Assembly (NCBI GenBank): GCA_026991135.1 | Contig: JALXCD010000055.1 | Location: forward strand, 5,089-69,088 | Direction of reading: 5' to 3' | Source of the DNA: Deltaproteobacteria bacterium | Lineage (GTDB): Bacteria > Desulfobacterota > Dissulfuribacteria > Dissulfuribacterales > QOAL01 | DNA length: 64,000 bases | In this document: one piece after another, positions 1 through 64,000 of the stretch | Layout: each line of letters begins with the position of its first letter | Position numbering within the stretch: the stretch's first letter is position 1 | The notes under the pieces: generated by a model | Database searches by the model: none | Told to the model about the DNA's origin: nothing | Seen by the model: only the letters and a program-made list of their open reading frames with translations | Program-made: the position numbers and the translations under genes

Positions 1-987
1 GAAAAGGCCTTTAAAAATGTGAGATTTATAATTTGTAAAACCCTCTTAAATACCCTTGGGCATGAACTTTTTGTAAAAAAGGGTGAAAAAAACCTTTCTC
101 TAACCTTTGGTTTGTCAGTTAGGCCAGTAGAAAGTCAAAAAGATGTAGCTCGAAAAAGGGAAAATGCCACTGCATACCTGATAGATAGCGATCGCTATTC
201 CTCTGAGATATTGAAGCGAAGGCTTCATTTTTGTGATTTTGAAGTAAAAGATGGGCTTGCTCTAGACAAGGTCTTTAAAGATGTTTCTTCCATGAATGTG
301 GGTCAAAGGAGATGCCTGATTATTAACTGGCATGAGCTTTTCGAAAAAGATATGGACATTTTTGATTTTGTAACAGGCCGAAACCAGGAAGTTCCCGTTC
401 TTATTTATGATATTCCTCCAGTCAAAATGATGGATATTCAAAAAAAGGCAAAGGATCAAAATATCAGCCTTGGAGATATTGGCCTTGTCATGGCCCCTTC
501 TAGGGGAAAGCAATTTGTCTCTGAATTAATAAAGATACTGAATATTACAGAGGACGATCTACCCTGTAGAAGGCTTTTTGAGGAAGGAAAGAGTCTTAAG
601 AGACATAAAGAAATAATTAAGGATAAAAAGATACTTATTGTAGAAGATGACAAGATAAATCAAAGGATTCTCCTTGAAATACTAAAAGGAGTTGGAGCAA
701 AACCTGTTGTGGCATCAAATGGAGAGGCGGCCATAAAGGCAGTAAATAAGATTCAATTTAATGCAATTCTTATGGATATTAATCTTCCAGATACAGATGG
801 TTATAGGTTAACAAAAAAAATAAGAGGGCTATCAAATTACAAAAGATGTCCTGTAATAGCATTAACTGCCAGCACAAAAAATCAGGACCTTTGCAAAGAG
901 GCAGGGATGAATGAGTTTTTGACAAAACCCTACAGTGAAGAAAGGCTTTTAAAAGTTCTAGCTGAATCCATTTCAAAGGTAAGCTAA
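1..987 (+). CDS. Hybrid sensor histidine kinase/response regulator, C-terminal part (5' end lies outside the window)
   Basis: Frame 1 is open from base 1 (EKAFKNV precedes the listed start), so the gene enters from upstream. ICKTLLNTLGHELFVKKGEKNLSLTF looks like the end of an HATPase_c domain. The last ~120 aa are a canonical receiver (KILIVEDDKINQ, DINLPDTDG, ALTAS, LTKPY). The segment between looks like a degenerate receiver. Confidence 0.7.
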   Translation, partial: EKAFKNVRFIICKTLLNTLGHELFVKKGEKNLSLTFGLSVRPVESQKDVARKRENATAYLIDSDRYSSEILKRRLHFCDFEVKDGLALDKVFKDVSSMNVGQRRCLIINWHELFEKDMDIFDFVTGRNQEVPVLIYDIPPVKMMDIQKKAKDQNISLGDIGLVMAPSRGKQFVSELIKILNITEDDLPCRRLFEEGKSLKRHKEIIKDKKILIVEDDKINQRILLEILKGVGAKPVVASNGEAAIKAVNKIQFNAILMDINLPDTDGYRLTKKIRGLSNYKRCPVIALTASTKNQDLCKEAGMNEFLTKPYSEERLLKVLAESISKVS

Positions 988-1036
988 CTAATAATTAAAT
1001 AGTTTTTATTTAGAAAAACTATACCCCAAATTATCG

Positions 1037-1708
1037 TCAAATCTCCCTTTGTCTTAATGGATGGCACCATTTTCTAAGATATTTTAAAAACTCGTCCCTT
1101 GGAATCATACGAGCACCAAAGTTTTTTAAATGACTTGTTTCAACCTGGCAATCAATGAGTTTAAGGCCTTTTTCTTTTAGATGGCTTATAAGTGAAACAA
1201 AGGCCACTTTGGATGCATCTCTTTTTCTTGAAAACATGCTTTCACCAAAAAAGACCTTTCCCAAAAGGACTCCATAAAGTCCCCCCACTAGCTTATGTCC
1301 TTCCCACGCCTCGGCGCTCACGCAGAATCCTTCATAAAAAAGTGAACAATATGCGTTCACCATGTCTTCATTTATCCAGGTGCCTTCACCCTTTTCAAGC
1401 CTTACATTTGCACATTCTTCCATTACTTTTTTGAAGGCTTGATTGAATGTAATTTTGAATCTTTTTTGCTTGACTGTCCTTTTGAGGCGTTTTGAGACGT
1501 GGAGCTCATGCGGAAAAAGAACTAATCTCGGGTCAGGGGACCACCAGAGGATGGGTTCATTGGGGTTATACCAAGGGAAGATACCGTTAAGGTAGGCGTT
1601 TATAAGCCGTTCTTTTGAAAGGTCTCCACCAACTGCCAGAAGTCCATCTTTTTCTGAAAGGTGAACATCCGGGAAATGTGGACTGTCATTAAGGATAAAA
1701 ACAGGCAT
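1037..1708 (-). CDS. aat: Leucyl/phenylalanyl-tRNA--protein transferase
   Basis: Full-length 223-aa ORF with family-typical strings GIFPWY, PILWWSPDPR, FGESMFS and KLIDCQ. Confidence 0.85.
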   Translation of the reverse strand: MPVFILNDSPHFPDVHLSEKDGLLAVGGDLSKERLINAYLNGIFPWYNPNEPILWWSPDPRLVLFPHELHVSKRLKRTVKQKRFKITFNQAFKKVMEECANVRLEKGEGTWINEDMVNAYCSLFYEGFCVSAEAWEGHKLVGGLYGVLLGKVFFGESMFSRKRDASKVAFVSLISHLKEKGLKLIDCQVETSHLKNFGARMIPRDEFLKYLRKWCHPLRQREI

Positions 1709-1812
1709 TATCCAAAAATGTTTTTAAATGAAATAGGCATCAAGAAAAAGAGCCCCGTCCCCCTTTTATCTTGGAAACAGGGCCTAATTATTTTGTTTAA
1801 TTACAAACTATT

Positions 1813-3183
1813 TTAAAGACCGGTGGGGAATTTTGGAAGGTCTTTCAGAGCCTCTTTAATCTTGTCTTCAGGATATTCATAATCCTCAAGACGTCCTTCA
1901 AGATAGTCATCATAGGCAGCAAGGTCAAAATGGCCGTGACCACTGAAACAACAAACAATTGCCTTTTCTTCACCGGTTTCTTTGCATTTCAGTGCCTCAT
2001 CTATCCAGCCCTTAACTGCATGTGAGGTTTCTGGTGCCGGAATGGTCCCTTCTGTCCTTGCAAAGAGGACTGCCGCTTCAAATACAGGATTCTGTGTATA
2101 GGCACGGGCATTTACCACCTTGTTTTTGACAAGATTACAAAGGATAGGGGCATCACCGTGGTATCTCAAGCCACCTGCGTGAATCCCTGGTGGTTCAAAG
2201 GTATGGCCAAGGGTATGCATCAAAAGAAGTGGAGTCATTCCTGCAGTGTCACCAAAGTCATACTGATAAAGCCCCTTTGTAAGGGTTGGACAGGACTTTG
2301 GCTCAATGGCAATGATTTCCACATTATCCTTTCCAGAAACCTTGTCTTTTACAAAGGGAAGAATCATTCCTCCAAAGTTTGAACCACCGCCAACACATCC
2401 AACAATAACGTCTGCCTTATCATCTACAAGCTCTAATTGCTTTTTGGTCTCAAGACCAATTACCGTCTGGTGTAGGAGGACATGGTTTAAAACGCTGCCA
2501 AGGGAATAGTTAGTGTCTTCATGGGTCGCAGCGTCTTCTACTGCCTCTGAGATGGCTATTCCAAGGCTTCCCATGGAATCAGGGTTTTTCTCAAGAATGG
2601 ATCTACCCGCATTTGTTCTTTCAGTGGGTGATGGATAGACCTCTCCTCCCCAGACATGCATGAGAATTCGACGGTATGGTTTTTGATTGTAGCTTACCTT
2701 CACCATGTAAACACAACATTTCATGTCAAAGAGTTTACAGGCAAAGGAAAGGGCACTCCCCCACTGTCCGGCTCCAGTTTCGGTTGCGAGCCTTTCTATT
2801 CCTGCCTTTTTGTTATAATAGGCCTGGGCTACAGCGGTATTTGGCTTATGACTCCCAGGAGGGCTTACTCCTTCATTTTTGTAATACATCCTTGCTGGTG
2901 TACCCAAGGCCTTTTCAAGCCTTCTTGCCCTTATGAGCGGAGTCGGTCTCCAAATTTTATAGATTTCTCTTACTTCATCAGGAATTTCAATCCATCGCTC
3001 CTGACTAACTTCTTGCATTATAAGCTCATCAGGGAAAATGGGTTTTAGGTCATCAGGTGTCACAGGCTGTCCGGTCTGAGGATTCAGAGGCGGTGCCAAG
3101 GGCTCTGGCAAATCAGGCAACACGTTGTACCACGCAGTTGGAAGCTCCTTTTCGTCAAGTGTTATTTTGTAACTGTCTGACAT
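1813..3183 (-). CDS. trpB: TrpB-like PLP-dependent enzyme (tryptophan synthase beta chain 2 type)
   Basis: 456-aa ORF with the long TrpB2-type N-terminus ([22 protein letters not shown]), [11 protein letters not shown]-lysine region and GGGSNFGG loop. No trpA is adjacent. Confidence 0.8.
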
Positions 3184-3198
3184 TTATGATCTCCTTTT

Positions 3199-4179
3199 TT
3201 AAAATATATATATCAGTTTAAACCAGACGTTTTGTGTTTCTGGTTTATTTCTGACTGCAAATTCATGTTGGTATCTTAAGGTGGCCATAAAATTTTTGTT
3301 TTTATACATAACTCCTGGACCTAGCGCAAAGGCCCTAGATTTTGCGTCTTCAAGGTCAGACAGGGCCTTATAAAGAGGCTCAGGATATTTTTTAATATCT
3401 TCATAGTCATCTGCGGTTACCTGTTGGTAGAAATATCCATTTATACCAAATCGCAGATAATCAGTAAGCCCCCATGAAACATTAAAATCAAAGTGAAATT
3501 CCTGGCCAGGGTCTCTGTCCACCTTTACAGGAGGGCCTGGTTCATAATCTGTTTGATGGGTATTAAAGTCATACATGAATTTAATCGAAGTCTCCAAGTT
3601 TGGAATTGGAAAATAGGTTATGGCAAGGACAGGTTCAAAGGTCCAAAAATTTCTTCCAACAGATGCAAAATTCCCTTTATCCTCATTATATAAAGGAATA
3701 TAAATGTCTGATGCAGACACAGCCACATGAAGCCTACCCTGGTCAAGGTGCCAGCCCAAAAGAAGTGGTGAATATATAACATAAAGGGCATTAAAGTCTG
3801 AATAATGTTCCCTGAGTCTAGAGCCAACAGGGGCGTTAAAATCAAGATCTTTGTTTATGGCTCCAAAAAACATGTGTTGGCCATAACTTGCATTTAAAAG
3901 TTTAAATTTTGAAATCCAGATGAGTCTTATTATATCGCCCCCGACAGCTGCCCTATTAAAGAAATCTTGGTTGTCCCCATCGTCATCCTTGAGTTTCCCT
4001 GCATATCCAAAATAGGCATAATTCACCAAGGTGATCCCAGGTGGAGGCATCATACCAACCATGAATGCTTCGGCACCATTGGGATATGCCTGGCCGCCAC
4101 CTGCTAAGACCGTGTCTCTAATGGAAAAGACAAGTACTAGAAAAAGGCAACATAAGACAAGAATGAATCTCTTTCCCAT
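3199..4179 (-). CDS. Outer-membrane beta-barrel protein (MetA-pathway/phenol-degradation-like transporter family)
   Basis: N-terminal signal peptide (LVLCCLFLVLVFSIRDTVLA), alternating beta-strand pattern and C-terminal aromatic residue (IYIF). Family call is from overall pattern only. Confidence 0.5.
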   Translation of the reverse strand: MGKRFILVLCCLFLVLVFSIRDTVLAGGGQAYPNGAEAFMVGMMPPPGITLVNYAYFGYAGKLKDDDGDNQDFFNRAAVGGDIIRLIWISKFKLLNASYGQHMFFGAINKDLDFNAPVGSRLREHYSDFNALYVIYSPLLLGWHLDQGRLHVAVSASDIYIPLYNEDKGNFASVGRNFWTFEPVLAITYFPIPNLETSIKFMYDFNTHQTDYEPGPPVKVDRDPGQEFHFDFNVSWGLTDYLRFGINGYFYQQVTADDYEDIKKYPEPLYKALSDLEDAKSRAFALGPGVMYKNKNFMATLRYQHEFAVRNKPETQNVWFKLIYIF

Positions 4180-4293
4180 AACGATTCTCCTCTCCCATGA
4201 TTTTGAAGGTTTTTACAACAAAATGAATGATGGTTCAATAAGTTCCTTAATACTTTAAATAAGAAATTGGTAAAGAGCATAGGTGTTATTTAA

Positions 4294-4322
4294 TTGACAG
4301 TGCCAGTTGCCATAATTATTTT
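4294..4322 (+). promoter_or_regulatory. Candidate sigma70-type promoter for hrcA-grpE-dnaK
   Basis: TTGACA (4294-4299), 17-nt spacer, TATTTT (4317-4322), about 65 nt upstream of the hrcA ATG. Confidence 0.3.
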
Positions 4323-4388
4323 TTGAAATGCATTTAGAAAAGGAAAATCTCTTTATATTTATAACTGGTTAAATTTATTCAAGAAGCC

Positions 4389-5417
4389 ATGACTGACAAG
4401 GTTTCCATATCTGACAGAAAAAAAGAGATACTTAAACAAGTGGTGAACTCCTATTTGGAGACGGCTGAACCAGTAGGATCTCGTGTTGTTGCAAAAAGGT
4501 CAAATCTTGGCCTTAGTTCCGCAACCATAAGAAATTGTATGGCAGATCTTGAGGAAGAAGGCCTACTTTTTCAGCCACACACCTCTGCAGGAAGGCTCCC
4601 TACCGAAGCGGGGCTTAAGTTTTTTGTCCAGCATTTGATGGAAAAGGCCCCACTTAGTTGGGGAGAACAGGTTGCCATTGAAAAAGAAATGCTCAAGGAC
4701 CTTGATGACTTTTCTTCGGTCCTAAAAAAGGCGGCTCGACTTCTTGCTTCCCTTACTGGCTATGCTGCAGTGGTTAGCGCACCGAGTGAACTCGATGACA
4801 AGCTCGAGTTTATTGAATTTGTGGGAATAAAGGCCGGCCTTATACTTGTAGTAATGGTGAGCACAAGTGGAACTGTAAGAAACCAGCTCATTAAAACCAA
4901 CAGGGAGATAAGCCCTGAGACCCTAGAGCGCTTTTCAAAGATGATGAATGAGCTCATAAAGGATTTTACTCTGGCTGAGATAAGGGACCAGTTGATTGAA
5001 TCAATGCAGGAGGACAAAAGGCTTTTCGAAAACCTGCTCTTACATATTGTGCCCGACTCCAGGGAAAAACACCTGACAGGTGAGCTTTATATTGATGGAA
5101 AGTTGAATCTTTTAGATGAGCCTGAATTTGCCCATGTAACCAAATTAAGGAGCCTTCTTGAGGCACTTGAGGAAAAACACCTTTTGTTAAAACTTCTTGA
5201 GAGGTGTTTGGCAGGTGAAGAGCTTCAAATCTTTATTGGAAAGGAAGTTGATTCAGGGATGAGCTCTTGTGGCATGGTAGTTGCTCCCTACGAAAAGGGA
5301 GATCATCCTGTTGGGAGCCTTGGTGTCCTTGGCCCAATGAGAATGAATTATCCAAGGGTTGTATCCATTGTTGAATATATTGCATCAATTTTAAGTTCCA
5401 GGGCAAAGGAGATGTAG
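4389..5417 (+). CDS. hrcA: Heat-inducible transcription repressor HrcA
   Basis: N-terminal wHTH (RKKEILKQVVNSYLETAEPVGSR), HrcA-typical length, and position upstream of grpE-dnaK. Confidence 0.9.
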   Translation: MTDKVSISDRKKEILKQVVNSYLETAEPVGSRVVAKRSNLGLSSATIRNCMADLEEEGLLFQPHTSAGRLPTEAGLKFFVQHLMEKAPLSWGEQVAIEKEMLKDLDDFSSVLKKAARLLASLTGYAAVVSAPSELDDKLEFIEFVGIKAGLILVVMVSTSGTVRNQLIKTNREISPETLERFSKMMNELIKDFTLAEIRDQLIESMQEDKRLFENLLLHIVPDSREKHLTGELYIDGKLNLLDEPEFAHVTKLRSLLEALEEKHLLLKLLERCLAGEELQIFIGKEVDSGMSSCGMVVAPYEKGDHPVGSLGVLGPMRMNYPRVVSIVEYIASILSSRAKEM

Positions 5418-5420
5418 GCC

Positions 5421-6023
5421 ATGGAAAACATCAAAGATGCAAACAAGGAAAAAGAAAAAAGGGAAGAAATTAAAAAGGATAAAGACATGGACAAAAACAA
5501 AGAAGAAAAATTTGAGGAAAAGATAGCCTCTTTGGAAGAGGCGCTAAAAAAGAAAGAAGAAGAGCTTGCAGATTGCAAGGACAAGATGCTTCGCTATGCA
5601 GCAGAGCTTGAAAACTTCAAAAAAAGGGTTGAACGGGAAAAGCTTGAACACATGAAGTTTGCCTTGGAGGAATTTGCCAAAGAGCTTTTACCCTTTCTAG
5701 ATAACCTTGAAAGGGCAGTTCAAATGGCAAAGGAAACCGAGGATCTTGAAAAGATGATAGAGGGTATAGAGCTTACCCTTTCTGGATATTTTAAGACCCT
5801 TGAGCGCTTTGGGCTAAAGACCTTTGTGGCAGAAGGTCAGCGTTTCGATCCAAATTATCACGAGGCCCTTAGTGTTGAAGAAAATCCCGATGTTGAAGAA
5901 AATACCGTATTGAAGGAGCTTTTAAGGGGTTACACATTGCATGATAGAGTCATTCGTCCAGCACTAGTTGTGGTTTCCAAAAAAAATAAAAAAGACAGTG
6001 GACAAGAAGAAACAAATGCTTAG
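5421..6023 (+). CDS. grpE: Nucleotide exchange factor GrpE
   Basis: K/E-rich N-terminus, coiled-coil region (RYAAELENFKKR) and GrpE C-terminal beta domain (FDPNYHEA, GYTLHDRVIRPA). Confidence 0.9.
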   Translation: MENIKDANKEKEKREEIKKDKDMDKNKEEKFEEKIASLEEALKKKEEELADCKDKMLRYAAELENFKKRVEREKLEHMKFALEEFAKELLPFLDNLERAVQMAKETEDLEKMIEGIELTLSGYFKTLERFGLKTFVAEGQRFDPNYHEALSVEENPDVEENTVLKELLRGYTLHDRVIRPALVVVSKKNKKDSGQEETNA

Positions 6024-6081
6024 TTTTTTTGTTGAGAAAAATGCTTCATGTGACAATAGGAAAATCAAGGAGGATAGATAA

Positions 6082-8037
6082 ATGGCAAAAGTAATCGGAA
6101 TCGATCTAGGAACTACCAACTCCTGCGTAGCTATAATGGAAGGTGGAGAGCCAAAGGTCTTGACTAATGCAGAAGGCGGAAGAACCACTCCATCTGTCGT
6201 TGCCTTTACAGATAAGGGAGAAAGGCTGGTTGGTATGCTTGCAAAGAGGCAAGCTGTCACCAACCCTGAAAATACACTTTTTGCAATAAAAAGGCTTATT
6301 GGTCGGAAATTTAATGACCCGGAAGTTCAAAAATCCAGAGAAATAATGCCCTATAAGATTGTAGAGGGCCCAAACGGTGACGCCTATGTGGAGGTCCAGG
6401 GCAAAAAATACAGTCCGGCTGAGATCTCCGCTATGATCCTTACTAAGATGAAACAGACCGCAGAGGATTATCTTGGTGAGGAAGTAAAAGAGGCTGTCAT
6501 CACCGTTCCTGCATATTTCAATGACAGCCAGCGTCAGGCTACTAAGGATGCAGGAAGGATTGCAGGGCTTAATGTTTTAAGAATTATAAATGAGCCAACA
6601 GCCGCAGCCCTTGCCTATGGTCTTGACAAGAAAGGCGAGGAAAAGGTTGCGGTATTCGACCTTGGTGGTGGAACCTTTGATATATCAATCCTTGAGATTG
6701 GTGAAGGTGTATTTGAGGTTAAATCCACCAATGGAGATACCTTCTTAGGTGGTGAGGACTTTGACCTGAGGATTGTTGACTGGCTTGCAGATGAATTCAA
6801 GGCGGAGACTGGCATCGATCTTAGGGAAGATAGAATGGCCCTTCAACGCCTTAAGGAGGCGGCAGAAAAGGCAAAGTGTGAGCTTTCAACCACCATGGAG
6901 ACAGAGATAAATCTTCCCTTTATAACTGCAGACGCCTCAGGACCAAAACACCTTGTAAAGAAGCTTACAAGGGCAAAACTCGAGGCCCTTTGCGAAGACC
7001 TCATTGAAAGGCTAGTTGGCCCATGTGAGACCGCCCTAAAGGATGCAGGGCTTACCAAGGCAGATATTGATGAGGTCATACTCGTTGGCGGTATGACTCG
7101 TATGCCAAGGGTTCAGGAAAAGGTCAAGGAGATATTTGGAAAAGAGCCTCATAAGGGGGTTAACCCAGATGAGGTGGTTGCAATTGGTGCGGCCATTCAG
7201 GGTGCTGTCTTGAAAGGTGAGGTCAAAGACGTCCTTCTTCTGGATGTCACCCCCCTTTCCCTTGGTATCGAGACAATGGGTGGTGTCATGACAAAGCTTA
7301 TTGAGAAAAACACCACCATACCGGCAAGAAAGAGCCAGATATTTACGACTGCCGCTGACAACCAGACAGCAGTTACCATCCATGTGCTCCAGGGTGAGCG
7401 TGAGATGGCGGCAGACAATAAGAGCATTGGCCGCTTTGAGCTTGTGGGTATTCCCCCAGCACCCAGGGGAGTGCCACAGATAGAGGTAACCTTTGATATA
7501 GACGCAAACGGTATCTTGAATGTTTCTGCAAAGGACCTAGCTACTGGTAAAGAGCAGTCCATAAGGATTCAGGCCTCTAGCGGCCTTACTGAAGAAGAGA
7601 TTAAACGTATGGAGGAAGAAGCAAAACTCCATGCAGAAGAAGATAAGAGGAAGCGTCAGCTTGTTGAGGCAAGGAACCAGGCAGATAACCTCATTTATAC
7701 CACTGAAAAGAGCTTAAAAGAGCTTGGGGATAAGGTTGACAGTGCAACCAAAGAACAGGTAACCCAGAAAATTGAAGCCCTTAGAAAGGCAATGGAAGGC
7801 GATGATATAGATGCCATTAAGAGGGCACAGGATGAACTTATGCAGGCATCCCACAAGATCGCAGAGATGATGTATCAGCAGGCCCAGGCCTCAGGTGGCG
7901 CAGGAGCTGCAGGTGCTGCGGGGGCCGGTGCTGCAGGAGCTACAGGAGGTGCCCAGGCAGGCGGAGCAACTGGAGGCTCAGGTGGAAAGGGCGGCGACGA
8001 TGATGTGGTAGATGCAGACTTTGAAGAGGTAAAATAA
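6082..8037 (+). CDS. dnaK: Molecular chaperone DnaK (Hsp70)
   Basis: Canonical Hsp70 signatures ([29 protein letters not shown]) and a G/A-rich C-terminal tail. No dnaJ follows. Confidence 0.98.
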
Positions 8038-8071
8038 GGCTTGCCTTAAAAAGATAAATGATTGATGATAG

Positions 8072-8109
8072 GGGCCAGGTGCCAAATTGGCATCTGGCCC
8101 TTATTTTTT
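8072..8109 (+). terminator. Rho-independent terminator after dnaK
   Basis: GGGCCAGGTGCCAA / TTGGCATCTGGCCC inverted repeat (one G-U pair) followed by TTATTTTTT. Confidence 0.75.
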
Positions 8110-8137
8110 GCCCTTATTTTTTGATTGGTTTAGCTAA

Positions 8138-9694
8138 ATGGAAACGAAAAAGAGACAGTGTGGAATCCTCCTTCACATTTCTTCTCTCCCAGGCCCCTTT
8201 GGAATTGGTCAGATTGGAAAAGAGGCCTTTGAATTTTTGGATTTTTTAAAGGAAGCTGGCCAAGGTATCTGGCAATTTTTGCCCCTTGGCCCCACGAAGG
8301 AATCCCTGGATAACTCTCCTTACATGGCAAGCTCTGCCTTTGCAGGAAATCCCCTTTTTATTTCTCCTGAAGGTCTTCTGGAAAGAGGTCTTTTAAAAAA
8401 GGAAGATATAGAAAACCATCCAGAATTTTCCGAATACCTAGTTGAATTTGAAAAGGTCATTCCCTATCAAACAGGGCTTTTAAAAAAGGCATTTAAAAGG
8501 TTTCTCGCTAAAAGCAAAAGGCCAGAAGAATTTCTTTTATTTTGTGAGAAACATGCATACTGGCTGGATGATTTTTCACTATTTATGGCATTAAAGGAGC
8601 GATTTTCAGAAAGACCCTGGTATCAGTGGCCAAGGGCCATTGCAAAAAGGGAAAGGGATGCGCTTCAAGGGGCAAGAAAGGAGCTTTTTTTAGAGATAGA
8701 ATTTCAAAGATTTTGCCAGTGGCAGTTTTTTTCACAGTGGGGGTTATTGCGTTCAAGGGCAAAGGAGCTAGAAATAGAGCTTTTTGGAGATATGCCCATC
8801 TATGTTGCACCTGATAGTGCGGATGTATGGGCAAACCAAGAGTGTTTTGAACTTGATGAAAAAACCCTTACCCCAAAGGTGGTAGCAGGGGTTCCACCAG
8901 ACTATTTTTCAAAGACAGGCCAAAGATGGGGAAATCCTATTTACAAGTGGAAGGTTAAGGGGAAGCCCAACGAGCCCCTTTATGACTGGTGGGAAAGACG
9001 TCTAAAACATGCAGGCTCCCTAATGGATATTTTAAGGATTGATCATTTTAGGGGCTTTCAGGCCTATTGGCAGGTCCCTTCCAGCGAAAAGACCGCCATT
9101 AACGGAAAATGGATAAGGGGGCCAGGAAAATATTTTTTTGAAAGGATGAAGGATGCCACCAGGGGCCTTGAGATTGTGGCCGAGGACCTTGGCACCATTA
9201 CAAGGCCTGTTATAAGGCTTAGGGAAGAGCTTGGCCTTCCAGGGATGAAGGTCCTAATCTTCGCCTTTGGCTCAGATGAAAAGAATCTCTATCTCCCCCA
9301 CAACTTTGAGCACACTAATTTTGTGGTTTACTCTGGAACCCACGATAACAACACAGTAGTTGGATGGTATCTTGACCCTTCCATCCCTGAATATGCAAAG
9401 GAAAGGGTCAGAAGATATGCAAACAGCGACGGCAATAGAATTCACTGGGACTTTTTAAGGCTGGCCTATTCGTCCGTAGCAAGGATAGCCATACTCCCTA
9501 TGCAGGATGTCCTTGGATTTGGAAGTGACTGCAGAATGAATACACCTTCAACAAGTAAGGGCAACTGGAGGTGGCGTCTGGCCAAAAGATTTTTAACAGA
9601 TGAAGTAAAAGAGGCCCTTTATTCAGAGGCAAGGTTTTATGCCAGGATACCAGAACCTAAAAAGGCCAATAAAAAAGAACCCCAAAATAAATGA
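8138..9694 (+). CDS. malQ: 4-alpha-glucanotransferase (amylomaltase, GH77)
   Basis: GILLHISSLPGPFGIG N-terminus, DxPIYVAxDSADVW block, LRIDHFRGF catalytic region, YSGTHDN. Confidence 0.9.
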   Translation: METKKRQCGILLHISSLPGPFGIGQIGKEAFEFLDFLKEAGQGIWQFLPLGPTKESLDNSPYMASSAFAGNPLFISPEGLLERGLLKKEDIENHPEFSEYLVEFEKVIPYQTGLLKKAFKRFLAKSKRPEEFLLFCEKHAYWLDDFSLFMALKERFSERPWYQWPRAIAKRERDALQGARKELFLEIEFQRFCQWQFFSQWGLLRSRAKELEIELFGDMPIYVAPDSADVWANQECFELDEKTLTPKVVAGVPPDYFSKTGQRWGNPIYKWKVKGKPNEPLYDWWERRLKHAGSLMDILRIDHFRGFQAYWQVPSSEKTAINGKWIRGPGKYFFERMKDATRGLEIVAEDLGTITRPVIRLREELGLPGMKVLIFAFGSDEKNLYLPHNFEHTNFVVYSGTHDNNTVVGWYLDPSIPEYAKERVRRYANSDGNRIHWDFLRLAYSSVARIAILPMQDVLGFGSDCRMNTPSTSKGNWRWRLAKRFLTDEVKEALYSEARFYARIPEPKKANKKEPQNK

Positions 9695-10481
9695 AGTCTT
9701 TTCGAGGGCCATTGACTTTGTGCTTTTAAGGGAAAAAAGAGAGGGAGGGTTTGGCGCAACCCCTAAACTTCCTGCAACCATAGAAGACACCTTTCATTCC
9801 TTAAAGATCATTGAATTTTTGATAGGTGAAAGGGAAAATACCCTCCTTGATTCACGGGGTATTAAAAGGCACAGGGAGTACCTTTTTAGGTTTTTTAAAA
9901 GGGATCTAGATCTAAATCTAAGGTCCATATATCAGATACTCTGGTCCTATAATTATTTGGGAGGTGATGTAAAGAAATTCCCTGTTGATTTTTATCTTTC
10001 AGAAAAAGGCCATGGAAACTCTATTCCAGGAATTTACTATAAAATAAAGATTTTTGACCTTTTGGAAAGGTCATTCCTTTTTCAAAAAGATGCTGTAACC
10101 TTCGGCTTTTCAGGAATTTTAAAAAGGAGGTGGATGTCCCTTTTTCTTTCAGAAAGACTGGGGCTTAAGATGGTTGAAAGGGACAAGGCCATTGACTGGC
10201 TAAGGGCCTGCCAGAACTACGATGGCGGTTTTGGCTTTATGCCAGGGACCACCTCCTTTATTGAAAATACCTTTTATGGCCTAAGGGCACTAAATTTATT
10301 GGGTGGGAAACCAAAAGATATGGAAATGGCACTAAACTATGTGCTTTCATGCAGGACCAAATCAGGTGGCTTTTCAAGAAAGGCAAATGCTGCCCCCTTT
10401 CTGGATGCCACCTATTATGCCATTGGTTCATTGATGGAATTGCAAAAATGCCGCAAAGAGAAAGGAGACGGATTTGTCTAA
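9639..10481 (+). CDS. Prenyltransferase/squalene-oxidase-repeat (alpha-alpha toroid) protein, function unknown
   Basis: Repeated GGF-type units (REGGFGATP, YDGGFGFMPG, KSGGFSRK) each followed by aromatic or Leu-rich helices. The listed ATG overlaps malQ by 56 nt. An in-frame GTG at 9720 is an alternative start. Confidence 0.55.
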   Translation: MPGYQNLKRPIKKNPKINEVFSRAIDFVLLREKREGGFGATPKLPATIEDTFHSLKIIEFLIGERENTLLDSRGIKRHREYLFRFFKRDLDLNLRSIYQILWSYNYLGGDVKKFPVDFYLSEKGHGNSIPGIYYKIKIFDLLERSFLFQKDAVTFGFSGILKRRWMSLFLSERLGLKMVERDKAIDWLRACQNYDGGFGFMPGTTSFIENTFYGLRALNLLGGKPKDMEMALNYVLSCRTKSGGFSRKANAAPFLDATYYAIGSLMELQKCRKEKGDGFV

Positions 10482-11184
10482 GATATCGGCCTTAAAGGCT
10501 ATTTATTCCTTTTATGACGATTTTTTAAGGGGTTTTCCAATTGCGTGCAAAAAGGGCTGTTCAACCTGTTGCACCACAAATGTCTGTGTCACATCCCTGG
10601 AGGTGGAATATCTGCTAAAAGAAGGAGATATTGATAAAAAACAGATAGAATCCATCAAAAAGGCTTCCCAAAAGGAACACTTTATCCCCAATACCACCAT
10701 AAATACATCGGCGGCCCTTTATCTTTCAAAGAGGAATCCGCCAGAGGACTCATACCCCCAGGATTTTGAAAGGTGTCCGCTTCTAACTTCTGATGGGCTT
10801 TGCAGCATCTATCCCTGGCGGTCCTTTTCCTGCCGTTCAATGAGTTCAGAGACCGTGTGCACAGAAGGCGGAGAGGCCCGGATGGAGCCATTTCTTGTTA
10901 CAGTAAATCTTGCCATTTATCAAATACTTGAGCACATAGACGCCGACGGCTGGTATGGAAACCTTTTGGATGTCATAGGCATCTTTAAGACCAATGGGGC
11001 CTATAAATCCGGAATCTCTTCAGATCTTCAGGAAAGGATAAAGACAAATAGACCCCTTCCAGGCTTTATGGTGCCGCAAGAAGAGATGGTGAGATTTAAG
11101 TCTTTTTTAAGAAGATTATCTAAAGTAAGGGTCGATTCGGATAGAAGCCTTTCTGACTTTTTGCCTGAAAACCTATTTGGATAA
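10474..11184 (+). CDS. YkgJ/UPF0153-type CxxCxxCC zinc/iron-chelating domain protein
   Basis: CKKGCSTCC motif plus CPLLTSDGLCSIY and FSCRS. TTG start 6 nt after AAAGGAGA. Overlaps the upstream stop by 8 nt. Confidence 0.6.
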   Translation: MSKISALKAIYSFYDDFLRGFPIACKKGCSTCCTTNVCVTSLEVEYLLKEGDIDKKQIESIKKASQKEHFIPNTTINTSAALYLSKRNPPEDSYPQDFERCPLLTSDGLCSIYPWRSFSCRSMSSETVCTEGGEARMEPFLVTVNLAIYQILEHIDADGWYGNLLDVIGIFKTNGAYKSGISSDLQERIKTNRPLPGFMVPQEEMVRFKSFLRRLSKVRVDSDRSLSDFLPENLFG

Positions 11185-11189
11185 AGGGC

Positions 11190-11227
11190 GGGCCTAAAAG
11201 CAAGCCTGCTTTTTAGGCCCTTTTTTA
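11190..11227. terminator. Bidirectional hairpin terminator between convergent genes
   Basis: GGGCCTAAAAGCA .. TGCTTTTTAGGCCC imperfect inverted repeat followed by TTTTTT on the plus strand. Confidence 0.6.
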
Positions 11228-11230
11228 TAT

Positions 11231-11572
11231 CTAGCCGTAGGCATGGGTGCCCAAAACGCACTTTATGCCATATTTTTCCTCAACTATCTTTTTAAACTGC
11301 TCAAAGTCATGATTTTTGCACATTGGGACTGCCTTACACATGCAATTACTAAGGTGAACCACATCCACCGGGACATTTTTTATAACCATTCCGATATTGT
11401 TGATTGTGGCACGCCCTGGGCATTTGCACCTTAAAAAGCCAACAAGAACAGGGTTGTCATAATTTGCAAACTCTCCGTTTTTCTCTTTGATAGCGTTTAT
11501 GCATTTATACTCCCCTGGGCAGCCATAGCCGGCATCCATGTATGAACCGCATCCAACAACTAAGATATTCAT
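11231..11572 (-). CDS. CGGC domain-containing protein
   Basis: MNILVVGCGSYMDAGYGCPGEYKC and FLRCKCPGR strings. I chose the Met preceded by GAGGAGGTAAAGGCC rather than the longer ORF start at 11617. Confidence 0.6.
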   Translation of the reverse strand: MNILVVGCGSYMDAGYGCPGEYKCINAIKEKNGEFANYDNPVLVGFLRCKCPGRATINNIGMVIKNVPVDVVHLSNCMCKAVPMCKNHDFEQFKKIVEEKYGIKCVLGTHAYG

Positions 11573-11655
11573 GGCCTTTACCTCCTCTAAGAAATAATTG
11601 GAAATGAAATTAACCAATGAGAAAAATTTTTCAAGCCATATCCATCCCTATTTCA

Positions 11656-11684
11656 TTGACTTGCCCTTTCTTTTTAACAATAAT
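11656..11684 (+). promoter_or_regulatory. Candidate sigma70-type promoter for the rib operon
   Basis: TTGACT (11656-11661), 17-nt spacer, AATAAT (11679-11684), 30 nt upstream of the ribD ATG. Confidence 0.35.
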
Positions 11685-11714
11685 GCCCAAAGATTTTTTT
11701 GCTAAGAAGGGAAA

Positions 11715-12872
11715 ATGGATATTACTCAATTAGATGAAAAATTTATGAAAATGGCCATAGAAGAGGCCAAAAGGGGACTTGGTTTTACAAGCCCAAATCC
11801 TACCGTTGGTGCAGTTATTGTAAAGGACAATAGGGTTGCGGGTAAGGGCTATCACAAAAGGGCAGGTACCCCCCATGCAGAGGTAAATGCCATAAAAGAC
11901 GCAGGAGGGCTCACAAAGGATGCTACAATTTATGTAACCCTTGAGCCCTGTAATCACACAGGCAGGACTCCTCCGTGTACAAAGGCCATACTGGATGCAG
12001 GGATTAAAAGGGTTGTAATAGGTGCAAGGGATCCAAATCCCAGGGTGGCAGGAGGAGGAGCAGAATTTTTGGCCGATTCCGGCCTTGATGTCACTGTGGG
12101 AATTCTTGAAAAGGAATGTAAAGAGATAATCGCCTCCTTTGCAAAACACATAAACACAGGGATTCCATGGATCAGGAGCAAGGTTGCAAGTAGCCTTGAC
12201 GGAAGGATTGCTACAAGAACTGGTCATTCAAAGTGGATTACAAATGAAAAGGCTAGGGAATACGGCCAGTATTTAAGAAGGATTAGTGATGCCATTTTGG
12301 TTGGAAGGGAGACTGCCCTAAAGGACAACCCAAGGCTTACCTTTAGAGGTGTAACCGAGGGCCAAGAAAAGGTCCTTAAAAGGGTAATTCTTGATTCAAC
12401 CCTTTCTCTTCCCCTTGATCTCAATGTCTTTGAAGTCACATCCTCTTCTCCCACTATTTTGATAGCTACAAAAAAAGGGCCTGGTTCCAGGGACAAGATA
12501 AGGGCCCTTGAAAAAATGGGAGTAAGAGTTCTTGTCGTTGATACGGATGAAAATGGACGGGTTGAATTGAAATCTGCTCTCAAAGGACTTGGAGAAATGG
12601 ATATTCAGTCCATACTAGTAGAAGGCGGGGCCACAATACACGGAAGTTTTTGGGATAAGGGGCTTGTGGATGAAGCATTTTTCTTTTTTGCTCCTATTGT
12701 AATTGGAGGAAAGGAGGCTCCATCAAGTATTTTAGGTAAAGGGGTCAGTGAAATTGGAGAGGCCAAAAGGCTCAGGGAGGTTGAAATTCTTTTTTTTGAT
12801 GACAATTTTTTGGTGCATGGATATGTAAATGATATAAACAGCTTTTGGAGCCAGAAATGTTTACAGGGATAG
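11715..12872 (+). CDS. ribD: Bifunctional diaminohydroxyphosphoribosylaminopyrimidine deaminase / 5-amino-6-(5-phosphoribosylamino)uracil reductase
   Basis: Deaminase zinc motifs (HAEVNA, PCNHTGRTPPC) and C-terminal reductase domain (GRIATRTGHSKWIT, VEGGATIHGSF). Confidence 0.93.
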   Translation: MDITQLDEKFMKMAIEEAKRGLGFTSPNPTVGAVIVKDNRVAGKGYHKRAGTPHAEVNAIKDAGGLTKDATIYVTLEPCNHTGRTPPCTKAILDAGIKRVVIGARDPNPRVAGGGAEFLADSGLDVTVGILEKECKEIIASFAKHINTGIPWIRSKVASSLDGRIATRTGHSKWITNEKAREYGQYLRRISDAILVGRETALKDNPRLTFRGVTEGQEKVLKRVILDSTLSLPLDLNVFEVTSSSPTILIATKKGPGSRDKIRALEKMGVRVLVVDTDENGRVELKSALKGLGEMDIQSILVEGGATIHGSFWDKGLVDEAFFFFAPIVIGGKEAPSSILGKGVSEIGEAKRLREVEILFFDDNFLVHGYVNDINSFWSQKCLQG

Positions 12873-13519
12873 TTCAGGGGCTTGGTGAGATAAGGTCTAT
12901 TACACCTATCAAAAATGGTCTAAGGATGTTAATAAATCCCCTTTTTGAGCTAAAAGATCCAGAGCTTGGGGAAAGCATTGCAGTTAATGGTGTCTGCCTT
13001 ACAGTTACAAGCATCTTATCGGATTCTTTCAGTGTGGATGTCTCCCCTGAAACCTTGAGCCGAACAACACTCGGGGAGCTTAGGAAAAACAGCAAGGTAA
13101 ACCTTGAAAGGGCCCTCAGGCTTTCAGACAGGCTTGGAGGGCATATTGTGAGTGGACATGTGGATACTGTGGGAAAGATTGCAACAAGAAGGGAACATGG
13201 AGATTTTATATTTTTTTCCTTTGAACTTGAACCAAGATTTGACAAATATATTATTGAAAAGGGCTCCATTGCCATTGACGGGATAAGCCTTACAGTTAAT
13301 TCTTGCAGGCCCGGGGGCTTTGAGGTCGCAATAATACCCCATACGGCTGCCCACACCACTTTATCTTTTAAAAAGCCAGGGGATAAGGTTAATATTGAGC
13401 TAGATGTACTTGGAAAGTATATTGAAAAATTGCTTTTTGCCAAAAAGGACGAAAAGGGGTCTGAAAAGCCAGAATCGGGACTAAACAAAGAATTTTTGGC
13501 AAGATACGGCTTTATTTAA
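12857..13519 (+). CDS. ribE: Riboflavin synthase
   Basis: MFTGIVQGLG N-terminus and duplicated lumazine-binding repeats (GESIAVNGVCLTV / GSIAIDGISLTV). I used the ATG at 12857 (16-nt overlap with ribD) instead of the upstream ORF start. Confidence 0.9.
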   Translation: MFTGIVQGLGEIRSITPIKNGLRMLINPLFELKDPELGESIAVNGVCLTVTSILSDSFSVDVSPETLSRTTLGELRKNSKVNLERALRLSDRLGGHIVSGHVDTVGKIATRREHGDFIFFSFELEPRFDKYIIEKGSIAIDGISLTVNSCRPGGFEVAIIPHTAAHTTLSFKKPGDKVNIELDVLGKYIEKLLFAKKDEKGSEKPESGLNKEFLARYGFI

Positions 13520-13545
13520 AATTTTGATATAAGAGGGAATTAGCC

Positions 13546-14784
13546 ATGCCAGTTTCAACCATTGAAGAGGCAATTGAAGATATAAAACAGGGAAAGATGG
13601 TCATCCTTGTTGATGACGAGGACCGGGAAAATGAAGGGGACCTTTGTATGGCAGCAGAAAAGGTAACCCCAGAGGCCATAAATTTTATGGCCATGTATGG
13701 AAGGGGCTTGATCTGTCTTGCCCTTGATGGCTCCATCGTGGATAAACTAGGCCTTCCCATGATGGCAAGCAAGAATACAAGCAGGTTTGGAACAGCCTTT
13801 ACCGTATCCATCGAGGCAAGAAGGGGTGTTACCACTGGCATCTCTGCCCATGACAGGGCCACCACCATAAAGACTGTCATGAAGGATGATGTCACCCCGG
13901 ATGATATTGCAACACCTGGCCATGTATTCCCTTTAAGGGCAAGAGACGGAGGAGTGCTTGTAAGGGCCGGCCAGACCGAAGGCTCGGTGGACCTTGCACG
14001 GTTAGCAGGACTTAAGCCTGCCGGGGTCATCTGCGAGATAATGAAGGATGACGGCACCATGGCAAGGATGCCGGACCTTGAAAAATTTTCTGAAAAACAC
14101 GGTCTTAAAATCGTAACCATTGCTGATCTTATAGAATACAGGCTCAGGACAGAAACTTTTGTAAAAAGGGAGGTGGAGACCAGGCTCCCATCTGCATATG
14201 GGGGCGAGTGGAAGCTCATAGCCTACTCATCAATCCTTGATAAGCACGAGCACATAGCCCTTATTTATGGGGACCCAAACTTTCAGCCTGAAGATGAGAT
14301 ATTAGTTAGGGTGCATTCAGAGTGCCTTACAGGGGATGTCTTTGGTTCCCTTCGCTGTGATTGCGGCCCTCAGTTAAGGCATGCCATGCTCCAGATTGCC
14401 AGGGAAGGGCGTGGAGTCCTACTTTACATGAGGCAGGAGGGCCGCGGCATAGGACTTTTAAATAAGCTAAGGGCTTATTGTCTTCAGGATGAAGGAAAGG
14501 ACACTGTTGAGGCCAATGAGGCCCTTGGTTTTAAGGCTGATTTAAGGGACTATGGTGTGGGCGCTCAGATTTTGAGGGACCTTGGAGTAAAAAAGATGCG
14601 TCTTATGACCAACAATCCAAAAAAGATCGTTGGCCTTGAGGGTTATGGTTTAAAGGTTGTGGAAAGGGTACCAATAGAGATCCTGCCCCAGGAAGAAAAT
14701 CTTAGATATCTTAAGTGTAAGGCAGAAAAGATGGGTCATTTATTGCATTTTGTAGAAACAGTTAAGGAGAAGATCGATGCCTAG
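13546..14784 (+). CDS. ribBA: Bifunctional 3,4-dihydroxy-2-butanone-4-phosphate synthase / GTP cyclohydrolase II
   Basis: DHBP synthase block ([18 protein letters not shown]) followed by the GCH-II zinc motif ([17 protein letters not shown]). Confidence 0.95.
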
Positions 14785-15247
14785 GACTTTTGAGGGACAT
14801 CTTGACGCAAAGGGTTTGAGAATAGGGATAGTGATATCCCGTTTCAATGAATTTATCTCCACAAAGCTTCTTGGAGGGGCCATGGACGCCTTAATAAGAC
14901 ATGGCGCAGAGGATGAGAGGATTGAGGTTGCCTGGGTTCCCGGGGCCTTTGAGATACCGCTTATTGCCAAAAGGATGGCAAATTCCGGCAAGTACGACTG
15001 TGTCATTTGCCTTGGCTGCATAATAAGGGGGGCAACCCCCCATTTTGACTATGTTGCTGCCGAATCCTCAAAGGGGATTGCCCAGGTGGCAATGCGCTCT
15101 GACTGCCCAGTTGCCTTTGGGGTCCTTACTACCGATACCATTGAACAAGCCATTGAAAGGGCAGGGACAAAGGCCGGGAACAAGGGCTGGGATGCAGCCC
15201 TTGCTGCTGTAGAAATGGCAAATCTCATTAAAGAAATCGAATCTTAA
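14777..15247 (+). CDS. ribH: 6,7-dimethyl-8-ribityllumazine synthase
   Basis: [32 protein letters not shown]. Confidence 0.95.
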
Positions 15248-15717
15248 TGCCAGGAAGAAGAAAGGCCAGACAGATAGCCCTTCAGATCCTTTATCAGTCT
15301 GACTGGGAGGATGAAATAGAGCCAGGCAATGAATATGACTATGCGAAAAAGGCCCTTGAACAGTTCAAAAAGGGCCTTTCTCCTTCAAGAGACCTGGAGG
15401 ACGAAGAAGTCTCCGGGTTTATAATTGACCTTGTTTCAGGTTGCCTTTTAAGGCGGAGGGAAATCGACAAACTCATTTCAGGGCTTTCAAAGGGGTGGAA
15501 ACTTGGAAGGATGGCCATGGTTGATAGAAACATCCTCCGTCTTGGCATCTATGAGCTTTGCTACCATCCAGATATCCCGCCAAAGGTGGCAATAAATGAG
15601 GCAGTGGAGCTTGCAAAGAGATTTGGAGACGTGAATTCACCAGCCTTTATAAATGGCATATTGGATAGTGTCTTTAAAAACTACTGTGCAAAAAAGAAGC
15701 TGATACAATTGGACTAG
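15247..15717 (+). CDS. nusB: Transcription antitermination factor NusB
   Basis: [15 protein letters not shown]-terminus, [29 protein letters not shown]. Usual position after ribH. Confidence 0.92.
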
Positions 15718-15725
15718 GTGTTGAT

Positions 15726-18218
15726 ATGAAATACAATTTTTCTGAAATAGAGGAGAAACAGCAAAGGCTTTGGGAAGAAAAGGGAGTCTTTCAACTTGAT
15801 GACAGGGCAGCAAAAAGGCCCTTTTACTGTCTTGAGATGTTTCCATACCCTTCCGGCAGGATACACATGGGCCATGTCCGTAATTATTCCATAGGGGATG
15901 TCATAGCCAGGTTCAAAAAAATGCAGAGTTATGATGTGCTTCATCCTATGGGATGGGATGCCTTTGGACTTCCTGCAGAAAACGCTGCCATAAAACACGG
16001 TATCCATCCGGCAAAGTGGACCTATGAAAATATTGACTACATGAGAAAACAGCTTAAAAGGATGGGCCTTTCTTATGACTGGTCTAGGGAGATAGCAACT
16101 TGTCACCCAAAATATTACAAGTGGGAGCAGCTTTTTTTTATTGAGATGCTTGAAAGAGGTCTTGTTTACAGGAAAAAGGCAAAGGTCAACTGGTGCGAAA
16201 GCTGTCAGACCGTCCTAGCCAATGAGCAGGTGGAAGACGGGCTTTGCTGGAGGTGCGACAGCCAGGTTGTGGAAAAGGAACTTGATAGCTGGTTTTTCAA
16301 GATAACAGACTATGCAGAGGAGCTTTTGGAGGGCTGTGACCGGTTAAAGGGTTGGCCTGAAAAGGTCCTTACTATGCAGCGGAACTGGATAGGAAAAAGC
16401 GTTGGTGCTGAAATTGATTTCATGATTGATGGCAGTGACAAGACTATAAAAGTTTTTACCACGAGGCCTGACACCCTTTTTGGCGTAACCTTCATGAGTA
16501 TTTCTCCTGAACATCCTCTTGCCCTTGAGCTTTCCAAAGGGAAAGAGGAAGAAGAGAAGGTAAGAGAGTTTATAGATAAATGGAAAGCCTCCCTTAAAAG
16601 TGAGCGTTATGGAGAGACGGAAAAGGAAGGTGTCTTTACAGGAAGCTTTTGCATCCATCCCCTTACAGGTGAAAAGGTGCCCATATTTGTGGCAAATTTT
16701 GTCTTGATGGAATATGGGACAGGTGCTGTTATGGCCGTTCCGGCCCATGACCAGAGGGATTTTGAGTTTGCCAAAAAATACAATCTTCCCATTCGCGTTG
16801 TCATCATGCCCCAGGATAAAGACCTTTCTACTGAAAAGATGGAAGAGGCATGGGAGGGCCCGGGAAGGCTCGTAAATTCCAATGAATTTAATGGTCTAGA
16901 TAATGAGAGGGCCAAGGAGGAAATCACAAGATTTCTTTCAGAAAAAGGGCTTGGGCAAAAAAAGGTCACTTACAGACTAAGGGACTGGGGCATTTCAAGG
17001 CAGAGATACTGGGGTGCCCCCATTCCCATTATCCATTGCAAGGATTGTGGCCCAGTTCCTGTCAAAAAGGAGGACCTTCCTGTTGAGCTTCCGGCAGATG
17101 TGGAATTTGACCCCACAGGCAAATCCCCCCTTCCAGAATGTGAGGCCTTTTTTAGGGCAAAATGCCCAAGATGCGGAAAGGATGCCAGGAGAGAGACAGA
17201 CACCATGGATACCTTTGTTGAATCCTCCTGGTATTTTGCAAGATATGTTTGCCCTGATGATGACACAAAAGGGCTGGACAAGGAACGGGTGGATAAGTGG
17301 CTTCCTGTTGATCAGTATATTGGTGGGATTGAACATGCCATTTTGCACCTTCTCTATTCAAGGTTTTTTACAAAGGTCCTTCGGGATCTTGGTTATCTTT
17401 CTGTGGATGAGCCCTTTGAAAGGCTTCTTACCCAGGGAATGGTCCTTAAGGACGGGGCAAAGATGTCAAAATCAAAGGGAAACGTGGTTGATCCGGATGC
17501 CATGATAAAAAAATATGGTGCTGACACCGTAAGGCTCTTCATCCTTTTTGCAGCACCGCCTGAAAGGGACCTTGAATGGAGCGATCGGGGAGTGGAAGGT
17601 GCCCACAGGTTCATCCACAGGCTTTGGAGGATTGTTATGGAAAATCTCGATGAATTGAGGTCGGCAAACCAAAGGCAAATTGATCTAAAGGCCTATTGTG
17701 ATAGGGTTTCTTCCATAAAATCCTTAAGGCAAAAGACCCATCAGACCATTAAAAAGGTGACAGAGGACTTTGAAAGGTATCATTTCAATACTGCCATAAG
17801 TGCTGTTATGGAGCTTGTGAATCAGATGATGGCTGTCATCCAGGATGAATCCATCAAGAAGGATGACGGTTTTTGGTCTGCCTTCAGGGAGGCTGTTGAA
17901 TCAAGCCTTTTATTGCTCTCCCCGATAATTCCCCATGTCACCTCTGAGCTATGGGGCCTTTTGGGACATGAAAGGCTATTGGTTGAAGAGCCCTGGCCGG
18001 TTGCAGATGAGGAGGTGGCCAAGGTTGATGAAGTTACAGTGGTTGTCCAGGTAAATGGAAAGGTAAGGGGCAAGATAAAGGTACCTGTCGGTATTTCAAA
18101 GGAAGAAGCCTTAGAGCTTTCAACGGGCGAGGCCAATGTAAGGAAATTTATCTCTGATAAGGAGATAAAAAAGGTAATTTATGTGCCCAATAAGATTTTG
18201 AATATCGTGGTTGGATAA
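15726..18218 (+). CDS. leuS: Leucine--tRNA ligase
   Basis: Class I signatures ([19 protein letters not shown]), CP1 editing domain, 830 aa. Confidence 0.98.
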
Positions 18219-18738
18219 GGTGTTACACTCTAAATCTTTTCTTAAATTTTTGCCCCTGATGGTATTAATTGTTTCCTGTGGGTATCACAGGCAGGAGACA
18301 GACGTCCAGTTGCCTAACTGGATAAGAACCATTTACATTGCACCGTGGAAGAATAACAGCACTGAGCTTCATCTTGGCCAGTGGATTACAGACGAGCTCA
18401 GGGAGCGTTTTTTGCAGGATTCGGGTCTTACCCTGGTGCCAAAGGCAGAGGCAGATGTCATCCTTTCAGGAAAGGTGATTAGTGCCTATACCACTGGCCT
18501 TTCCTATGTGAGATACGATATAGCAGTTGAAAGGCGCATTGGTGTTGAGTGTGAGGTAAAACTGATAGATGCAAAGACAGGGAAAGAAATATGGAAGAGT
18601 CCGCCCATTGTCCGGGAAGAGGGTTTTTATGTAGGAAAGGATATTATAAAAACAGAAGACCTTAAAAATATCACTTTAAAAAAGATAAGCGAGGATATAG
18701 CAGAAATAATCCACCACAGGATTGCCGGTGTGTATTAA
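18211..18738 (+). CDS. lptE: LPS-assembly lipoprotein LptE-like
   Basis: Lipobox (LIVSCGY), about 170 aa, immediately downstream of leuS as in many diderm bacteria. Start is TTG 18211 or GTG 18220. Confidence 0.6.
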
Positions 18739-18772
18739 AAACCGAAACCTAAAAAACAATCATAAAATACAA

Positions 18773-18797
18773 AAGGCCCCTTCGCCCGGGGCCCTTT
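18773..18797. terminator. Bidirectional hairpin between lptE and dsrC
   Basis: AAGGCCCC TTCGCCC GGGGCCCTT inverted repeat between two convergent genes. Confidence 0.6.
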
Positions 18798-18826
18798 GTA
18801 TTTCCAAAATTCAGGAAATCTTTTGA

Positions 18827-19147
18827 CTAGACACAACCGGTTGGCTTTGGAAGACCTGCCATCTTACAAGCTCCCTTACCAGGTCCTGATGGAAAGAGCT
18901 CATAGATTTTCTTCAAAGGATAACCGGTTGTCTTGGACAGGATCCTGACCATAGGAGCAATTCCGTTCTTCTTGAAGTAGTCCTGAAGAACATCGATGAT
19001 CTTTTTGTGATCCTCAGTCAATTCGCTGATTCCTTCCTGCTCCATAACATATTCGACCCAGTTCTCGTCCCACTCTTCCATTCCTTTGACCAAGAACCCG
19101 TCTTCGTCAACTTCATAAGTCTTGCCTTTGTACTCTACAGTTGCCAT
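18827..19147 (-). CDS. dsrC: DsrC (dissimilatory sulfite reductase gamma subunit / TusE family)
   Basis: 106 aa ending CKMAGLPKPTGCV. Both conserved cysteines of the flexible C-terminal arm are present, which separates true DsrC from TusE/RspA. AGGAGGG SD is 6 nt before the ATG. Confidence 0.9.
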   Translation of the reverse strand: MATVEYKGKTYEVDEDGFLVKGMEEWDENWVEYVMEQEGISELTEDHKKIIDVLQDYFKKNGIAPMVRILSKTTGYPLKKIYELFPSGPGKGACKMAGLPKPTGCV

Positions 19148-19343
19148 ATTGCCCTCCTTTAGGATTATTATCTTATGTCCATTTTATTTACAGACGTCAT
19201 GTAATTACTATAACGAAAACTCTTTGTCAAGGTTAGTTAAAAATTTTTCAATTTCTCTCTTCAGTGAAATTGTTAATATTTATAGCAAGTTACATCAATA
19301 ACAATTTGTATGTTAAGGAATTTTTTGAATGGTCATTCATTTT

Positions 19344-20561
19344 TTAGTTTCTAGGTTGTCTTCTATCTATGGGTAAAAGGATGATTATTCGCCCATGATT
19401 TTTTAGCCTTCCTGCAAGGGAAAGGGCCCTTTTCCCGTTCCCAACGAAAAGATCTGCCCGAAATGGCCCTTTTATCGCGCTTCCTGTGTCGTGATTAAAT
19501 CCTATAAGGGCTATCTCATTCTCCGGGTCATTAAGCCATTCAAGAGGCGTCTTTACATCCGGAAGCCTAAAAATAATTAAAACTGGGATGCCAGGAGGAT
19601 AAAATTTTGAGTCAAGGGCCAAGGAGGCCCCGGAAACGATAACCTTGCCATAACTCCCAATCGGCCCTTTATCTTCCCATTTGAAAAAGACATAACGTTC
19701 GTTTTGGTATAATATATTTTTGAATTTTTCTGGATTTTTTTGTGCAAACTCCCTTATATCATCCCAGGTAACACCATGTCCTTTAATCAAGCCCTTTTTT
19801 ATGAGGATATTACCGATGCTTTTATATTTTCTGCCATTACTTGCGGCATAGTGAATAAACCTTTTTTGCCCCTTAAGGTCGATTATGCCTGAACCTTGAA
19901 TCTGTAGTTCCAGTAGCTCTACTTCATCCCTTAACCAGCAAAGAACAGGATATTTTGAGCTCCTACTTTCAATCTGGGAACGGGTGTAATAGGGTATGAG
20001 CCTTTTTCCAAGAATTCGCCCCCAAAGGCTGATCCCGGGAAGATTTTCGGAAAAATCCTTAAGGCGTACCCTTATAAGATCCTCTGGCCATGAAAAAACA
20101 GGGACGCTGAATACCTCTGTCCTTTCCAGGGAACCCGAAAATTCTGGTTGATAATAGCCTGTAAGAAGTAGCCTTTTGTTTTGTTGACCGCTTTTAATTT
20201 CATAGGGAATAAAGCACCTTTTTAGTGCTTCCCTTTCAGGAATTCCCCTTGACAAAAGGCCCTTAAAAACTATTAGGGCCTTTATATAATCTTCCTTTGG
20301 CACCTTTTTCCCGAAAATGGTCATTATATCAGGTGCCCTTTTTTTTATGATATCTATGCTCTTTTGGATGGCCTCAATCAAAAATCTAGTTTCTGGATTG
20401 AGACGGGCATTGATGGAGTCAAGGTCAATCTTTTCAAGCCTTATTCCCTTTGGCCTAGGATACGGCAGCCATTTAAAGAAAAAAAGGGCCAGAAGCACGG
20501 CAAAAAGTGCCACTGACCCAGAAAATATCAAAAGGTTTTTCTTAGAGACCTGTAGCTTCAA
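19344..20561 (-). CDS. mltA: Murein transglycosylase A (MltA family, with 3D domain)
   Basis: N-terminal membrane anchor, LTGYYQPEFSGS, RFIHYAASNGRKYKSIG, DTGSAIKGPFRADLFVG. TTG start. Confidence 0.8.
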   Translation of the reverse strand: MKLQVSKKNLLIFSGSVALFAVLLALFFFKWLPYPRPKGIRLEKIDLDSINARLNPETRFLIEAIQKSIDIIKKRAPDIMTIFGKKVPKEDYIKALIVFKGLLSRGIPEREALKRCFIPYEIKSGQQNKRLLLTGYYQPEFSGSLERTEVFSVPVFSWPEDLIRVRLKDFSENLPGISLWGRILGKRLIPYYTRSQIESRSSKYPVLCWLRDEVELLELQIQGSGIIDLKGQKRFIHYAASNGRKYKSIGNILIKKGLIKGHGVTWDDIREFAQKNPEKFKNILYQNERYVFFKWEDKGPIGSYGKVIVSGASLALDSKFYPPGIPVLIIFRLPDVKTPLEWLNDPENEIALIGFNHDTGSAIKGPFRADLFVGNGKRALSLAGRLKNHGRIIILLPIDRRQPRN

Positions 20562-21474
20562 CCTGTTTTTTTACTGCCTCAACGGATTTTGAAAGGGCAT
20601 CTTTTTCTTCCTGGGTCAAAGGAAATTCAACTATCCTTTCAACACCCTTTCTGCCAAGTACCACAGGGACGCCCAAAAACACGCCGCTTATTCCAAACTC
20701 CCCTTCAAGATATGCAGCACATGGAAGGACCCTTTTTTCATCAAGAAGGATTGACTGGGCCATCTCAATGGCGCAAAGTCCAGGGGTGGTAAAGGCGCTT
20801 CCTGTTTTAAGATGCTCTACAATTTCTCCCCCGCCAAACTTTGTCCGGTTTACAATCTCCTCCAGCTCCCTTTTTGAAAGAAGGTCTTCAACAGGTATTC
20901 CAGCTACACTTGCTAGCCTTGTAAGGGGAAGCATGTTGTCTCCGTGGATGCCCATGACAAGGGCAGTAACGTCCTTCGGGGCAACTCCAAGGGCCTGGGC
21001 AAGAAAGGTCCTGTATCTTGATGAGTCAAGGACTCCGGCCATTCCAACCACCCTGTTTTTGGGAAACCCGGATACCTTAAATACCGTATATACCATTGCA
21101 TCAATTGGGTTTGTAACCACGATGATTATTGTCTCTGTACTAAATTTCACAATGTTTTCAGTAACTTCTTTGACTATTTCCACATTTTTCTGTAAAAGGT
21201 CATCCCTAGACATGCCAGGCTTTCTGGCAAGACCTGCCGTTATTATAACAACATTTGATTCCCTGGTATCTTCGTAAGAACAGGTTCCCACAATTTTCCC
21301 AGTAAAGCCGCAAAGGGGGGCGCTTTGGCTTATATCAAGGGCCTTTCCCTGGGGTATTCCCTCGATTACATCCAAAAGAACGATCTCGTCTGCAATATTT
21401 CTGCTAATGGCCCAGTGGGCAGCAGAGGTTCCAACAGCACCTGAACCAACAATGGTGAGTTTTCCCTTTGGCAT
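20542..21474 (-). CDS. mdh: Malate dehydrogenase (LDH-like family)
   Basis: KLTIVGSGAVG Rossmann motif, ITAGLARKPGMSRDDL, catalytic GIHGD. I chose the ATG at 21474, preceded by AAAGGAGAAG. Confidence 0.88.
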   Translation of the reverse strand: MPKGKLTIVGSGAVGTSAAHWAISRNIADEIVLLDVIEGIPQGKALDISQSAPLCGFTGKIVGTCSYEDTRESNVVIITAGLARKPGMSRDDLLQKNVEIVKEVTENIVKFSTETIIIVVTNPIDAMVYTVFKVSGFPKNRVVGMAGVLDSSRYRTFLAQALGVAPKDVTALVMGIHGDNMLPLTRLASVAGIPVEDLLSKRELEEIVNRTKFGGGEIVEHLKTGSAFTTPGLCAIEMAQSILLDEKRVLPCAAYLEGEFGISGVFLGVPVVLGRKGVERIVEFPLTQEEKDALSKSVEAVKKQVEATGL

Positions 21475-21475
21475 C

Positions 21476-22408
21476 TTATCTTCTCCTTTCATAGTAATAC
21501 GGATAGTAATTTTGCGGGTAAGGATAGGACCTTGGCTGCATTTGAGGTCTTGTCTGTCTTTGGCCCCTTTCGTGTAGGTATCTTTGATAATAGCTCATGG
21601 CCTCTGGCATAAGTTGCTGAAGCTGCTGTATCCTTGCTTTATCAGACGGATGCGTGCTTAAAAGCTCGGGCGGCCTTGGCTTTCCGCGGGATGCCTTCAT
21701 CATTCTTTGCCAGAAGGGAATGGCATATCTGGGGTCATAACCGGCAATGGCCATGAAGATAAGCCCAAGATGGTCTGCCTCATACTCCTGTGTGCGGCTA
21801 TAGGGCAACAATACCCCAAGGTTTGCGCCAATGCCGTAAAGTTGCAAAAAAAGCCTTCTTGTGGCCGGATTTGAGCCTCCAGACATCATTGCTACTGCCT
21901 CGGCCCCAAGCTGAAGGAGAAGCTCCTGGCTGAGCCTTTCAGCCGCATGGTTTGCAACTGCATGGGCAATCTCATGTCCAAGGACAACTGCAAGCCCTGT
22001 TTCGTCCCTTGCAATGGGCAAAAGCCCTGAATAAACTACAACCTTTCCGCCTGGCATACACCATGCGTTTATCTTCTTGTCACAGACCAGGTTAAATTCC
22101 CACCTAAATCCCCTTATCCTGTAGGATTGTCCCCTTTCATAGAGAAATCTCTCAACGGCCTGTCTAATCCTGTTGCCCACCCGTCTCACCATCTGGACCT
22201 TTCGGGGGGCAGTGCATAGCCTGTGCTTTTGGAGAAACTGCCTGTAGGCCTTTTCACTCATTGCAAGAAGCTGGCTGTCAGGGACAAGGGCAAGCTGGCT
22301 CCTTCCAGTTACAGGGACCTGGGCGCAGGAGGAAAAAAGGAGGACAAAAAGGAACGAGAGAAGGATTTGTATGAAAAGGGCCTTTGGTCTCAAGTAAGGA
22401 TTCTCCAA
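21476..22408 (-). CDS. M48 family zinc metallopeptidase, lipoprotein
   Basis: HEIAHAVANH zinc motif, downstream E (QEYEAD), lipobox LFSSC. TTG start. Confidence 0.8.
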   Translation of the reverse strand: MENPYLRPKALFIQILLSFLFVLLFSSCAQVPVTGRSQLALVPDSQLLAMSEKAYRQFLQKHRLCTAPRKVQMVRRVGNRIRQAVERFLYERGQSYRIRGFRWEFNLVCDKKINAWCMPGGKVVVYSGLLPIARDETGLAVVLGHEIAHAVANHAAERLSQELLLQLGAEAVAMMSGGSNPATRRLFLQLYGIGANLGVLLPYSRTQEYEADHLGLIFMAIAGYDPRYAIPFWQRMMKASRGKPRPPELLSTHPSDKARIQQLQQLMPEAMSYYQRYLHERGQRQTRPQMQPRSYPYPQNYYPYYYERRR

Positions 22409-22489
22409 AAAGCTTTTTAGATGAGCTTACAAAATCAAGACTTTTTTGTCCATTTCAAGTTTTAAATTGGAAGGATTTGGATTAAAAGG

Positions 22490-22519
22490 ACTGTGCCAGG
22501 ATAATCCTCCTGGCACAGT
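22490..22519 (-). terminator. Hairpin terminator after the dsrE-like gene
   Basis: Perfect 12-bp inverted repeat ACTGTGCCAGGA-TAATCC-TCCTGGCACAGT, with short T runs on both strands. Confidence 0.6.
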
Positions 22520-22557
22520 TTTGATAAAGTCTTTATGGCAAGGTAAGTTTTTTTGAA

Positions 22558-22935
22558 CTAATAGGTAAGGGCTTGGTCGGCATTCATGACCTCATTTATG
22601 AGCTTTCCTGCCTTAACAAGCTCGCATCCTTCAACAAGCTGAGATTTGTCAATCTTTCTTTCTTCAATGCATGGAATACAGACAAACATCTTTCCCCCAA
22701 GGGGCTTTATGCCATCCACAAGCTCCTTTAGGCGTTTTAGGCCAGGGCTTATGATGTGCTCATACATGCCCTTTGTGCAGCACATGACACCCTTTCCCTG
22801 AAAGACCACAGTGACCTGTACGTCCATGGCAAGGGCCGCATTTGCAACCACAAGTCCAAGGGTTGCCTTTTCGGGCTCATCAAGCCCGTGGGTAATTATT
22901 ACAACCAGTTTTTTCCCAGCAATTGACTCCGCCAT
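22558..22935 (-). CDS. DsrE/DsrF-family sulfur-relay protein
   Basis: 125 aa. KLVVIITHGLDEPEKATLGLVVANAALAMD Rossmann-like start typical of the DsrE fold, cysteine pairs (MCCTK, VCIPC). AAAAGGAGG SD. Confidence 0.7.
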   Translation of the reverse strand: MAESIAGKKLVVIITHGLDEPEKATLGLVVANAALAMDVQVTVVFQGKGVMCCTKGMYEHIISPGLKRLKELVDGIKPLGGKMFVCIPCIEERKIDKSQLVEGCELVKAGKLINEVMNADQALTY

Positions 22936-23032
22936 TTTTGACCTCCTTTTTTATCAAATACTTAAAAAATCAGTTAATTTCCCAGTATTTTAAAAGGCCC
23001 TGTGTAAAACCTCCAGTTTTTGAAAAGGCCCC

Positions 23033-23995
23033 TTAAATCCATAATGCCAGATCCTCCACTCTTCCGTCTGGGCCACATGCCTCCTTGAGATTCAAGTGAC
23101 AAATGGGGCACATGGTGACAATGGTCCTAGCCTCCTTTGTCAGCTCGTCCACCCTGTTTTTGGCAACTTCCCTTGCCTTTTCAGGAAAGATGGATTCGGC
23201 AGGACCTCCGCAGCAATGGGTTATCTCACCTGAAAACCTCGGCTCCTTTATCTTTGCCCTGGCCTTTTTCAAAAGCCTTCTTGGGGCCTCAATCACATCA
23301 AGATACCTTGCATAGACACAGGAGTCATGGATTACAACCTCCTCGTCTTCCTTTGCCTTTAGCCCCTTGGCCCCTTTTTCCACCAATAATTCAAGATAGG
23401 ATTTGACCTCAAAATCAAAACCCTTTACTGCCTTTGGATATACCCTTTTAAACATGTCAGTTGAATGGGGATCAACTGTGATTATGGTCTTTACCCCTTC
23501 CTTTTTAAAGATTTCTGAAAGCCTTATTGCATGTTCCTTGAAAACCCTTTCAAGGCCAAGGTCATGGGCCAGGGTGCCTGCGTAAAGCTCCTTTTCATAC
23601 AAATAACCAGGCTCTAACCCGTTTGCCCTCAAAAGGGCAACTATCTTTTTCAAGACTCCAAAGTAGTAGTCCCTCTCCTCCCTTTTTACAGCGCCAATTG
23701 TCCCCAGGAAGGATACATTGATTACGGGGTTAATAAGCAAAATTATCCTAATGAGTTTTTCGTAGAATTTTGACGGAATCCCCCTTTGCCGCCTTTGAAG
23801 GGCCAGAAGGTACGGCACCATCTGATACATTTGCCCGGTATAAAGGATGGTATCTCCGCCCCTTTTAAGGCCAAGGCCCTTTGCCCATCTTGTATGGATA
23901 AAACCTGGAAGGGGCAGGGCGCTATTTCTCTTTTGGATATTCTGGGAAAGGAGGGTCAAAACTGCTATTTTCTGGTTCATGGGTCTAGTTTCCAT
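23033..23995 (-). CDS. hdrB: HdrB-like CCG-domain (Fe-S) protein
   Basis: C-terminal half carries a full CCG motif set (HDSC ... HCCGGP ... MCPICHLN). The N-terminal half has no cysteines. Confidence 0.75.
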   Translation of the reverse strand: METRPMNQKIAVLTLLSQNIQKRNSALPLPGFIHTRWAKGLGLKRGGDTILYTGQMYQMVPYLLALQRRQRGIPSKFYEKLIRIILLINPVINVSFLGTIGAVKREERDYYFGVLKKIVALLRANGLEPGYLYEKELYAGTLAHDLGLERVFKEHAIRLSEIFKKEGVKTIITVDPHSTDMFKRVYPKAVKGFDFEVKSYLELLVEKGAKGLKAKEDEEVVIHDSCVYARYLDVIEAPRRLLKKARAKIKEPRFSGEITHCCGGPAESIFPEKAREVAKNRVDELTKEARTIVTMCPICHLNLKEACGPDGRVEDLALWI

Positions 23996-23996
23996 C

Positions 23997-24299
23997 TTAT
24001 ATTTTAAAAACCCTTTCTGTAAAATAGGTCCTTAAGATTCTGATATTTTCACTGATTTTTACCCCCTGGGGGCAGTTGGCCTCACACATCCTGCAAAGAA
24101 GGCAGGAATAGATGGCATCTTCTGCCTCCTTCAACTTTTCCTCTGAGCCAAGGAGGCTAAAACGAAATATCTCCCTTGGCAAAATTTTAAGCCCCATTGG
24201 GCAAAGGGCCGTGCAGGTTCCACAGCTAAAACACTGGTTGGCGTTAAATTCCCCGTATCTTTCTAATTCTTTTTTGAGTTTCGGATTTACCCTTATCAT
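23997..24299 (-). CDS. hdrC: HdrC-like 2x[4Fe-4S] ferredoxin
   Basis: CFSCGTCTALCP and CLLCRMCEANCP motifs, 100 aa, 1 nt upstream of the hdrB-like gene. Confidence 0.75.
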   Translation of the reverse strand: MIRVNPKLKKELERYGEFNANQCFSCGTCTALCPMGLKILPREIFRFSLLGSEEKLKEAEDAIYSCLLCRMCEANCPQGVKISENIRILRTYFTERVFKI

Positions 24300-24538
24300 T
24301 TGCCTTTGACCCCGTATTTGAAATAGCGGTCCCTTCTTTCCTTGGGAAGCTCCTCAATAAGTCCGTATCTCCTCATGGCCATGACATACATTGTGGCATC
24401 GGCACTGGGTATCCCAAGGGCCTCTGCAATCTCAGGGATGGTCTTTGGACCCTTGGTCTCCAAAAGCTCCATTATGGCGCTTTGAAGGCCCATTTCTGCC
24501 TGGTATCTTTCAAGTGAATTCTTGTTAACTAGAGACAT
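24296..24538 (-). CDS. Small winged-helix-like protein of unknown function
   Basis: 80-aa ORF overlapping both neighbours (14 nt and 4 nt). The IPEIAEALGIPSADATMYVMAMRRYGLIE segment looks like an HTH plus wing. No family recognised. Confidence 0.5.
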   Translation of the reverse strand: MSLVNKNSLERYQAEMGLQSAIMELLETKGPKTIPEIAEALGIPSADATMYVMAMRRYGLIEELPKERRDRYFKYGVKGK

Positions 24539-26252
24539 CTTCGTATCCCTCTATGAGTGCATCAATCATTGAACATATTGTCTCATGCTCATAACCCCTT
24601 ATCTGAAGGGCCTCCTTGGGGCAAATGGGGACACACGCGCCCTCTCCCTTGCAAAGGGCCTCGTTAATAATCGCAATCTTTTTGCCCGAGTCCTCCTTTA
24701 TGGAGATGGCCCCGTAGGGGCAGACACCTTCACAAAGGCCGCATCCATCACACCTTTCAGAAAGTACCTCTGCCACGAAAGGCTCCATTTTTACAGAGCC
24801 TGTAAGGATCATGGCCCCAGCCTTTGCCGCTGCAGCCATTGCGCTTATGGTGCTTTCCTGGGAGGTCTTTGGCCCCTGGGCGCATCCTCCAATAAAGATG
24901 CCATCAACTACTGTCTCAACAGGCCTAAGCTTTGGATGTATTTCATTGTAAAACCCTTCCTTACCAACAGGAATCTTTAAAATGTCCGTAAGCTCCCTGT
25001 TTGGAGAAGGCTCAAGGCCTGTAACAAGGCAGATAAGATCGCTTTCAATCTCTATTTCTTCCTTTGATGTCAAAAGGTCAGATACCTTAACAACCGGCCT
25101 TTCCCCCTCAAATTCTATTTCAGGCATGGTCTTTGGTGAAAACCTTATGAAGATGGAGCCCCTTGAAAGGGCCCTTTTGTATTCTTCTTCATAGTTTCCG
25201 TATGTCCTTATGTCCCTGAAGAGATGAAACTGTGAAATTTCAGGCCACTTGTCATGTATGATGTTTGAGGTGTGAATTGCCGCAGTGCAGCAGTACCTTG
25301 AGCAATAGGTATGCTCCTTGTCCCTCGAACCAACACAGTAGATGTAGGTTATGGTCTCAACTTCTCTGCCGTTTACCCTGAGATACTTAAATTCCTTCTG
25401 GGAGGAAATCATGCCTAGAAGCTCTTTAAGGGTAACAATACCCGGCCTTCCGTAACCCCACTGGCCTTCCTTTGGTCTATAGGGAATGGCCCCTGTGGTC
25501 ACGATTATGGCGCCCACTGAAAGGCTTACGGTCTCCCCGTTTGAAACCCTTATATCAACGGAAAAGTCTCCAACGCTTCCCCTTTTCCCCACTACACTTG
25601 CCCCAAGATAGAGGTTAATATTGTCTGCCGCCTTTATCTTTTCAAAAAGCCCCCTTACTATTTGCCTTCCATCCTGGCCTGTGGGAAAAAGGCTTTCCCT
25701 ATCCCTTATGAGGCCGCCAACCTCCTTTTCCTTTTCAACAAGGTGGACATTTATTCCCATCTTTGAAAGGGATATGGCTGCCTTCATGCCGGCAATGCCA
25801 GCACCGATAACGAGTACGGCCGGATGCGTCTTTGTAACAATGGGCTCAAGGGCCCTTGCGTGAAGGGTCTTTTGGATTCCTGCCCGGACAAGCCTTGCGG
25901 CCTTGTTGGTGGCTTCTTCCCTGTTGTGGGTATGCGTCCAAGAGCACTGCTCCCTTATGTTCACCTGAGTATATTTGTAAGGATTGAGCCCAGCTCTCTT
26001 GGCCATTGCCCTAAAGGTATTCTGGTGAAGCTTAGGGGAGCAGGAGGCAATGACAATGCCGTCAAGCCCTTCCTTTTTTATGATGGAGATCATCTCTTCC
26101 TGGGCGGCATCTGAGCATGAGAACATGTTGGTCTTTGCCACCCTGACTCCAGGAAGGCCTTCCACAGACTCGCGAACCCTTTCCACGTCCACATAGTCTG
26201 AGATGTTTCCACCGCAATGGCAGATAAAAACGCCTATCTTTTGTTCGCTCAT
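24525..26252 (-). CDS. hdrA: HdrA-like FAD/Fe-S oxidoreductase
   Basis: VFICHCGGNI, FAD Rossmann VLVIGAGIAGMKAA, YCSRYCC motif, C-terminal 2x[4Fe-4S] (CDGCGLCEGVCP, CKGEGACVPICP). Confidence 0.85.
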   Translation of the reverse strand: MSEQKIGVFICHCGGNISDYVDVERVRESVEGLPGVRVAKTNMFSCSDAAQEEMISIIKKEGLDGIVIASCSPKLHQNTFRAMAKRAGLNPYKYTQVNIREQCSWTHTHNREEATNKAARLVRAGIQKTLHARALEPIVTKTHPAVLVIGAGIAGMKAAISLSKMGINVHLVEKEKEVGGLIRDRESLFPTGQDGRQIVRGLFEKIKAADNINLYLGASVVGKRGSVGDFSVDIRVSNGETVSLSVGAIIVTTGAIPYRPKEGQWGYGRPGIVTLKELLGMISSQKEFKYLRVNGREVETITYIYCVGSRDKEHTYCSRYCCTAAIHTSNIIHDKWPEISQFHLFRDIRTYGNYEEEYKRALSRGSIFIRFSPKTMPEIEFEGERPVVKVSDLLTSKEEIEIESDLICLVTGLEPSPNRELTDILKIPVGKEGFYNEIHPKLRPVETVVDGIFIGGCAQGPKTSQESTISAMAAAAKAGAMILTGSVKMEPFVAEVLSERCDGCGLCEGVCPYGAISIKEDSGKKIAIINEALCKGEGACVPICPKEALQIRGYEHETICSMIDALIEGYEDVSS

Positions 26253-26257
26253 GGCCT

Positions 26258-28918
26258 TTATCCCTCCAGGGCCTTAAGGTGTGCGGCTATCTGGGCAGAG
26301 GCAGCCCCTGCGTGGAGCACCGAGTCCGGGATGTCCTTTGGCCCAGAGGCCGCTCCTGCCACAAAGACCCCTTTGATGTTTGTAAGGCATGGATCATCAA
26401 TCTGTCGTATCTCTTTAAAAAACCTGAGCTTATCAAGCAAAATCTCTTCCTCCGAGCCTATGAGTCTCTTTATTTCCGGATTTGCCATTGCCCCTACTGC
26501 AAGGACCACAAGGTCATGCTTTGCCCTTTTAAGTCCGCCCTTTCTTTCCATGTCCTCGTAGTAGAGGAAAAGGTCCTGGTTCGGGGCTTCATCGATCCTT
26601 GCAATCTTTCCCTTTATGAAATTTACTCCCATGCCCTTTGCCTGCTGGTAAAATTCCTCGTATCCTTTTCCAAAGGCCCTTATGTCTATGTAGTAGATGG
26701 TAATTTCTGCAATGGGCAGGGCACCCATTATGAGCTGTGCCTGCTTTATTGAATACATGCAGCAGATCCTTGAACACCACGGATTTCCACTTGTCTCGTC
26801 CCTTGAGCCTGCACAAAGGACAATGGCTATGTTTCCAGGGACCTTTCCGTCACTTGGCCTTAAAACTGCGTTATAGGGCCTTGTGGGAGAAAGGAGTCTA
26901 TCCATCTGCATGGCAGTTATCACATTTGGAAAGTTTGCATAGCCTGTAAGGGGCCTTTTGGACGGGTCAAAGAGCCTAAAGCCTGTTGCAATAAGGACTG
27001 CCCCGGCATCAATGACAAATTTTTCCGGTTTCATGGAAAAGTCTATGGCATGGGCAGGGCATGTCTCAACGCACTGTAAACACTGGGAGCAGATGGCACA
27101 GTCAAGGCAGGAAGAGGCAGCCTTTATGGCCTCTTTTTCGTCTTTAAAGACTTGGGAGGAGGGCCTTTTTATCTTTAGAGCCTTTCCCTTTTCCGTATGT
27201 CCAAGGGTCCCTTCAGTGGAAATGGACTTTGGGGCCTTATTGAACAAAAATTTATAGATGGAATAGGCGGCGCGCTTTCCTAGGCCAATGGCATTTGTCA
27301 CCATAAAGGGGCCTGTCACGCAGTCTCCTCCTGAATAGACAGAAGGGATGCTGGTTGAAAGGTCCTTTTCATCCACCTTTATAAAGCCGTTTTCATCAAA
27401 AAGCCCGTCATCCTTAAGGCATTTTTCAGTCTTAAGCCCAATTGCAGTAATAAGAAGGTCACAGTCAAAGACCTCAGTCCTGGATTTATCAGGGATTGGG
27501 GCCTCTCTTCCTGACTCATCCCTTTCGCCAAGCCTCACCTCACAGGATAAGACCCCTTTGACCCTTCCATTTTCTTCGAGCACCTTTAGGGGTGCCTTTC
27601 TAAAGATAAATTCCACCCCGTCCTTAAGTGCCTCCTCCACTTCAAAGGCATAGGCAGGCATGTGCCTTTTATCCCTTCTGTAAAGGACTTTAACACTCTT
27701 TGCCCCGCACCTTAACGCAGTCCTTGCACAGTCTATGGCCACGTTTCCCCCGCCAATGACAACAACGCTTTTTCCTTCAAGGGAAAGGCCATTTTCTGAA
27801 AGGTTGTATCTTCTTAGAAACTCAAGGGAAGTAAGGGAGTTTTCAATATCCTCTCCCTCTATCCCAAGCCTTCTTGGAGAACTTGTCCCTATGGCGAGAA
27901 AGACCGCATCAAAGCCCTTTTCCTCAAGAAGCCCCTTTACAGAATCTATTGGGGTATCTGTTTCTATCTTTACGCCAAGGGCCTTTATCTCCTCAATATC
28001 CCTTTTAAGGATTTTTCTTGGAAGCCTCCACTTGGGGATTCCGTAAAATAAAAGCCCGCCAGGCTCCTTTTCCCTTTCAAAGATGGTTACATCCACTCCA
28101 AGGCGTGCAAGATGATAGGCACAGCTAAGGCCGGAAGGCCCTGAGCCTACAACTGCGACCCTTTTACCGGTCTTTTCCTCCAGCTCCTTTCCAAGGGGCT
28201 TTTCATTGAGATAATATTTATCCGCCAAAAAGCCCTTTAGTGCCCTTATGGGGACCTGTTTTCCGTTCTTTAGCCCCCTTGTGCACCTTGCCTCGCAAGG
28301 GGCATAACACACCCTGCTAAGGGTTCCCACAAGGGGGGCATCCATGAGATGCCTTTTTATGGCCTCCTTGAACCTTCCGTTTCTTACAAGGGCCACATAT
28401 CCGTGGGGTCTAACTCCTGCCGGGCAAGTATTTGAACACGGGGAAAGCCCCCTTTTTTCCACCACTGCCTTTTTTGGCACTGCCTGAGGAAAGGGGATGT
28501 AAATGGCCCTTCTTGCAATAAGACCGTCATTGAACTGGTCGGGTCTTGCAACCGTGCAGGCCTTTTCGCACTGGCCGCATCCCGTGCACTTGGACGGGTC
28601 AACAAAGGTGGGCCTTTTGGTCACCTCCACCTCAACCCTGCCATTTTCAAGGGGCGTGATGGAATCTACCTTTGAATAGGTAAAAAGGGTTATGTTCGGG
28701 TGATTCTGGGTGGCAGCCATCTTGGGCGTGGAAATACAGCTTGAGCAGTCAAGGGTCGGAAAGACCTTGCTCAAAAGTATCATCTTTCCGCCAATACTTG
28801 CCTCCTTTTCCACAAGAAGGCATTTAAAGCCCATGTCCCCAAGGGTAAGGGCTGCCTCCATTCCTGCAATTCCGCCTCCTATGACCACACAGTCAAATCT
28901 CTTCCTGTTTTCAGCCAT
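26258..28918 (-). CDS. hdrL: HdrL-type large HdrA paralogue with inserted GltD-like NAD(P)H-binding module
   Basis: HdrA N-terminus (CVVIGGGIAGMEAA), CTGCGQCEKAC, then GltD-like VAVVGSGPSGLSCAYHLA plus VVVIGGGNVAIDCA, then CLDCAICSQCLQCVETCP and the HdrA motif WCSRICC. I chose the ATG at 28918, which overlaps the mvhD stop in ATGGCTGA. Confidence 0.8.
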   Translation of the reverse strand: MAENRKRFDCVVIGGGIAGMEAALTLGDMGFKCLLVEKEASIGGKMILLSKVFPTLDCSSCISTPKMAATQNHPNITLFTYSKVDSITPLENGRVEVEVTKRPTFVDPSKCTGCGQCEKACTVARPDQFNDGLIARRAIYIPFPQAVPKKAVVEKRGLSPCSNTCPAGVRPHGYVALVRNGRFKEAIKRHLMDAPLVGTLSRVCYAPCEARCTRGLKNGKQVPIRALKGFLADKYYLNEKPLGKELEEKTGKRVAVVGSGPSGLSCAYHLARLGVDVTIFEREKEPGGLLFYGIPKWRLPRKILKRDIEEIKALGVKIETDTPIDSVKGLLEEKGFDAVFLAIGTSSPRRLGIEGEDIENSLTSLEFLRRYNLSENGLSLEGKSVVVIGGGNVAIDCARTALRCGAKSVKVLYRRDKRHMPAYAFEVEEALKDGVEFIFRKAPLKVLEENGRVKGVLSCEVRLGERDESGREAPIPDKSRTEVFDCDLLITAIGLKTEKCLKDDGLFDENGFIKVDEKDLSTSIPSVYSGGDCVTGPFMVTNAIGLGKRAAYSIYKFLFNKAPKSISTEGTLGHTEKGKALKIKRPSSQVFKDEKEAIKAASSCLDCAICSQCLQCVETCPAHAIDFSMKPEKFVIDAGAVLIATGFRLFDPSKRPLTGYANFPNVITAMQMDRLLSPTRPYNAVLRPSDGKVPGNIAIVLCAGSRDETSGNPWCSRICCMYSIKQAQLIMGALPIAEITIYYIDIRAFGKGYEEFYQQAKGMGVNFIKGKIARIDEAPNQDLFLYYEDMERKGGLKRAKHDLVVLAVGAMANPEIKRLIGSEEEILLDKLRFFKEIRQIDDPCLTNIKGVFVAGAASGPKDIPDSVLHAGAASAQIAAHLKALEG

Positions 28919-29309
28919 TTTCATCCCCGGCTTCAAGTTTTTTCAAGGCCTCATCAAAACGCTTCATGTGATTGACAAAGGCCTCGGAACATACCGAGCA
29001 GATGGCGGCCATCTTAAGGCGCCTTGGGTCATGGCCGTTTTCTTCAAGAAGTTTTTGGGCTGCACTCACCACCTTCCCTGTCCTTGTGGTGCAGTCTTCA
29101 AGGTATGCGCAATCGGTGCCATCTGCTGCAATAAACACCCCGTCAAAGCCCTTTGAAATGGCATGAAGTATCCATCTTGGGTCAATGCCGCTTGAACAGG
29201 GGACACTTATTACAGATACCCCTGTTGGATAGTCCATGTGGGATGCCCCGGCCATATCTATGCCAGGGTCCGAGATGTTATTGGTGGAAAAGACAAGTAT
29301 CTTTGACAT
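28911..29309 (-). CDS. mvhD: MvhD/FlpD-type hydrogenase iron-sulfur subunit
   Basis: 132 aa. KILVFSTNN, SVPCSSGIDP, GVFIAADGTDCAYLEDC. Confidence 0.8.
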   Translation of the reverse strand: MSKILVFSTNNISDPGIDMAGASHMDYPTGVSVISVPCSSGIDPRWILHAISKGFDGVFIAADGTDCAYLEDCTTRTGKVVSAAQKLLEENGHDPRRLKMAAICSVCSEAFVNHMKRFDEALKKLEAGDENG

Positions 29310-29563
29310 TAGTCCTCAGCCTTTTTCACAAAAAGACGCCAGTAGCCTGCCTCTTCGATTGTGCCCAAAAACTCGTGGCCTGCGTTTTCCGCCCAGAGGG
29401 GAAGGTCATCATTTGTGCCCTCATCCGATGACTGAACCTCCAGGATTCCGCCTGGCGGAACATCTGCAATGGCCCTTTTTGCCTCAAGAAGGGGGCCAGG
29501 ACATGCGGTTCCCCTTGCATCCACAACTACATCTGCCTTGATTGTTGATAGATCTACAGACAT
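29309..29563 (-). CDS. tusA: TusA/SirA-family sulfurtransferase
   Basis: 84 aa with DARGTACPGPLLEAKRAI (CPxP active-site cysteine). Its stop overlaps the mvhD start (TAATG). Confidence 0.85.
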   Translation of the reverse strand: MSVDLSTIKADVVVDARGTACPGPLLEAKRAIADVPPGGILEVQSSDEGTNDDLPLWAENAGHEFLGTIEEAGYWRLFVKKAED

Positions 29564-29582
29564 GGCTTCCTCCTTTTCTTGG

Positions 29583-29957
29583 TTATTTATTTGAAATTGA
29601 CGCCATTTTCATATCTTCCATTTGCCTTGCAAGCCTCCCCTGGCTCTTTAGCCTGTCCAAAAGTGCCGCCCTTATGAGGTCACAGGCCCTTGGAATGCGA
29701 CTGTCTAAAATGGTGTAGATTATTGAAGGGCCTTCTTTCCTGGCGGTCACAATTCCCTTTTCCCTTAATCTTGCAAGGTGCTGGCTTGTGTTTGCCACAG
29801 TGATCCCAAGTTCCTTGGCAATCTCGCCCACCTTTTTATCTCCCCTTGAAAGAAGATAGAGGATCATGAGCCTTTTTGGGTTTGCAAGGACCTTGCAAAC
29901 CTCGGCATGTTCATAAAAGACCTTTGGGTTAAATTCTATTAATTCTGCCTCACCCAT
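29583..29957 (-). CDS. ArsR/SmtB-family transcriptional regulator
   Basis: LANPKRLMILYLL ... VGEIAKELGITVANTSQHLARLREKGIV wHTH. Only two cysteines (C21, C92). No CVC metal site in helix 3. Confidence 0.85.
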   Translation of the reverse strand: MGEAELIEFNPKVFYEHAEVCKVLANPKRLMILYLLSRGDKKVGEIAKELGITVANTSQHLARLREKGIVTARKEGPSIIYTILDSRIPRACDLIRAALLDRLKSQGRLARQMEDMKMASISNK

Positions 29958-29989
29958 TAACCCTAAGTTTTTCTTCTCCAGTTAACCAT

Positions 29990-30005
29990 TTTCGAAGTAT
30001 CGAAA
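29990..30005. promoter_or_regulatory. Candidate operator palindrome in the arsR / ORP-like divergent intergenic region
   Basis: TTTCGA-AGTA-TCGAAA, overlapping a second dyad GAAGT-ATCGAA-ACTTC, 33-48 nt upstream of the arsR start codon. Confidence 0.3.
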
Positions 30006-30209
30006 CTTCTTAAATAGAGTTTAGGTATCTTTTTCTGATTGTCAAGACAAAAAATCAAAAAAATCAAGTAGTTAACTAATATACAAATTAATAAGCACCC
30101 ATAAATTAGACCCAGAACAAAAGAAAATTTTTATCCTATGCTCAAAAAAATATTGACATGCCCTTCCTTGCCTCATACCTTTTTGTCAAAAATCCCTCGG
30201 GGGGAAGAC

Positions 30210-30578
30210 ATGAAGATCGCCATCAGCGCAAAAGGAACAGAACTTGACTCCACAGTAGATCCAAGGTTTGGAAGGGCCTCATACTTTATCATCGTAGATT
30301 CGGATTCAGGAAGGATACTGGATGTCATTGACAACTCCTCCGGGAAGGAGGCCCCCCACGGTGCCGGGATAAATGCAGCAGCACTTGTTGCCGAAAGGGG
30401 GGTGGATGTCGTCCTTACAGGGCGAGTTGGTCCAAAGGCCTTTTCTGTCCTTAGTGCAGGAGGCATAAAGGTCGTTTCGGAGATGGAGGGCACTGTAAAG
30501 GAGGCCCTTGAAAGATTTTTAAAGGAAAAACCTCAATACTCAAAGGGCCCTAACGGGGACGGCCATTTTTCAGGATAA
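30210..30578 (+). CDS. NifX/NifB-like (MTH1175/orange-protein family) cofactor-binding protein
   Basis: MKIAISAKG ... DPRFGRASYFIIVD ... VVLTGRVGPKA. I chose the ATG after GGGGGGAAGAC rather than the upstream ORF start at 30138. Confidence 0.75.
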   Translation: MKIAISAKGTELDSTVDPRFGRASYFIIVDSDSGRILDVIDNSSGKEAPHGAGINAAALVAERGVDVVLTGRVGPKAFSVLSAGGIKVVSEMEGTVKEALERFLKEKPQYSKGPNGDGHFSG

Positions 30579-31414
30579 TGAAGATTGCAGTTGCAAGCGG
30601 AAAAGGAGGGACCGGAAAGACTTCGGTGGCAGTGGCTCTCACCCTTTCCCTTAATGGGGATGTGACCTTTATTGACTGCGATGTAGAAGAGCCAAACGCC
30701 CATATCTTTATAAATCCAGAGATAACTTCAAAAAGGGATTTTTACCTTGAAGTCCCTGAAATAGATGAAAAAAGGTGCAACTTTTGCGGAAAGTGCAGGG
30801 AAATCTGTAGATTCAATGCAATAGTCTCCTTTAAAAGGACCATTATGGCCTTTAAAGATATGTGCCATTCCTGTGGAGGATGTTTTCTTGTCTGTGACCA
30901 GAAGGCCATATCCCCTGGAAAAAGGCTTGTTGGGGAGATCCTTCATGGGCAGGGTAAAGGCATAGATTTTTTCATGGGAAGGCTTCGGGTTGGAGAGGCC
31001 ATGAGCTCTCCCCTTATAAAGGAGCTAAAAAAGGAGGCCCTTTCGGAAAAAAATGGGTTTTTTGTCCTTGATGCACCGCCAGGAACCTCTTGTCCGGTAA
31101 TAAAGACCGTAAGGGATGTGGATTATGTAATCCTTGTGACAGAGCCAACGCCCTTTGGCCTTTATGACCTTTCCCTTGCAGTAAAGACCATAGGCGAGCT
31201 TTCCATTCCAATGGGGGTAGTCATAAATAAGGCCGGGCTCGGCATAGATGATGAGATCAGAAATTGGTGCAGGAAAAACCATCTAAGGGTCCTTATGGAA
31301 ATACCCTTTTCCCGGGAGATTGCCTCTTCCTATTCAAAGGGCCAGAGCCTTGTCCATGCGGATGAGGGTCTAAAGGAAAAATTCTTGATGTTAGTTAAGG
31401 AGATTTCAGGGTGA
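30578..31414 (+). CDS. MinD/ParA-type P-loop ATPase with inserted 2x[4Fe-4S] ferredoxin domain
   Basis: Deviant Walker A SGKGGTGKTS, CNFCGKCREIC and CHSCGGCFLVC, LDAPPGTSCPV. Confidence 0.8.
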   Translation: MKIAVASGKGGTGKTSVAVALTLSLNGDVTFIDCDVEEPNAHIFINPEITSKRDFYLEVPEIDEKRCNFCGKCREICRFNAIVSFKRTIMAFKDMCHSCGGCFLVCDQKAISPGKRLVGEILHGQGKGIDFFMGRLRVGEAMSSPLIKELKKEALSEKNGFFVLDAPPGTSCPVIKTVRDVDYVILVTEPTPFGLYDLSLAVKTIGELSIPMGVVINKAGLGIDDEIRNWCRKNHLRVLMEIPFSREIASSYSKGQSLVHADEGLKEKFLMLVKEISG

Positions 31415-32304
31415 AGGAGATACTGGTTCTAAGTGGAAAGGGAGGCACTGGAAAGACTACCCTTACCGCAAGCTTTGCGCACCTTTCAAAAGGGTGTGTT
31501 ATAGCTGACTGTGACGTTGATGCCCCTGACCTTCACCTATTGCTAAGACCAAGGATTGAAGAACGGGAGGAATTTCAATCAGGGGTTATGGCTGCGGTCA
31601 TGGAAGAAAGGTGCACAGGGTGCGGCATATGTGAAGGGCTTTGCCGTTTTGACGCCATAAAGGTCAATGATGTGGCAAAGGTTGATGAGTTTTCCTGTGA
31701 AGGCTGTGGCGTTTGTGCATATTTTTGCAAGGAACAGGCAATCCTTTTAAAGGACAGGGAATGCGGCTATTTTTTTAGATCCTCAACAAGGTTTGGAACC
31801 CTTTGCCATGCAGAGCTTAAGCCAGGCGAGGAGAATTCAGGAAAGCTTGTTGCCCATGTAAAGGAGAAGGCAAGAAAGACCTGTCAGGAAGAGGGCACAG
31901 GGCTTCTTATTGTTGACGGCCCCCCTGGAATAGGCTGCCCTGTAATAGCCTCCTTTTCAGGGGTAAATTACGTTGTCATTGTCACAGAGCCAACTGGTTC
32001 AGGGCTTCATGACCTAGAAAGGGTAATCTCCCTTTCGAGGCACTTTAAGGTTCCTTCCTCTGTTGTCATCAACAAGTGGGACCTAAATAGGGAGATGTCT
32101 AAAGAGATTGAAAAAAGGTGTATGGAGCTTGAGGCAGAATTCCTTGGAAGGATTGATTTTGACGAAAATGTGGTGAGGGCCCTTTTGGAAGGTAAGGCCA
32201 TTACTGAATTTAAGGATTGCAAGGTTTCAAAAAGTGTAGCAAATATCTGGCTCAAGATTCAAAAAAAGATACAGGGAGGAAAAAGTGAGCCAAGAAAACA
32301 GTGA
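31411..32304 (+). CDS. MinD/ParA-type P-loop ATPase with inserted 2x[4Fe-4S] ferredoxin domain (paralogue)
   Basis: SGKGGTGKTT, CTGCGICEGLC and CEGCGVCAYFC, VDGPPGIGCPV. 4-nt overlap with the upstream gene. Confidence 0.8.
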   Translation: MKEILVLSGKGGTGKTTLTASFAHLSKGCVIADCDVDAPDLHLLLRPRIEEREEFQSGVMAAVMEERCTGCGICEGLCRFDAIKVNDVAKVDEFSCEGCGVCAYFCKEQAILLKDRECGYFFRSSTRFGTLCHAELKPGEENSGKLVAHVKEKARKTCQEEGTGLLIVDGPPGIGCPVIASFSGVNYVVIVTEPTGSGLHDLERVISLSRHFKVPSSVVINKWDLNREMSKEIEKRCMELEAEFLGRIDFDENVVRALLEGKAITEFKDCKVSKSVANIWLKIQKKIQGGKSEPRKQ

Positions 32305-33178
32305 AAAGAAAAAGCAATCAAATCCTGTTTTGAGCGAGCAGGACAAAAAGATAAAGGAGAAGCTATCCCAGATAGAGCACAAGATCATGGTCATGAGCGG
32401 AAAGGGCGGGGTTGGTAAAAGCACTGTCTCCATCAACCTTGCCATAGGCCTTTCCCTTCAAAACTTCTACGTTGGCCTTCTTGACATAGACATCCACGGG
32501 CCAAATGTCCCAAAGATGCTTGGTGTTGAAAAGGGAGAGCTTCAAAGAAGGCCAGACGGGACCGTAGGCCCTGTCTATTATTCTCCAAATCTCAAGTTCA
32601 TGTCCGTTGAGCCCCTTTTGCCCGACAAGGACTCGGCAGTCATGTGGCGCGGGCCAATGAAGATGTCTGCCATAAGGCAATTCATCTACGATATCGAGTG
32701 GGGGAAACTGGACTATCTTGTGATGGATGCGCCTCCTGGAACAGGGGATGAGCAGATGACCATTGCCCAGATCATTCCAGATGCCTACGCGGTTGTTGTC
32801 ACAACTCCCCAGGAGGTTGCCCTTCTTGATGTGAGAAAGTCCATAAATTTCTGTAAAAAGGTGGGAATGCCCATTATCGGCATTGTAGAGAACATGAGCG
32901 GTATGATCTGCCCCCACTGCGGAAAGGCCATAGATGTCTTTAAACGCGGCGGCGGAGAAAGGCTTTCAGAGGAGCTTGGAATCCCGTTTCTTGGAAAGAT
33001 ACCTGTTGACCCAAGGATTGTTACTACAGGGGATGCCGGAAAGCCCATAATGGCCATGTATCCCAACAGTCACACCGCCGAGGCCTTTGAAAAGGTGGTC
33101 CAGAACGTGATAAATGTTACCCAGACCATGGCCTTGAGGAAAAAGGAGGACGAAGAAACTGCCAAAAAGGAGGAATGA
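32285..33178 (+). CDS. Mrp/NBP35/ApbC-family Fe-S cluster carrier ATPase
   Basis: MSGKGGVGKST, MDAPPGTGDE, VENMSGMICPHCG. GTG start after GGGAGGA. Confidence 0.85.
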   Translation: MSQENSEKKKQSNPVLSEQDKKIKEKLSQIEHKIMVMSGKGGVGKSTVSINLAIGLSLQNFYVGLLDIDIHGPNVPKMLGVEKGELQRRPDGTVGPVYYSPNLKFMSVEPLLPDKDSAVMWRGPMKMSAIRQFIYDIEWGKLDYLVMDAPPGTGDEQMTIAQIIPDAYAVVVTTPQEVALLDVRKSINFCKKVGMPIIGIVENMSGMICPHCGKAIDVFKRGGGERLSEELGIPFLGKIPVDPRIVTTGDAGKPIMAMYPNSHTAEAFEKVVQNVINVTQTMALRKKEDEETAKKEE

Positions 33179-33181
33179 GCC

Positions 33182-33547
33182 ATGAAGATAGCCCTTCCTG
33201 TTGAAAACGGACTTCTTTGCGGGCACTTTGGACATGCCCCCCAGTTTGCAATTGTCAGCGTGGAGGAAGGAAGGGTTACAGGAAGTGAAATCAGGACCCC
33301 TCCTCCCCATGAGCCAGGGGTGCTTCCAAGGTGGCTGAAGGAGCTTGGTGTAAGCCACATAATCTGCGGCGGAATTGGCGCAAGGGCCGTTGAGCTTTTG
33401 AACCAGTCAGGCATTGAGGTAATTGCAGGTATTGGCCAGGATGACCCTTCAAGACTTGTAGAGGCCCTTTTAAGGGGAGAGCTTAAGGGAGCAGCCGGTC
33501 CTACTTGCGGCGGTCACGGACACGGAAAGGGCCAGTGCCAGCACTAA
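33182..33547 (+). CDS. NifX/NifB-like (MTH1175/orange-protein family) protein with His/Cys/Gly tail
   Basis: MKIALPVENG..GHFGHAPQFAIV, ICGGIGARA, C-terminal GPTCGGHGHGKGQCQH. Confidence 0.75.
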   Translation: MKIALPVENGLLCGHFGHAPQFAIVSVEEGRVTGSEIRTPPPHEPGVLPRWLKELGVSHIICGGIGARAVELLNQSGIEVIAGIGQDDPSRLVEALLRGELKGAAGPTCGGHGHGKGQCQH

Positions 33548-33562
33548 TTAAGAGGTGAAAAG

Positions 33563-33811
33563 ATGCCAATCTATGAATACAGGTGCCTTGAATGTGACAG
33601 GGTTTCAGAGATACTTGTCTTTTCAAGTTTTGAGCCCGAATGTCCCCTCTGTGGCTCAAAGAGGCTAAAAAAGATCATGTCTCCAACCTCATCCCTTACC
33701 GGAAGGGCAAAAAGCACCCTTCCAGGCCCAGGGGATACGGGCTGCTGCGGAAATAGGCCTGGTGAAAGCCCAAATTGCTCAGGGCCTGGCTCCTGCTGCG
33801 GAAAAGTCTAG
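33563..33811 (+). CDS. FmdB-family zinc-ribbon protein
   Basis: MPIYEYRCLECD ... CPLCGS, Cys/Gly/Pro-rich tail. Confidence 0.8.
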   Translation: MPIYEYRCLECDRVSEILVFSSFEPECPLCGSKRLKKIMSPTSSLTGRAKSTLPGPGDTGCCGNRPGESPNCSGPGSCCGKV

Positions 33812-34632
33812 CCCTCTTGAATAAAAAGGAAATTAAAAGGCTAAAAAGGGGGCTTGAAGACCTTTATGAACGCTATAACAAGAGGTGCTATGTAAGCCCA
33901 GACCCCCTTGAATTTCTCTACAACTACAAAAACCCCCTTGATAGGGAAGTAGTTGGGCTTATTGCCTCATCCCTTGCCTATGGAAGGGTTACCCAGATCC
34001 TTTCGGCAGTGCGCCTTCTTTTAAAACCAATGGGAAAAGGCCCCAGAGACTTTCTCCTATCTATTAGCGATAAAGATCTAGAGGCCCTTTTTTCAGATTA
34101 CAACCATCGCTTTACCAAGGGGCCAGAAATTGTGGCCTTTTTAAAGGCACTAAAAAGGGCCATTAAAAAATATGGAAGCCTTGAGGGCCTTTTTTCAAAG
34201 GGAGATTCCATTAAGGGAAAAGGTGTTGAAAGGACAGTTTCAAGGGTTACAGGCGCAGTCCATGAGCTTTTAGCCCTTGGAGGTCTAGAAAAAAGCTTCC
34301 TTTTGCCAGACCCTTTAAAAAAGAGCGCATGTAAGAGGCTATTTTTATTTTTAAGATGGATGGTTAGAAGGGATGAGGTGGATCCTGGTGGCTGGAAAAG
34401 CTTTTCTCCCTCTGAACTCATTGTTCCCCTTGACACCCACATGTTTCACATATCAAGGTCCCTTGGCCTTACACAAAAAAGACAGGCAAACCTTAAAACC
34501 GCCATTGAGATCACAAATGCCTTTAGGGCCATAAACCCTGAGGACCCTGTAAAATATGACTTTGTCCTAACCCGGTTCGGGATAAGGGATGAGCTTTCAA
34601 GGGCCGAGGTGCCCGGACTTGTTTTAGGATAA
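33775..34632 (+). CDS. TIGR02757 (DUF2400) family protein
   Basis: Family-like strings (DPLEFLY, VPLDTHMF, DPVKYDFVLTRFG). The listed TTG start overlaps fmdB by 37 nt. An in-frame TTG at 33817, just after the fmdB stop, is more likely. Confidence 0.6.
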   Translation: MLRAWLLLRKSLALLNKKEIKRLKRGLEDLYERYNKRCYVSPDPLEFLYNYKNPLDREVVGLIASSLAYGRVTQILSAVRLLLKPMGKGPRDFLLSISDKDLEALFSDYNHRFTKGPEIVAFLKALKRAIKKYGSLEGLFSKGDSIKGKGVERTVSRVTGAVHELLALGGLEKSFLLPDPLKKSACKRLFLFLRWMVRRDEVDPGGWKSFSPSELIVPLDTHMFHISRSLGLTQKRQANLKTAIEITNAFRAINPEDPVKYDFVLTRFGIRDELSRAEVPGLVLG

Positions 34633-34707
34633 CTTCCCTTTTCCCTTGATGTAGTCCCAATAAACTTTTCCTTTAAACAAGAGGCTGTTTTATGTTAATC
34701 AAGGGCC

Positions 34708-35247
34708 ATGCAATTTTCCCTTGGTTCTCCCAAAAGGGCCCTTAGATACTACTGGCTGAGGCTCATAAGGCTTAGGGGAAACCCCTTTGTCATTGCAAGG
34801 GGGCTTGCAGTAGGGACCTTTGTGGGGGTTACTCCAACCATCCCCTTTCACACCATCTTGACCATTGGCCTTTGCACCCTTTTTAGGGGAAATATCCTGG
34901 CCGGAATCATTGCCAACTGGATAGTGAGCAATCCTGTCTCCATCCCCTTCGAATACTACCTTTCATGGAAGGTGGGCGTGTGGATAACAGGCTCTGATAT
35001 TTCATGGAACCAGGTCCAAAAAATGCTGAACCTCCTTGAATCCGTAGGCTTTTTAGGGGCGTGTCAGCTTATGTTTCAAAAGTTTTTGGAGATAATCTAC
35101 TGCCTTATAATCGGAGGGGTGATTATAGGCATACCTGCCGGTATAGCCTGTTATTTTCTTGCATCCTATTTCTATTTCTGGCAGGAGAAAAGGCGCCAGG
35201 AAAAATTTCTTAAAAGGATTTCAAGACATCACTCCAGCCATGACTAG
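34708..35247 (+). CDS. DUF2062 family membrane protein
   Basis: RGNPFVIARGLAVGTFVGVTPTIPFHT followed by three or four hydrophobic helices. Confidence 0.65.
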   Translation: MQFSLGSPKRALRYYWLRLIRLRGNPFVIARGLAVGTFVGVTPTIPFHTILTIGLCTLFRGNILAGIIANWIVSNPVSIPFEYYLSWKVGVWITGSDISWNQVQKMLNLLESVGFLGACQLMFQKFLEIIYCLIIGGVIIGIPAGIACYFLASYFYFWQEKRRQEKFLKRISRHHSSHD

Positions 35248-36058
35248 TCAGGAACCTCGGCCCCTAAAAAGATTTGGTCAAAATTTCCTTCTTGACCCAA
35301 ATGCAATAAAAAAGATTGTCTCTTTTATCCCCCGGGAACTAGACACCCAATGTGTGATCGAGATTGGAACCGGCACAGGGAATCTGACCCTGGCCCTTTC
35401 AGAAAGGTTTGAAAAGGTTATCACAATTGAAATCGATAAAAGGCTCATAGAGTGGCACAAAAAAGAGGGCATTTTGCCTAAAAACTGTCACCTTGTTGAA
35501 GGGGATGTGCTAAAGATGTCCTTTAGGGAGCTTTTGAAAGACTTTCACTGCAATGAGGCTGTCCTTACAGGAAATCTCCCCTATAACATTTCAAGCCCAG
35601 TTGTCTTTAAGATGTGCGAAGAAAGAAGTCTCATCCCCTTTTCACTTCTCATGTTTCAAAGGGAGGTTGCAGAGCGCATTGTGGCAGGGCCAGGCACAAA
35701 GGATTACGGAATACTGAGCGTAATCTGCCAGTTTTGCTATGATGTAAGGCTTCTTATGACCCTTTCACCTTCCCTTTTTAGACCAAGGCCCAAGGTCTTT
35801 TCAGGGGTGGTGAGCTTTAAGAGAAAGGACACTTCCGATGCTTCAATAGACTTTGGGCTTTTTGTAAGGACCGTCAAGGCGGCCTTTTCAAAAAGGAGAA
35901 AGAAGATAAAAAACTCCCTTTCCGTACTAATCAGGGATAAAGGGGATTTAACCAATATCCTAAAGGATTCCGGGATAGACCCGAACATGCGGCCAGAAGA
36001 GCTAGAGGTAGAAAGATTTATTGAGCTGACAAAAAGGATACAAAGGGAATATTTTTAA
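35240..36058 (+). CDS. rsmA: 16S rRNA (adenine1518-N6/adenine1519-N6)-dimethyltransferase
   Basis: KRFGQNFLLD, VIEIGTGTGNLT, GNLPYNISS. ATG at 35240 overlaps the DUF2062 stop (ATGACTAG). Confidence 0.9.
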   Translation: MTSQEPRPLKRFGQNFLLDPNAIKKIVSFIPRELDTQCVIEIGTGTGNLTLALSERFEKVITIEIDKRLIEWHKKEGILPKNCHLVEGDVLKMSFRELLKDFHCNEAVLTGNLPYNISSPVVFKMCEERSLIPFSLLMFQREVAERIVAGPGTKDYGILSVICQFCYDVRLLMTLSPSLFRPRPKVFSGVVSFKRKDTSDASIDFGLFVRTVKAAFSKRRKKIKNSLSVLIRDKGDLTNILKDSGIDPNMRPEELEVERFIELTKRIQREYF

Positions 36059-36162
36059 AATTCTAGGCTTAAAATCCTGGTTGTAGCATCCCTATGGCAA
36101 AATAACCTTTGTAGTTTGGCTCCAAAAAAACAGCCAGAATTGGAGTGCCACTTTAATCCTCG

Positions 36163-37668
36163 TTACGCTTTGGCCCACTCAAACTCTACGACGTTCTTCT
36201 CCCTGGAGTTAAAGCCAATCCCTACCAGAAATACCCTTTTTGAGGTGCCGAGATATTTTTCATGGTAACCCTTCTCTTTGATCTGTTCCAATGCCTTTCT
36301 GGACTCACTATCCACCTTGAACTCCATTACATAGACCTTGTCATCTGCAATGACAGTTAGATCCACACGCCCCTTGCTGGAAACATCCTCAGGAATCAGC
36401 CTGAGTCCAAGGGAGGCAATGTAGGCATAAACTACTGATGCATAATAGCCCTCGTAATGCTGGATGATGCTGTTTGCATAGTTGTGGTATGGAATGGAGG
36501 CAAAGAGTGACTTTAGCGCATGCCTTAAAAGTTCCAAATCGCCGTTAAAAAAGGCTTGCACCAGCTCCTTCCTGCTTTCGCGAAGCTCTCTGTCCAAGCC
36601 AGTCAAATAGTGAAGAAACAGCTTATTGAGGGAAATTTGAATCTCCTTGTTGGGAAGGCCCAGTCGATACTCCATCCCGTCAATTCCCTCATATTTTTCC
36701 TTGAAGGTGAGATAACCTGTCTGCCAAAGAAGGGCGGCAATGTCTATGTAGTCAACATCAAAGGCGTCTAGAACAAAGTCATCTACTATGCAGTTTTCTA
36801 GATCTGGAAGATAACGAGGCTGTATCTTGAGAAGGTCAATGAGAAAGCTTGGGTTGCCTGTGCACCACCAGTAGGGACGATATTCCTTGTTCTGTGCAAG
36901 AAAGAGGAGAATGTCAAAGGGATTGTATAGGGGCTCTGCGAAGTAATTATATCCGTTATACCACTCTTTGAGCTTCTCAAGGTCCACTCCCTTGAGATGC
37001 TCCCTAAAGTCATCCACTACCTCCTGGTGAGTATATCCGCAGAGGGTGGCAAAGGAGGGATCGACTGTAATGTCATTGAGATTGTTAAGCCCGCTAAAGA
37101 GGTTGAGTTTTGAAAACTTGGAAACCCCTGTAATAAAGACAAAGCGGATGTATTCGTCCAGGTCCTTGATAATATCATAGAAGGATTTTAGTTTGTCTCT
37201 ATTTTGTCTTGCCAGCTCCCGGTCTGTAATGAAGTCCAGCATGGGTTTGTCGTATTCGTCAATGAGGATCACAACCTTTTCTTTGAACTGTTCAAAGCAG
37301 CGCTCTATTAGTTCTGAAAAGCAGGAGACAGGCTCATCGCAAGAAAATTCAGTTTTCACCCCAAGCAGCCTTTTGTAACGTCTAAGTAGATTCAGCAATA
37401 TCCTGTTGAATCCCTCTTCGTTCCTGAAATCACCACCCCCTAGACTTATCTTTATGACAGGGTAGTTCTTCTCCCAGTCCCACTTGTCCTCGATGTAAAG
37501 CCCTTTGAAAAGCCCCTTGTTGCCATGGAAAAGCTCATGGAGGGTGGAGATGAGCACACTCTTTCCAAATCGCCTGGGACGGCTCAAAAAGAAGTATTTG
37601 CCAGACAGAACGAGGTCACGAATCTCCCTGGTCTTGGCAACATAGACATAGTTTTCCTTTGGATCCAC
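36163..37668 (-). CDS. AAA-ATPase-like / PD-(D/E)XK nuclease fusion protein (DUF1703-type)
   Basis: Walker A RPRRFGKS, Walker B VVILIDEYD, C-terminal GRVDL...YVMEFKV (D..ExK). The first usable start is a GTG with no SD. The conserved family N-terminus (KRLPIGIQTFSEL) is encoded in frame upstream (37669-37743) but has no canonical start. Confidence 0.7.
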   Translation of the reverse strand: MDPKENYVYVAKTREIRDLVLSGKYFFLSRPRRFGKSVLISTLHELFHGNKGLFKGLYIEDKWDWEKNYPVIKISLGGGDFRNEEGFNRILLNLLRRYKRLLGVKTEFSCDEPVSCFSELIERCFEQFKEKVVILIDEYDKPMLDFITDRELARQNRDKLKSFYDIIKDLDEYIRFVFITGVSKFSKLNLFSGLNNLNDITVDPSFATLCGYTHQEVVDDFREHLKGVDLEKLKEWYNGYNYFAEPLYNPFDILLFLAQNKEYRPYWWCTGNPSFLIDLLKIQPRYLPDLENCIVDDFVLDAFDVDYIDIAALLWQTGYLTFKEKYEGIDGMEYRLGLPNKEIQISLNKLFLHYLTGLDRELRESRKELVQAFFNGDLELLRHALKSLFASIPYHNYANSIIQHYEGYYASVVYAYIASLGLRLIPEDVSSKGRVDLTVIADDKVYVMEFKVDSESRKALEQIKEKGYHEKYLGTSKRVFLVGIGFNSREKNVVEFEWAKA

Positions 37669-38069
37669 AAGCTCTGAAAATGTCTGAATTCCAATGGGAA
37701 GGCGCTTTACAAGGTATTCTTCAATTAGGCCGTCTTCTTCTTTTTAGCTATAACATATCCATATACCACTAAAAAACAGTCACTTAACCATTGATGGTGT
37801 GGTCCTTCTTTACTTTTTATTTTATCTTTATGCAGGGCAAAAGGAGTTTTAAGGGTCTTTGGTTAGGGTTTAAGGACAGATACAGGGCGACTGTTTTTCG
37901 TTATGACAATTTCTTTAATGATGTAAATGTACCGTCTCCCTAGATGGTCTTTGTCAATTAAGATTGAGCCTGTTTGAAAAAATCTTTAGAAAGGAAAGGA
38001 TATTGCAAAGCCTTTAAGAGACTTCGATGCTCTACAAAAAGATGTGGTTTGTCTTTCCGGGTAAAAAGC

Positions 38070-39710
38070 CTATTTACACTTTTCCTTCCAGTTGACCTTG
38101 TAAAGGCCCATGAACCAGCGGGCTTCAGGGGAAGTAACTTTCTTTTGGATTTTACAGGCCTCTTCCCACGTGAGCACCCCTGTAATGTATTTTCCCTTTT
38201 GCATTTCCAGCCACTCAAGAGAGGTCTTTTCTACTGCCTGTTTAACTAGGTTGATATGTTTTTCTCTAACTAAAAAAGGTTTAAAAGATTCAATTATTTT
38301 GATTATCCGTTGGCAATCCTCAGATGTAAACTTTTTATCTCCAAGGAGAGAAAGTTGGGTGGGTTTTCCGATGCGGTCTACGAAATTTTTATAATCCTCT
38401 CCAGCGTAGGCTCCTTGAAGGTAGGCCATTGTTAGATCAGCGCCTTGCAGTATGGCATGAGTCAAAACTGCTCCTTGCAAGTTGGCGAACGATGGACTAG
38501 CCCCCTGCAAGTTGGCACCCCTAGTCCACTGAAAGCCGGCAAAAAATATCATAAACCTTAGAAACTCGGCTTCCCCTAGCCTAGCCCCTTGCAAGTTGCC
38601 TGTCCTTAAATCGGCTCCCTGTAAGTTGACATCCATTAGCTCAGCCCCCTGCAAGTTGGCATTAAATAGACAAGCTTTCTTTAATTTGGCCGAGTTAAAA
38701 GAGGAGTATTGGAGCTGGCTTTTCCCTAAATTTACACCACGCAGGTTTGAACCGCTAAAGTCAAAATTAACCATCTTGCTATAGGACATATCTGCCATTA
38801 TGAAATTCCTGTTTCGCAAGTCCACCTTGGTTGTATAAAAAAGATAGGTTTTTTTTCGCTCTTCATTGTCCAGTTCCCGATAGGCCTTGGCTTCGTTTAG
38901 GTCAAAGTCTTCGTTGAGATTGCAGTGGGTCACTTCAAGGCGTGGCAATATTGCAAGTAAGAATTTCATTTGGTTGGGTTTTAGAAAACGTGATGGATAA
39001 TCTCGAAAGAGGAATGGGTACTGAAGAAAAAGACAAAAAAAGATGAAGAAAAGGATGAAAAAAAGTATAAAACCTGACCGGGTAGGCCCTAAGTTTAAAA
39101 GCCTCTTCAAACCGGAGTATTTATTTTTATGGATTAAAAGCGGGTCTATTATTAGGCACAGAATTAATAAAAACAAATGCCAAAATGTAAGAAAAACGCT
39201 TTGATAATCTGCAAAGCGAAAGAAAAAGACTGCCAATACCACGGGCGGAAAGAGATAGACCAGGAAATTTACACTCCACCTTACAATGCTGCTTGCGTCA
39301 AGATAAGGAGCATCCAGGATGGAAAAGGGAATTTCTCTAATCGTTTCACGAGGGATTTTTTCCAGTTCCTTGCAGTAGCGATCATGCATCCAGAGGACCC
39401 CAAAATGTAAGAGCAAGATAGCCAGGGGAGTAACGAAGTAAAAGGTGAGCAGGGGCAGGGAAATGCGAAGGCCAGGTATCTCTATGGGGCGTTCAAGGAG
39501 AAGATCGTAATCTGAAGTCCCCAGCACTGCAAGGAGGGCATAGGCGCAGAAGAGTGAAAAGAAGAGTATCCTTCTGGTATTATGCTTGGACTTTTCTGCC
39601 AGAAAAGCCCTTTTTTCTTGGATAGACAGTGTGGCTTTTTGCTGACTAGGTCCTGAATTTTTGGGAAGTTGTAAGGGCCTTGGTCTAAATCTGGACTTTA
39701 GAAAACGCAA
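38070..39710 (-). CDS. Polytopic membrane protein with C-terminal pentapeptide-repeat domain
   Basis: About five hydrophobic helices in aa 48-235, then a run of A(D/N)LxG-type pentapeptides (NANLQGAELMDVNLQGADLRTGNLQGARL ... ANLQGAVLTHAILQGADLTMAYLQGA). TTG start. Confidence 0.7.
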   Translation of the reverse strand: MRFLKSRFRPRPLQLPKNSGPSQQKATLSIQEKRAFLAEKSKHNTRRILFFSLFCAYALLAVLGTSDYDLLLERPIEIPGLRISLPLLTFYFVTPLAILLLHFGVLWMHDRYCKELEKIPRETIREIPFSILDAPYLDASSIVRWSVNFLVYLFPPVVLAVFFFRFADYQSVFLTFWHLFLLILCLIIDPLLIHKNKYSGLKRLLNLGPTRSGFILFFILFFIFFCLFLQYPFLFRDYPSRFLKPNQMKFLLAILPRLEVTHCNLNEDFDLNEAKAYRELDNEERKKTYLFYTTKVDLRNRNFIMADMSYSKMVNFDFSGSNLRGVNLGKSQLQYSSFNSAKLKKACLFNANLQGAELMDVNLQGADLRTGNLQGARLGEAEFLRFMIFFAGFQWTRGANLQGASPSFANLQGAVLTHAILQGADLTMAYLQGAYAGEDYKNFVDRIGKPTQLSLLGDKKFTSEDCQRIIKIIESFKPFLVREKHINLVKQAVEKTSLEWLEMQKGKYITGVLTWEEACKIQKKVTSPEARWFMGLYKVNWKEKCK

Positions 39711-39840
39711 CCCTTCCCTCCAGGGCTATAAAATCTTTTTAAATTTTATATCAACCTCATCTGAAAAAGTCATGTCCCTGCCCAAAGATTTTTCTCAAAA
39801 AAACCTAAAAAATCCTTTTAACCATTAAAACCTAAAAGAA

Positions 39841-40620
39841 TCAAAACACCCTTTCCTTGACCATATCTGAAAGTCCCTTAAAGGCCTCCTGCCTTTTTTC
39901 TGGATCTTCTATGTATTTCATTTCAGAAAGAAATTCATAGCCAAGGTCAACTGCCTTTTGGACAAAGGTCCTTTTGGCGTCTTGATCCCCATGGACGCCA
40001 TTTAATACAAGGAATTTTTCCTTTCCCCCAAAAAATGCCTCGGCCCTTTTTAGAATGGACTCATCAAGGCCATTTGTCATAAGGATGAGCTTTTGAGCCC
40101 TTGTGATAAGGCGTGCTGAAAGCTCCCCCAATCCAAAGGTCTCTATTACGGTTAGATCCTTGTAATTTTGGGCCTCATCCAGTAGCCTTTCTGCCAAGAT
40201 CGGCCCACCTAAGGCACCTGGCATAAGCTTTCCAAATACAAGCCTTTTTTGGCTATCTTCCATGTGAAATATGTTTCCAACCTGCATATTCATCATATTG
40301 AGGGCCTTTTGTGGGCAGTGTTCAGCACAGACCCCGCAGCCTTCACACTCCAGAGGATCGATCCAAAGATCGGCCTCACTTATGGCCCCAAGGGGACAGT
40401 TTTTGGCACAAAGTCCACAGGATACACAGACCATGTAATTTCTCATGGGGGCAGGGACTTGAAAGGGCTCCTTTTTCTTGATGTTCCCCTTAAAAAATTC
40501 CCTCAAGATTGGGACTTCAACATTTCCATCAACGAATGTGCCTTTGTCAATTTTTTTCATAAGGCCCTTTATTAGCTCGGTCTTTCCACTTCCTGGGTTT
40601 CCAAATACTGCGATCTCCAT
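39841..40620 (-). CDS. Divergent P-loop/2x[4Fe-4S] protein related to the MinD-ferredoxin pair at 30.6-32.3 kb
   Basis: GNPGSGKT Walker A (no signature KGG lysine), CVSCGLCAKNCP and CEGCGVCAEHCP. The DxPPGxGCP block is replaced by IETFGLGELS. Confidence 0.65.
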   Translation of the reverse strand: MEIAVFGNPGSGKTELIKGLMKKIDKGTFVDGNVEVPILREFFKGNIKKKEPFQVPAPMRNYMVCVSCGLCAKNCPLGAISEADLWIDPLECEGCGVCAEHCPQKALNMMNMQVGNIFHMEDSQKRLVFGKLMPGALGGPILAERLLDEAQNYKDLTVIETFGLGELSARLITRAQKLILMTNGLDESILKRAEAFFGGKEKFLVLNGVHGDQDAKRTFVQKAVDLGYEFLSEMKYIEDPEKRQEAFKGLSDMVKERVF

Positions 40621-41429
40621 TATGCACCTCCTGAAAGCCTTAATGTCTTTTCAAATGCTTCCTGAACATTAGGGTCCTTTTCCTGAAGGGTGTCACTTCC
40701 AAGGTCTTGGATAAAGGGAACGAAAAGGCCTGTCAGATTAAGGCCATCAATTTCCTGGCTGATATCTTCAGGAAACCTTTTTCCAATAAAGACAACTGCC
40801 CCTGGCATATCAAAGCCCTGAACAATCTGGCCAAAGGTATTTATTTCATCTTTCACCCCTTGATGGTCTGAAGTTACAAGCAAAAAGGTGTCTGCATCCT
40901 TTATGGCCTTAAGACTCATGGCCCCTAGGCCCAAGGGGGCCTTAAGAACGGCATTTTTCCCTTCTATTGGATGGCTTTCCTTAATTTCTTTGATAAGCCC
41001 GCCTTCCCAGGCATCGCCAGAAGAAAGCCTTCCTGCAAAAAAGGAAATATTTCCGTCCTTTCCGCTTCCGATTTGGCCGGATTCCATTTCTTCAAAATAG
41101 ATGGCACCCTTGGGACAGACCTCCTTACAATGGCCGCAGCCACGGCAAAAATAGGGTTTCCTAGTAACCCTTCCGTTTTCCTTTAGGATTGCACCAAAGT
41201 TACAGGCCTCAAAACACCTTCCGGAAAGGTCGCATTTTTTGTGGTCAACCCTTGAGACCTTTCTTTTTACAGTCTTTTCATTCCACGGATAAAAGGAGAT
41301 GAGCTTTGGATTTGATACATCCAATTCATAAAGGGAAACCTCTTCCCTTTTGGCCCAAAAGCTTGCAAGACTCCGTGTAAAGGTGCTTCGGCCAATATTT
41401 CCCCTGACTGCCAATATTCCAATGATCAT
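40620..41429 (-). CDS. Divergent, probably ATPase-dead MinD-ferredoxin paralogue
   Basis: Walker A position reads VRGNIGRST. CDLSGRCFEAC has its second Cys replaced by Ser. CRGCGHCKEVCP is intact. LKAPLGLGAMS replaces LDAPPGTSCPV. Collinear with the 30578-31414 product (FFAGRLSSGDAWEGGLIKEIK vs FFMGRLRVGEAMSSPLIKELK). Confidence 0.65.
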   Translation of the reverse strand: MIIGILAVRGNIGRSTFTRSLASFWAKREEVSLYELDVSNPKLISFYPWNEKTVKRKVSRVDHKKCDLSGRCFEACNFGAILKENGRVTRKPYFCRGCGHCKEVCPKGAIYFEEMESGQIGSGKDGNISFFAGRLSSGDAWEGGLIKEIKESHPIEGKNAVLKAPLGLGAMSLKAIKDADTFLLVTSDHQGVKDEINTFGQIVQGFDMPGAVVFIGKRFPEDISQEIDGLNLTGLFVPFIQDLGSDTLQEKDPNVQEAFEKTLRLSGGA

Positions 41430-41586
41430 TTTTTCCTCCTGAATCTAAGGGCGTCTTTTAAAACAAAAAGCGCCTAATTTAGTGATTTTTTTTAAGAAAA
41501 TGGGTAAAAAGGCCCTGGGAGTCAATACCCTTTTGAAAATTTTTTTAGGAATTAAAAGGATAAGGGAGATTTCAAAAAGGAAGGGA

Positions 41587-42288
41587 TTAGTTTTTTAAGT
41601 ATCCTGCCCTTTTTAATCGCTCAATTACCTCTTCTGGCTCTAGATCATACCAGTTGAGATAGGCATCTGCCACGGCATAGTAGAAACCGCCCCTTATGTT
41701 TGGGCAAAATATTTCGTCTGCCTCCTCTTTAAGCCTGTCGATGGCAGTGTCTGAACCCGTTGGGGCAGAGACCACAACCCTTTTGGCCCCGCCCCTTTTT
41801 ACTCCCCTTATGACAGCAAGGGTGGTAAAGCCAGAGGCAAGGCCGTCATCGGCAATGATAACGGTTTTTCCTGAAAAGTCGGGAAGGGGGCGTCCGTCTC
41901 TAAAGAGCCTGTTTCTCTTTTCTAGCTCCTTTCTTGTCCGCTCTATCTGCCACTCCACCTGCTGAGGCGTAATTCCAAGACGGTCTATGAGCTCTTGGTT
42001 GAGATAAAGGCCACCGGTAAAGCTTAGGGAGCCCATGCCTGCCTCAGGATTTCCCGGAATCTGTATCTTTCTTACAATGAAAAGATCAAGGGGAAGGTTA
42101 AGGTCTTTGGATATGGCTATTGCAATAGGGACTCCGCCAGAAGGTATCCCTAGGACCAGGGTGTCTGGGGCATCCCTATAGTAGGACTCCATCATCCTTG
42201 CCAAAAAGAGCCCTGCCTCGTCCCGGTCTTTAAATACATGGGTCTTGTTTCTGAGGGTTGGAATTTCAAAGACCTTTGCGCCTTTCAT
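41587..42288 (-). CDS. Phosphoribosyltransferase-domain protein
   Basis: FKDRDEAGLFLA N-terminus and PRPP-binding loop VIIADDGLASGFT. Substrate unknown. Confidence 0.7.
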   Translation of the reverse strand: MKGAKVFEIPTLRNKTHVFKDRDEAGLFLARMMESYYRDAPDTLVLGIPSGGVPIAIAISKDLNLPLDLFIVRKIQIPGNPEAGMGSLSFTGGLYLNQELIDRLGITPQQVEWQIERTRKELEKRNRLFRDGRPLPDFSGKTVIIADDGLASGFTTLAVIRGVKRGGAKRVVVSAPTGSDTAIDRLKEEADEIFCPNIRGGFYYAVADAYLNWYDLEPEEVIERLKRAGYLKN

Positions 42289-42358
42289 GGAAGAAAAGAG
42301 TTAATAGGGGAGCTGTATTTACCTGCGGTCATTTTGACTCTAAAAGTAACAAAAGACT

Positions 42359-42435
<77 letters not shown>

Positions 42436-42657
42436 GTCGGTTAAAGATTACATTTGCTCTATAACCATTTTTTTTCTTATTGTAAAGATTGTGACTTTCC
42501 TCATCAAGGGTTGTCGATAACTCGGCTGTTGAAAAACGCGAATAAAAGGTAAGAAATTATCAATAGTTTTTATGTCATTCCTAGAGAATTTATTCATTAA
42601 TATCTTTAAAAGTTCTTTTTTTGTATTAGAATTTGAACTGGTCAAGGAGGTAAAGAC

Positions 42658-43137
42658 ATGAAGGTAGAAAATGATACGGTTGTAGAAATTCAATATATGC
42701 TTCAGGTAAAGGATGGAGCAACACCACCAGAGCTTTCAAAGGTTTTTCAGGCAAGGTTTTTGTATGGAAGGGAGCCTGTGATACCAGCTTTGGAGAAGGC
42801 AATACTTGGTTTAGAAAGTGGTGAGGAAGTGGAAGTAACTATCCCCCCTGAACAGGGGTTTGGCCACTATGATGAAAAGCTTGTTAATGAGATCCCAAAA
42901 TCCGATCTCAAAAGGCCAGAGGCCCTTAAAGAAGGTGAAATATACGAAGAAATTGCTAGCCATGGGCACCCCGTTCGTTTCATGGTCAAGGAGATTAAGG
43001 ACGATAGTGTAGTGGCAGATTTTAATCATCCTGCTGCCGGAAAGGACCTTATCCTTAAGGCAAGGGTTTTATCTGTCCGGGCTGCAAACGCAATGGACAT
43101 CCTGAGGGCTATAAATCTGAGTAGAGGCGGGGGGTGA
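42658..43137 (+). CDS. slyD: FKBP-type peptidyl-prolyl cis-trans isomerase (SlyD-like)
   Basis: VVEIQYMLQVKDG, LEKAILGLESGEEVEVTIPPEQGFG, insert-in-flap region, FNHPAAGKDL. AAGGAGG SD. Confidence 0.8.
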   Translation: MKVENDTVVEIQYMLQVKDGATPPELSKVFQARFLYGREPVIPALEKAILGLESGEEVEVTIPPEQGFGHYDEKLVNEIPKSDLKRPEALKEGEIYEEIASHGHPVRFMVKEIKDDSVVADFNHPAAGKDLILKARVLSVRAANAMDILRAINLSRGGG

Positions 43138-44636
43138 GCCTGCTAAAGGCAGGGGATAGTTTATCCCCCATAAATTTATCCTTAAAAAAGGGGCGAAAGG
43201 CCCCTTTATTCTTTAAATTTAAAAGGTTTGTCAGGGACCATGCCCTTCTTAAAAGAGGGGCATCTGTAATTGTTGCCGTTTCAGGCGGACCTGATTCCAT
43301 CTGTCTTTTGTCTCTCCTTTATAATTTTGCTCTAGAATACAATCTGAAGCTTTTAGTGGCCCATGTGGATCACATGTTGAGAGGCAAAGAGTCAGCCTTT
43401 GAGGCCGAGTTTGTTGAAAGGATCTGCAAGCAAAATGAAATCCCCTTTTTCATAAAAAGGGTGGATGTAAAGAACTTTATGATGTCAAACAAAGGGTTGA
43501 GTGTCCAAGAGGCCTGCCGGAAGCTAAGATATGAATTTTTCTTTGAACTTAAGAGGGAGCAGGAAATAGATCTTATAGCAACAGGCCATACGGCCTCTGA
43601 TCAGGCAGAAGAGGTGCTTTTTAGGCTCATTCGTGGTGCAAGCCTTGAAGGCATATCTGGAATAAGGCCAAAAAGAAAGGATGGTGTTATAAGGCCAATT
43701 CTTTTTGCCAAAAGAGAAGAGATCTTAGAATTTTTAGAAGATTTGGACTTACACTATGTAATAGATTCTAGCAACTTAGAGGAAAAATATACAAGAAATA
43801 AATTTCGACTATGGCTTATTAAAGAGATTCAAAGAGAATTTAACCCTTCTTTGACAGATACGCTTTTAAGGACATCTCTTTTGCTCCAGGAAGATGAAGA
43901 CCTTTTGACCCTTTTGGCAGAAAAGGTACTGGTGAAGTGTGAAAAACGCCTATCTGTGTCAGGGGTATTTGCCCTTGACATCCCCAGCCTTTTAAAGAAG
44001 CATCCTTCCATTAGAAGGCGAATCTATAAGATGATCCTCTTTGATCTTGGTCTTCATGGGGGAAATTTGCTCATAGATCATTTTTTAAAGATAGATTCTC
44101 TCTCTCAGGCAAAGAGGCCTTCCAGTATTTATTATTTGCCACAGGGTTTTATTGTCTTAAGAGAATACAATACCTTGTTTTTTTTAAAAAAAGACGAAAT
44201 CAATTCTATTGAAAGAGGAATAGAGATTAGGATCGATGGTCCTCAAAAAATTGAACTTGGCAGGGATCTTGGCTCCCTTACTATCAAGAAAGTAAAAATC
44301 CACAATAGTTCCATATTTAAAGAAAAAGGCCGGGGGCTTTTTATTAGCAGGGATGCCCTGAAATTTCCTATTTTAATTAGGCAAAGAAGGCCGGGCGACC
44401 GGTTTCGACCCCTTGGTCTAAAAGAATCTATCAGGCTGAAAAAGTTTTTTATAAACAGGAAGGTCCCGAGGATCTTGAGGGATTTTATTCCACTTATTGT
44501 AGATGAACACGGAGATATTCTGGCCATTTGTAACATTGAAGTCAGTGATGGGGCCAAGGTAAAAGACAAAGATGCATATTTTATATGCTGGGAGCCTTCC
44601 CCGCTTTTAAAGGGGCTTTGGCAAGGCGCTACTTAG
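43134..44636 (+). CDS. tilS: tRNA(Ile)-lysidine synthetase
   Basis: PP-loop VAVSGGPDSICLL, VAHVDHMLRG, HTASDQAEEVLFRL. GTG start overlapping the slyD stop. Confidence 0.88.
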   Translation: MSLLKAGDSLSPINLSLKKGRKAPLFFKFKRFVRDHALLKRGASVIVAVSGGPDSICLLSLLYNFALEYNLKLLVAHVDHMLRGKESAFEAEFVERICKQNEIPFFIKRVDVKNFMMSNKGLSVQEACRKLRYEFFFELKREQEIDLIATGHTASDQAEEVLFRLIRGASLEGISGIRPKRKDGVIRPILFAKREEILEFLEDLDLHYVIDSSNLEEKYTRNKFRLWLIKEIQREFNPSLTDTLLRTSLLLQEDEDLLTLLAEKVLVKCEKRLSVSGVFALDIPSLLKKHPSIRRRIYKMILFDLGLHGGNLLIDHFLKIDSLSQAKRPSSIYYLPQGFIVLREYNTLFFLKKDEINSIERGIEIRIDGPQKIELGRDLGSLTIKKVKIHNSSIFKEKGRGLFISRDALKFPILIRQRRPGDRFRPLGLKESIRLKKFFINRKVPRILRDFIPLIVDEHGDILAICNIEVSDGAKVKDKDAYFICWEPSPLLKGLWQGAT

Positions 44637-44725
44637 TAAAAAATCTTTATTTTTAGTTGCATTTGCACCAATGCTTTGGTTATTTTAAAAGGCTAAACTA
44701 TTTTTATAGTACGGAGGAACAGTAT

Positions 44726-46567
44726 TTGAATACTTTTTATAAAAATTTGAGTCTCTGGCTTGTAATTGGCCTTGTAGTTGTATTTTTATTCAATCTTTTT
44801 AATAAACCCCAGACAAATATTCAGGAGATTTCCTATACGGATTTTTTAAATTATGTGGAAAAAGGGCAGATTGCAAAGGTTGTTATACAAAACGAAAAGG
44901 TAGAAGGCTTTTTTATAAATCAACAAAAATTTCGCACTGCTATTCCATTTCAAGACAAGGATCTTATTCCAGAATTAAAGAAAAAGGGTGTTGTAATTCA
45001 GGTTAAGCCTGTTGAAGAAACCCCTTGGTATCTGACCCTTTTGATTTCATGGTTTCCCATGCTCCTTCTAATTGGCGTATGGATATTTTTTATGCGACAG
45101 ATGCAAACCGGAGGCGGAAGGGCCATGTCCTTTGGAAGGAGCAAGGCCAAGATGTTGAGTAGCGAAAATATTAAGGTCACCTTTAAGGATGTGGCAGGGG
45201 TTGAAGAGGCAAAGGAAGAGCTGGCCGAAGTCATAGATTTTTTGAAAGATCCAAAGAAATTCACAAAGCTTGGAGGAAGGATTCCAAAAGGAGTTCTTCT
45301 TGTGGGCCCTCCAGGAACCGGTAAGACCCTTCTTGCAAAGGCCATTGCAGGTGAGGCAGGGGTTCCTTTTTTTAGTATAAGCGGTTCCGACTTTGTTGAG
45401 ATGTTTGTCGGTGTTGGTGCTAGCAGAGTAAGGGATCTCTTTCTTCAGGCCAAAAAACATGCACCTTGCATAATTTTCATTGATGAGATCGACGCAGTGG
45501 GAAGGCACAGAGGTGCTGGCCTTGGTGGAGGTCATGATGAGAGGGAACAGACTCTAAACCAGCTTTTGGTGGAGCTGGATGGCTTTGAGACATCTGAAGG
45601 GGTAATCGTCATCTCTGCAACAAACAGGCCCGATGTCCTTGATCCAGCCCTTTTGAGGCCAGGCAGATTTGACAGACAAGTTGTAGTACCAGTTCCGGAT
45701 GTGAAGGGAAGGGAAGAGATACTTAAGGTCCATGCCAAAAAGGTACCTCTGGCAGAAGATGTGGATATTTCAGTTCTTGCAAAGGGTACTCCGGGTTTTT
45801 CTGGCGCGGACCTTGAAAATCTCGTAAATGAGGCAGCTCTTCTAGCAGCACGGGCCAATAAAACCAAGGTTGATATGAGTGATTTTGAAAAGGCCAAGGA
45901 CAAGGTCCTCATGGGTGTTGAAAGAAAAAGCGCCATTATGTCTGACAAGGAAAAAAAGATTACTGCATACCACGAGGCAGGCCATTGCCTTGCTGCAAAG
46001 CTTCTTCCAGGTGCGGACCCTGTCCATAAGGTCACTATTATACCCAGAGGGCGGGCCCTTGGGGTTACACAACAACTTCCAGAGGACGAGCGTCATACCT
46101 ACTCACGTTCTTACCTTTTGAATAACTTGGTTATTCTCCTTGGTGGAAGGGTGGCAGAAGAAATAATCTTTCAGGACTATACAACTGGGGCAGGCAATGA
46201 CATAGAAAGGGTCTCTTCCCTTGCGCGAAAGATGGTGTGTGAATGGGGCATGAGTGACGATCTAGGCCCCATTGCCTTTGCAAAGCAGAATGAAGAGGTC
46301 TTTTTGGGAAGAGACTTTGGACATGTGCGTGAATATAGTGAGGCCACAGCCAGAAAGATAGACGAGGCAATAGAAAAGATTGTAAAGAATGCATATGATA
46401 AGACCTATAGTCTTTTGACCGAAAATATCAATTGTCTCCACAATATTGCAAATGCCCTTCTGGAAAAGGAAACCTTAGACGCAAAAGAAATTGACGAAAT
46501 AATGACTAGATGCCGAGGAGAAGACAAAGGAGAAAATGTGGGAAATCAGGAAAGTGGGGTAAGTTGA
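44726..46567 (+). CDS. ftsH: ATP-dependent zinc metalloprotease FtsH
   Basis: [19 protein letters not shown] region, HEAGH zinc motif. I placed the start at TTG 44726 ([14 protein letters not shown]), 7 nt after GGAGGA, rather than the upstream TTG at 44657. Confidence 0.95.
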
Positions 46568-46574
46568 TTCATAA

Positions 46575-47435
46575 ATGACCCTAAATAAAATACTATGTAG
46601 GAATCATGAATTAGATCCCAACAGACAGACAATAATAATGGGGGTCCTTAATGTGACCCCTGACTCTTTTTCTGATGGAGGTCAATATCAGACAAAAGAA
46701 GATATAAAAAGGCAGGCTGAAAGACTCATAAATGATGGTGCCCACATAATAGACATAGGAGGTGAGTCAACCCGCCCTTTTTCAGAACCTGTTTCAGCTG
46801 AAGAAGAACTCAAAAGGGTAATTCCTGCCATTAAGACCATAAGGTCCTTTTCTTCCATCCCAATATCCATTGACACCACTAAGTCCGAGGTTGCAAGGGC
46901 TGCTCTTAATGAAGGTGCTGACATAGTGAATGACATAAGCGCCCTTCGTTTTGATGAAAATATGCCAGAACTTGTGTCAGAAAGGGAAGTTCCTATCATA
47001 TTGATGCACATGAAAGGGACTCCCAGAGACATGCAAGTGGCTCCTTTCTACAATGATGTGGTTAAAGAGATAAGAGAGTTTTTTGAAGAACGGATTGAAT
47101 TTTGTAAAAAGAATAATATCTCTCAGGAACAAATTATCCTTGATCCAGGCATAGGATTTGGAAAGAGATTTGAGGATAATCTTGACATAATCAATAACCT
47201 TTCTGAGTTTTTGGTACTTAACTGTCCCATTTTGGTAGGTCCCTCTAGAAAAGCCTTTTTAGGACAAATTACAGGCAAAAAGCAACCAGGAGACAGGGAC
47301 AATGCCACCTGCGGGGCAGTTGTAGCCTCCATTTTAAACGGGGCCTCCATGGTGAGGATCCACAATGTTTCAGCCATGCATGATGCAATAAAGGTGGCAG
47401 ATGCCTTGAGGAAAAGGGCCAGGGAGACAGATTGA
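46575..47435 (+). CDS. folP: Dihydropteroate synthase
   Basis: IMGVLNVTPDSFSDGG, IIDIGGESTRP, DPGIGFGK, VRIHNV. Confidence 0.93.
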   Translation: MTLNKILCRNHELDPNRQTIIMGVLNVTPDSFSDGGQYQTKEDIKRQAERLINDGAHIIDIGGESTRPFSEPVSAEEELKRVIPAIKTIRSFSSIPISIDTTKSEVARAALNEGADIVNDISALRFDENMPELVSEREVPIILMHMKGTPRDMQVAPFYNDVVKEIREFFEERIEFCKKNNISQEQIILDPGIGFGKRFEDNLDIINNLSEFLVLNCPILVGPSRKAFLGQITGKKQPGDRDNATCGAVVASILNGASMVRIHNVSAMHDAIKVADALRKRARETD

Positions 47436-48229
47436 TGGAGGCCATTCACCACCTTTTACCCATGGTTCGCTGGCAAGATGTCATTGACATCTTCCTTGTG
47501 GCCTTCATCATTTACAGGATTATGGTCCTCATAAGGGGCACCCGGGCTGTCCAGATGGCAGCAGGCCTTGGGGTTATCATTTTGACCTATTTTGTTGCAA
47601 AAAAGCTTGAATTCTATACCCTTCACTGGCTCCTTGGCACGGCCCTCAGCTCCCTTTTTCTATTAATTGTCATTGTATTTCAAGATGATATCAGAAGGGT
47701 CCTTACGCAATTTGGCCAACCCCCTTTTTTGCGTTACAAGGTAAAGACCTTTCATGCCCTTGAAGAGGTATCAAAGGCAGCCTCTGAGATGTCACAAAAC
47801 CGGATTGGCGCTTTGATTGTCCTTGAAAGGAGTATTGGCCTTAGCGAATATATAGAGACAGGCACAAAGATAGATGCAGAAGTGAGCAGGATACTTCTTT
47901 TAACAATATTTGCAAAGTGCACCCCCCTTCATGATGGAGCAGTGATTATAAGAGGTGGAAGACTAACTGCCGCTGGCTGTGTTTTACCCCTTACATCTAA
48001 TCCTGCCATAAGCAGAAGGCTTGGCACAAGACACAGGGCAGGAATAGGGGTTACAGAGCAAAATGATTCAGTAAGTGTAATAGTTTCAGAGGAGACAGGA
48101 AGTATTTCCGTTGCCATTGCTGGAAGGATTACCAGGGACCTTGATCCAGGGACCCTTAGGAGGGTATTACACAACAGCTTTGCCACAGATGAGCAAGATA
48201 AGGCCTGGTGGCGTTTCAGGTTGAAATAA
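47435..48229 (+). CDS. cdaA: Diadenylate cyclase CdaA (DisA_N domain, membrane-anchored)
   Basis: Three N-terminal helices, then GALIVLER, PLHDGAVII, LGTRHRAGIG, VSEETG. ATG overlaps the folP stop (TGATG). Confidence 0.9.
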   Translation: MEAIHHLLPMVRWQDVIDIFLVAFIIYRIMVLIRGTRAVQMAAGLGVIILTYFVAKKLEFYTLHWLLGTALSSLFLLIVIVFQDDIRRVLTQFGQPPFLRYKVKTFHALEEVSKAASEMSQNRIGALIVLERSIGLSEYIETGTKIDAEVSRILLLTIFAKCTPLHDGAVIIRGGRLTAAGCVLPLTSNPAISRRLGTRHRAGIGVTEQNDSVSVIVSEETGSISVAIAGRITRDLDPGTLRRVLHNSFATDEQDKAWWRFRLK

Positions 48230-49158
48230 TGAAGTGGAGAGACTTTTTTTTAAAAGATTGGCACCTTAAGCTTGTTTCCCTGGGATTTTCCATACTCCTC
48301 TGGTCCCTTGTGGTGGGGCAGGAGAAGGCCGAGATAGGACTTTCCATCCCCCTTGAGATAGTGAATCTACCTAATAATTTAGTGATTGCCAATGACATCC
48401 CATCCAGTATAGAGGTGAGGGTATTTGGTCCAAGGAGCATTATTAAGAATATTGCAGGGCAAAATCTCACCAAGGTCATCGATCTCAAGAATGCCAGTGT
48501 GGGGAAAATGGTAATACATTTTTCTACAGATGATTTTTCCCTTCCTGGAGGTGTAAAGGTTCTTAGAATCAAGCCAAGTATTGTAACCATTGATATCCAG
48601 CCCCTTTTGCGCAAGTCTGTGATTGTGAAACCTGTAATAGAAAATAAACCGGCGCCTGGTTACGAAATAGAACGAGTTGATGTGCAGCCAATTACGACAC
48701 AGATAAGTGGACCTGCAAATGTGGTAAAAAAGATAAAAAGGCTGGATCTTATGCCAGTGAGTGTAAAGGATATCAAAGAGACAATTACCGCAATAACTAC
48801 TCCAGATACACAAAAATATCGTATCAGTATTGAAGGTGCCTCAAAATTTAAGGTAACAATTCATATTAAGCCTAAACAAGGTGAAAGAAAAATTACCCAT
48901 GTTCCAATTAGGTTAATTCAGGGCGAACATTTGGTTAGTATCTGGCCCACTGAGGTAAGCGTTAGGCTTTGTGGAGAAGTACCTTCACTTAATAGCCTTA
49001 AGATAAAAGATATTAATGTAACCCTTGATGTAAGTGGGCTTAAACCTGGAAGCTATAAACTCGAACCAGATGTTTCAATACCATCAGTTTTTAAATGTTT
49101 AAAGGTTTCTCCTAAAAAAATAAGTGTTTGGGTAAAGAGAGGGAAAAGAAAAAAATGA
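48229..49158 (+). CDS. cdaR: CdaA regulator CdaR (YbbR-domain protein)
   Basis: N-terminal anchor followed by repeated YbbR-like beta units. Position between cdaA and glmM. ATG at 48229 overlaps the cdaA stop (TAATG). Confidence 0.8.
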
Positions 49159-50507
49159 GAAGATTATTTGGTACAGATGGGGTTAGAGGGCTTGCAAACA
49201 CTTATCCAATGACCACAGATGTGGCTATGAGGCTGGGAAAGGCTGTGGCCTATATTTTTAAAAATGAAAGAAATAGAAATCCAAGGATATTGATTGGGAA
49301 AGACACTAGACTTTCTTGTTACATGCTCGAAAATGCCTTGGCAGCCGGTATCTGTTCAATGGGCGTGGATGTCCTTTTAGTGGGGCCAATGCCAACTCCG
49401 GCCATTGCTTTTTTGACAGAGAGCATGAGGGCAGATGCTGGAGTTGTAATCTCTGCCTCTCATAATCCCTTTCAGGATAATGGCATAAAAATATTCTCCC
49501 ATGACGGCTTTAAGCTTCCAGATAGGGTTGAGGAGCGCATTGAAGAACTTATGGAATCAAAAAGCCTTGAAAAGAACATGCCCACTGGAAAAGATGTGGG
49601 AAAGGCCTATAGGATAGATGATGCTAGAGGGCGCTACATAGTCTTTGCCAAACACACCTTTCCTAAAGAGCTTACTTTAGATGGTTTAAAGATAGTTTTG
49701 GACTGTGCCCATGGTGCCACCTACAAGGTTGCCCCTGCCGTTTTTGAAGAGCTTGGGGCAGAGGTTATAAAGATTGGTGTAGATCCTAATGGTACCAATA
49801 TCAATGAAAATTGTGGTGCCCTTTACCCAGAGCTCATGCAAGAGCTTGTAAAGACAAGCGGGGCAGATATGGGGATTGCCCTTGATGGGGACGGAGACAG
49901 GGTAATAGTTGTGGATGAAAAGGGCAATGTGGTTGATGGAGACCACATAATGGCTATTTGTGCCAAACAGATGATTGAGGATAAAAAACTCAATTACAAC
50001 ACAGTGGTTGCCACAGTTATGAGTAATATGGGTCTTGAAAAGGCCCTAGAAAAAATGGGAGGAAGACTTGTCCGTACTAAGGTTGGAGACAGATACGTAG
50101 TAGAGGCAATGAGAGAAAAGGGATACAATTTTGGTGGTGAACAATCAGGCCATCTTATCTTTATGGATCATATAACTACAGGAGATGGTATTCTGGCTGC
50201 ACTTCAACTTCTTTCTGTAATGCAAAGAACTAAAAGACCCTTATCTGAGCTCGCATCAATTATGGAATCCTATCCACAGGTCCTTTATAATGTGAGACTT
50301 TCTGAAAAAAAACCTATTGAAGAGATACCTGGTCTTTCGGAGGCACAAAAAAAATTTGAAAAGAAGCTTGATGGAAGAGGAAGAATACTCATAAGGGCAT
50401 CTGGCACCGAGCCCGTAATAAGGGTTATGGTTGAAGGAGAAGATGAAAAGAAAATAGATGAAATTGCAAAGGAGCTTTCCAGCATTATAGAAAAGAACGC
50501 TCAATAA
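49155..50507 (+). CDS. glmM: Phosphoglucosamine mutase
   Basis: LFGTDGVRG, phosphoserine loop [29 protein letters not shown] overlaps the cdaR stop (ATGA). Confidence 0.95.
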
Positions 50508-51219
50508 CCACCATGACCCGCTGGTGATTAAGAAGAGGAAGGCGTTCCTCAAAAGACTTTAATCTAAAGGACCCAAAAGTTATCTCTTTATCCTTTAACT
50601 CTTCTTTAAAAGAAGGTCCTTTTAATGTAAGTATAATGCCCTTTTCTGAAAGTAATGGTTTAGAAAGTTCAAAGAGCCATTGGATGCTTCCTGTTGCCTG
50701 GGAAGTAATGACATCAAGGCCTTTTTGGGGCATCTTTGGAAAACCCTTTCCATTAATCCTTTTATTAATTACATGAACATCTTTAAGTCCCAGGGTTGCT
50801 ATTACAAATTCCAAGAATGAACACTTTTTTTTGACTGCCTCGGCTAGAAAGACTTCCAGCTCAGGCCTTAAAATCTTTAGCAAAAGCCCTGGAACCCCTG
50901 CTCCTGTTCCTAAATCCAGCAAAGATGACAGATTTTTAGGAAGATATTTTTCAAAAAGGAGGGTATCTCCAAGGTGTTTTAGTACAAGCTTTTCTATATC
51001 CCTTATGCCAGTGAGATTGATCTTTTCATTCCATCTTGAAAGTTCTAGAAAGTAGCGATCAAGATGGCCCTTTTTTTCCTGGGATATGTCCCTTTTAAAG
51101 GCTTTAAGGACTTTTTCAATGTGTTCATGCAACTTCTGGGATTTGATCCTCGTCTGCAAGGTTTCCAAAGGTGGAGTACTTTCCAACAAAGGCCAAGAGG
51201 ACGGTTCCTGTTGGGCCAT
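50485..51219 (-). CDS. rsmG: 16S rRNA (guanine527-N7)-methyltransferase RsmG
   Basis: [25 protein letters not shown]. The listed start overlaps dnaB by 95 nt, so the true start is probably further in (for example the TTG at the dnaB stop). The 3' end overlaps glmM by 23 nt, convergently. Confidence 0.8.
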
Positions 51220-52501
51220 TTCTTTGCTTGGCTACTATTATTTCTGCCTTTCCTCGCCTTGGATTGTTCTCGTCCCTATTATAGACTTCATCCCGATAGA
51301 TAAATGCAATTACATCAGCGTCCTGCTCGATTGCCCCTGACTCCCTTAAATCTGACATCTGCGGACGCTTGTTGGGTCTGTCTTCAACCTTTCTGTTTAA
51401 CTGGGAAAGGGCAATTACCGGCACATTCAACTCCTTAGCCATAGCCTTTAGAGACCTGGAAATCTCAGATATCTCCTGCTCTCTCCTTTCTGCATTCTTT
51501 CCCTGCATGAGCTGGAGATAGTCAACAATTACAAGGCCAATATTCTGGTCGCTTTTAAGACGTCTTGCCTTTGCACGCATTTCAAGGACGCTGAGTGCAG
51601 GGGTGTCATCAATGAAAAGCGGAGCTTCTGAAAGATTTCCAGCCGCAGTTATGAGCCGTGGCCAGTCTTCTTTGCTTAAAAAACCTGTCCTTACCTTGTT
51701 TGAATCAACCATTGCCTCAGAGCAAAGCATCCTGAGGGCCAGTTGTTCCTTAGACATTTCCAGGGAGAATATGGCAGTGGGAATTCCATTATCAACCGCC
51801 GCATGCTGTGCAATATTAAGGGCAAATGCGGTTTTTCCCATGGAGGGCCTACCAGCAATAATTATAAGGTCAGATGGTTGAAAACCGGCGGTTAGCTTGT
51901 CAAGCTCTGTGAAGCCAGAGGGCACGCCCGTAATAAGCTCCTTTTTTTCATAAAGGTCCTGGACCTTTTTTATGCTGTCCTTGAGGATATCATTAATTTT
52001 ATGAAAGGACTGTTTTATCTTTGCCTGAGAGACCTCAAAAATGGCGCTTTCTGCGTATTCCAAGATGTCATCTACATCTTGGGCCTCTTCATAGCAAAGG
52101 GAAGCAATGTCAGAGGATTTTTCAATAAGGTGTCTTAGAATTGCTTTATCCCTTACGAGTCTTGCATAATATTCAATATTTGAGGCAACCGGGACGGTTT
52201 CCGTAAGCTCTGCAAGGTAAAGGGCGCCTCCCACCTTTTCAAGCTGCCCACTTCTTTTCAGTTCATTGTGGACAGTGACAATATCTTGGGGCTCATTTCT
52301 GTCAAAAAGGTTTAAAATGGCCGAATAAATAATACCATGGGCCTCTTTATAGAAATCCTCAGGTCTCAGAATTTCGATGACCTTTAAAAGGGCCCCTGCT
52401 TCAATAAGTATCCCACCAAGGACACATTGTTCTGCCTCCACATTTTGCGGAGGCAGTTTAAATTCGTCTCTTTTAAGTCTTTTTATACTAAGTGGTTTCA
52501 C
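51125..52501 (-). CDS. dnaB: Replicative DNA helicase DnaB
   Basis: PPQNVEAEQCVLGGIL, GRPSMGKTAFALN, VIVDYLQLM, SQLNR. GTG start. Confidence 0.95.
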   Translation of the reverse strand: MKPLSIKRLKRDEFKLPPQNVEAEQCVLGGILIEAGALLKVIEILRPEDFYKEAHGIIYSAILNLFDRNEPQDIVTVHNELKRSGQLEKVGGALYLAELTETVPVASNIEYYARLVRDKAILRHLIEKSSDIASLCYEEAQDVDDILEYAESAIFEVSQAKIKQSFHKINDILKDSIKKVQDLYEKKELITGVPSGFTELDKLTAGFQPSDLIIIAGRPSMGKTAFALNIAQHAAVDNGIPTAIFSLEMSKEQLALRMLCSEAMVDSNKVRTGFLSKEDWPRLITAAGNLSEAPLFIDDTPALSVLEMRAKARRLKSDQNIGLVIVDYLQLMQGKNAERREQEISEISRSLKAMAKELNVPVIALSQLNRKVEDRPNKRPQMSDLRESGAIEQDADVIAFIYRDEVYNRDENNPRRGKAEIIVAKQRNGPTGTVLLAFVGKYSTFGNLADEDQIPEVA

Positions 52502-52509
52502 TTTTAATT

Positions 52510-52953
52510 TTAACCTGCAACCACCTTGACATTTACTGTTGCCGTCACATCTGGACTAAGTTTTATTGGTATTTCATACTCACCAAGGGCCTTAATGGGT
52601 TCAGGCAGCACAATCTTTTTCCTGTCAACGGTGTAGCCCTTTTCTTCAATGGCTTTGGCAATATCCATTGATGTAACAGAACCGTACAGTTTTTCTTCTT
52701 CACCAACCTTTACAGGAATTTCAATATCAAGCTTTGATAGTTGTTCTGAAAGGGCCTCAAATTCCTGTTTAATCTTTGCAGCCTTTTCCAATATTGCAGC
52801 CCTTTGTTTTTCAAGCTGGACAACATTTTTCCTGTTGGCAATCATGGCAAGACCTTTAGGAATTAGGTAATTCCTTGCATACCCGTCTGCCACCTTTACG
52901 ATATCACCAGCCTTGCCAAGGCTTTCAATACTCTCATTTAAAATTACTTCCAT
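52510..52953 (-). CDS. rplI: 50S ribosomal protein L9
   Basis: MEVILNESIESLGKAGDIVKVADGYARNYLIPKGLA. Confidence 0.95.
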   Translation of the reverse strand: MEVILNESIESLGKAGDIVKVADGYARNYLIPKGLAMIANRKNVVQLEKQRAAILEKAAKIKQEFEALSEQLSKLDIEIPVKVGEEEKLYGSVTSMDIAKAIEEKGYTVDRKKIVLPEPIKALGEYEIPIKLSPDVTATVNVKVVAG

Positions 52954-52976
52954 GACTAGGAACCTCCAAATATGCT

Positions 52977-53945
52977 TTACTTATTTTTCATTTTAAGGAT
53001 TTTTGTCCTGATATGGAACCAGTTATCCATGAGACCTAAAAATACCAAAAATAATAGGCCATACCATTGTATTCCCAAAAGTAAGTATACTAGAAGCCTT
53101 GCAAAAAAAGGAGTCTCAAAAGTAATAAAAAAGAATTTTAATATAGAAAAGCCCTGAATCAAATAAAAAATACAAACGATTACAATTCCATTTTTACCTA
53201 TGGATTCGTATGGTGACTGATTTATAAGGGCCATGAAACCAAAAATGATAAAGGCCCAGACAAGAATTTCAGGCATTTGCCATTCCTGGAATTTAGGGCC
53301 AATAAGCAACTTGCCAAGCTTTGCTTTTGTAAACTTATTAAAGCTTAGTATATTAAAAAAACTTGTAAAAATAAGATAACCTCCAAGAATGGAAGGGAAA
53401 TAGGTTGAAAGGGTATTTCTCATGGCGGCAATTACCTGATTTAGCTGGGGGGATATATTTTCACTAGAATTTTCCATATAAAGCTTTATTCCTTTGTCAA
53501 ATTCACTGAGCATTGCATTTAGCGTTTGATCATAAATGGCTGCAATTTCTCCGCCAGTAAGCCCAACAACCATTGCCAGCTCCATTATCGTAAGCCCAAG
53601 GAATGTTGTCAGAAGGGCCTTTGGAGCGGAAATCTTTCTTTCTTTGGAAATAAGTAATATTCCGGCTATTACAATGCCTTGGGAAAGTATCATAGGAACA
53701 AAGGCAAATCCAAAAGTAGCTCCAAGTATTCCTGCAAGGACAAATACAGCAAAAAGGAAAATGAGAGAAGAACCTAATTCAAATCCTGCAAGAAAGGATG
53801 CAGCAATCCCTGGTAAAAAGAACTGAAGAAAAGATGATAATTCTAGGAAAAAGGCAGGAAAAACGAGAAAAAGGGCAGAAAAAGTGGCCCCTTTGATAAA
53901 GGCATCCTGCCCTTTTCCCTCCCTTTGTCTTTGAAAGAGGTTCAC
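52977..53945 (-). CDS. DUF2232 (YybS-like) polytopic membrane protein
   Basis: 322 aa and almost entirely hydrophobic helices. Sits between rpsR and rplI, where Firmicutes carry yybS. Confidence 0.55.
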   Translation of the reverse strand: MNLFQRQREGKGQDAFIKGATFSALFLVFPAFFLELSSFLQFFLPGIAASFLAGFELGSSLIFLFAVFVLAGILGATFGFAFVPMILSQGIVIAGILLISKERKISAPKALLTTFLGLTIMELAMVVGLTGGEIAAIYDQTLNAMLSEFDKGIKLYMENSSENISPQLNQVIAAMRNTLSTYFPSILGGYLIFTSFFNILSFNKFTKAKLGKLLIGPKFQEWQMPEILVWAFIIFGFMALINQSPYESIGKNGIVIVCIFYLIQGFSILKFFFITFETPFFARLLVYLLLGIQWYGLLFLVFLGLMDNWFHIRTKILKMKNK

Positions 53946-53956
53946 ATCACCTTAAA

Positions 53957-54262
53957 CTACTCAAGAGCATGACCTGAAGTAAATGGCATAAGCGCCATTA
54001 TCCTTGCTTTTTTTATGGCATTGGTAAGCCTTCTTTGGTGTTTTGCACAAGTTCCGGTCACTCTCCTTGGCAGGATCTTTCCTCTTTCTGTTACAAAATT
54101 TTTTAAGAGTTCTGGATTCTTATAATCTGCTACAAGGCTTTTGTCTGCACAAAATCTGCAAACCTTCCTTCTTACATAGATTCTACGGCGTTTATATCTC
54201 TGTTGCTGCTGGGGATTGGGTCTCTGTGGCTGGGTTTGTTGTTGTCCTTGCTGTTGTTGCAT
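53957..54262 (-). CDS. rpsR: 30S ribosomal protein S18 with Gln-rich N-terminal extension
   Basis: CRFCADK ... [45 protein letters not shown], preceded by [21 protein letters not shown]. Confidence 0.93.
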
Positions 54263-54661
54263 TTAAGCCTCCTGTCCTTCCTGCTCTTCTTCAGTCGTTT
54301 GTAAAGCTTCTTTTGAAGCTCCAGACTCTTTTTTATCAAAGTCCTTGGACGCACTTTCAAAATCAAATTCGTCATCCAGCTTGGTGGTTATAAATTTCAT
54401 AACCCTTTCATCAAGTCTGAAATTTCTAGTAAGTTCTTGAATAGTCTGGCCAGGAGCGCCATAATTCATCACTACATAATAGCCCTGGGTCTTTTTTTGG
54501 ACTTTATAGGCCAATTTTCTTAAAGGCCACTTATCAATATTTACAATCTGGCCTTTGTCTTCAGTAATGATGTTGGAAAATTTTTGGATGGCGTCTTCTC
54601 TATCCTCTTCGTTAAGGTCAGGATCGAGGAGAAACATCGTCTCATAATAGCGTAGTTTCAT
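54263..54661 (-). CDS. rpsF: 30S ribosomal protein S6
   Basis: MKLRYYETMFLLDPDL, WPLRKLAYKV, acidic C-terminal tail. The stop directly abuts the rpsR ATG (TAAATG). Confidence 0.93.
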   Translation of the reverse strand: MKLRYYETMFLLDPDLNEEDREDAIQKFSNIITEDKGQIVNIDKWPLRKLAYKVQKKTQGYYVVMNYGAPGQTIQELTRNFRLDERVMKFITTKLDDEFDFESASKDFDKKESGASKEALQTTEEEQEGQEA

Positions 54662-54838
54662 ATTTCAGCCCCCTTTCGGTCTTTTTTCTGGCCCTTAAAA
54701 AGGGCAAGGAGGAAATTGAATATGGCTTTTAAATCGAAATAAGAGAAAAAGTCAAGACAAAAACTCCAATGAATTCTTGAAACCTCAATTTTTTTTAGAC
54801 TGATACATTAAAAAATAGATGAATCAAAGGTACTGGCC

Positions 54839-54867
54839 TTGCACCTAATTTTATCCATACCTATTGT
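54839..54867 (+). promoter_or_regulatory. Candidate sigma70-type promoter for hsp20-lon
   Basis: TTGCAC (54839-54844), 17-nt spacer, TATTGT (54862-54867), about 88 nt upstream of the hsp20 ATG. Confidence 0.25.
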
Positions 54868-54954
54868 AACAAAATAAAAAATGTCTCCAAATTGTATTTT
54901 GTATAACATCTTTTGATGTAATTATGAGGCCATCAAGGAAAGGGTTTTTGTCTT

Positions 54955-55383
54955 ATGCCAGTTATAAAAATTGGAATTTCAAAGGAACTTGATCAACTTC
55001 GCAAAGAATTTGAGGAAGTAATGGATGAGCTTTTCAGGGTGCCTTTTGGTTCTAGAACCATGGGCTGGATGCCTGCCATAGATATCTATGAGGATACCAC
55101 GCATATTTACATAGTGGCAGATCTTGCAGGAGTTGATTCAAACTCCCTAGAGCTTCTTCTTGAAGGTCAATACCTACGAGTTTCTGGTAACAGACGACCA
55201 CCAATTACCATAAGAAAGAAGAGATTTTTTCAGATGGAAGTGGAATATGGCCCCTTTGAAAGAGTAATAAGGATTCCTCTACCAATTGATAAAAGCGAGA
55301 TTAAGGCAAAGATGGAAAATGGCCTGTTGCTGGTTCAATTTTTAAAAAAAGAGGGCAGCAAAGTTTCCATTAGCGTTAAGTAG
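54955..55383 (+). CDS. Hsp20/alpha-crystallin family small heat-shock protein
   Basis: WMPAIDIYEDTTHIYIVADLAGV, GPFERVIRIP, ENGLLLV. Confidence 0.9.
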   Translation: MPVIKIGISKELDQLRKEFEEVMDELFRVPFGSRTMGWMPAIDIYEDTTHIYIVADLAGVDSNSLELLLEGQYLRVSGNRRPPITIRKKRFFQMEVEYGPFERVIRIPLPIDKSEIKAKMENGLLLVQFLKKEGSKVSISVK

Positions 55384-55389
55384 CACACA

Positions 55390-57828
55390 ATGAGCAAAGA
55401 GGTGACCATGAACGAAATAAAGGAACTAAATGAAATATTGATAGAAAAAGGAAATAAGGAACAGGTAGAAAAGCAAAATACCATAAGGGAACTACCTGTT
55501 CTTCCTAGCAAAGATGTAGTTCTTTTCCCTCATATGGTTGTCCCCTGGATAGTAGAGCCACCAAATCTTGTAAGGATGATAGATGACGCCCTGGCCACTG
55601 ACAGGACAATTGCAGTTGTCTCTGTGGATGGTCCTGTTGAGTCAGATGAAGATATACCTGTAAAGCTCCACAAGATGGGGACAATGGGACTTATTTTAAG
55701 GATGGCCAAGAATGAACAAGGTCATGCGCGCCTTGTGGTTCAAGGAATTACCAGGGTGAGAATAAAGGAGATAACAGCCACAAAGCCCTACATAAAGGCA
55801 AAGGTAGAGTCCGTCCAGGACAAGGTAGCTAAAGGAATGGCCCTTGAGGCCATGGTGGTGAATATCAGACAAGCCTTTTCCAAGGTCCTAGATCTTTCGC
55901 CAAATCTGCCCGGGGAGCTCAGGTCAATCATAATGAGTATAGAGGATCCTGGAGTTTTGGCAGATGTAGTAATAAGTCATCTTAATGTCTCAAGTGCCCA
56001 AAAACAGGAGATCCTTGATGAGCTTGACGTGATGAAAAGGCTTAAAAAGGCCCTTCGTATCCTTTCTGAGCAGATAGAGATACTTGAGCTTGGGCACAAG
56101 ATCCAGTCCCAGGTAAGGGATCAGGTGGATAAGAGTCAAAGGGAATACTTTTTAAGGGAGCAGCTCAAGGCCATAAAGAAGGAGCTGGGGGAGTCTGAAG
56201 AGGAATCAAATGAAGTAGAAGAGTTAAGGGAAAAGCTCAAGGCCAAGGAACTTCCTGAAGAGGCCAGAAAGGAGGCGGAAAGGGAGCTTGAAAGGCTTTC
56301 TAAGATGCATCCATCTTCTTCTGAATACACGGTTGCTAGGACCTATCTTGACTGGATCCTTGAGCTTCCCTGGAATGAATCCACCGAGGACATCCTAGAC
56401 CTTGAAAGAGCAGAAAAGATATTGAATGAGGATCACTACGACCTTGAAAAGATAAAAAGGCGTATAGTCGAATTTTTGGCAGTAAGAAAGCTTAAGCCCG
56501 ATGCCAAGGGTTCCATACTTTGTTTTGTAGGCCCTCCGGGCACGGGAAAGACCTCCCTTGGAAGGAGCATTGCCAGGGCAATTGGAAGGAAGTTTCATCG
56601 TATTGCCCTTGGTGGTGTAAGGGATGAGGCCGAGATAAGGGGGCACAGGCGCACCTATATTGGCGCCATGCCAGGAAGAATCATCCAGGGTCTTAGAAAG
56701 GTCGGGGTCAATAACCCTGTGATGATGCTTGATGAGATAGACAAACTCGGAACGGATTTTAGGGGAGATCCGGCCTCTGCCCTTTTGGAGGTCCTGGACC
56801 CTGAGCAGAATTCAAGGTTCACTGACCACTATCTGGGGGTGGAATTTGACCTTTCTAAGATAATATTCATTGCAACAGCCAATGTCCTTGAAACCATTCC
56901 AGCCCCGCTTCTTGATAGGATGGAGGTCCTTGAGCTTTCGGGCTACACCCTTGAAGACAAGATAATGATTGCCAAAAAATACCTTATTCCAAGGCAGTTA
57001 GAGGCCCACGGGCTTACCAAAAAACAGCTAAGTATAGAAAAAAGGGCCCTTGTGAGGATCATTTCCGAATATACCAGGGAGGCAGGTGTAAGGAATCTTG
57101 AAAGGCAGATAGGTTCAATTTGCAGAGCAGTTGCCAAAAAGGTGGCTACTGGCCATGAGGGAAAGATCGTGGTCAAGGTCAGGAATCTGGAGGAATACCT
57201 TGGAAAACCCCGGTATTACCCTGAAGTTGCCGAAAGGACCTCTGTCCCTGGGGTGGCCACCGGCCTTGCATGGACGCCAACAGGAGGAGACATCCTCTTC
57301 ATAGAGGCAACCAGGATGCCCGGAAGCGGAAAGCTCACCCTCACAGGTCAGCTTGGGGACGTTATGAAGGAATCTGCCCAAACGGCACTAAGCTATGTGA
57401 AGTCCAAGGCATGTCAGCTTGGAATCCCTGAGGAGCTTTTTAAGACAGAGGATGTCCATGTCCATGTTCCGGCAGGTGCAATTCCAAAGGATGGTCCTTC
57501 TGCAGGAATAACCATTGCCGTGGCCCTGGTCTCCCTTTTTCAGGAAAAATCCGTAAGGCCGGATATTGCCATGACAGGCGAGATAACCCTAAGAGGGCTT
57601 GTGCTTCCGGTGGGAGGCATAAAGGAAAAGGTCCTTGCAGCCCATAGGGCAGGGATCAAGGAAATCATTCTTCCAAAGAGAAATGCCGTTGACCTTGACG
57701 AGCTTCCAAAGGAGATAAGGGATCAGCTTAAATTTCATCTTGTATCCCGGGTGGACGAGGTAATAAGGATTGCATTTAGAAAAAGACGGAAAAAGGCCCA
57801 GAAAAGGGCGGCAAGGTGTGCTGCCTAA
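55390..57828 (+). CDS. lon: ATP-dependent protease Lon (LonA)
   Basis: LON N-domain ([16 protein letters not shown]), [16 protein letters not shown], protease serine PKDGPSAG. Confidence 0.97.
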
Positions 57829-57851
57829 ACAGTATAAAAGGAGGTGACTTA

Positions 57852-58364
57852 ATGGAGCCAAAAAGGATTTTATTCCTGGTAGAAGACGGCTTTGAAGACA
57901 GCGAGCTCTTATGCCCAAGATACAGGTTTCAGGAAGAGGGCTATTTTGTGGATATCGGCGCGCCTGACTGGGGTGAAAAAAGGGGTAAGCACGGCTACAG
58001 CATCTCGGCAAATCTGACCCTTGACGAGATAGAGGTAGATGCCTTTGATGCACTCTTCATTCCCGGTGGCAAGGCGCCTGAAAGGCTCATGAAGCATGAA
58101 AAGGCCCTTTTGATTGTAAAGGGCTTTTATGAAAAGAAAAGGCCCATATTTGCCATCTGCCACGGCCCTCTTCTTTTGGCAGAGGCAGGGATCTTAAAGG
58201 GTAAAAGGGCAACCTGTTACCACAAGGTTGCTGAAATGCTTGAAGAAAGGGGCGTCATTTATGAAAATGAGCCAGTAGTACAGGATGGAAATATCATAAC
58301 CTCAAGGGAGCCAGGAGACATCCCTCAATTCATGAAGGCAGTCATAGGGTTTCTTGGCTCATAA
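57852..58364 (+). CDS. DJ-1/PfpI family protein
   Basis: FDALFIPGG, nucleophile elbow AICHGP. ATG preceded by AAAGGAGGTGA. The longer ORF start at 57816 overlaps lon. Confidence 0.85.
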   Translation: MEPKRILFLVEDGFEDSELLCPRYRFQEEGYFVDIGAPDWGEKRGKHGYSISANLTLDEIEVDAFDALFIPGGKAPERLMKHEKALLIVKGFYEKKRPIFAICHGPLLLAEAGILKGKRATCYHKVAEMLEERGVIYENEPVVQDGNIITSREPGDIPQFMKAVIGFLGS

Positions 58365-58386
58365 GTTTTAGGAGAATAGGTGCCGA

Positions 58387-60546
58387 TTACCTGGTCCAGT
58401 GAAGGACATCCTTAATCACAGACCAGCGTTTTTTCCTCCTTTTTTCTTCCTTTCCAAGTATCCAGTGGTTATAGGCAATTTGGCCCACACCTGCCTTAAC
58501 TATTGAATCTATCCAGGTGTCTATAAACTTGCACCACTCCATTTGGCCGTTTGGAAGGGCAAAGGCCACAGGGGATTTGGCCTTTAGCCCTGTGGGGACG
58601 ATGACTGTATATTGTGGATAGACTAAAGTCCAAGCCGTGGCAGTTTGTGCTGTATAAATCATGGCATCCACATCCTTTAGCTTGCCCCTAAAAAAGTCAC
58701 GGGGTGAGTCAATGACCACAAGCTTAGCATTTGGAAAAAGGCGTCTTCCAGCCCCTTCCCTATATCTAAAGGCGGTGACGGCAAGGCGGAGGTTTTCCAT
58801 GGCAAGGATGTCCTCATAGGAGGAAAACCTGCTTCTTTGAAAATCAGGGACCACAAGGCCAATGTATTCATCAAGATAGCTTTTGGAAAATGTAAATTTT
58901 AATGCCCTTTGGGGGCTTACACTTATTCCCCCCACTGCTATGTCTATTCGTCCGGATTGAAGCTCATCACTTACCTTATCCCAATCTATCCTGACAACAT
59001 CAAGGCTTACGCCCATGTCCTTTGCAAGGGTCTGCATGAGTTCCATGTCATAGCCAACAATATGGCCGTTTGAGTTTTTAAATGCAAAGGGGAGCCTGTC
59101 CTTTGCATATCCTACCCTCAGCACCCCCCTTTTTTTGATGATATTCAGCCTGGAAAGCCTGCGTTCCCCAGGGGCCAAGGGCCTTGGATTGGCATCATTG
59201 TTGGTTTTGACAGTCGGCCCCAAAAGCTCCATGTTTATTAGAGTCCTATAGCCTGTGTATTTATATGGAATCGTCCTTGTCAAGATTTCGCGAAGACCAA
59301 GCATTGACAGGGCTATTATGGCAATACTTACTAGGGATACCCCTGCCATCTTTTTCCAAGTGAGCCGATTCATCATGGCACATGCGCCAAGTATACAGAT
59401 TACCACCCCCTGCATGGCGGCAATGGCAGTAACAAATCTCATGGTAAAGACACTTCCAATCATGTACAGCTCAAAAAGGTCTGACGGAAGCTTGAAAAAG
59501 TCCAGCAAAAAGGGGATTGCCACAGGCAGGGTGCCGAATGCGGAAACTATTCCAAGTCCGCAAAAGATGGGGTAATCGGAAATTGTAAGTGGAGAGCCGA
59601 TAAACCATGCAGCAAATATGACAAAGCCTATCCCGAGAATTGTGCCAGCACCTGGGAAGCTGTAGGCAGTAGGCACCAAGGCATCAATTGCAGATACTGT
59701 GGTCTTATTCCTTAATCCCTTTCTTTCTAAAAGGGCCTTTGTCTTTTCAGCTATCATTGGAAGGACAACCAGCACTGTGCCTGCGGCAAAGGCAGTGACC
59801 ATGGCAATCCTTGCCTCTTTTAAGACGTCGTTATAGGAAAAGGGGGTGGATTTTGCCACAAACATGGGCAGTGTAAAGAATGCCAGAATGAGCCAGACGG
59901 CAAGATAGACCCACAAATAGACCTGGAGTTTGCTAAGCTCTTCCACCTGTAAAGTGCCGGCGGCTGCTGCCGAAAGGGCAAAGATGCCTATTGGGGCCAA
60001 TCGAGCCACAACCGATGCCATTTTCATAAGGGCATCGCTTAGGTTTTGCATACTGAGGATAAAGCCCCTTTTTCTTTCAACTGTAATCAGGACCACGCCT
60101 AAAAATATGCTGAAAAAGACTATGGCCGGAACCACGGTGTTTGCCATGGCATAAAAGGGGTTGGCAGGGATATAGAGGTCAACAAAGTTGAGTTTTGGAA
60201 TTTCTGAGACCATGTTTGTGCTGAAAAAGGATGCAGACGGCCACTTGGGAAAGGCAAGAGGCAGTAACAACAGGGCAAGGGCTGCAACTGCCCAGATTAA
60301 AAGGATGATTAGCCCGCCCCTTAGGCCTACCAGCTTGGCAGTGTCAAAATCAAGCCTCCCAAGGCCGCCTATCAAGGAGACCATTATATATGGGATAACA
60401 GTCATTTGGAGGAGTCTTATATAGACATTTCCGAGGATATTTAACTTTCCTGCAGGTTCTCCCAAAAATATCCCAACAATAATTCCGAGAAACAGGCTCA
60501 AGAGAACCAACTGAAATGGAGTTAGGTTCAGAAGGAATTTTTTCAC
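58387..60546 (-). CDS. Fusion protein: dicarboxylate/amino-acid:cation symporter-like membrane domain plus C-terminal family-3 solute-binding domain
   Basis: N-terminal ~415 aa resemble DAACS/SDF carriers (YIRLLQMTVIPYIMVSLIGGLG, multiple helices). The C-terminal ~260 aa are SBP_bac_3-like (LRVGYAKDRLPFAF, GYDMELMQTLAKDMG, RIDIAVGGISVSPQR). Confidence 0.7.
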   Translation of the reverse strand: MKKFLLNLTPFQLVLLSLFLGIIVGIFLGEPAGKLNILGNVYIRLLQMTVIPYIMVSLIGGLGRLDFDTAKLVGLRGGLIILLIWAVAALALLLLPLAFPKWPSASFFSTNMVSEIPKLNFVDLYIPANPFYAMANTVVPAIVFFSIFLGVVLITVERKRGFILSMQNLSDALMKMASVVARLAPIGIFALSAAAAGTLQVEELSKLQVYLWVYLAVWLILAFFTLPMFVAKSTPFSYNDVLKEARIAMVTAFAAGTVLVVLPMIAEKTKALLERKGLRNKTTVSAIDALVPTAYSFPGAGTILGIGFVIFAAWFIGSPLTISDYPIFCGLGIVSAFGTLPVAIPFLLDFFKLPSDLFELYMIGSVFTMRFVTAIAAMQGVVICILGACAMMNRLTWKKMAGVSLVSIAIIALSMLGLREILTRTIPYKYTGYRTLINMELLGPTVKTNNDANPRPLAPGERRLSRLNIIKKRGVLRVGYAKDRLPFAFKNSNGHIVGYDMELMQTLAKDMGVSLDVVRIDWDKVSDELQSGRIDIAVGGISVSPQRALKFTFSKSYLDEYIGLVVPDFQRSRFSSYEDILAMENLRLAVTAFRYREGAGRRLFPNAKLVVIDSPRDFFRGKLKDVDAMIYTAQTATAWTLVYPQYTVIVPTGLKAKSPVAFALPNGQMEWCKFIDTWIDSIVKAGVGQIAYNHWILGKEEKRRKKRWSVIKDVLHWTR

Positions 60547-60652
60547 TGTTTGCTTCTTAATCCCTTGCGGAGTTTTATTGCAAAAGGATAATAATATTTA
60601 GTTTAGGTGCTCTTTCAAGTTTTTTGTGGACGGAGTAAAAAGAGGCAGGGGA

Positions 60653-60728
60653 TGGAGCCGGCAAGCGGACTCGAACCGCTGACCTGCTGATTACGAATCA
60701 GCTGCTCTACCAACTGAGCTATGCCGGC
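60653..60728 (-). tRNA. tRNA-Thr (anticodon CGT)
   Basis: Manual fold: acceptor GCCGGCA/TGCCGGC, D stem GCTC/GAGC, anticodon stem GCTGA/TCAGC with loop TTCGTAA, T stem AGCGG/CCGCT with loop TTCGAGT, encoded CCA. 76 nt. Confidence 0.9.
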
Positions 60729-60775
60729 CTTTGTAGAATTTTTATCATATTTTAAAGGAGAGGGTCAAGTTAATC

Positions 60776-61552
60776 TCATATCACAATCCTCATCATGTCT
60801 TCCGAAAGGATCACTGGCCCCTGGTATCTCTCCTGGCATGGGCCTATCATATCACTTCTATCGCAGTTTGGATAAAAGTGAGTAAGTACAAGTCTTTTTA
60901 CCCTTGCCCTTTTTGCAATCTTTCCTGCCTCTGATGGGGTCATGTGCCCTTGGACCTTGTGGCCTTCAGGAGCTGCGCATTCAAGGACCAAAAGGTCTGC
61001 ATCTCTTGAAATGTCAATGAGTTCATTGCAAAAATCCGTATCCCCTGAAAAGACAACACTTTTCCCATCAGGCCCTGTGATCTTGTAAACAAGGCTTTGG
61101 GGAGTGTGTTTTGTGTGAACGGTATCTATCACAAACGGTGGGAACTGCTGGGAAGTGGGCATGGAGACAGGGATTTCTTCAATTACGATTCTGTCATCCT
61201 GGGGAGCTGCCCACTCACCCCAGGCGGAAATAAAGCCCTCCATGAGGCTTGATATTCCCTCAGGCCCCCAGATAAAGACAGGCTTTGTCCTTTTGTAGGA
61301 CGGCGAGTATTTTGATGCAAAGATAAAGGGCACGATTTCTCCGGTGTGGTCGGGGTGAAAGTGGGTAATGAGGATTAGATCTATCTCATCCTGCCTTATC
61401 CCTGCCCTTAAAAGTCTTCTCAGTGAGCCTGCGGACATGTCAATGACTATGGTATAGCCATAGGCCCTAATACAATGGCATGGGCCTGCGCGCCTTAAGG
61501 ACGGGACACATGTGCCAGAGCCAATGGTTATTATCTCCATGAATGATGACAT
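60776..61552 (-). CDS. MBL-fold metallo-hydrolase
   Basis: ITHFHPDHTG metal motif, downstream GD and H residues, 258 aa. Specific substrate not assignable. Confidence 0.7.
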   Translation of the reverse strand: MSSFMEIITIGSGTCVPSLRRAGPCHCIRAYGYTIVIDMSAGSLRRLLRAGIRQDEIDLILITHFHPDHTGEIVPFIFASKYSPSYKRTKPVFIWGPEGISSLMEGFISAWGEWAAPQDDRIVIEEIPVSMPTSQQFPPFVIDTVHTKHTPQSLVYKITGPDGKSVVFSGDTDFCNELIDISRDADLLVLECAAPEGHKVQGHMTPSEAGKIAKRARVKRLVLTHFYPNCDRSDMIGPCQERYQGPVILSEDMMRIVI

Positions 61553-61567
61553 ATTGCCTCCTTTTGA

Positions 61568-62293
61568 CTAAAGGGTTACAAGTTCAAGCTCTCCAAAGGC
61601 GCCTATTGCATCTGCCTTTATGATCACCCCTCCCAAAACACCTGGAAAATCCCTGAGTCTGTTTAAGGCACTTTGGACATCTGCCTTTGTCCTTACAATA
61701 TTTCCAATGGAGGTTGCAAGGGCATCTGAATAGGCCCCGCTTTTTGATATGACAGTTACTGCATCGGACGCCCCAAGGCTTTTTGAATGGCCTATGGTTC
61801 CAGAAGATGTGCAGACAGCCAGAAAATTTCCTTGAGGCAAAAGCCTTATCCCTATCTTTCCTGAAAAGGGGGAATCTCCGGCCCAGATGGACATGGTTAT
61901 CTCATCTTCCACCCGCAAGACTATGTCCCCGCCATTTTCCACAATGACCTCTCCGCCGATCTGTTCAAAGATTTTTTTTGCCACAATCTCTGCAATTGTC
62001 CCTGCCACTGCTGCCATTGGGCCTACACCTGCCTTTTTGGACGCCCTTATCATCTCCTTTACTATAAAAGGGGCTAATTCATCTTCCTTCCAGGGGATAA
62101 GGGCCTCCAGAAAGCCAGGGTGGTTTCTTGCGTATGCCTCAAGCTTGCTTCTTTCCTCAATCACCCACAATGAAACCAGGTCCTTAAGGGAGGTTTTGGC
62201 CTGGATGAAAAGGTCTGTCTCCTTGTGCCTTACATTAAAAGAGACAAGGCCCCTTCTTTTCATAAAGGACCTGTAAAAGCGGCTTCTGGTCAT
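61568..62293 (-). CDS. UPF0280 family (ApbE-like fold) protein
   Basis: GPMAAVAGTIAE, VIVENGGDI, TSSGTIGHSKSLGASDAV. Confidence 0.65.
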   Translation of the reverse strand: MTRSRFYRSFMKRRGLVSFNVRHKETDLFIQAKTSLKDLVSLWVIEERSKLEAYARNHPGFLEALIPWKEDELAPFIVKEMIRASKKAGVGPMAAVAGTIAEIVAKKIFEQIGGEVIVENGGDIVLRVEDEITMSIWAGDSPFSGKIGIRLLPQGNFLAVCTSSGTIGHSKSLGASDAVTVISKSGAYSDALATSIGNIVRTKADVQSALNRLRDFPGVLGGVIIKADAIGAFGELELVTL

Positions 62294-62300
62294 TCTGTCT

Positions 62301-63326
62301 TTAGATCACGCCATGAAGCTCAGGCTTAGGCGGCCTTTCAAGAAGGGTTTTTACTGCATCCTTAGGACTTTTCCCCTCCCAGATTACCTTATAGACCTCG
62401 GCAGTTATGGGCATATCCACCTGATATTTTTTGGAAAGATTAAAAATGGACTTGGATGTCTTTACACCTTCTGCAACCATCTTCATGGAAGAAAGGATTT
62501 CTTCCATGCCTTCCCCCTTTCCAAGTCTAAGGCCAACCTGCCTGTTTCTGCTTAAATCCCCGGTGCAGGTAAGGACAAGGTCTCCAAGTCCTGCAAGCCC
62601 TGCAAAGGTAAGGGGATTTGCACCAAGCTTAAGCCCAAGCCTTGACATCTCAGCAAGGCCCCTTGTTATGAGGGCTGCCCTTGTGTTTGTGCCAAAACCC
62701 AGGCCATCTGAAATACCTGCTGCAATCGCAAGGCAGTTTTTAACAGCGCCTCCAAGCTGAACCCCTACCACATCCTGGGTGCTATAGACCCTGAAAAAAT
62801 CCGTTCCAAAAAGATCCTGGATGATGCCTGAAACCTCTTCATTAAAGGCGGCAACGGTTACTGCCGTTGGCATCCTCTGGGCCACTTCCCTTGCAAAGCT
62901 TGGCCCTGAAAGAACAGAAAGCCTTGATGAAAGGTGATCTGGCAGCTCCTCTTTAAGGACCTCTGTCATCAAAAGGAGGGTTTCGTTTTCAATGCCCTTG
63001 GCACAGGAGCAAATGACACGTGGGTTTGCATTTATAGAAGATAGGGCCTTTTTTACCTTTCTTGCCGCCTGTCTCATTCCGTGGGAGGGGACAACAAAGA
63101 TTATGGCCTCTGAATGGGATGCTGCCTCTTCAAGATCTGATGTAAAAAAAAGCCCTTCAGGGAGCCTGAAGCCAGGCAGATAACGCCTGTTTTCCCGTTC
63201 CTTTTTTAGGCTTTCACAAAGCTCTTCATTTCTTGCCCAGAGAAATGTCCTTATGCCCTTTTCGGAAAGTAGCTTTGAAAGGGCTGTTCCCCAGCTTCCT
63301 GCACCCAGGACCGTTACCTTTTCCAT
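62301..63326 (-). CDS. gpsA: NAD(P)H-dependent glycerol-3-phosphate dehydrogenase
   Basis: VTVLGAGSWGTAL, GPSFAREV, GAVKNCLAIAAG, LTCTGDLSRNRQVG. Confidence 0.93.
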   Translation of the reverse strand: MEKVTVLGAGSWGTALSKLLSEKGIRTFLWARNEELCESLKKERENRRYLPGFRLPEGLFFTSDLEEAASHSEAIIFVVPSHGMRQAARKVKKALSSINANPRVICSCAKGIENETLLLMTEVLKEELPDHLSSRLSVLSGPSFAREVAQRMPTAVTVAAFNEEVSGIIQDLFGTDFFRVYSTQDVVGVQLGGAVKNCLAIAAGISDGLGFGTNTRAALITRGLAEMSRLGLKLGANPLTFAGLAGLGDLVLTCTGDLSRNRQVGLRLGKGEGMEEILSSMKMVAEGVKTSKSIFNLSKKYQVDMPITAEVYKVIWEGKSPKDAVKTLLERPPKPELHGVI

Positions 63327-64000
63327 TACTCCTCGTTATATCCAAGCTTTGCTATTGCAGCAAGGTGGTCCCCTTCTTCAAGGCGGATAAGTTTCACTCC
63401 CTGGGCCGAACGCCCAGTTATTCTTATGTCCTTAACACTCATTCTTATTATGTTTCCGCTTGCCCCAACCAGCATTATTTCATCGTTTTCATAGGTAAGG
63501 ACAACACCCACCACCTTTCCGACCTTGGAGGATACCTTCAGGTTTATGACCCCCTTTCCGCCCCTTGATATCACCCTGTATTCAGAAAGGGGGGTCCTTT
63601 TTCCATATCCCTTTTCAGTGACTGAAAGTATGTAGCCATGGTGTTCTGTGATTACGACCATTGCCACCACCTGGTCATCGTCCTGAAGGCGGATTCCAAT
63701 GACCCCTGCAGCAACCCTTCCCATGGGCCTTATGTCAGATTCCTTGAATCTTATGGCAAGGCCGTTTCTTGTGGCAAGAAAGATGTCGGCATTTCCATCG
63801 GTTAGAGCCGCTGTGACTAGCTCATCCCCCTCCCTTATGGTGGCTGCAATTATGCCCTTTGGCCTTGGATGGGAAAAGTCTTTTAGCGGGGTCTTTTTTA
63901 CAATGCCCTTTTTTGTGGCCATTACTACAAACTTGTCATCTTCAAAGGTCCTTACTGGCACAACTGCGGCAATGTGTTCCTTCTTTTCCTTGTCAATTGG
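63326..64000 (-). CDS. gyrA: DNA gyrase subunit A, C-terminal beta-pinwheel domain (5' part lies outside the window)
   Basis: Frame stays open to the window edge. Repeated blade pattern (KKGIVKKTPLKDF, RNGLAIRFKESDIRPMGR, EKGYGKRTPLSEY, GNIIRMSVKDIRITGRSAQG). The stop overlaps the gpsA start by 1 nt. A ParC assignment cannot be fully excluded. Confidence 0.8.
   Translation of the reverse strand, partial: PIDKEKKEHIAAVVPVRTFEDDKFVVMATKKGIVKKTPLKDFSHPRPKGIIAATIREGDELVTAALTDGNADIFLATRNGLAIRFKESDIRPMGRVAAGVIGIRLQDDDQVVAMVVITEHHGYILSVTEKGYGKRTPLSEYRVISRGGKGVINLKVSSKVGKVVGVVLTYENDEIMLVGASGNIIRMSVKDIRITGRSAQGVKLIRLEEGDHLAAIAKLGYNEE

What the first reader, a model, noticed from the sequence alone, without database searches (positions are those of the whole stretch)
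36059..39840. Compositionally deviant two-gene cassette between rsmA and the MinD-like pair: possible horizontally acquired (defence-like) module
My hand count of the tetramer GGCC gives these approximate values:
- About 2 in the 1.5-kb ATPase-nuclease gene.
- About 9 in the 1.6-kb pentapeptide gene.
- About 10 in just 600 bp of the neighbouring TIGR02757 gene.
- Similarly high density in the MinD-like pair.

The cassette is bounded by unusually long non-coding spacers (104, 401 and 130 bp) in an otherwise tightly packed window. It carries genes with poor or no SD and non-ATG starts. An ATPase-nuclease plus a membrane or repeat partner is a common logic in phage-defence islands.

There is no integrase, direct repeat or adjacent tRNA end, so the mode of acquisition is unclear.
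Basis: partly seen in the sequence, partly recalled or inferred. Interest (0 to 1): 0.55.

Follow-up and report, generated by a model that had tools for sequence, protein, structure and literature searches.

The report
Strain-variable gap holding two unrelated accessory genes
The 3.8-kb stretch is real accessory DNA, missing from a sister genome about 95% identical. It holds two unrelated genes (a mobile ATPase-nuclease that has lost its start codon, and a membrane pentapeptide-repeat protein) and not a recognisable two-gene defence system.

Summary
The compositional argument is weak. Tetranucleotide usage is not deviant. GGCC poverty is a trait of both gene families in other hosts too. Only synonymous codon usage deviates (z 7.8 and 5.2).

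The decisive result is synteny. In a sister MAG (Deltaproteobacteria bacterium S143_37, about 94-97% nt identity), rsmA abuts the MinD-like pair with overlapping stop codons. Window ~36040-39843 is absent there. There is no target duplication, repeat or integrase.

The two genes are not a conserved pair: no co-occurrence in 5 ATPase and 3 pentapeptide homolog contexts, and no significant PADLOC hit.

Gene 1 belongs to the DUF1703 family (PF09820 AAA+ ATPase + PF08011 PD-(D/E)XK nuclease). This family is widespread and its function is unknown. The closest relatives (59-79%) sit in polysaccharide loci of other genomes. Here the ancestral ATG is GTA, so the conserved N-terminus cannot be translated from a standard start.

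Gene 2 (five predicted TM helices, pentapeptide beta-helix, conserved C-terminal domain) has a 60%-identical counterpart beside the same tRNA-Arg/FKBP/tilS/ftsH block in a more distant relative. It is probably an old resident.

Verdict: an ordinary accessory indel. Gain versus loss is unresolved.

The parts
36040..39843 (.). Segment present in the window and absent from sister MAG S143_37 (contig WFZZ01000212.1 = L007). L007 has about 24 unrelated bp in its place.
   Evidence: blastn: L007 1-400 matches window 35640-36039 (97.5%), and L007 425-2989 matches window 39844-42407 (93.9%). The L007 junction 23-mer is not found in the window.
36163..37668 (-). DUF1703-type ATPase-nuclease ORF as callable from GTG (501 aa). 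It has an AAA-ATPase_like domain plus a PDDEXK_9 domain. Walker A RPRRFGKS, Walker B DEYD and nuclease D436/E449/K451 are intact.
   Evidence: Pfam PF09820 at 2.2e-56 and PF08011 at 2.1e-21. Invariant columns in a 38-sequence alignment. AF2 model with pLDDT 76.6; best PDB fold match is archaeal ORC2/Cdc6 1w5t.
37669..37710 (-). In-frame remnant of the conserved N-terminus (V-KRLPIGIQTFSEL). The family's ATG is GTA at 37710-37708. An in-frame stop lies at 37746-37744, with no ATG/GTG/TTG in between.
   Evidence: Translation; homolog N-termini MKRLPIGIQTF...; DNA alignment showing ATG in the homologs against GTA here.
37711..38069 (-). Spacer between the pentapeptide stop and the ancestral ATPase start (359 nt; 401 nt to the GTG). 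No detected feature.
   Evidence: No Rfam match at E<=1. RNA fold z=+0.47. No homology to homolog loci outside the ORFs. No consensus promoter or terminator in the spacer.
38070..39710 (-). Membrane pentapeptide-repeat protein (546 aa). It has a basic N-terminus, five hydrophobic helices (residues ~48-230), a conserved linker, an ANLQGA beta-helix (~295-440) and a conserved C-terminal helical domain. TTG start with SD GGAGG at 39721-39717.
   Evidence: Pfam PF00805 at 2.6e-20. Family alignment. Hydropathy. AF2 model with pLDDT 82.9 and pTM 0.79. PDB fold hits only to pentapeptide proteins. SD.
39711..39840 (-). 130-bp AT-rich upstream region of the pentapeptide gene, ending at the right breakpoint.
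35240..36058 (+). rsmA (left flank). Its last 6 codons lie beyond the breakpoint and differ from the sister MAG (QREYF here, RRYIS there).
39841..40620 (-). MinD-like/4Fe-4S gene (right flank). Its stop codon lies at the breakpoint. In the sister MAG it runs 2 codons further and overlaps the rsmA stop by 4 nt.
42359..42435 (-). tRNA-Arg(TCT), 2.5 kb from the cassette. It anchors the conserved FKBP-tilS-ftsH block. The sister MAG contig diverges inside it.

Best explanation
Window ~36040-39843 is a strain-variable, dispensable gap between the convergent 3' ends of rsmA and a MinD-like gene. It holds two functionally unlinked accessory genes, not a two-gene system.

Gene A (36163-37668) is a solitary member of the DUF1703 family: an ORC/Cdc6-like AAA+ ATPase fused to a PD-(D/E)XK nuclease.
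- The family moves between lineages and usually sits alone or in tandem in variable loci.
- By inference from its domains, it is an ATP-gated DNA nuclease of the conflict type (defence or selfish). Its real substrate is unknown.
- In this genome the ancestral ATG has become GTA, and there is no Shine-Dalgarno sequence before the fallback GTG. The gene is probably silenced, or makes a protein lacking a nearly invariant N-terminal segment. Either way the decay is early, because all catalytic motifs remain intact.

Gene B (38070-39710) encodes a polytopic membrane protein carrying a pentapeptide beta-helix and a conserved C-terminal domain.
- It has good expression signals.
- A counterpart lies beside the same tRNA-Arg/FKBP/tilS/ftsH block in a more distant relative.
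- It is most likely a long-standing resident of this neighbourhood. The ATPase-nuclease landed next to it later.

The sister strain lacks both genes. Whether that reflects one deletion there (slightly favoured) or one insertion here is not settled.

Shown: the indel, the domain content, the lost start codon, the lack of co-occurrence, and the synteny of gene B.
Inferred: the order of events and the biochemical roles.
For: - Indel: the sister MAG has rsmA and MinD-like stop codons overlapping by 4 nt, with the cassette absent, against a background of 94-97% nt identity.
- No close copy elsewhere: no protein >=80% identical to either cassette gene was found in the search of the 5.8-billion-protein collection. 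rsmA has two >=90% relatives there.
- Not a pair: ATPase homolog loci L002, L015, L016-18, L019 and L021 have no pentapeptide gene within the flanks held for each locus (2.6-10 kb per side). Pentapeptide homolog loci L001, L013 and L014 have no ATPase-nuclease. In L001 the downstream gene starts MCGRF (SRAP-like).
- Gene B is old. L001 carries a 60%-identical counterpart in the same orientation, 2.3 kb from the 3' end of the same tRNA-Arg. Flanking orthologs are 39-84% identical (FKBP 64, TilS 39, FtsH 84, DHPS 63, CdaA 83, YbbR 62, GlmM 84).
- Gene A is mobile. It is 79% aa / 77% nt identical to a gene whose flanks have 57% GC (L021). Nucleotide homology stops at the ORF ends. The best non-self rsmA is 53% identical. 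Codon usage is the most deviant in the window. Published work on the family reports paralog expansions, plasmid copies and HGT (PMC6387759).
- Start loss.
- Motifs intact: and the family description in PMC1913061.
- Loss slightly favoured. A third, more divergent rsmA allele (P0361) shares the window-type codons QRE beyond the breakpoint, while P0362 has the S143_37-type end.
Against: - The direction of the indel is not established. The three-allele rsmA comparison has no rooted synapomorphies, and the contigs carrying P0361 and P0362 could not be read.
- No >=80% homolog of either cassette gene turned up for the P0361 assembly. This fits poorly with that strain carrying the cassette.
- The pentapeptide gene also shows deviant codon usage (z 4.4-5.5) and shares CTT depletion and CTG/CGN enrichment with the ATPase gene (r=0.34, top 5% of gene pairs). 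That could mean a common foreign origin. However, its best codon-usage partner is another membrane protein at 58387-60546 (r=0.46).
- In L001 the genes between tRNA-Arg and the pentapeptide gene differ from those in the window. The shared position could therefore reflect a shared integration hotspot rather than vertical descent.
- Only 8 homolog contexts were examined, and the three pentapeptide contexts are cut by contig ends on one side.
- The ATPase may still be translated from GTG or from a non-standard start.
Confidence: 0.55

Rival explanations
1. The whole 3.8 kb entered the window's lineage in one recent event. It would have arrived by illegitimate recombination, or by homologous recombination with a cassette-bearing strain, between the convergent gene ends. 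The two genes are passengers with no joint function.
For: - The segment is absent from the sister MAG, which has a compact junction with overlapping stops.
- Both genes have deviant synonymous codon usage in a partly shared direction.
- Identity to the sister MAG is slightly lower next to the right junction: 89.5-91% over the first ~300 nt against ~94-97% elsewhere.
- There are no >=80% homologs of either gene in the other strains of the species cluster.
Against: - There is no target-site duplication, terminal repeat, integrase or transposase.
- The pentapeptide gene has a counterpart in the same neighbourhood and orientation in a distant relative, with ortholog-like divergence.
- The closest homologs of the two genes come from different contexts.
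- The window-type rsmA end is shared, for 3 codons, by a more divergent allele.
Confidence: 0.28
2. One reading: a horizontally acquired two-gene defence module. The membrane pentapeptide protein would act as sensor or partner, and the ATPase-nuclease as effector.
For: - The segment is accessory.
- ATPase + PD-(D/E)XK nuclease is a common defence architecture. PF09820-type ATPase domains are listed in RADAR/PARIS/Old-type proteins in a review table (PMC10952713).
- The genes are on the same strand and adjacent.
Against: - PADLOC gives only a non-significant hit (E=0.021, 11 bits) for the ATPase and nothing for the partner. PHROGs has no match for the ATPase.
- The genes never co-occur in 8 other contexts.
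- They are separated by 359-401 nt.
- The supposed effector has lost its start codon and has no SD.
- No other defence genes lie nearby.
Confidence: 0.07
3. Assembly or binning artefact: a chimeric join in the window's contig, or a collapsed or mis-joined sister contig, creates a false presence/absence difference.
For: - Both genomes are metagenome assemblies.
- The sister contig L007 is only 3.1 kb. It overlaps L006 by 150 bp inside rsmA, which indicates a graph branch in that sample.
Against: - Both junction states give intact reading frames with proper stops for rsmA and the MinD-like gene.
- The cassette-less rsmA end recurs in an independent full-length protein record, P0362.
- The window's contig is continuous for >60 kb across the region.
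Confidence: 0.04

Closest known systems
DUF1703 family proteins (Pfam PF09820 AAA-ATPase_like + PF08011 PDDEXK_9; Knizewski et al. 2007, PMC1913061; Cardinium expansion, Siozios et al. 2019, PMC6387759)
   Same: - Same two-domain architecture and length class.
- Atypical Walker A RPRRFGKS, Walker B DEYD, and nuclease D...E-x-K with conserved Gln.
- ORC/Cdc6-like AAA+ fold.
- Patchy, HGT-prone distribution in variable loci.
   Different: - Single copy here (no paralog in the 64-kb window).
- The family's ATG start is mutated to GTA, so 14 conserved N-terminal residues are not translatable from a standard start.
- The family itself has no experimentally known function.
ATPase-nuclease phage-defence proteins (e.g. 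RADAR RdrA-type ATPases, PARIS, OLD/Gabija-type, Avs/STAND with PD-DExK effectors)
   Same: General logic of a P-loop NTPase coupled to, or fused with, a restriction-endonuclease-fold nuclease. Weak fold resemblance to STAND/ORC ATPases.
   Different: - No significant match to any PADLOC model.
- At ~515 aa there is no separate sensor or repeat domain.
- No partner gene is conserved.
- No defence phenotype is known for the family.
Pentapeptide-repeat proteins (HetL, Qnr/MfpA, Rfr, PipB2)
   Same: Right-handed quadrilateral beta-helix of A(D/N)LXX repeats. Pfam PF00805 is above its cut-off. PDB fold hits go to HetL, QnrB1, MfpA and designed beta-solenoids.
   Different: - All NCBIfam family-specific models score far below their cut-offs (e.g. 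HetL 73 vs 260 bits, Qnr 30 vs 240).
- This protein is membrane-anchored by five predicted TM helices and has its own conserved linker and C-terminal domain.
- Repeat number varies widely among orthologs (546-755 aa).
tRNA-linked genomic islands
   Same: Strain-variable gene content near a tRNA-Arg that shows signs of integration in the sister MAG. Codon usage is atypical.
   Different: - The cassette is 2.5 kb from the tRNA, behind three conserved native-like genes.
- There is no integrase and no copy of the tRNA 3' end.
- There are no flanking direct repeats.

Membership tests
DUF1703 (AAA-ATPase_like + PDDEXK_9) | N-terminal PF09820 domain above the Pfam gathering score | tested here: met
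   191.3 bits against a cut-off of 26.1; profile positions 12-201 of 201 are matched, and the first 11 are missing from the callable ORF
DUF1703 (AAA-ATPase_like + PDDEXK_9) | C-terminal PF08011 PD-(D/E)XK domain above the gathering score, with catalytic D, E-x-K | tested here: met
   76.3 bits against a cut-off of 25.5; D436, E449 and K451 are invariant in 38 homologs and present here
DUF1703 (AAA-ATPase_like + PDDEXK_9) | Atypical Walker A RPRRFGKS and Walker B DEYD (Knizewski 2007) | tested here: met
   R30-S37 and D137-D140 are invariant and present (PMC1913061)
DUF1703 (AAA-ATPase_like + PDDEXK_9) | Complete conserved N-terminus (M-K-R/K-L-P-I-G-I-Q-x-F) translated from a start codon | tested here: not met
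   The sequence is encoded in frame, but the ATG is GTA and no start codon lies upstream
Known anti-phage defence systems (PADLOC-DB v2) | Significant match of each component to a system's HMMs | tested here: not met
   ATPase: only PDC-S41 at E=0.021, 11 bits. Pentapeptide protein: none
Known anti-phage defence systems (PADLOC-DB v2) | Conserved co-occurrence of the component genes | tested here: not met
   No co-occurrence in 5 ATPase and 3 pentapeptide homolog loci
Known anti-phage defence systems (PADLOC-DB v2) | Protection against phage or plasmid | not testable with these tools
   Needs an experiment
Genomic island / integrative element | Presence/absence polymorphism between close relatives | tested here: met
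   Absent in S143_37 at ~95% nt identity
Genomic island / integrative element | Integrase or transposase, flanking direct repeats or a tRNA-derived att site | tested here: not met
   No such ORF; no junction repeats; the tRNA 3' end occurs only once
Genomic island / integrative element | Deviant nucleotide composition | tested here: inconclusive
   Codon usage is deviant, but tetranucleotide usage is not, and GGCC/GC poverty is a family trait
Pentapeptide-repeat protein (PF00805) | Tandem A(D/N)LXX repeats forming a beta-helix | tested here: met
   72.1 bits against a cut-off of 20.2, in 5 stretches; the AF2 model has regular 5-residue strands over residues 296-435; fold hits
Qnr/MfpA or HetL subfamilies | Score above the NCBIfam equivalog cut-off | tested here: not met
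   HetL 72.9 vs 260; Qnr 30.1 vs 240; MfpA 28.9 vs 360

The most novel reading that the evidence does not exclude
DUF1703 ATPase-nucleases could be autonomous single-gene conflict elements: a stand-alone ATP-gated nuclease that either defends against invaders or promotes its own spread. They would insert, without transposase or target duplication, into intergenic gaps of variable loci. In the homologs examined these are typically surface-polysaccharide clusters; here the gap lies between two convergent gene ends. The window would then show one such element caught shortly after inactivation. A still bolder version is that the membrane pentapeptide protein is its local partner.
Probability: 0.08. 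Interest if true: 0.55.

Novelty: new member of a known kind. Interest (0 to 1): 0.22.

Why it matters
As it stands this is a routine example of strain-level accessory content, and it matters mainly as a caution. A hand-counted tetramer deficit pointed to a real accessory segment, but for the wrong reason: the deficit follows the protein families, not the history of this locus.

Two points have modest wider value.
- DUF1703 is a very large, uncharacterised ATPase-nuclease family (at least 8000 clusters matched in the search). Its closest members here all sit in polysaccharide loci. A clean presence/absence pair plus a start-codon-dead copy gives a natural starting point for asking what the family does.
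- The membrane pentapeptide family, with its conserved N- and C-terminal domains and strongly variable repeat number, is undescribed.

Tried and rejected
- Metagenome scan with the MinD-like protein gave only an unrelated ferredoxin-domain hit.
- Viral-contig scan with the ATPase found no relative.
- Exact look-up of the window's own ATPase protein found no record.
- Outgroup rsmA contexts (50-53% identity; L009-L012) keep DUF2062-rsmA but differ downstream (ZnuABC or Mfd). They therefore do not polarise the indel.
- rsmA C-termini of outgroups are too variable to tell which junction is ancestral.
- I looked for microhomology, target duplications or inverted repeats at the junctions. Only short AT-rich matches turned up (I6-I8, 14-17 nt), they are not colinear, and I judged them to be chance.
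- The 401-bp spacer has no Rfam hit, no excess folding energy, no homology to homolog loci and no convincing ORF.
- The irregular stretch in the pentapeptide helix (residues ~383-397, low pLDDT) was tested for a compensated frameshift. No repeat-like reading exists in the other frames.
- A recombination-tract signal next to the cassette gives only a mild dip in identity.
- A shared codon-usage signature of the two genes is modest (r=0.34), and the pentapeptide gene matches another membrane protein better.
- Sequence search of the PDB with the ATPase found nothing. The fold search gave only distant ORC/Cdc6, STAND and AAA+ matches.

Full report
**What is at the coordinates.** Between rsmA (true start probably ATG 35240; ends 36058, + strand) and a MinD-like/4Fe-4S gene (39841-40620, - strand) lie two minus-strand ORFs.
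- 36163-37668 (501 aa, GTG start) matches Pfam AAA-ATPase_like PF09820 (2.2e-56) and PDDEXK_9 PF08011 (2.1e-21).
- 38070-39710 (546 aa, TTG start) matches Pentapeptide PF00805 (2.6e-20).
- The flanking gene assignments (TIGR02757/DUF2400, DUF2062, RrnaAD, two Fer4-containing P-loop proteins) are confirmed.
- The spacers are 104, 401 and 130 bp. Among 65 intergenic gaps (median 7 bp) only the 401-bp one is exceptional, ranking 2nd.

**Checking the compositional observation.** The GGCC counts are essentially right: 2 and 8 in the cassette genes, and 10, 9 and 12 in TIGR02757 and the MinD-like pair. The window mean is 7.1/kb, and the minimum of all 1.5-kb windows falls on the ATPase gene.
- GGCC is three times over its mononucleotide expectation across the window (455 vs 152). 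Under a second-order Markov expectation it is at O/E ~1 in nearly every gene, so the excess is carried by GGC/GCC trinucleotides. The ATPase gene has O/E 0.43, and several clearly native genes have 0.47-0.54.
- The ATPase protein is poor in Ala and Gly (3.8% and 5.8%, against 7.1% and 7.8%).
- Tetranucleotide frequency distance and TETRA correlation do not single out the cassette. The outliers are 43-45.5 kb and 2.5-4.5 kb.
- ATPase homologs carry 1.9-4.5 GGCC/kb, below their flanks (5.4-8.6/kb) in four of the five other loci. Pentapeptide homologs are GGCC- and GC-poor relative to their flanks in all three other hosts. GGCC poverty travels with the families.
- Synonymous codon usage, conditioned on amino-acid content, survives as a signal. 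The ATPase gene is the most deviant of 65 ORFs (z=7.8; GC3 0.55). The pentapeptide gene ranks third by z (z=5.2; z=4.4 without its repeats). Both under-use the host's CTT and over-use CTG/CTC and CGN.
- The two deviation vectors correlate only modestly (r=0.34). The pentapeptide gene resembles another membrane protein at 58387-60546 more closely (r=0.46).
- The claim of poor Shine-Dalgarno sequences is wrong for the pentapeptide gene, which has GGAGG 6 nt before the TTG.

**The decisive test: synteny.** A scan of one genome per species with rsmA returned two contigs of the MAG 'Deltaproteobacteria bacterium isolate S143_37'.
- L006 matches window 25161-35790 at 94.9% identity.
- L007 matches 35640-36039 at 97.5%. 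After 24 unrelated bases it continues at 39844-42407 at 93.9%.
- In L007 rsmA (12-419) and the MinD-like gene (416-1201, opposite strand) overlap by 4 nt at their stop codons.
- The window's extra DNA therefore spans ~36040-39843. It replaces 23-24 bp and alters the last 5 residues of RsmA and the last 2 of the MinD-like protein.
- There is no target-site duplication and no terminal repeat. The sister junction sequence has no copy in the window, and there is no integrase or transposase.
- No protein >=80% identical to either cassette gene was found in the search of the 5.8-billion-protein collection, although rsmA has two >=90% relatives there.

The segment is thus accessory at the strain/species boundary.

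**Are the two genes a unit?** No evidence says so.
- The closest ATPase homologs (79, 76, 65, 65 and 59% identity) were read in their contigs. L021 lies between a glycosyltransferase fragment, VanZ and Bac_transf. L002 is a tandem pair inside a nonulosonic-acid/transketolase cluster next to a DDE transposase. L015 (Desulfolithobacter dissulfuricans chromosome) is a tandem pair plus an ATPase_2/DUF234 gene inside a glycosyl/sulfotransferase cluster. L019 lies beside a NeuB cluster. L016-18 lie among TA modules, Y1 transposases and sugar epimerases.
- None of these loci has a pentapeptide gene (tblastn).
- The pentapeptide homologs (60, 58 and 44% identity) lie next to tRNA-Arg/FKBP (L001), flagellar genes (L013) and ABC/EF-G genes (L014), with no ATPase-nuclease. 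In L001 the next gene downstream begins MCGRF..., which is SRAP/YedK-like.
- Nucleotide homology of each gene to its relatives stops at the ORF boundaries.
- PADLOC gives nothing significant, and PHROGs has no match for the ATPase.

**The ATPase-nuclease.** It is a textbook DUF1703 protein, as described by Knizewski et al. 2007 (PMC1913061).
- Walker A RPRRFGKS, Walker B DEYD and nuclease D436...E449-F-K451 are all invariant in a 38-sequence alignment and present here.
- The AF2 model (pLDDT 76.6) finds archaeal ORC2/Cdc6 (1w5t) as its best PDB match, followed by STAND and clamp-loader ATPases. No close solved structure exists.
- The family is huge (8000 scored candidates, all significant). 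It is known for paralog expansions, plasmid copies and HGT, and its function is undetermined (PMC6387759).
- Evidence that it is foreign here: it is 79% aa / 77% nt identical to a gene whose flanks have 57% GC (the window has 44%), while the best non-self RsmA is 53% identical.
- New observation: every close homolog starts MKRLPIGIQTF.... The window encodes V-KRLPIGIQTFSEL in frame, but the ATG is GTA (37710-37708). The next upstream in-frame triplet that ends the frame is a stop (37746-37744), with no ATG/GTG/TTG in between. The first usable start is the GTG for Val-14, which has no Shine-Dalgarno sequence.
- The gene is otherwise intact. This looks like recent silencing or an N-terminally crippled product.

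**The pentapeptide protein.**
- It belongs to a compact family. Members share a conserved basic N-terminus, five hydrophobic helices, a conserved linker (LEVTHCNLN..FDLNEAKAYRELD), a variable number of ANLQGA repeats (546-755 aa among close relatives) and a conserved C-terminal helical domain ending VNWEEKCK.
- The AF2 model is confident (pLDDT 82.9, pTM 0.79). Only the beta-helix finds structural relatives: HetL, QnrB1, MfpA and designed solenoids.
- It fails all subfamily-specific NCBIfam cut-offs.
- Its function is unknown. By analogy with other pentapeptide proteins, the beta-helix is a protein- or DNA-mimicking interaction surface held at the membrane. This is inference.

**History of the locus.** In L001 (GCA_054007745.1) the block GlmM-YbbR-CdaA-DHPS-FtsH-TilS-FKBP-tRNA-Arg is colinear with window 42359-50507.
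- L001 has a pentapeptide homolog in the same orientation, 2.3 kb beyond the tRNA's 3' end. In the window that distance is 2.65 kb.
- Its 60% identity lies inside the range of the flanking orthologs (39-84%).
- The intervening genes differ: an HsdR fragment plus an unknown 544-aa protein in L001, and a phosphoribosyltransferase plus the MinD-like pair in the window.
- This argues that the pentapeptide gene is an old resident of this neighbourhood, or that the neighbourhood is a recurrent landing site.
- The second option gains some support from the sister MAG, whose contig keeps only the 3' half of tRNA-Arg and then diverges.
- Among three rsmA alleles of the species cluster, the most divergent one (P0361) shares QRE beyond the breakpoint with the window. 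P0362 has the S143_37-type end. This leans towards the window-type junction being older and the sister strain having lost the segment.
- The comparison cannot be rooted, and the relevant contigs could not be read.

I therefore rate 'old pentapeptide gene + later DUF1703 arrival + loss of both in the sister strain' at about 0.55. A single insertion of the whole segment is at about 0.28.

**Verdict.** The counts are right, but the compositional inference is largely confounded. The segment is accessory and the ATPase-nuclease is horizontally mobile, but it is not a demonstrable cassette or a known defence system. One of the two genes appears long resident in the lineage, and the other is losing its expression signals. 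This is a new member of known kinds, of low to moderate interest.

Noticed in passing
window 42359-42435 (-); L007 2940-3149: tRNA-Arg(TCT). The sister MAG contig matches the window only through the 3' half of the tRNA (to window 42407) and then continues with unrelated AT-rich DNA. ARAGORN finds no tRNA in L007. This looks like an attachment-site remnant of an element integrated at this tRNA in S143_37.
   Followed up: partly
L001 7963-9937 and 11931-12102: In the more distant relative, the DNA between tRNA-Arg and the pentapeptide ortholog holds an 85-aa HsdR C-terminal fragment (PF11867) and a 544-aa protein with no Pfam or PADLOC match. An SRAP/YedK-like gene (MCGRF...) follows the pentapeptide gene.
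   Followed up: partly
L002 7287-10490; L015 8001-11172; L016 7001-8545; L019 4042-5586; L021 528-2090: The closest DUF1703 homologs sit in or next to surface-polysaccharide / nonulosonic-acid biosynthesis clusters in 5 of 5 independent contexts. Two are tandem pairs, and DDE or Y1 transposases or toxin-antitoxin genes often lie nearby.
   Followed up: partly
whole window: GGCC is about 3-fold over-represented relative to base composition (455 observed, 152 expected). The excess is fully explained by GGC/GCC trinucleotide frequencies.
   Followed up: yes
window 35159-35247: The longest rsmA ORF (TTG 35159) overlaps the DUF2062 gene by 89 nt. The database protein and its relatives start at ATG 35240 (272 aa).
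   Followed up: partly
window 36040-36058; proteins P0361, P0362: Three alleles of the last five RsmA residues exist in the >=90% cluster: QREYF (window), QREHA (ENA contig of 5445 bp) and RRYIS (S143_37 type, NCBI contig of 2121 bp). This suggests at least three junction states downstream of rsmA in this species cluster.
   Followed up: partly
window 30578-32304 (+) and 39841-41429 (-): Two separate pairs of MinD/ParA-like P-loop proteins with inserted 2x[4Fe-4S] ferredoxin domains. The pairs are 27-33% identical to each other.
   Followed up: no
window 50508-51124: The largest intergenic gap of the window (617 bp, between convergent genes). It was not examined.
   Followed up: no
window 43001-45500 and 2501-4500: These are the strongest tetranucleotide outliers of the window (low-GC tilS region; lowest TETRA correlation at 2.5-4.5 kb). 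They deviate more than the cassette does.
   Followed up: no
L001, L013, L014: All three pentapeptide homologs examined lie at a contig end. This may be because the near-identical ANLQGA-coding repeats break assemblies.
   Followed up: no
window 38520-38560 (protein residues ~383-397): An irregular hydrophobic stretch (EAEFLRFMIFFAGFQW) interrupts the pentapeptide helix and is modelled with low confidence. It is not explained by a frameshift.
   Followed up: yes
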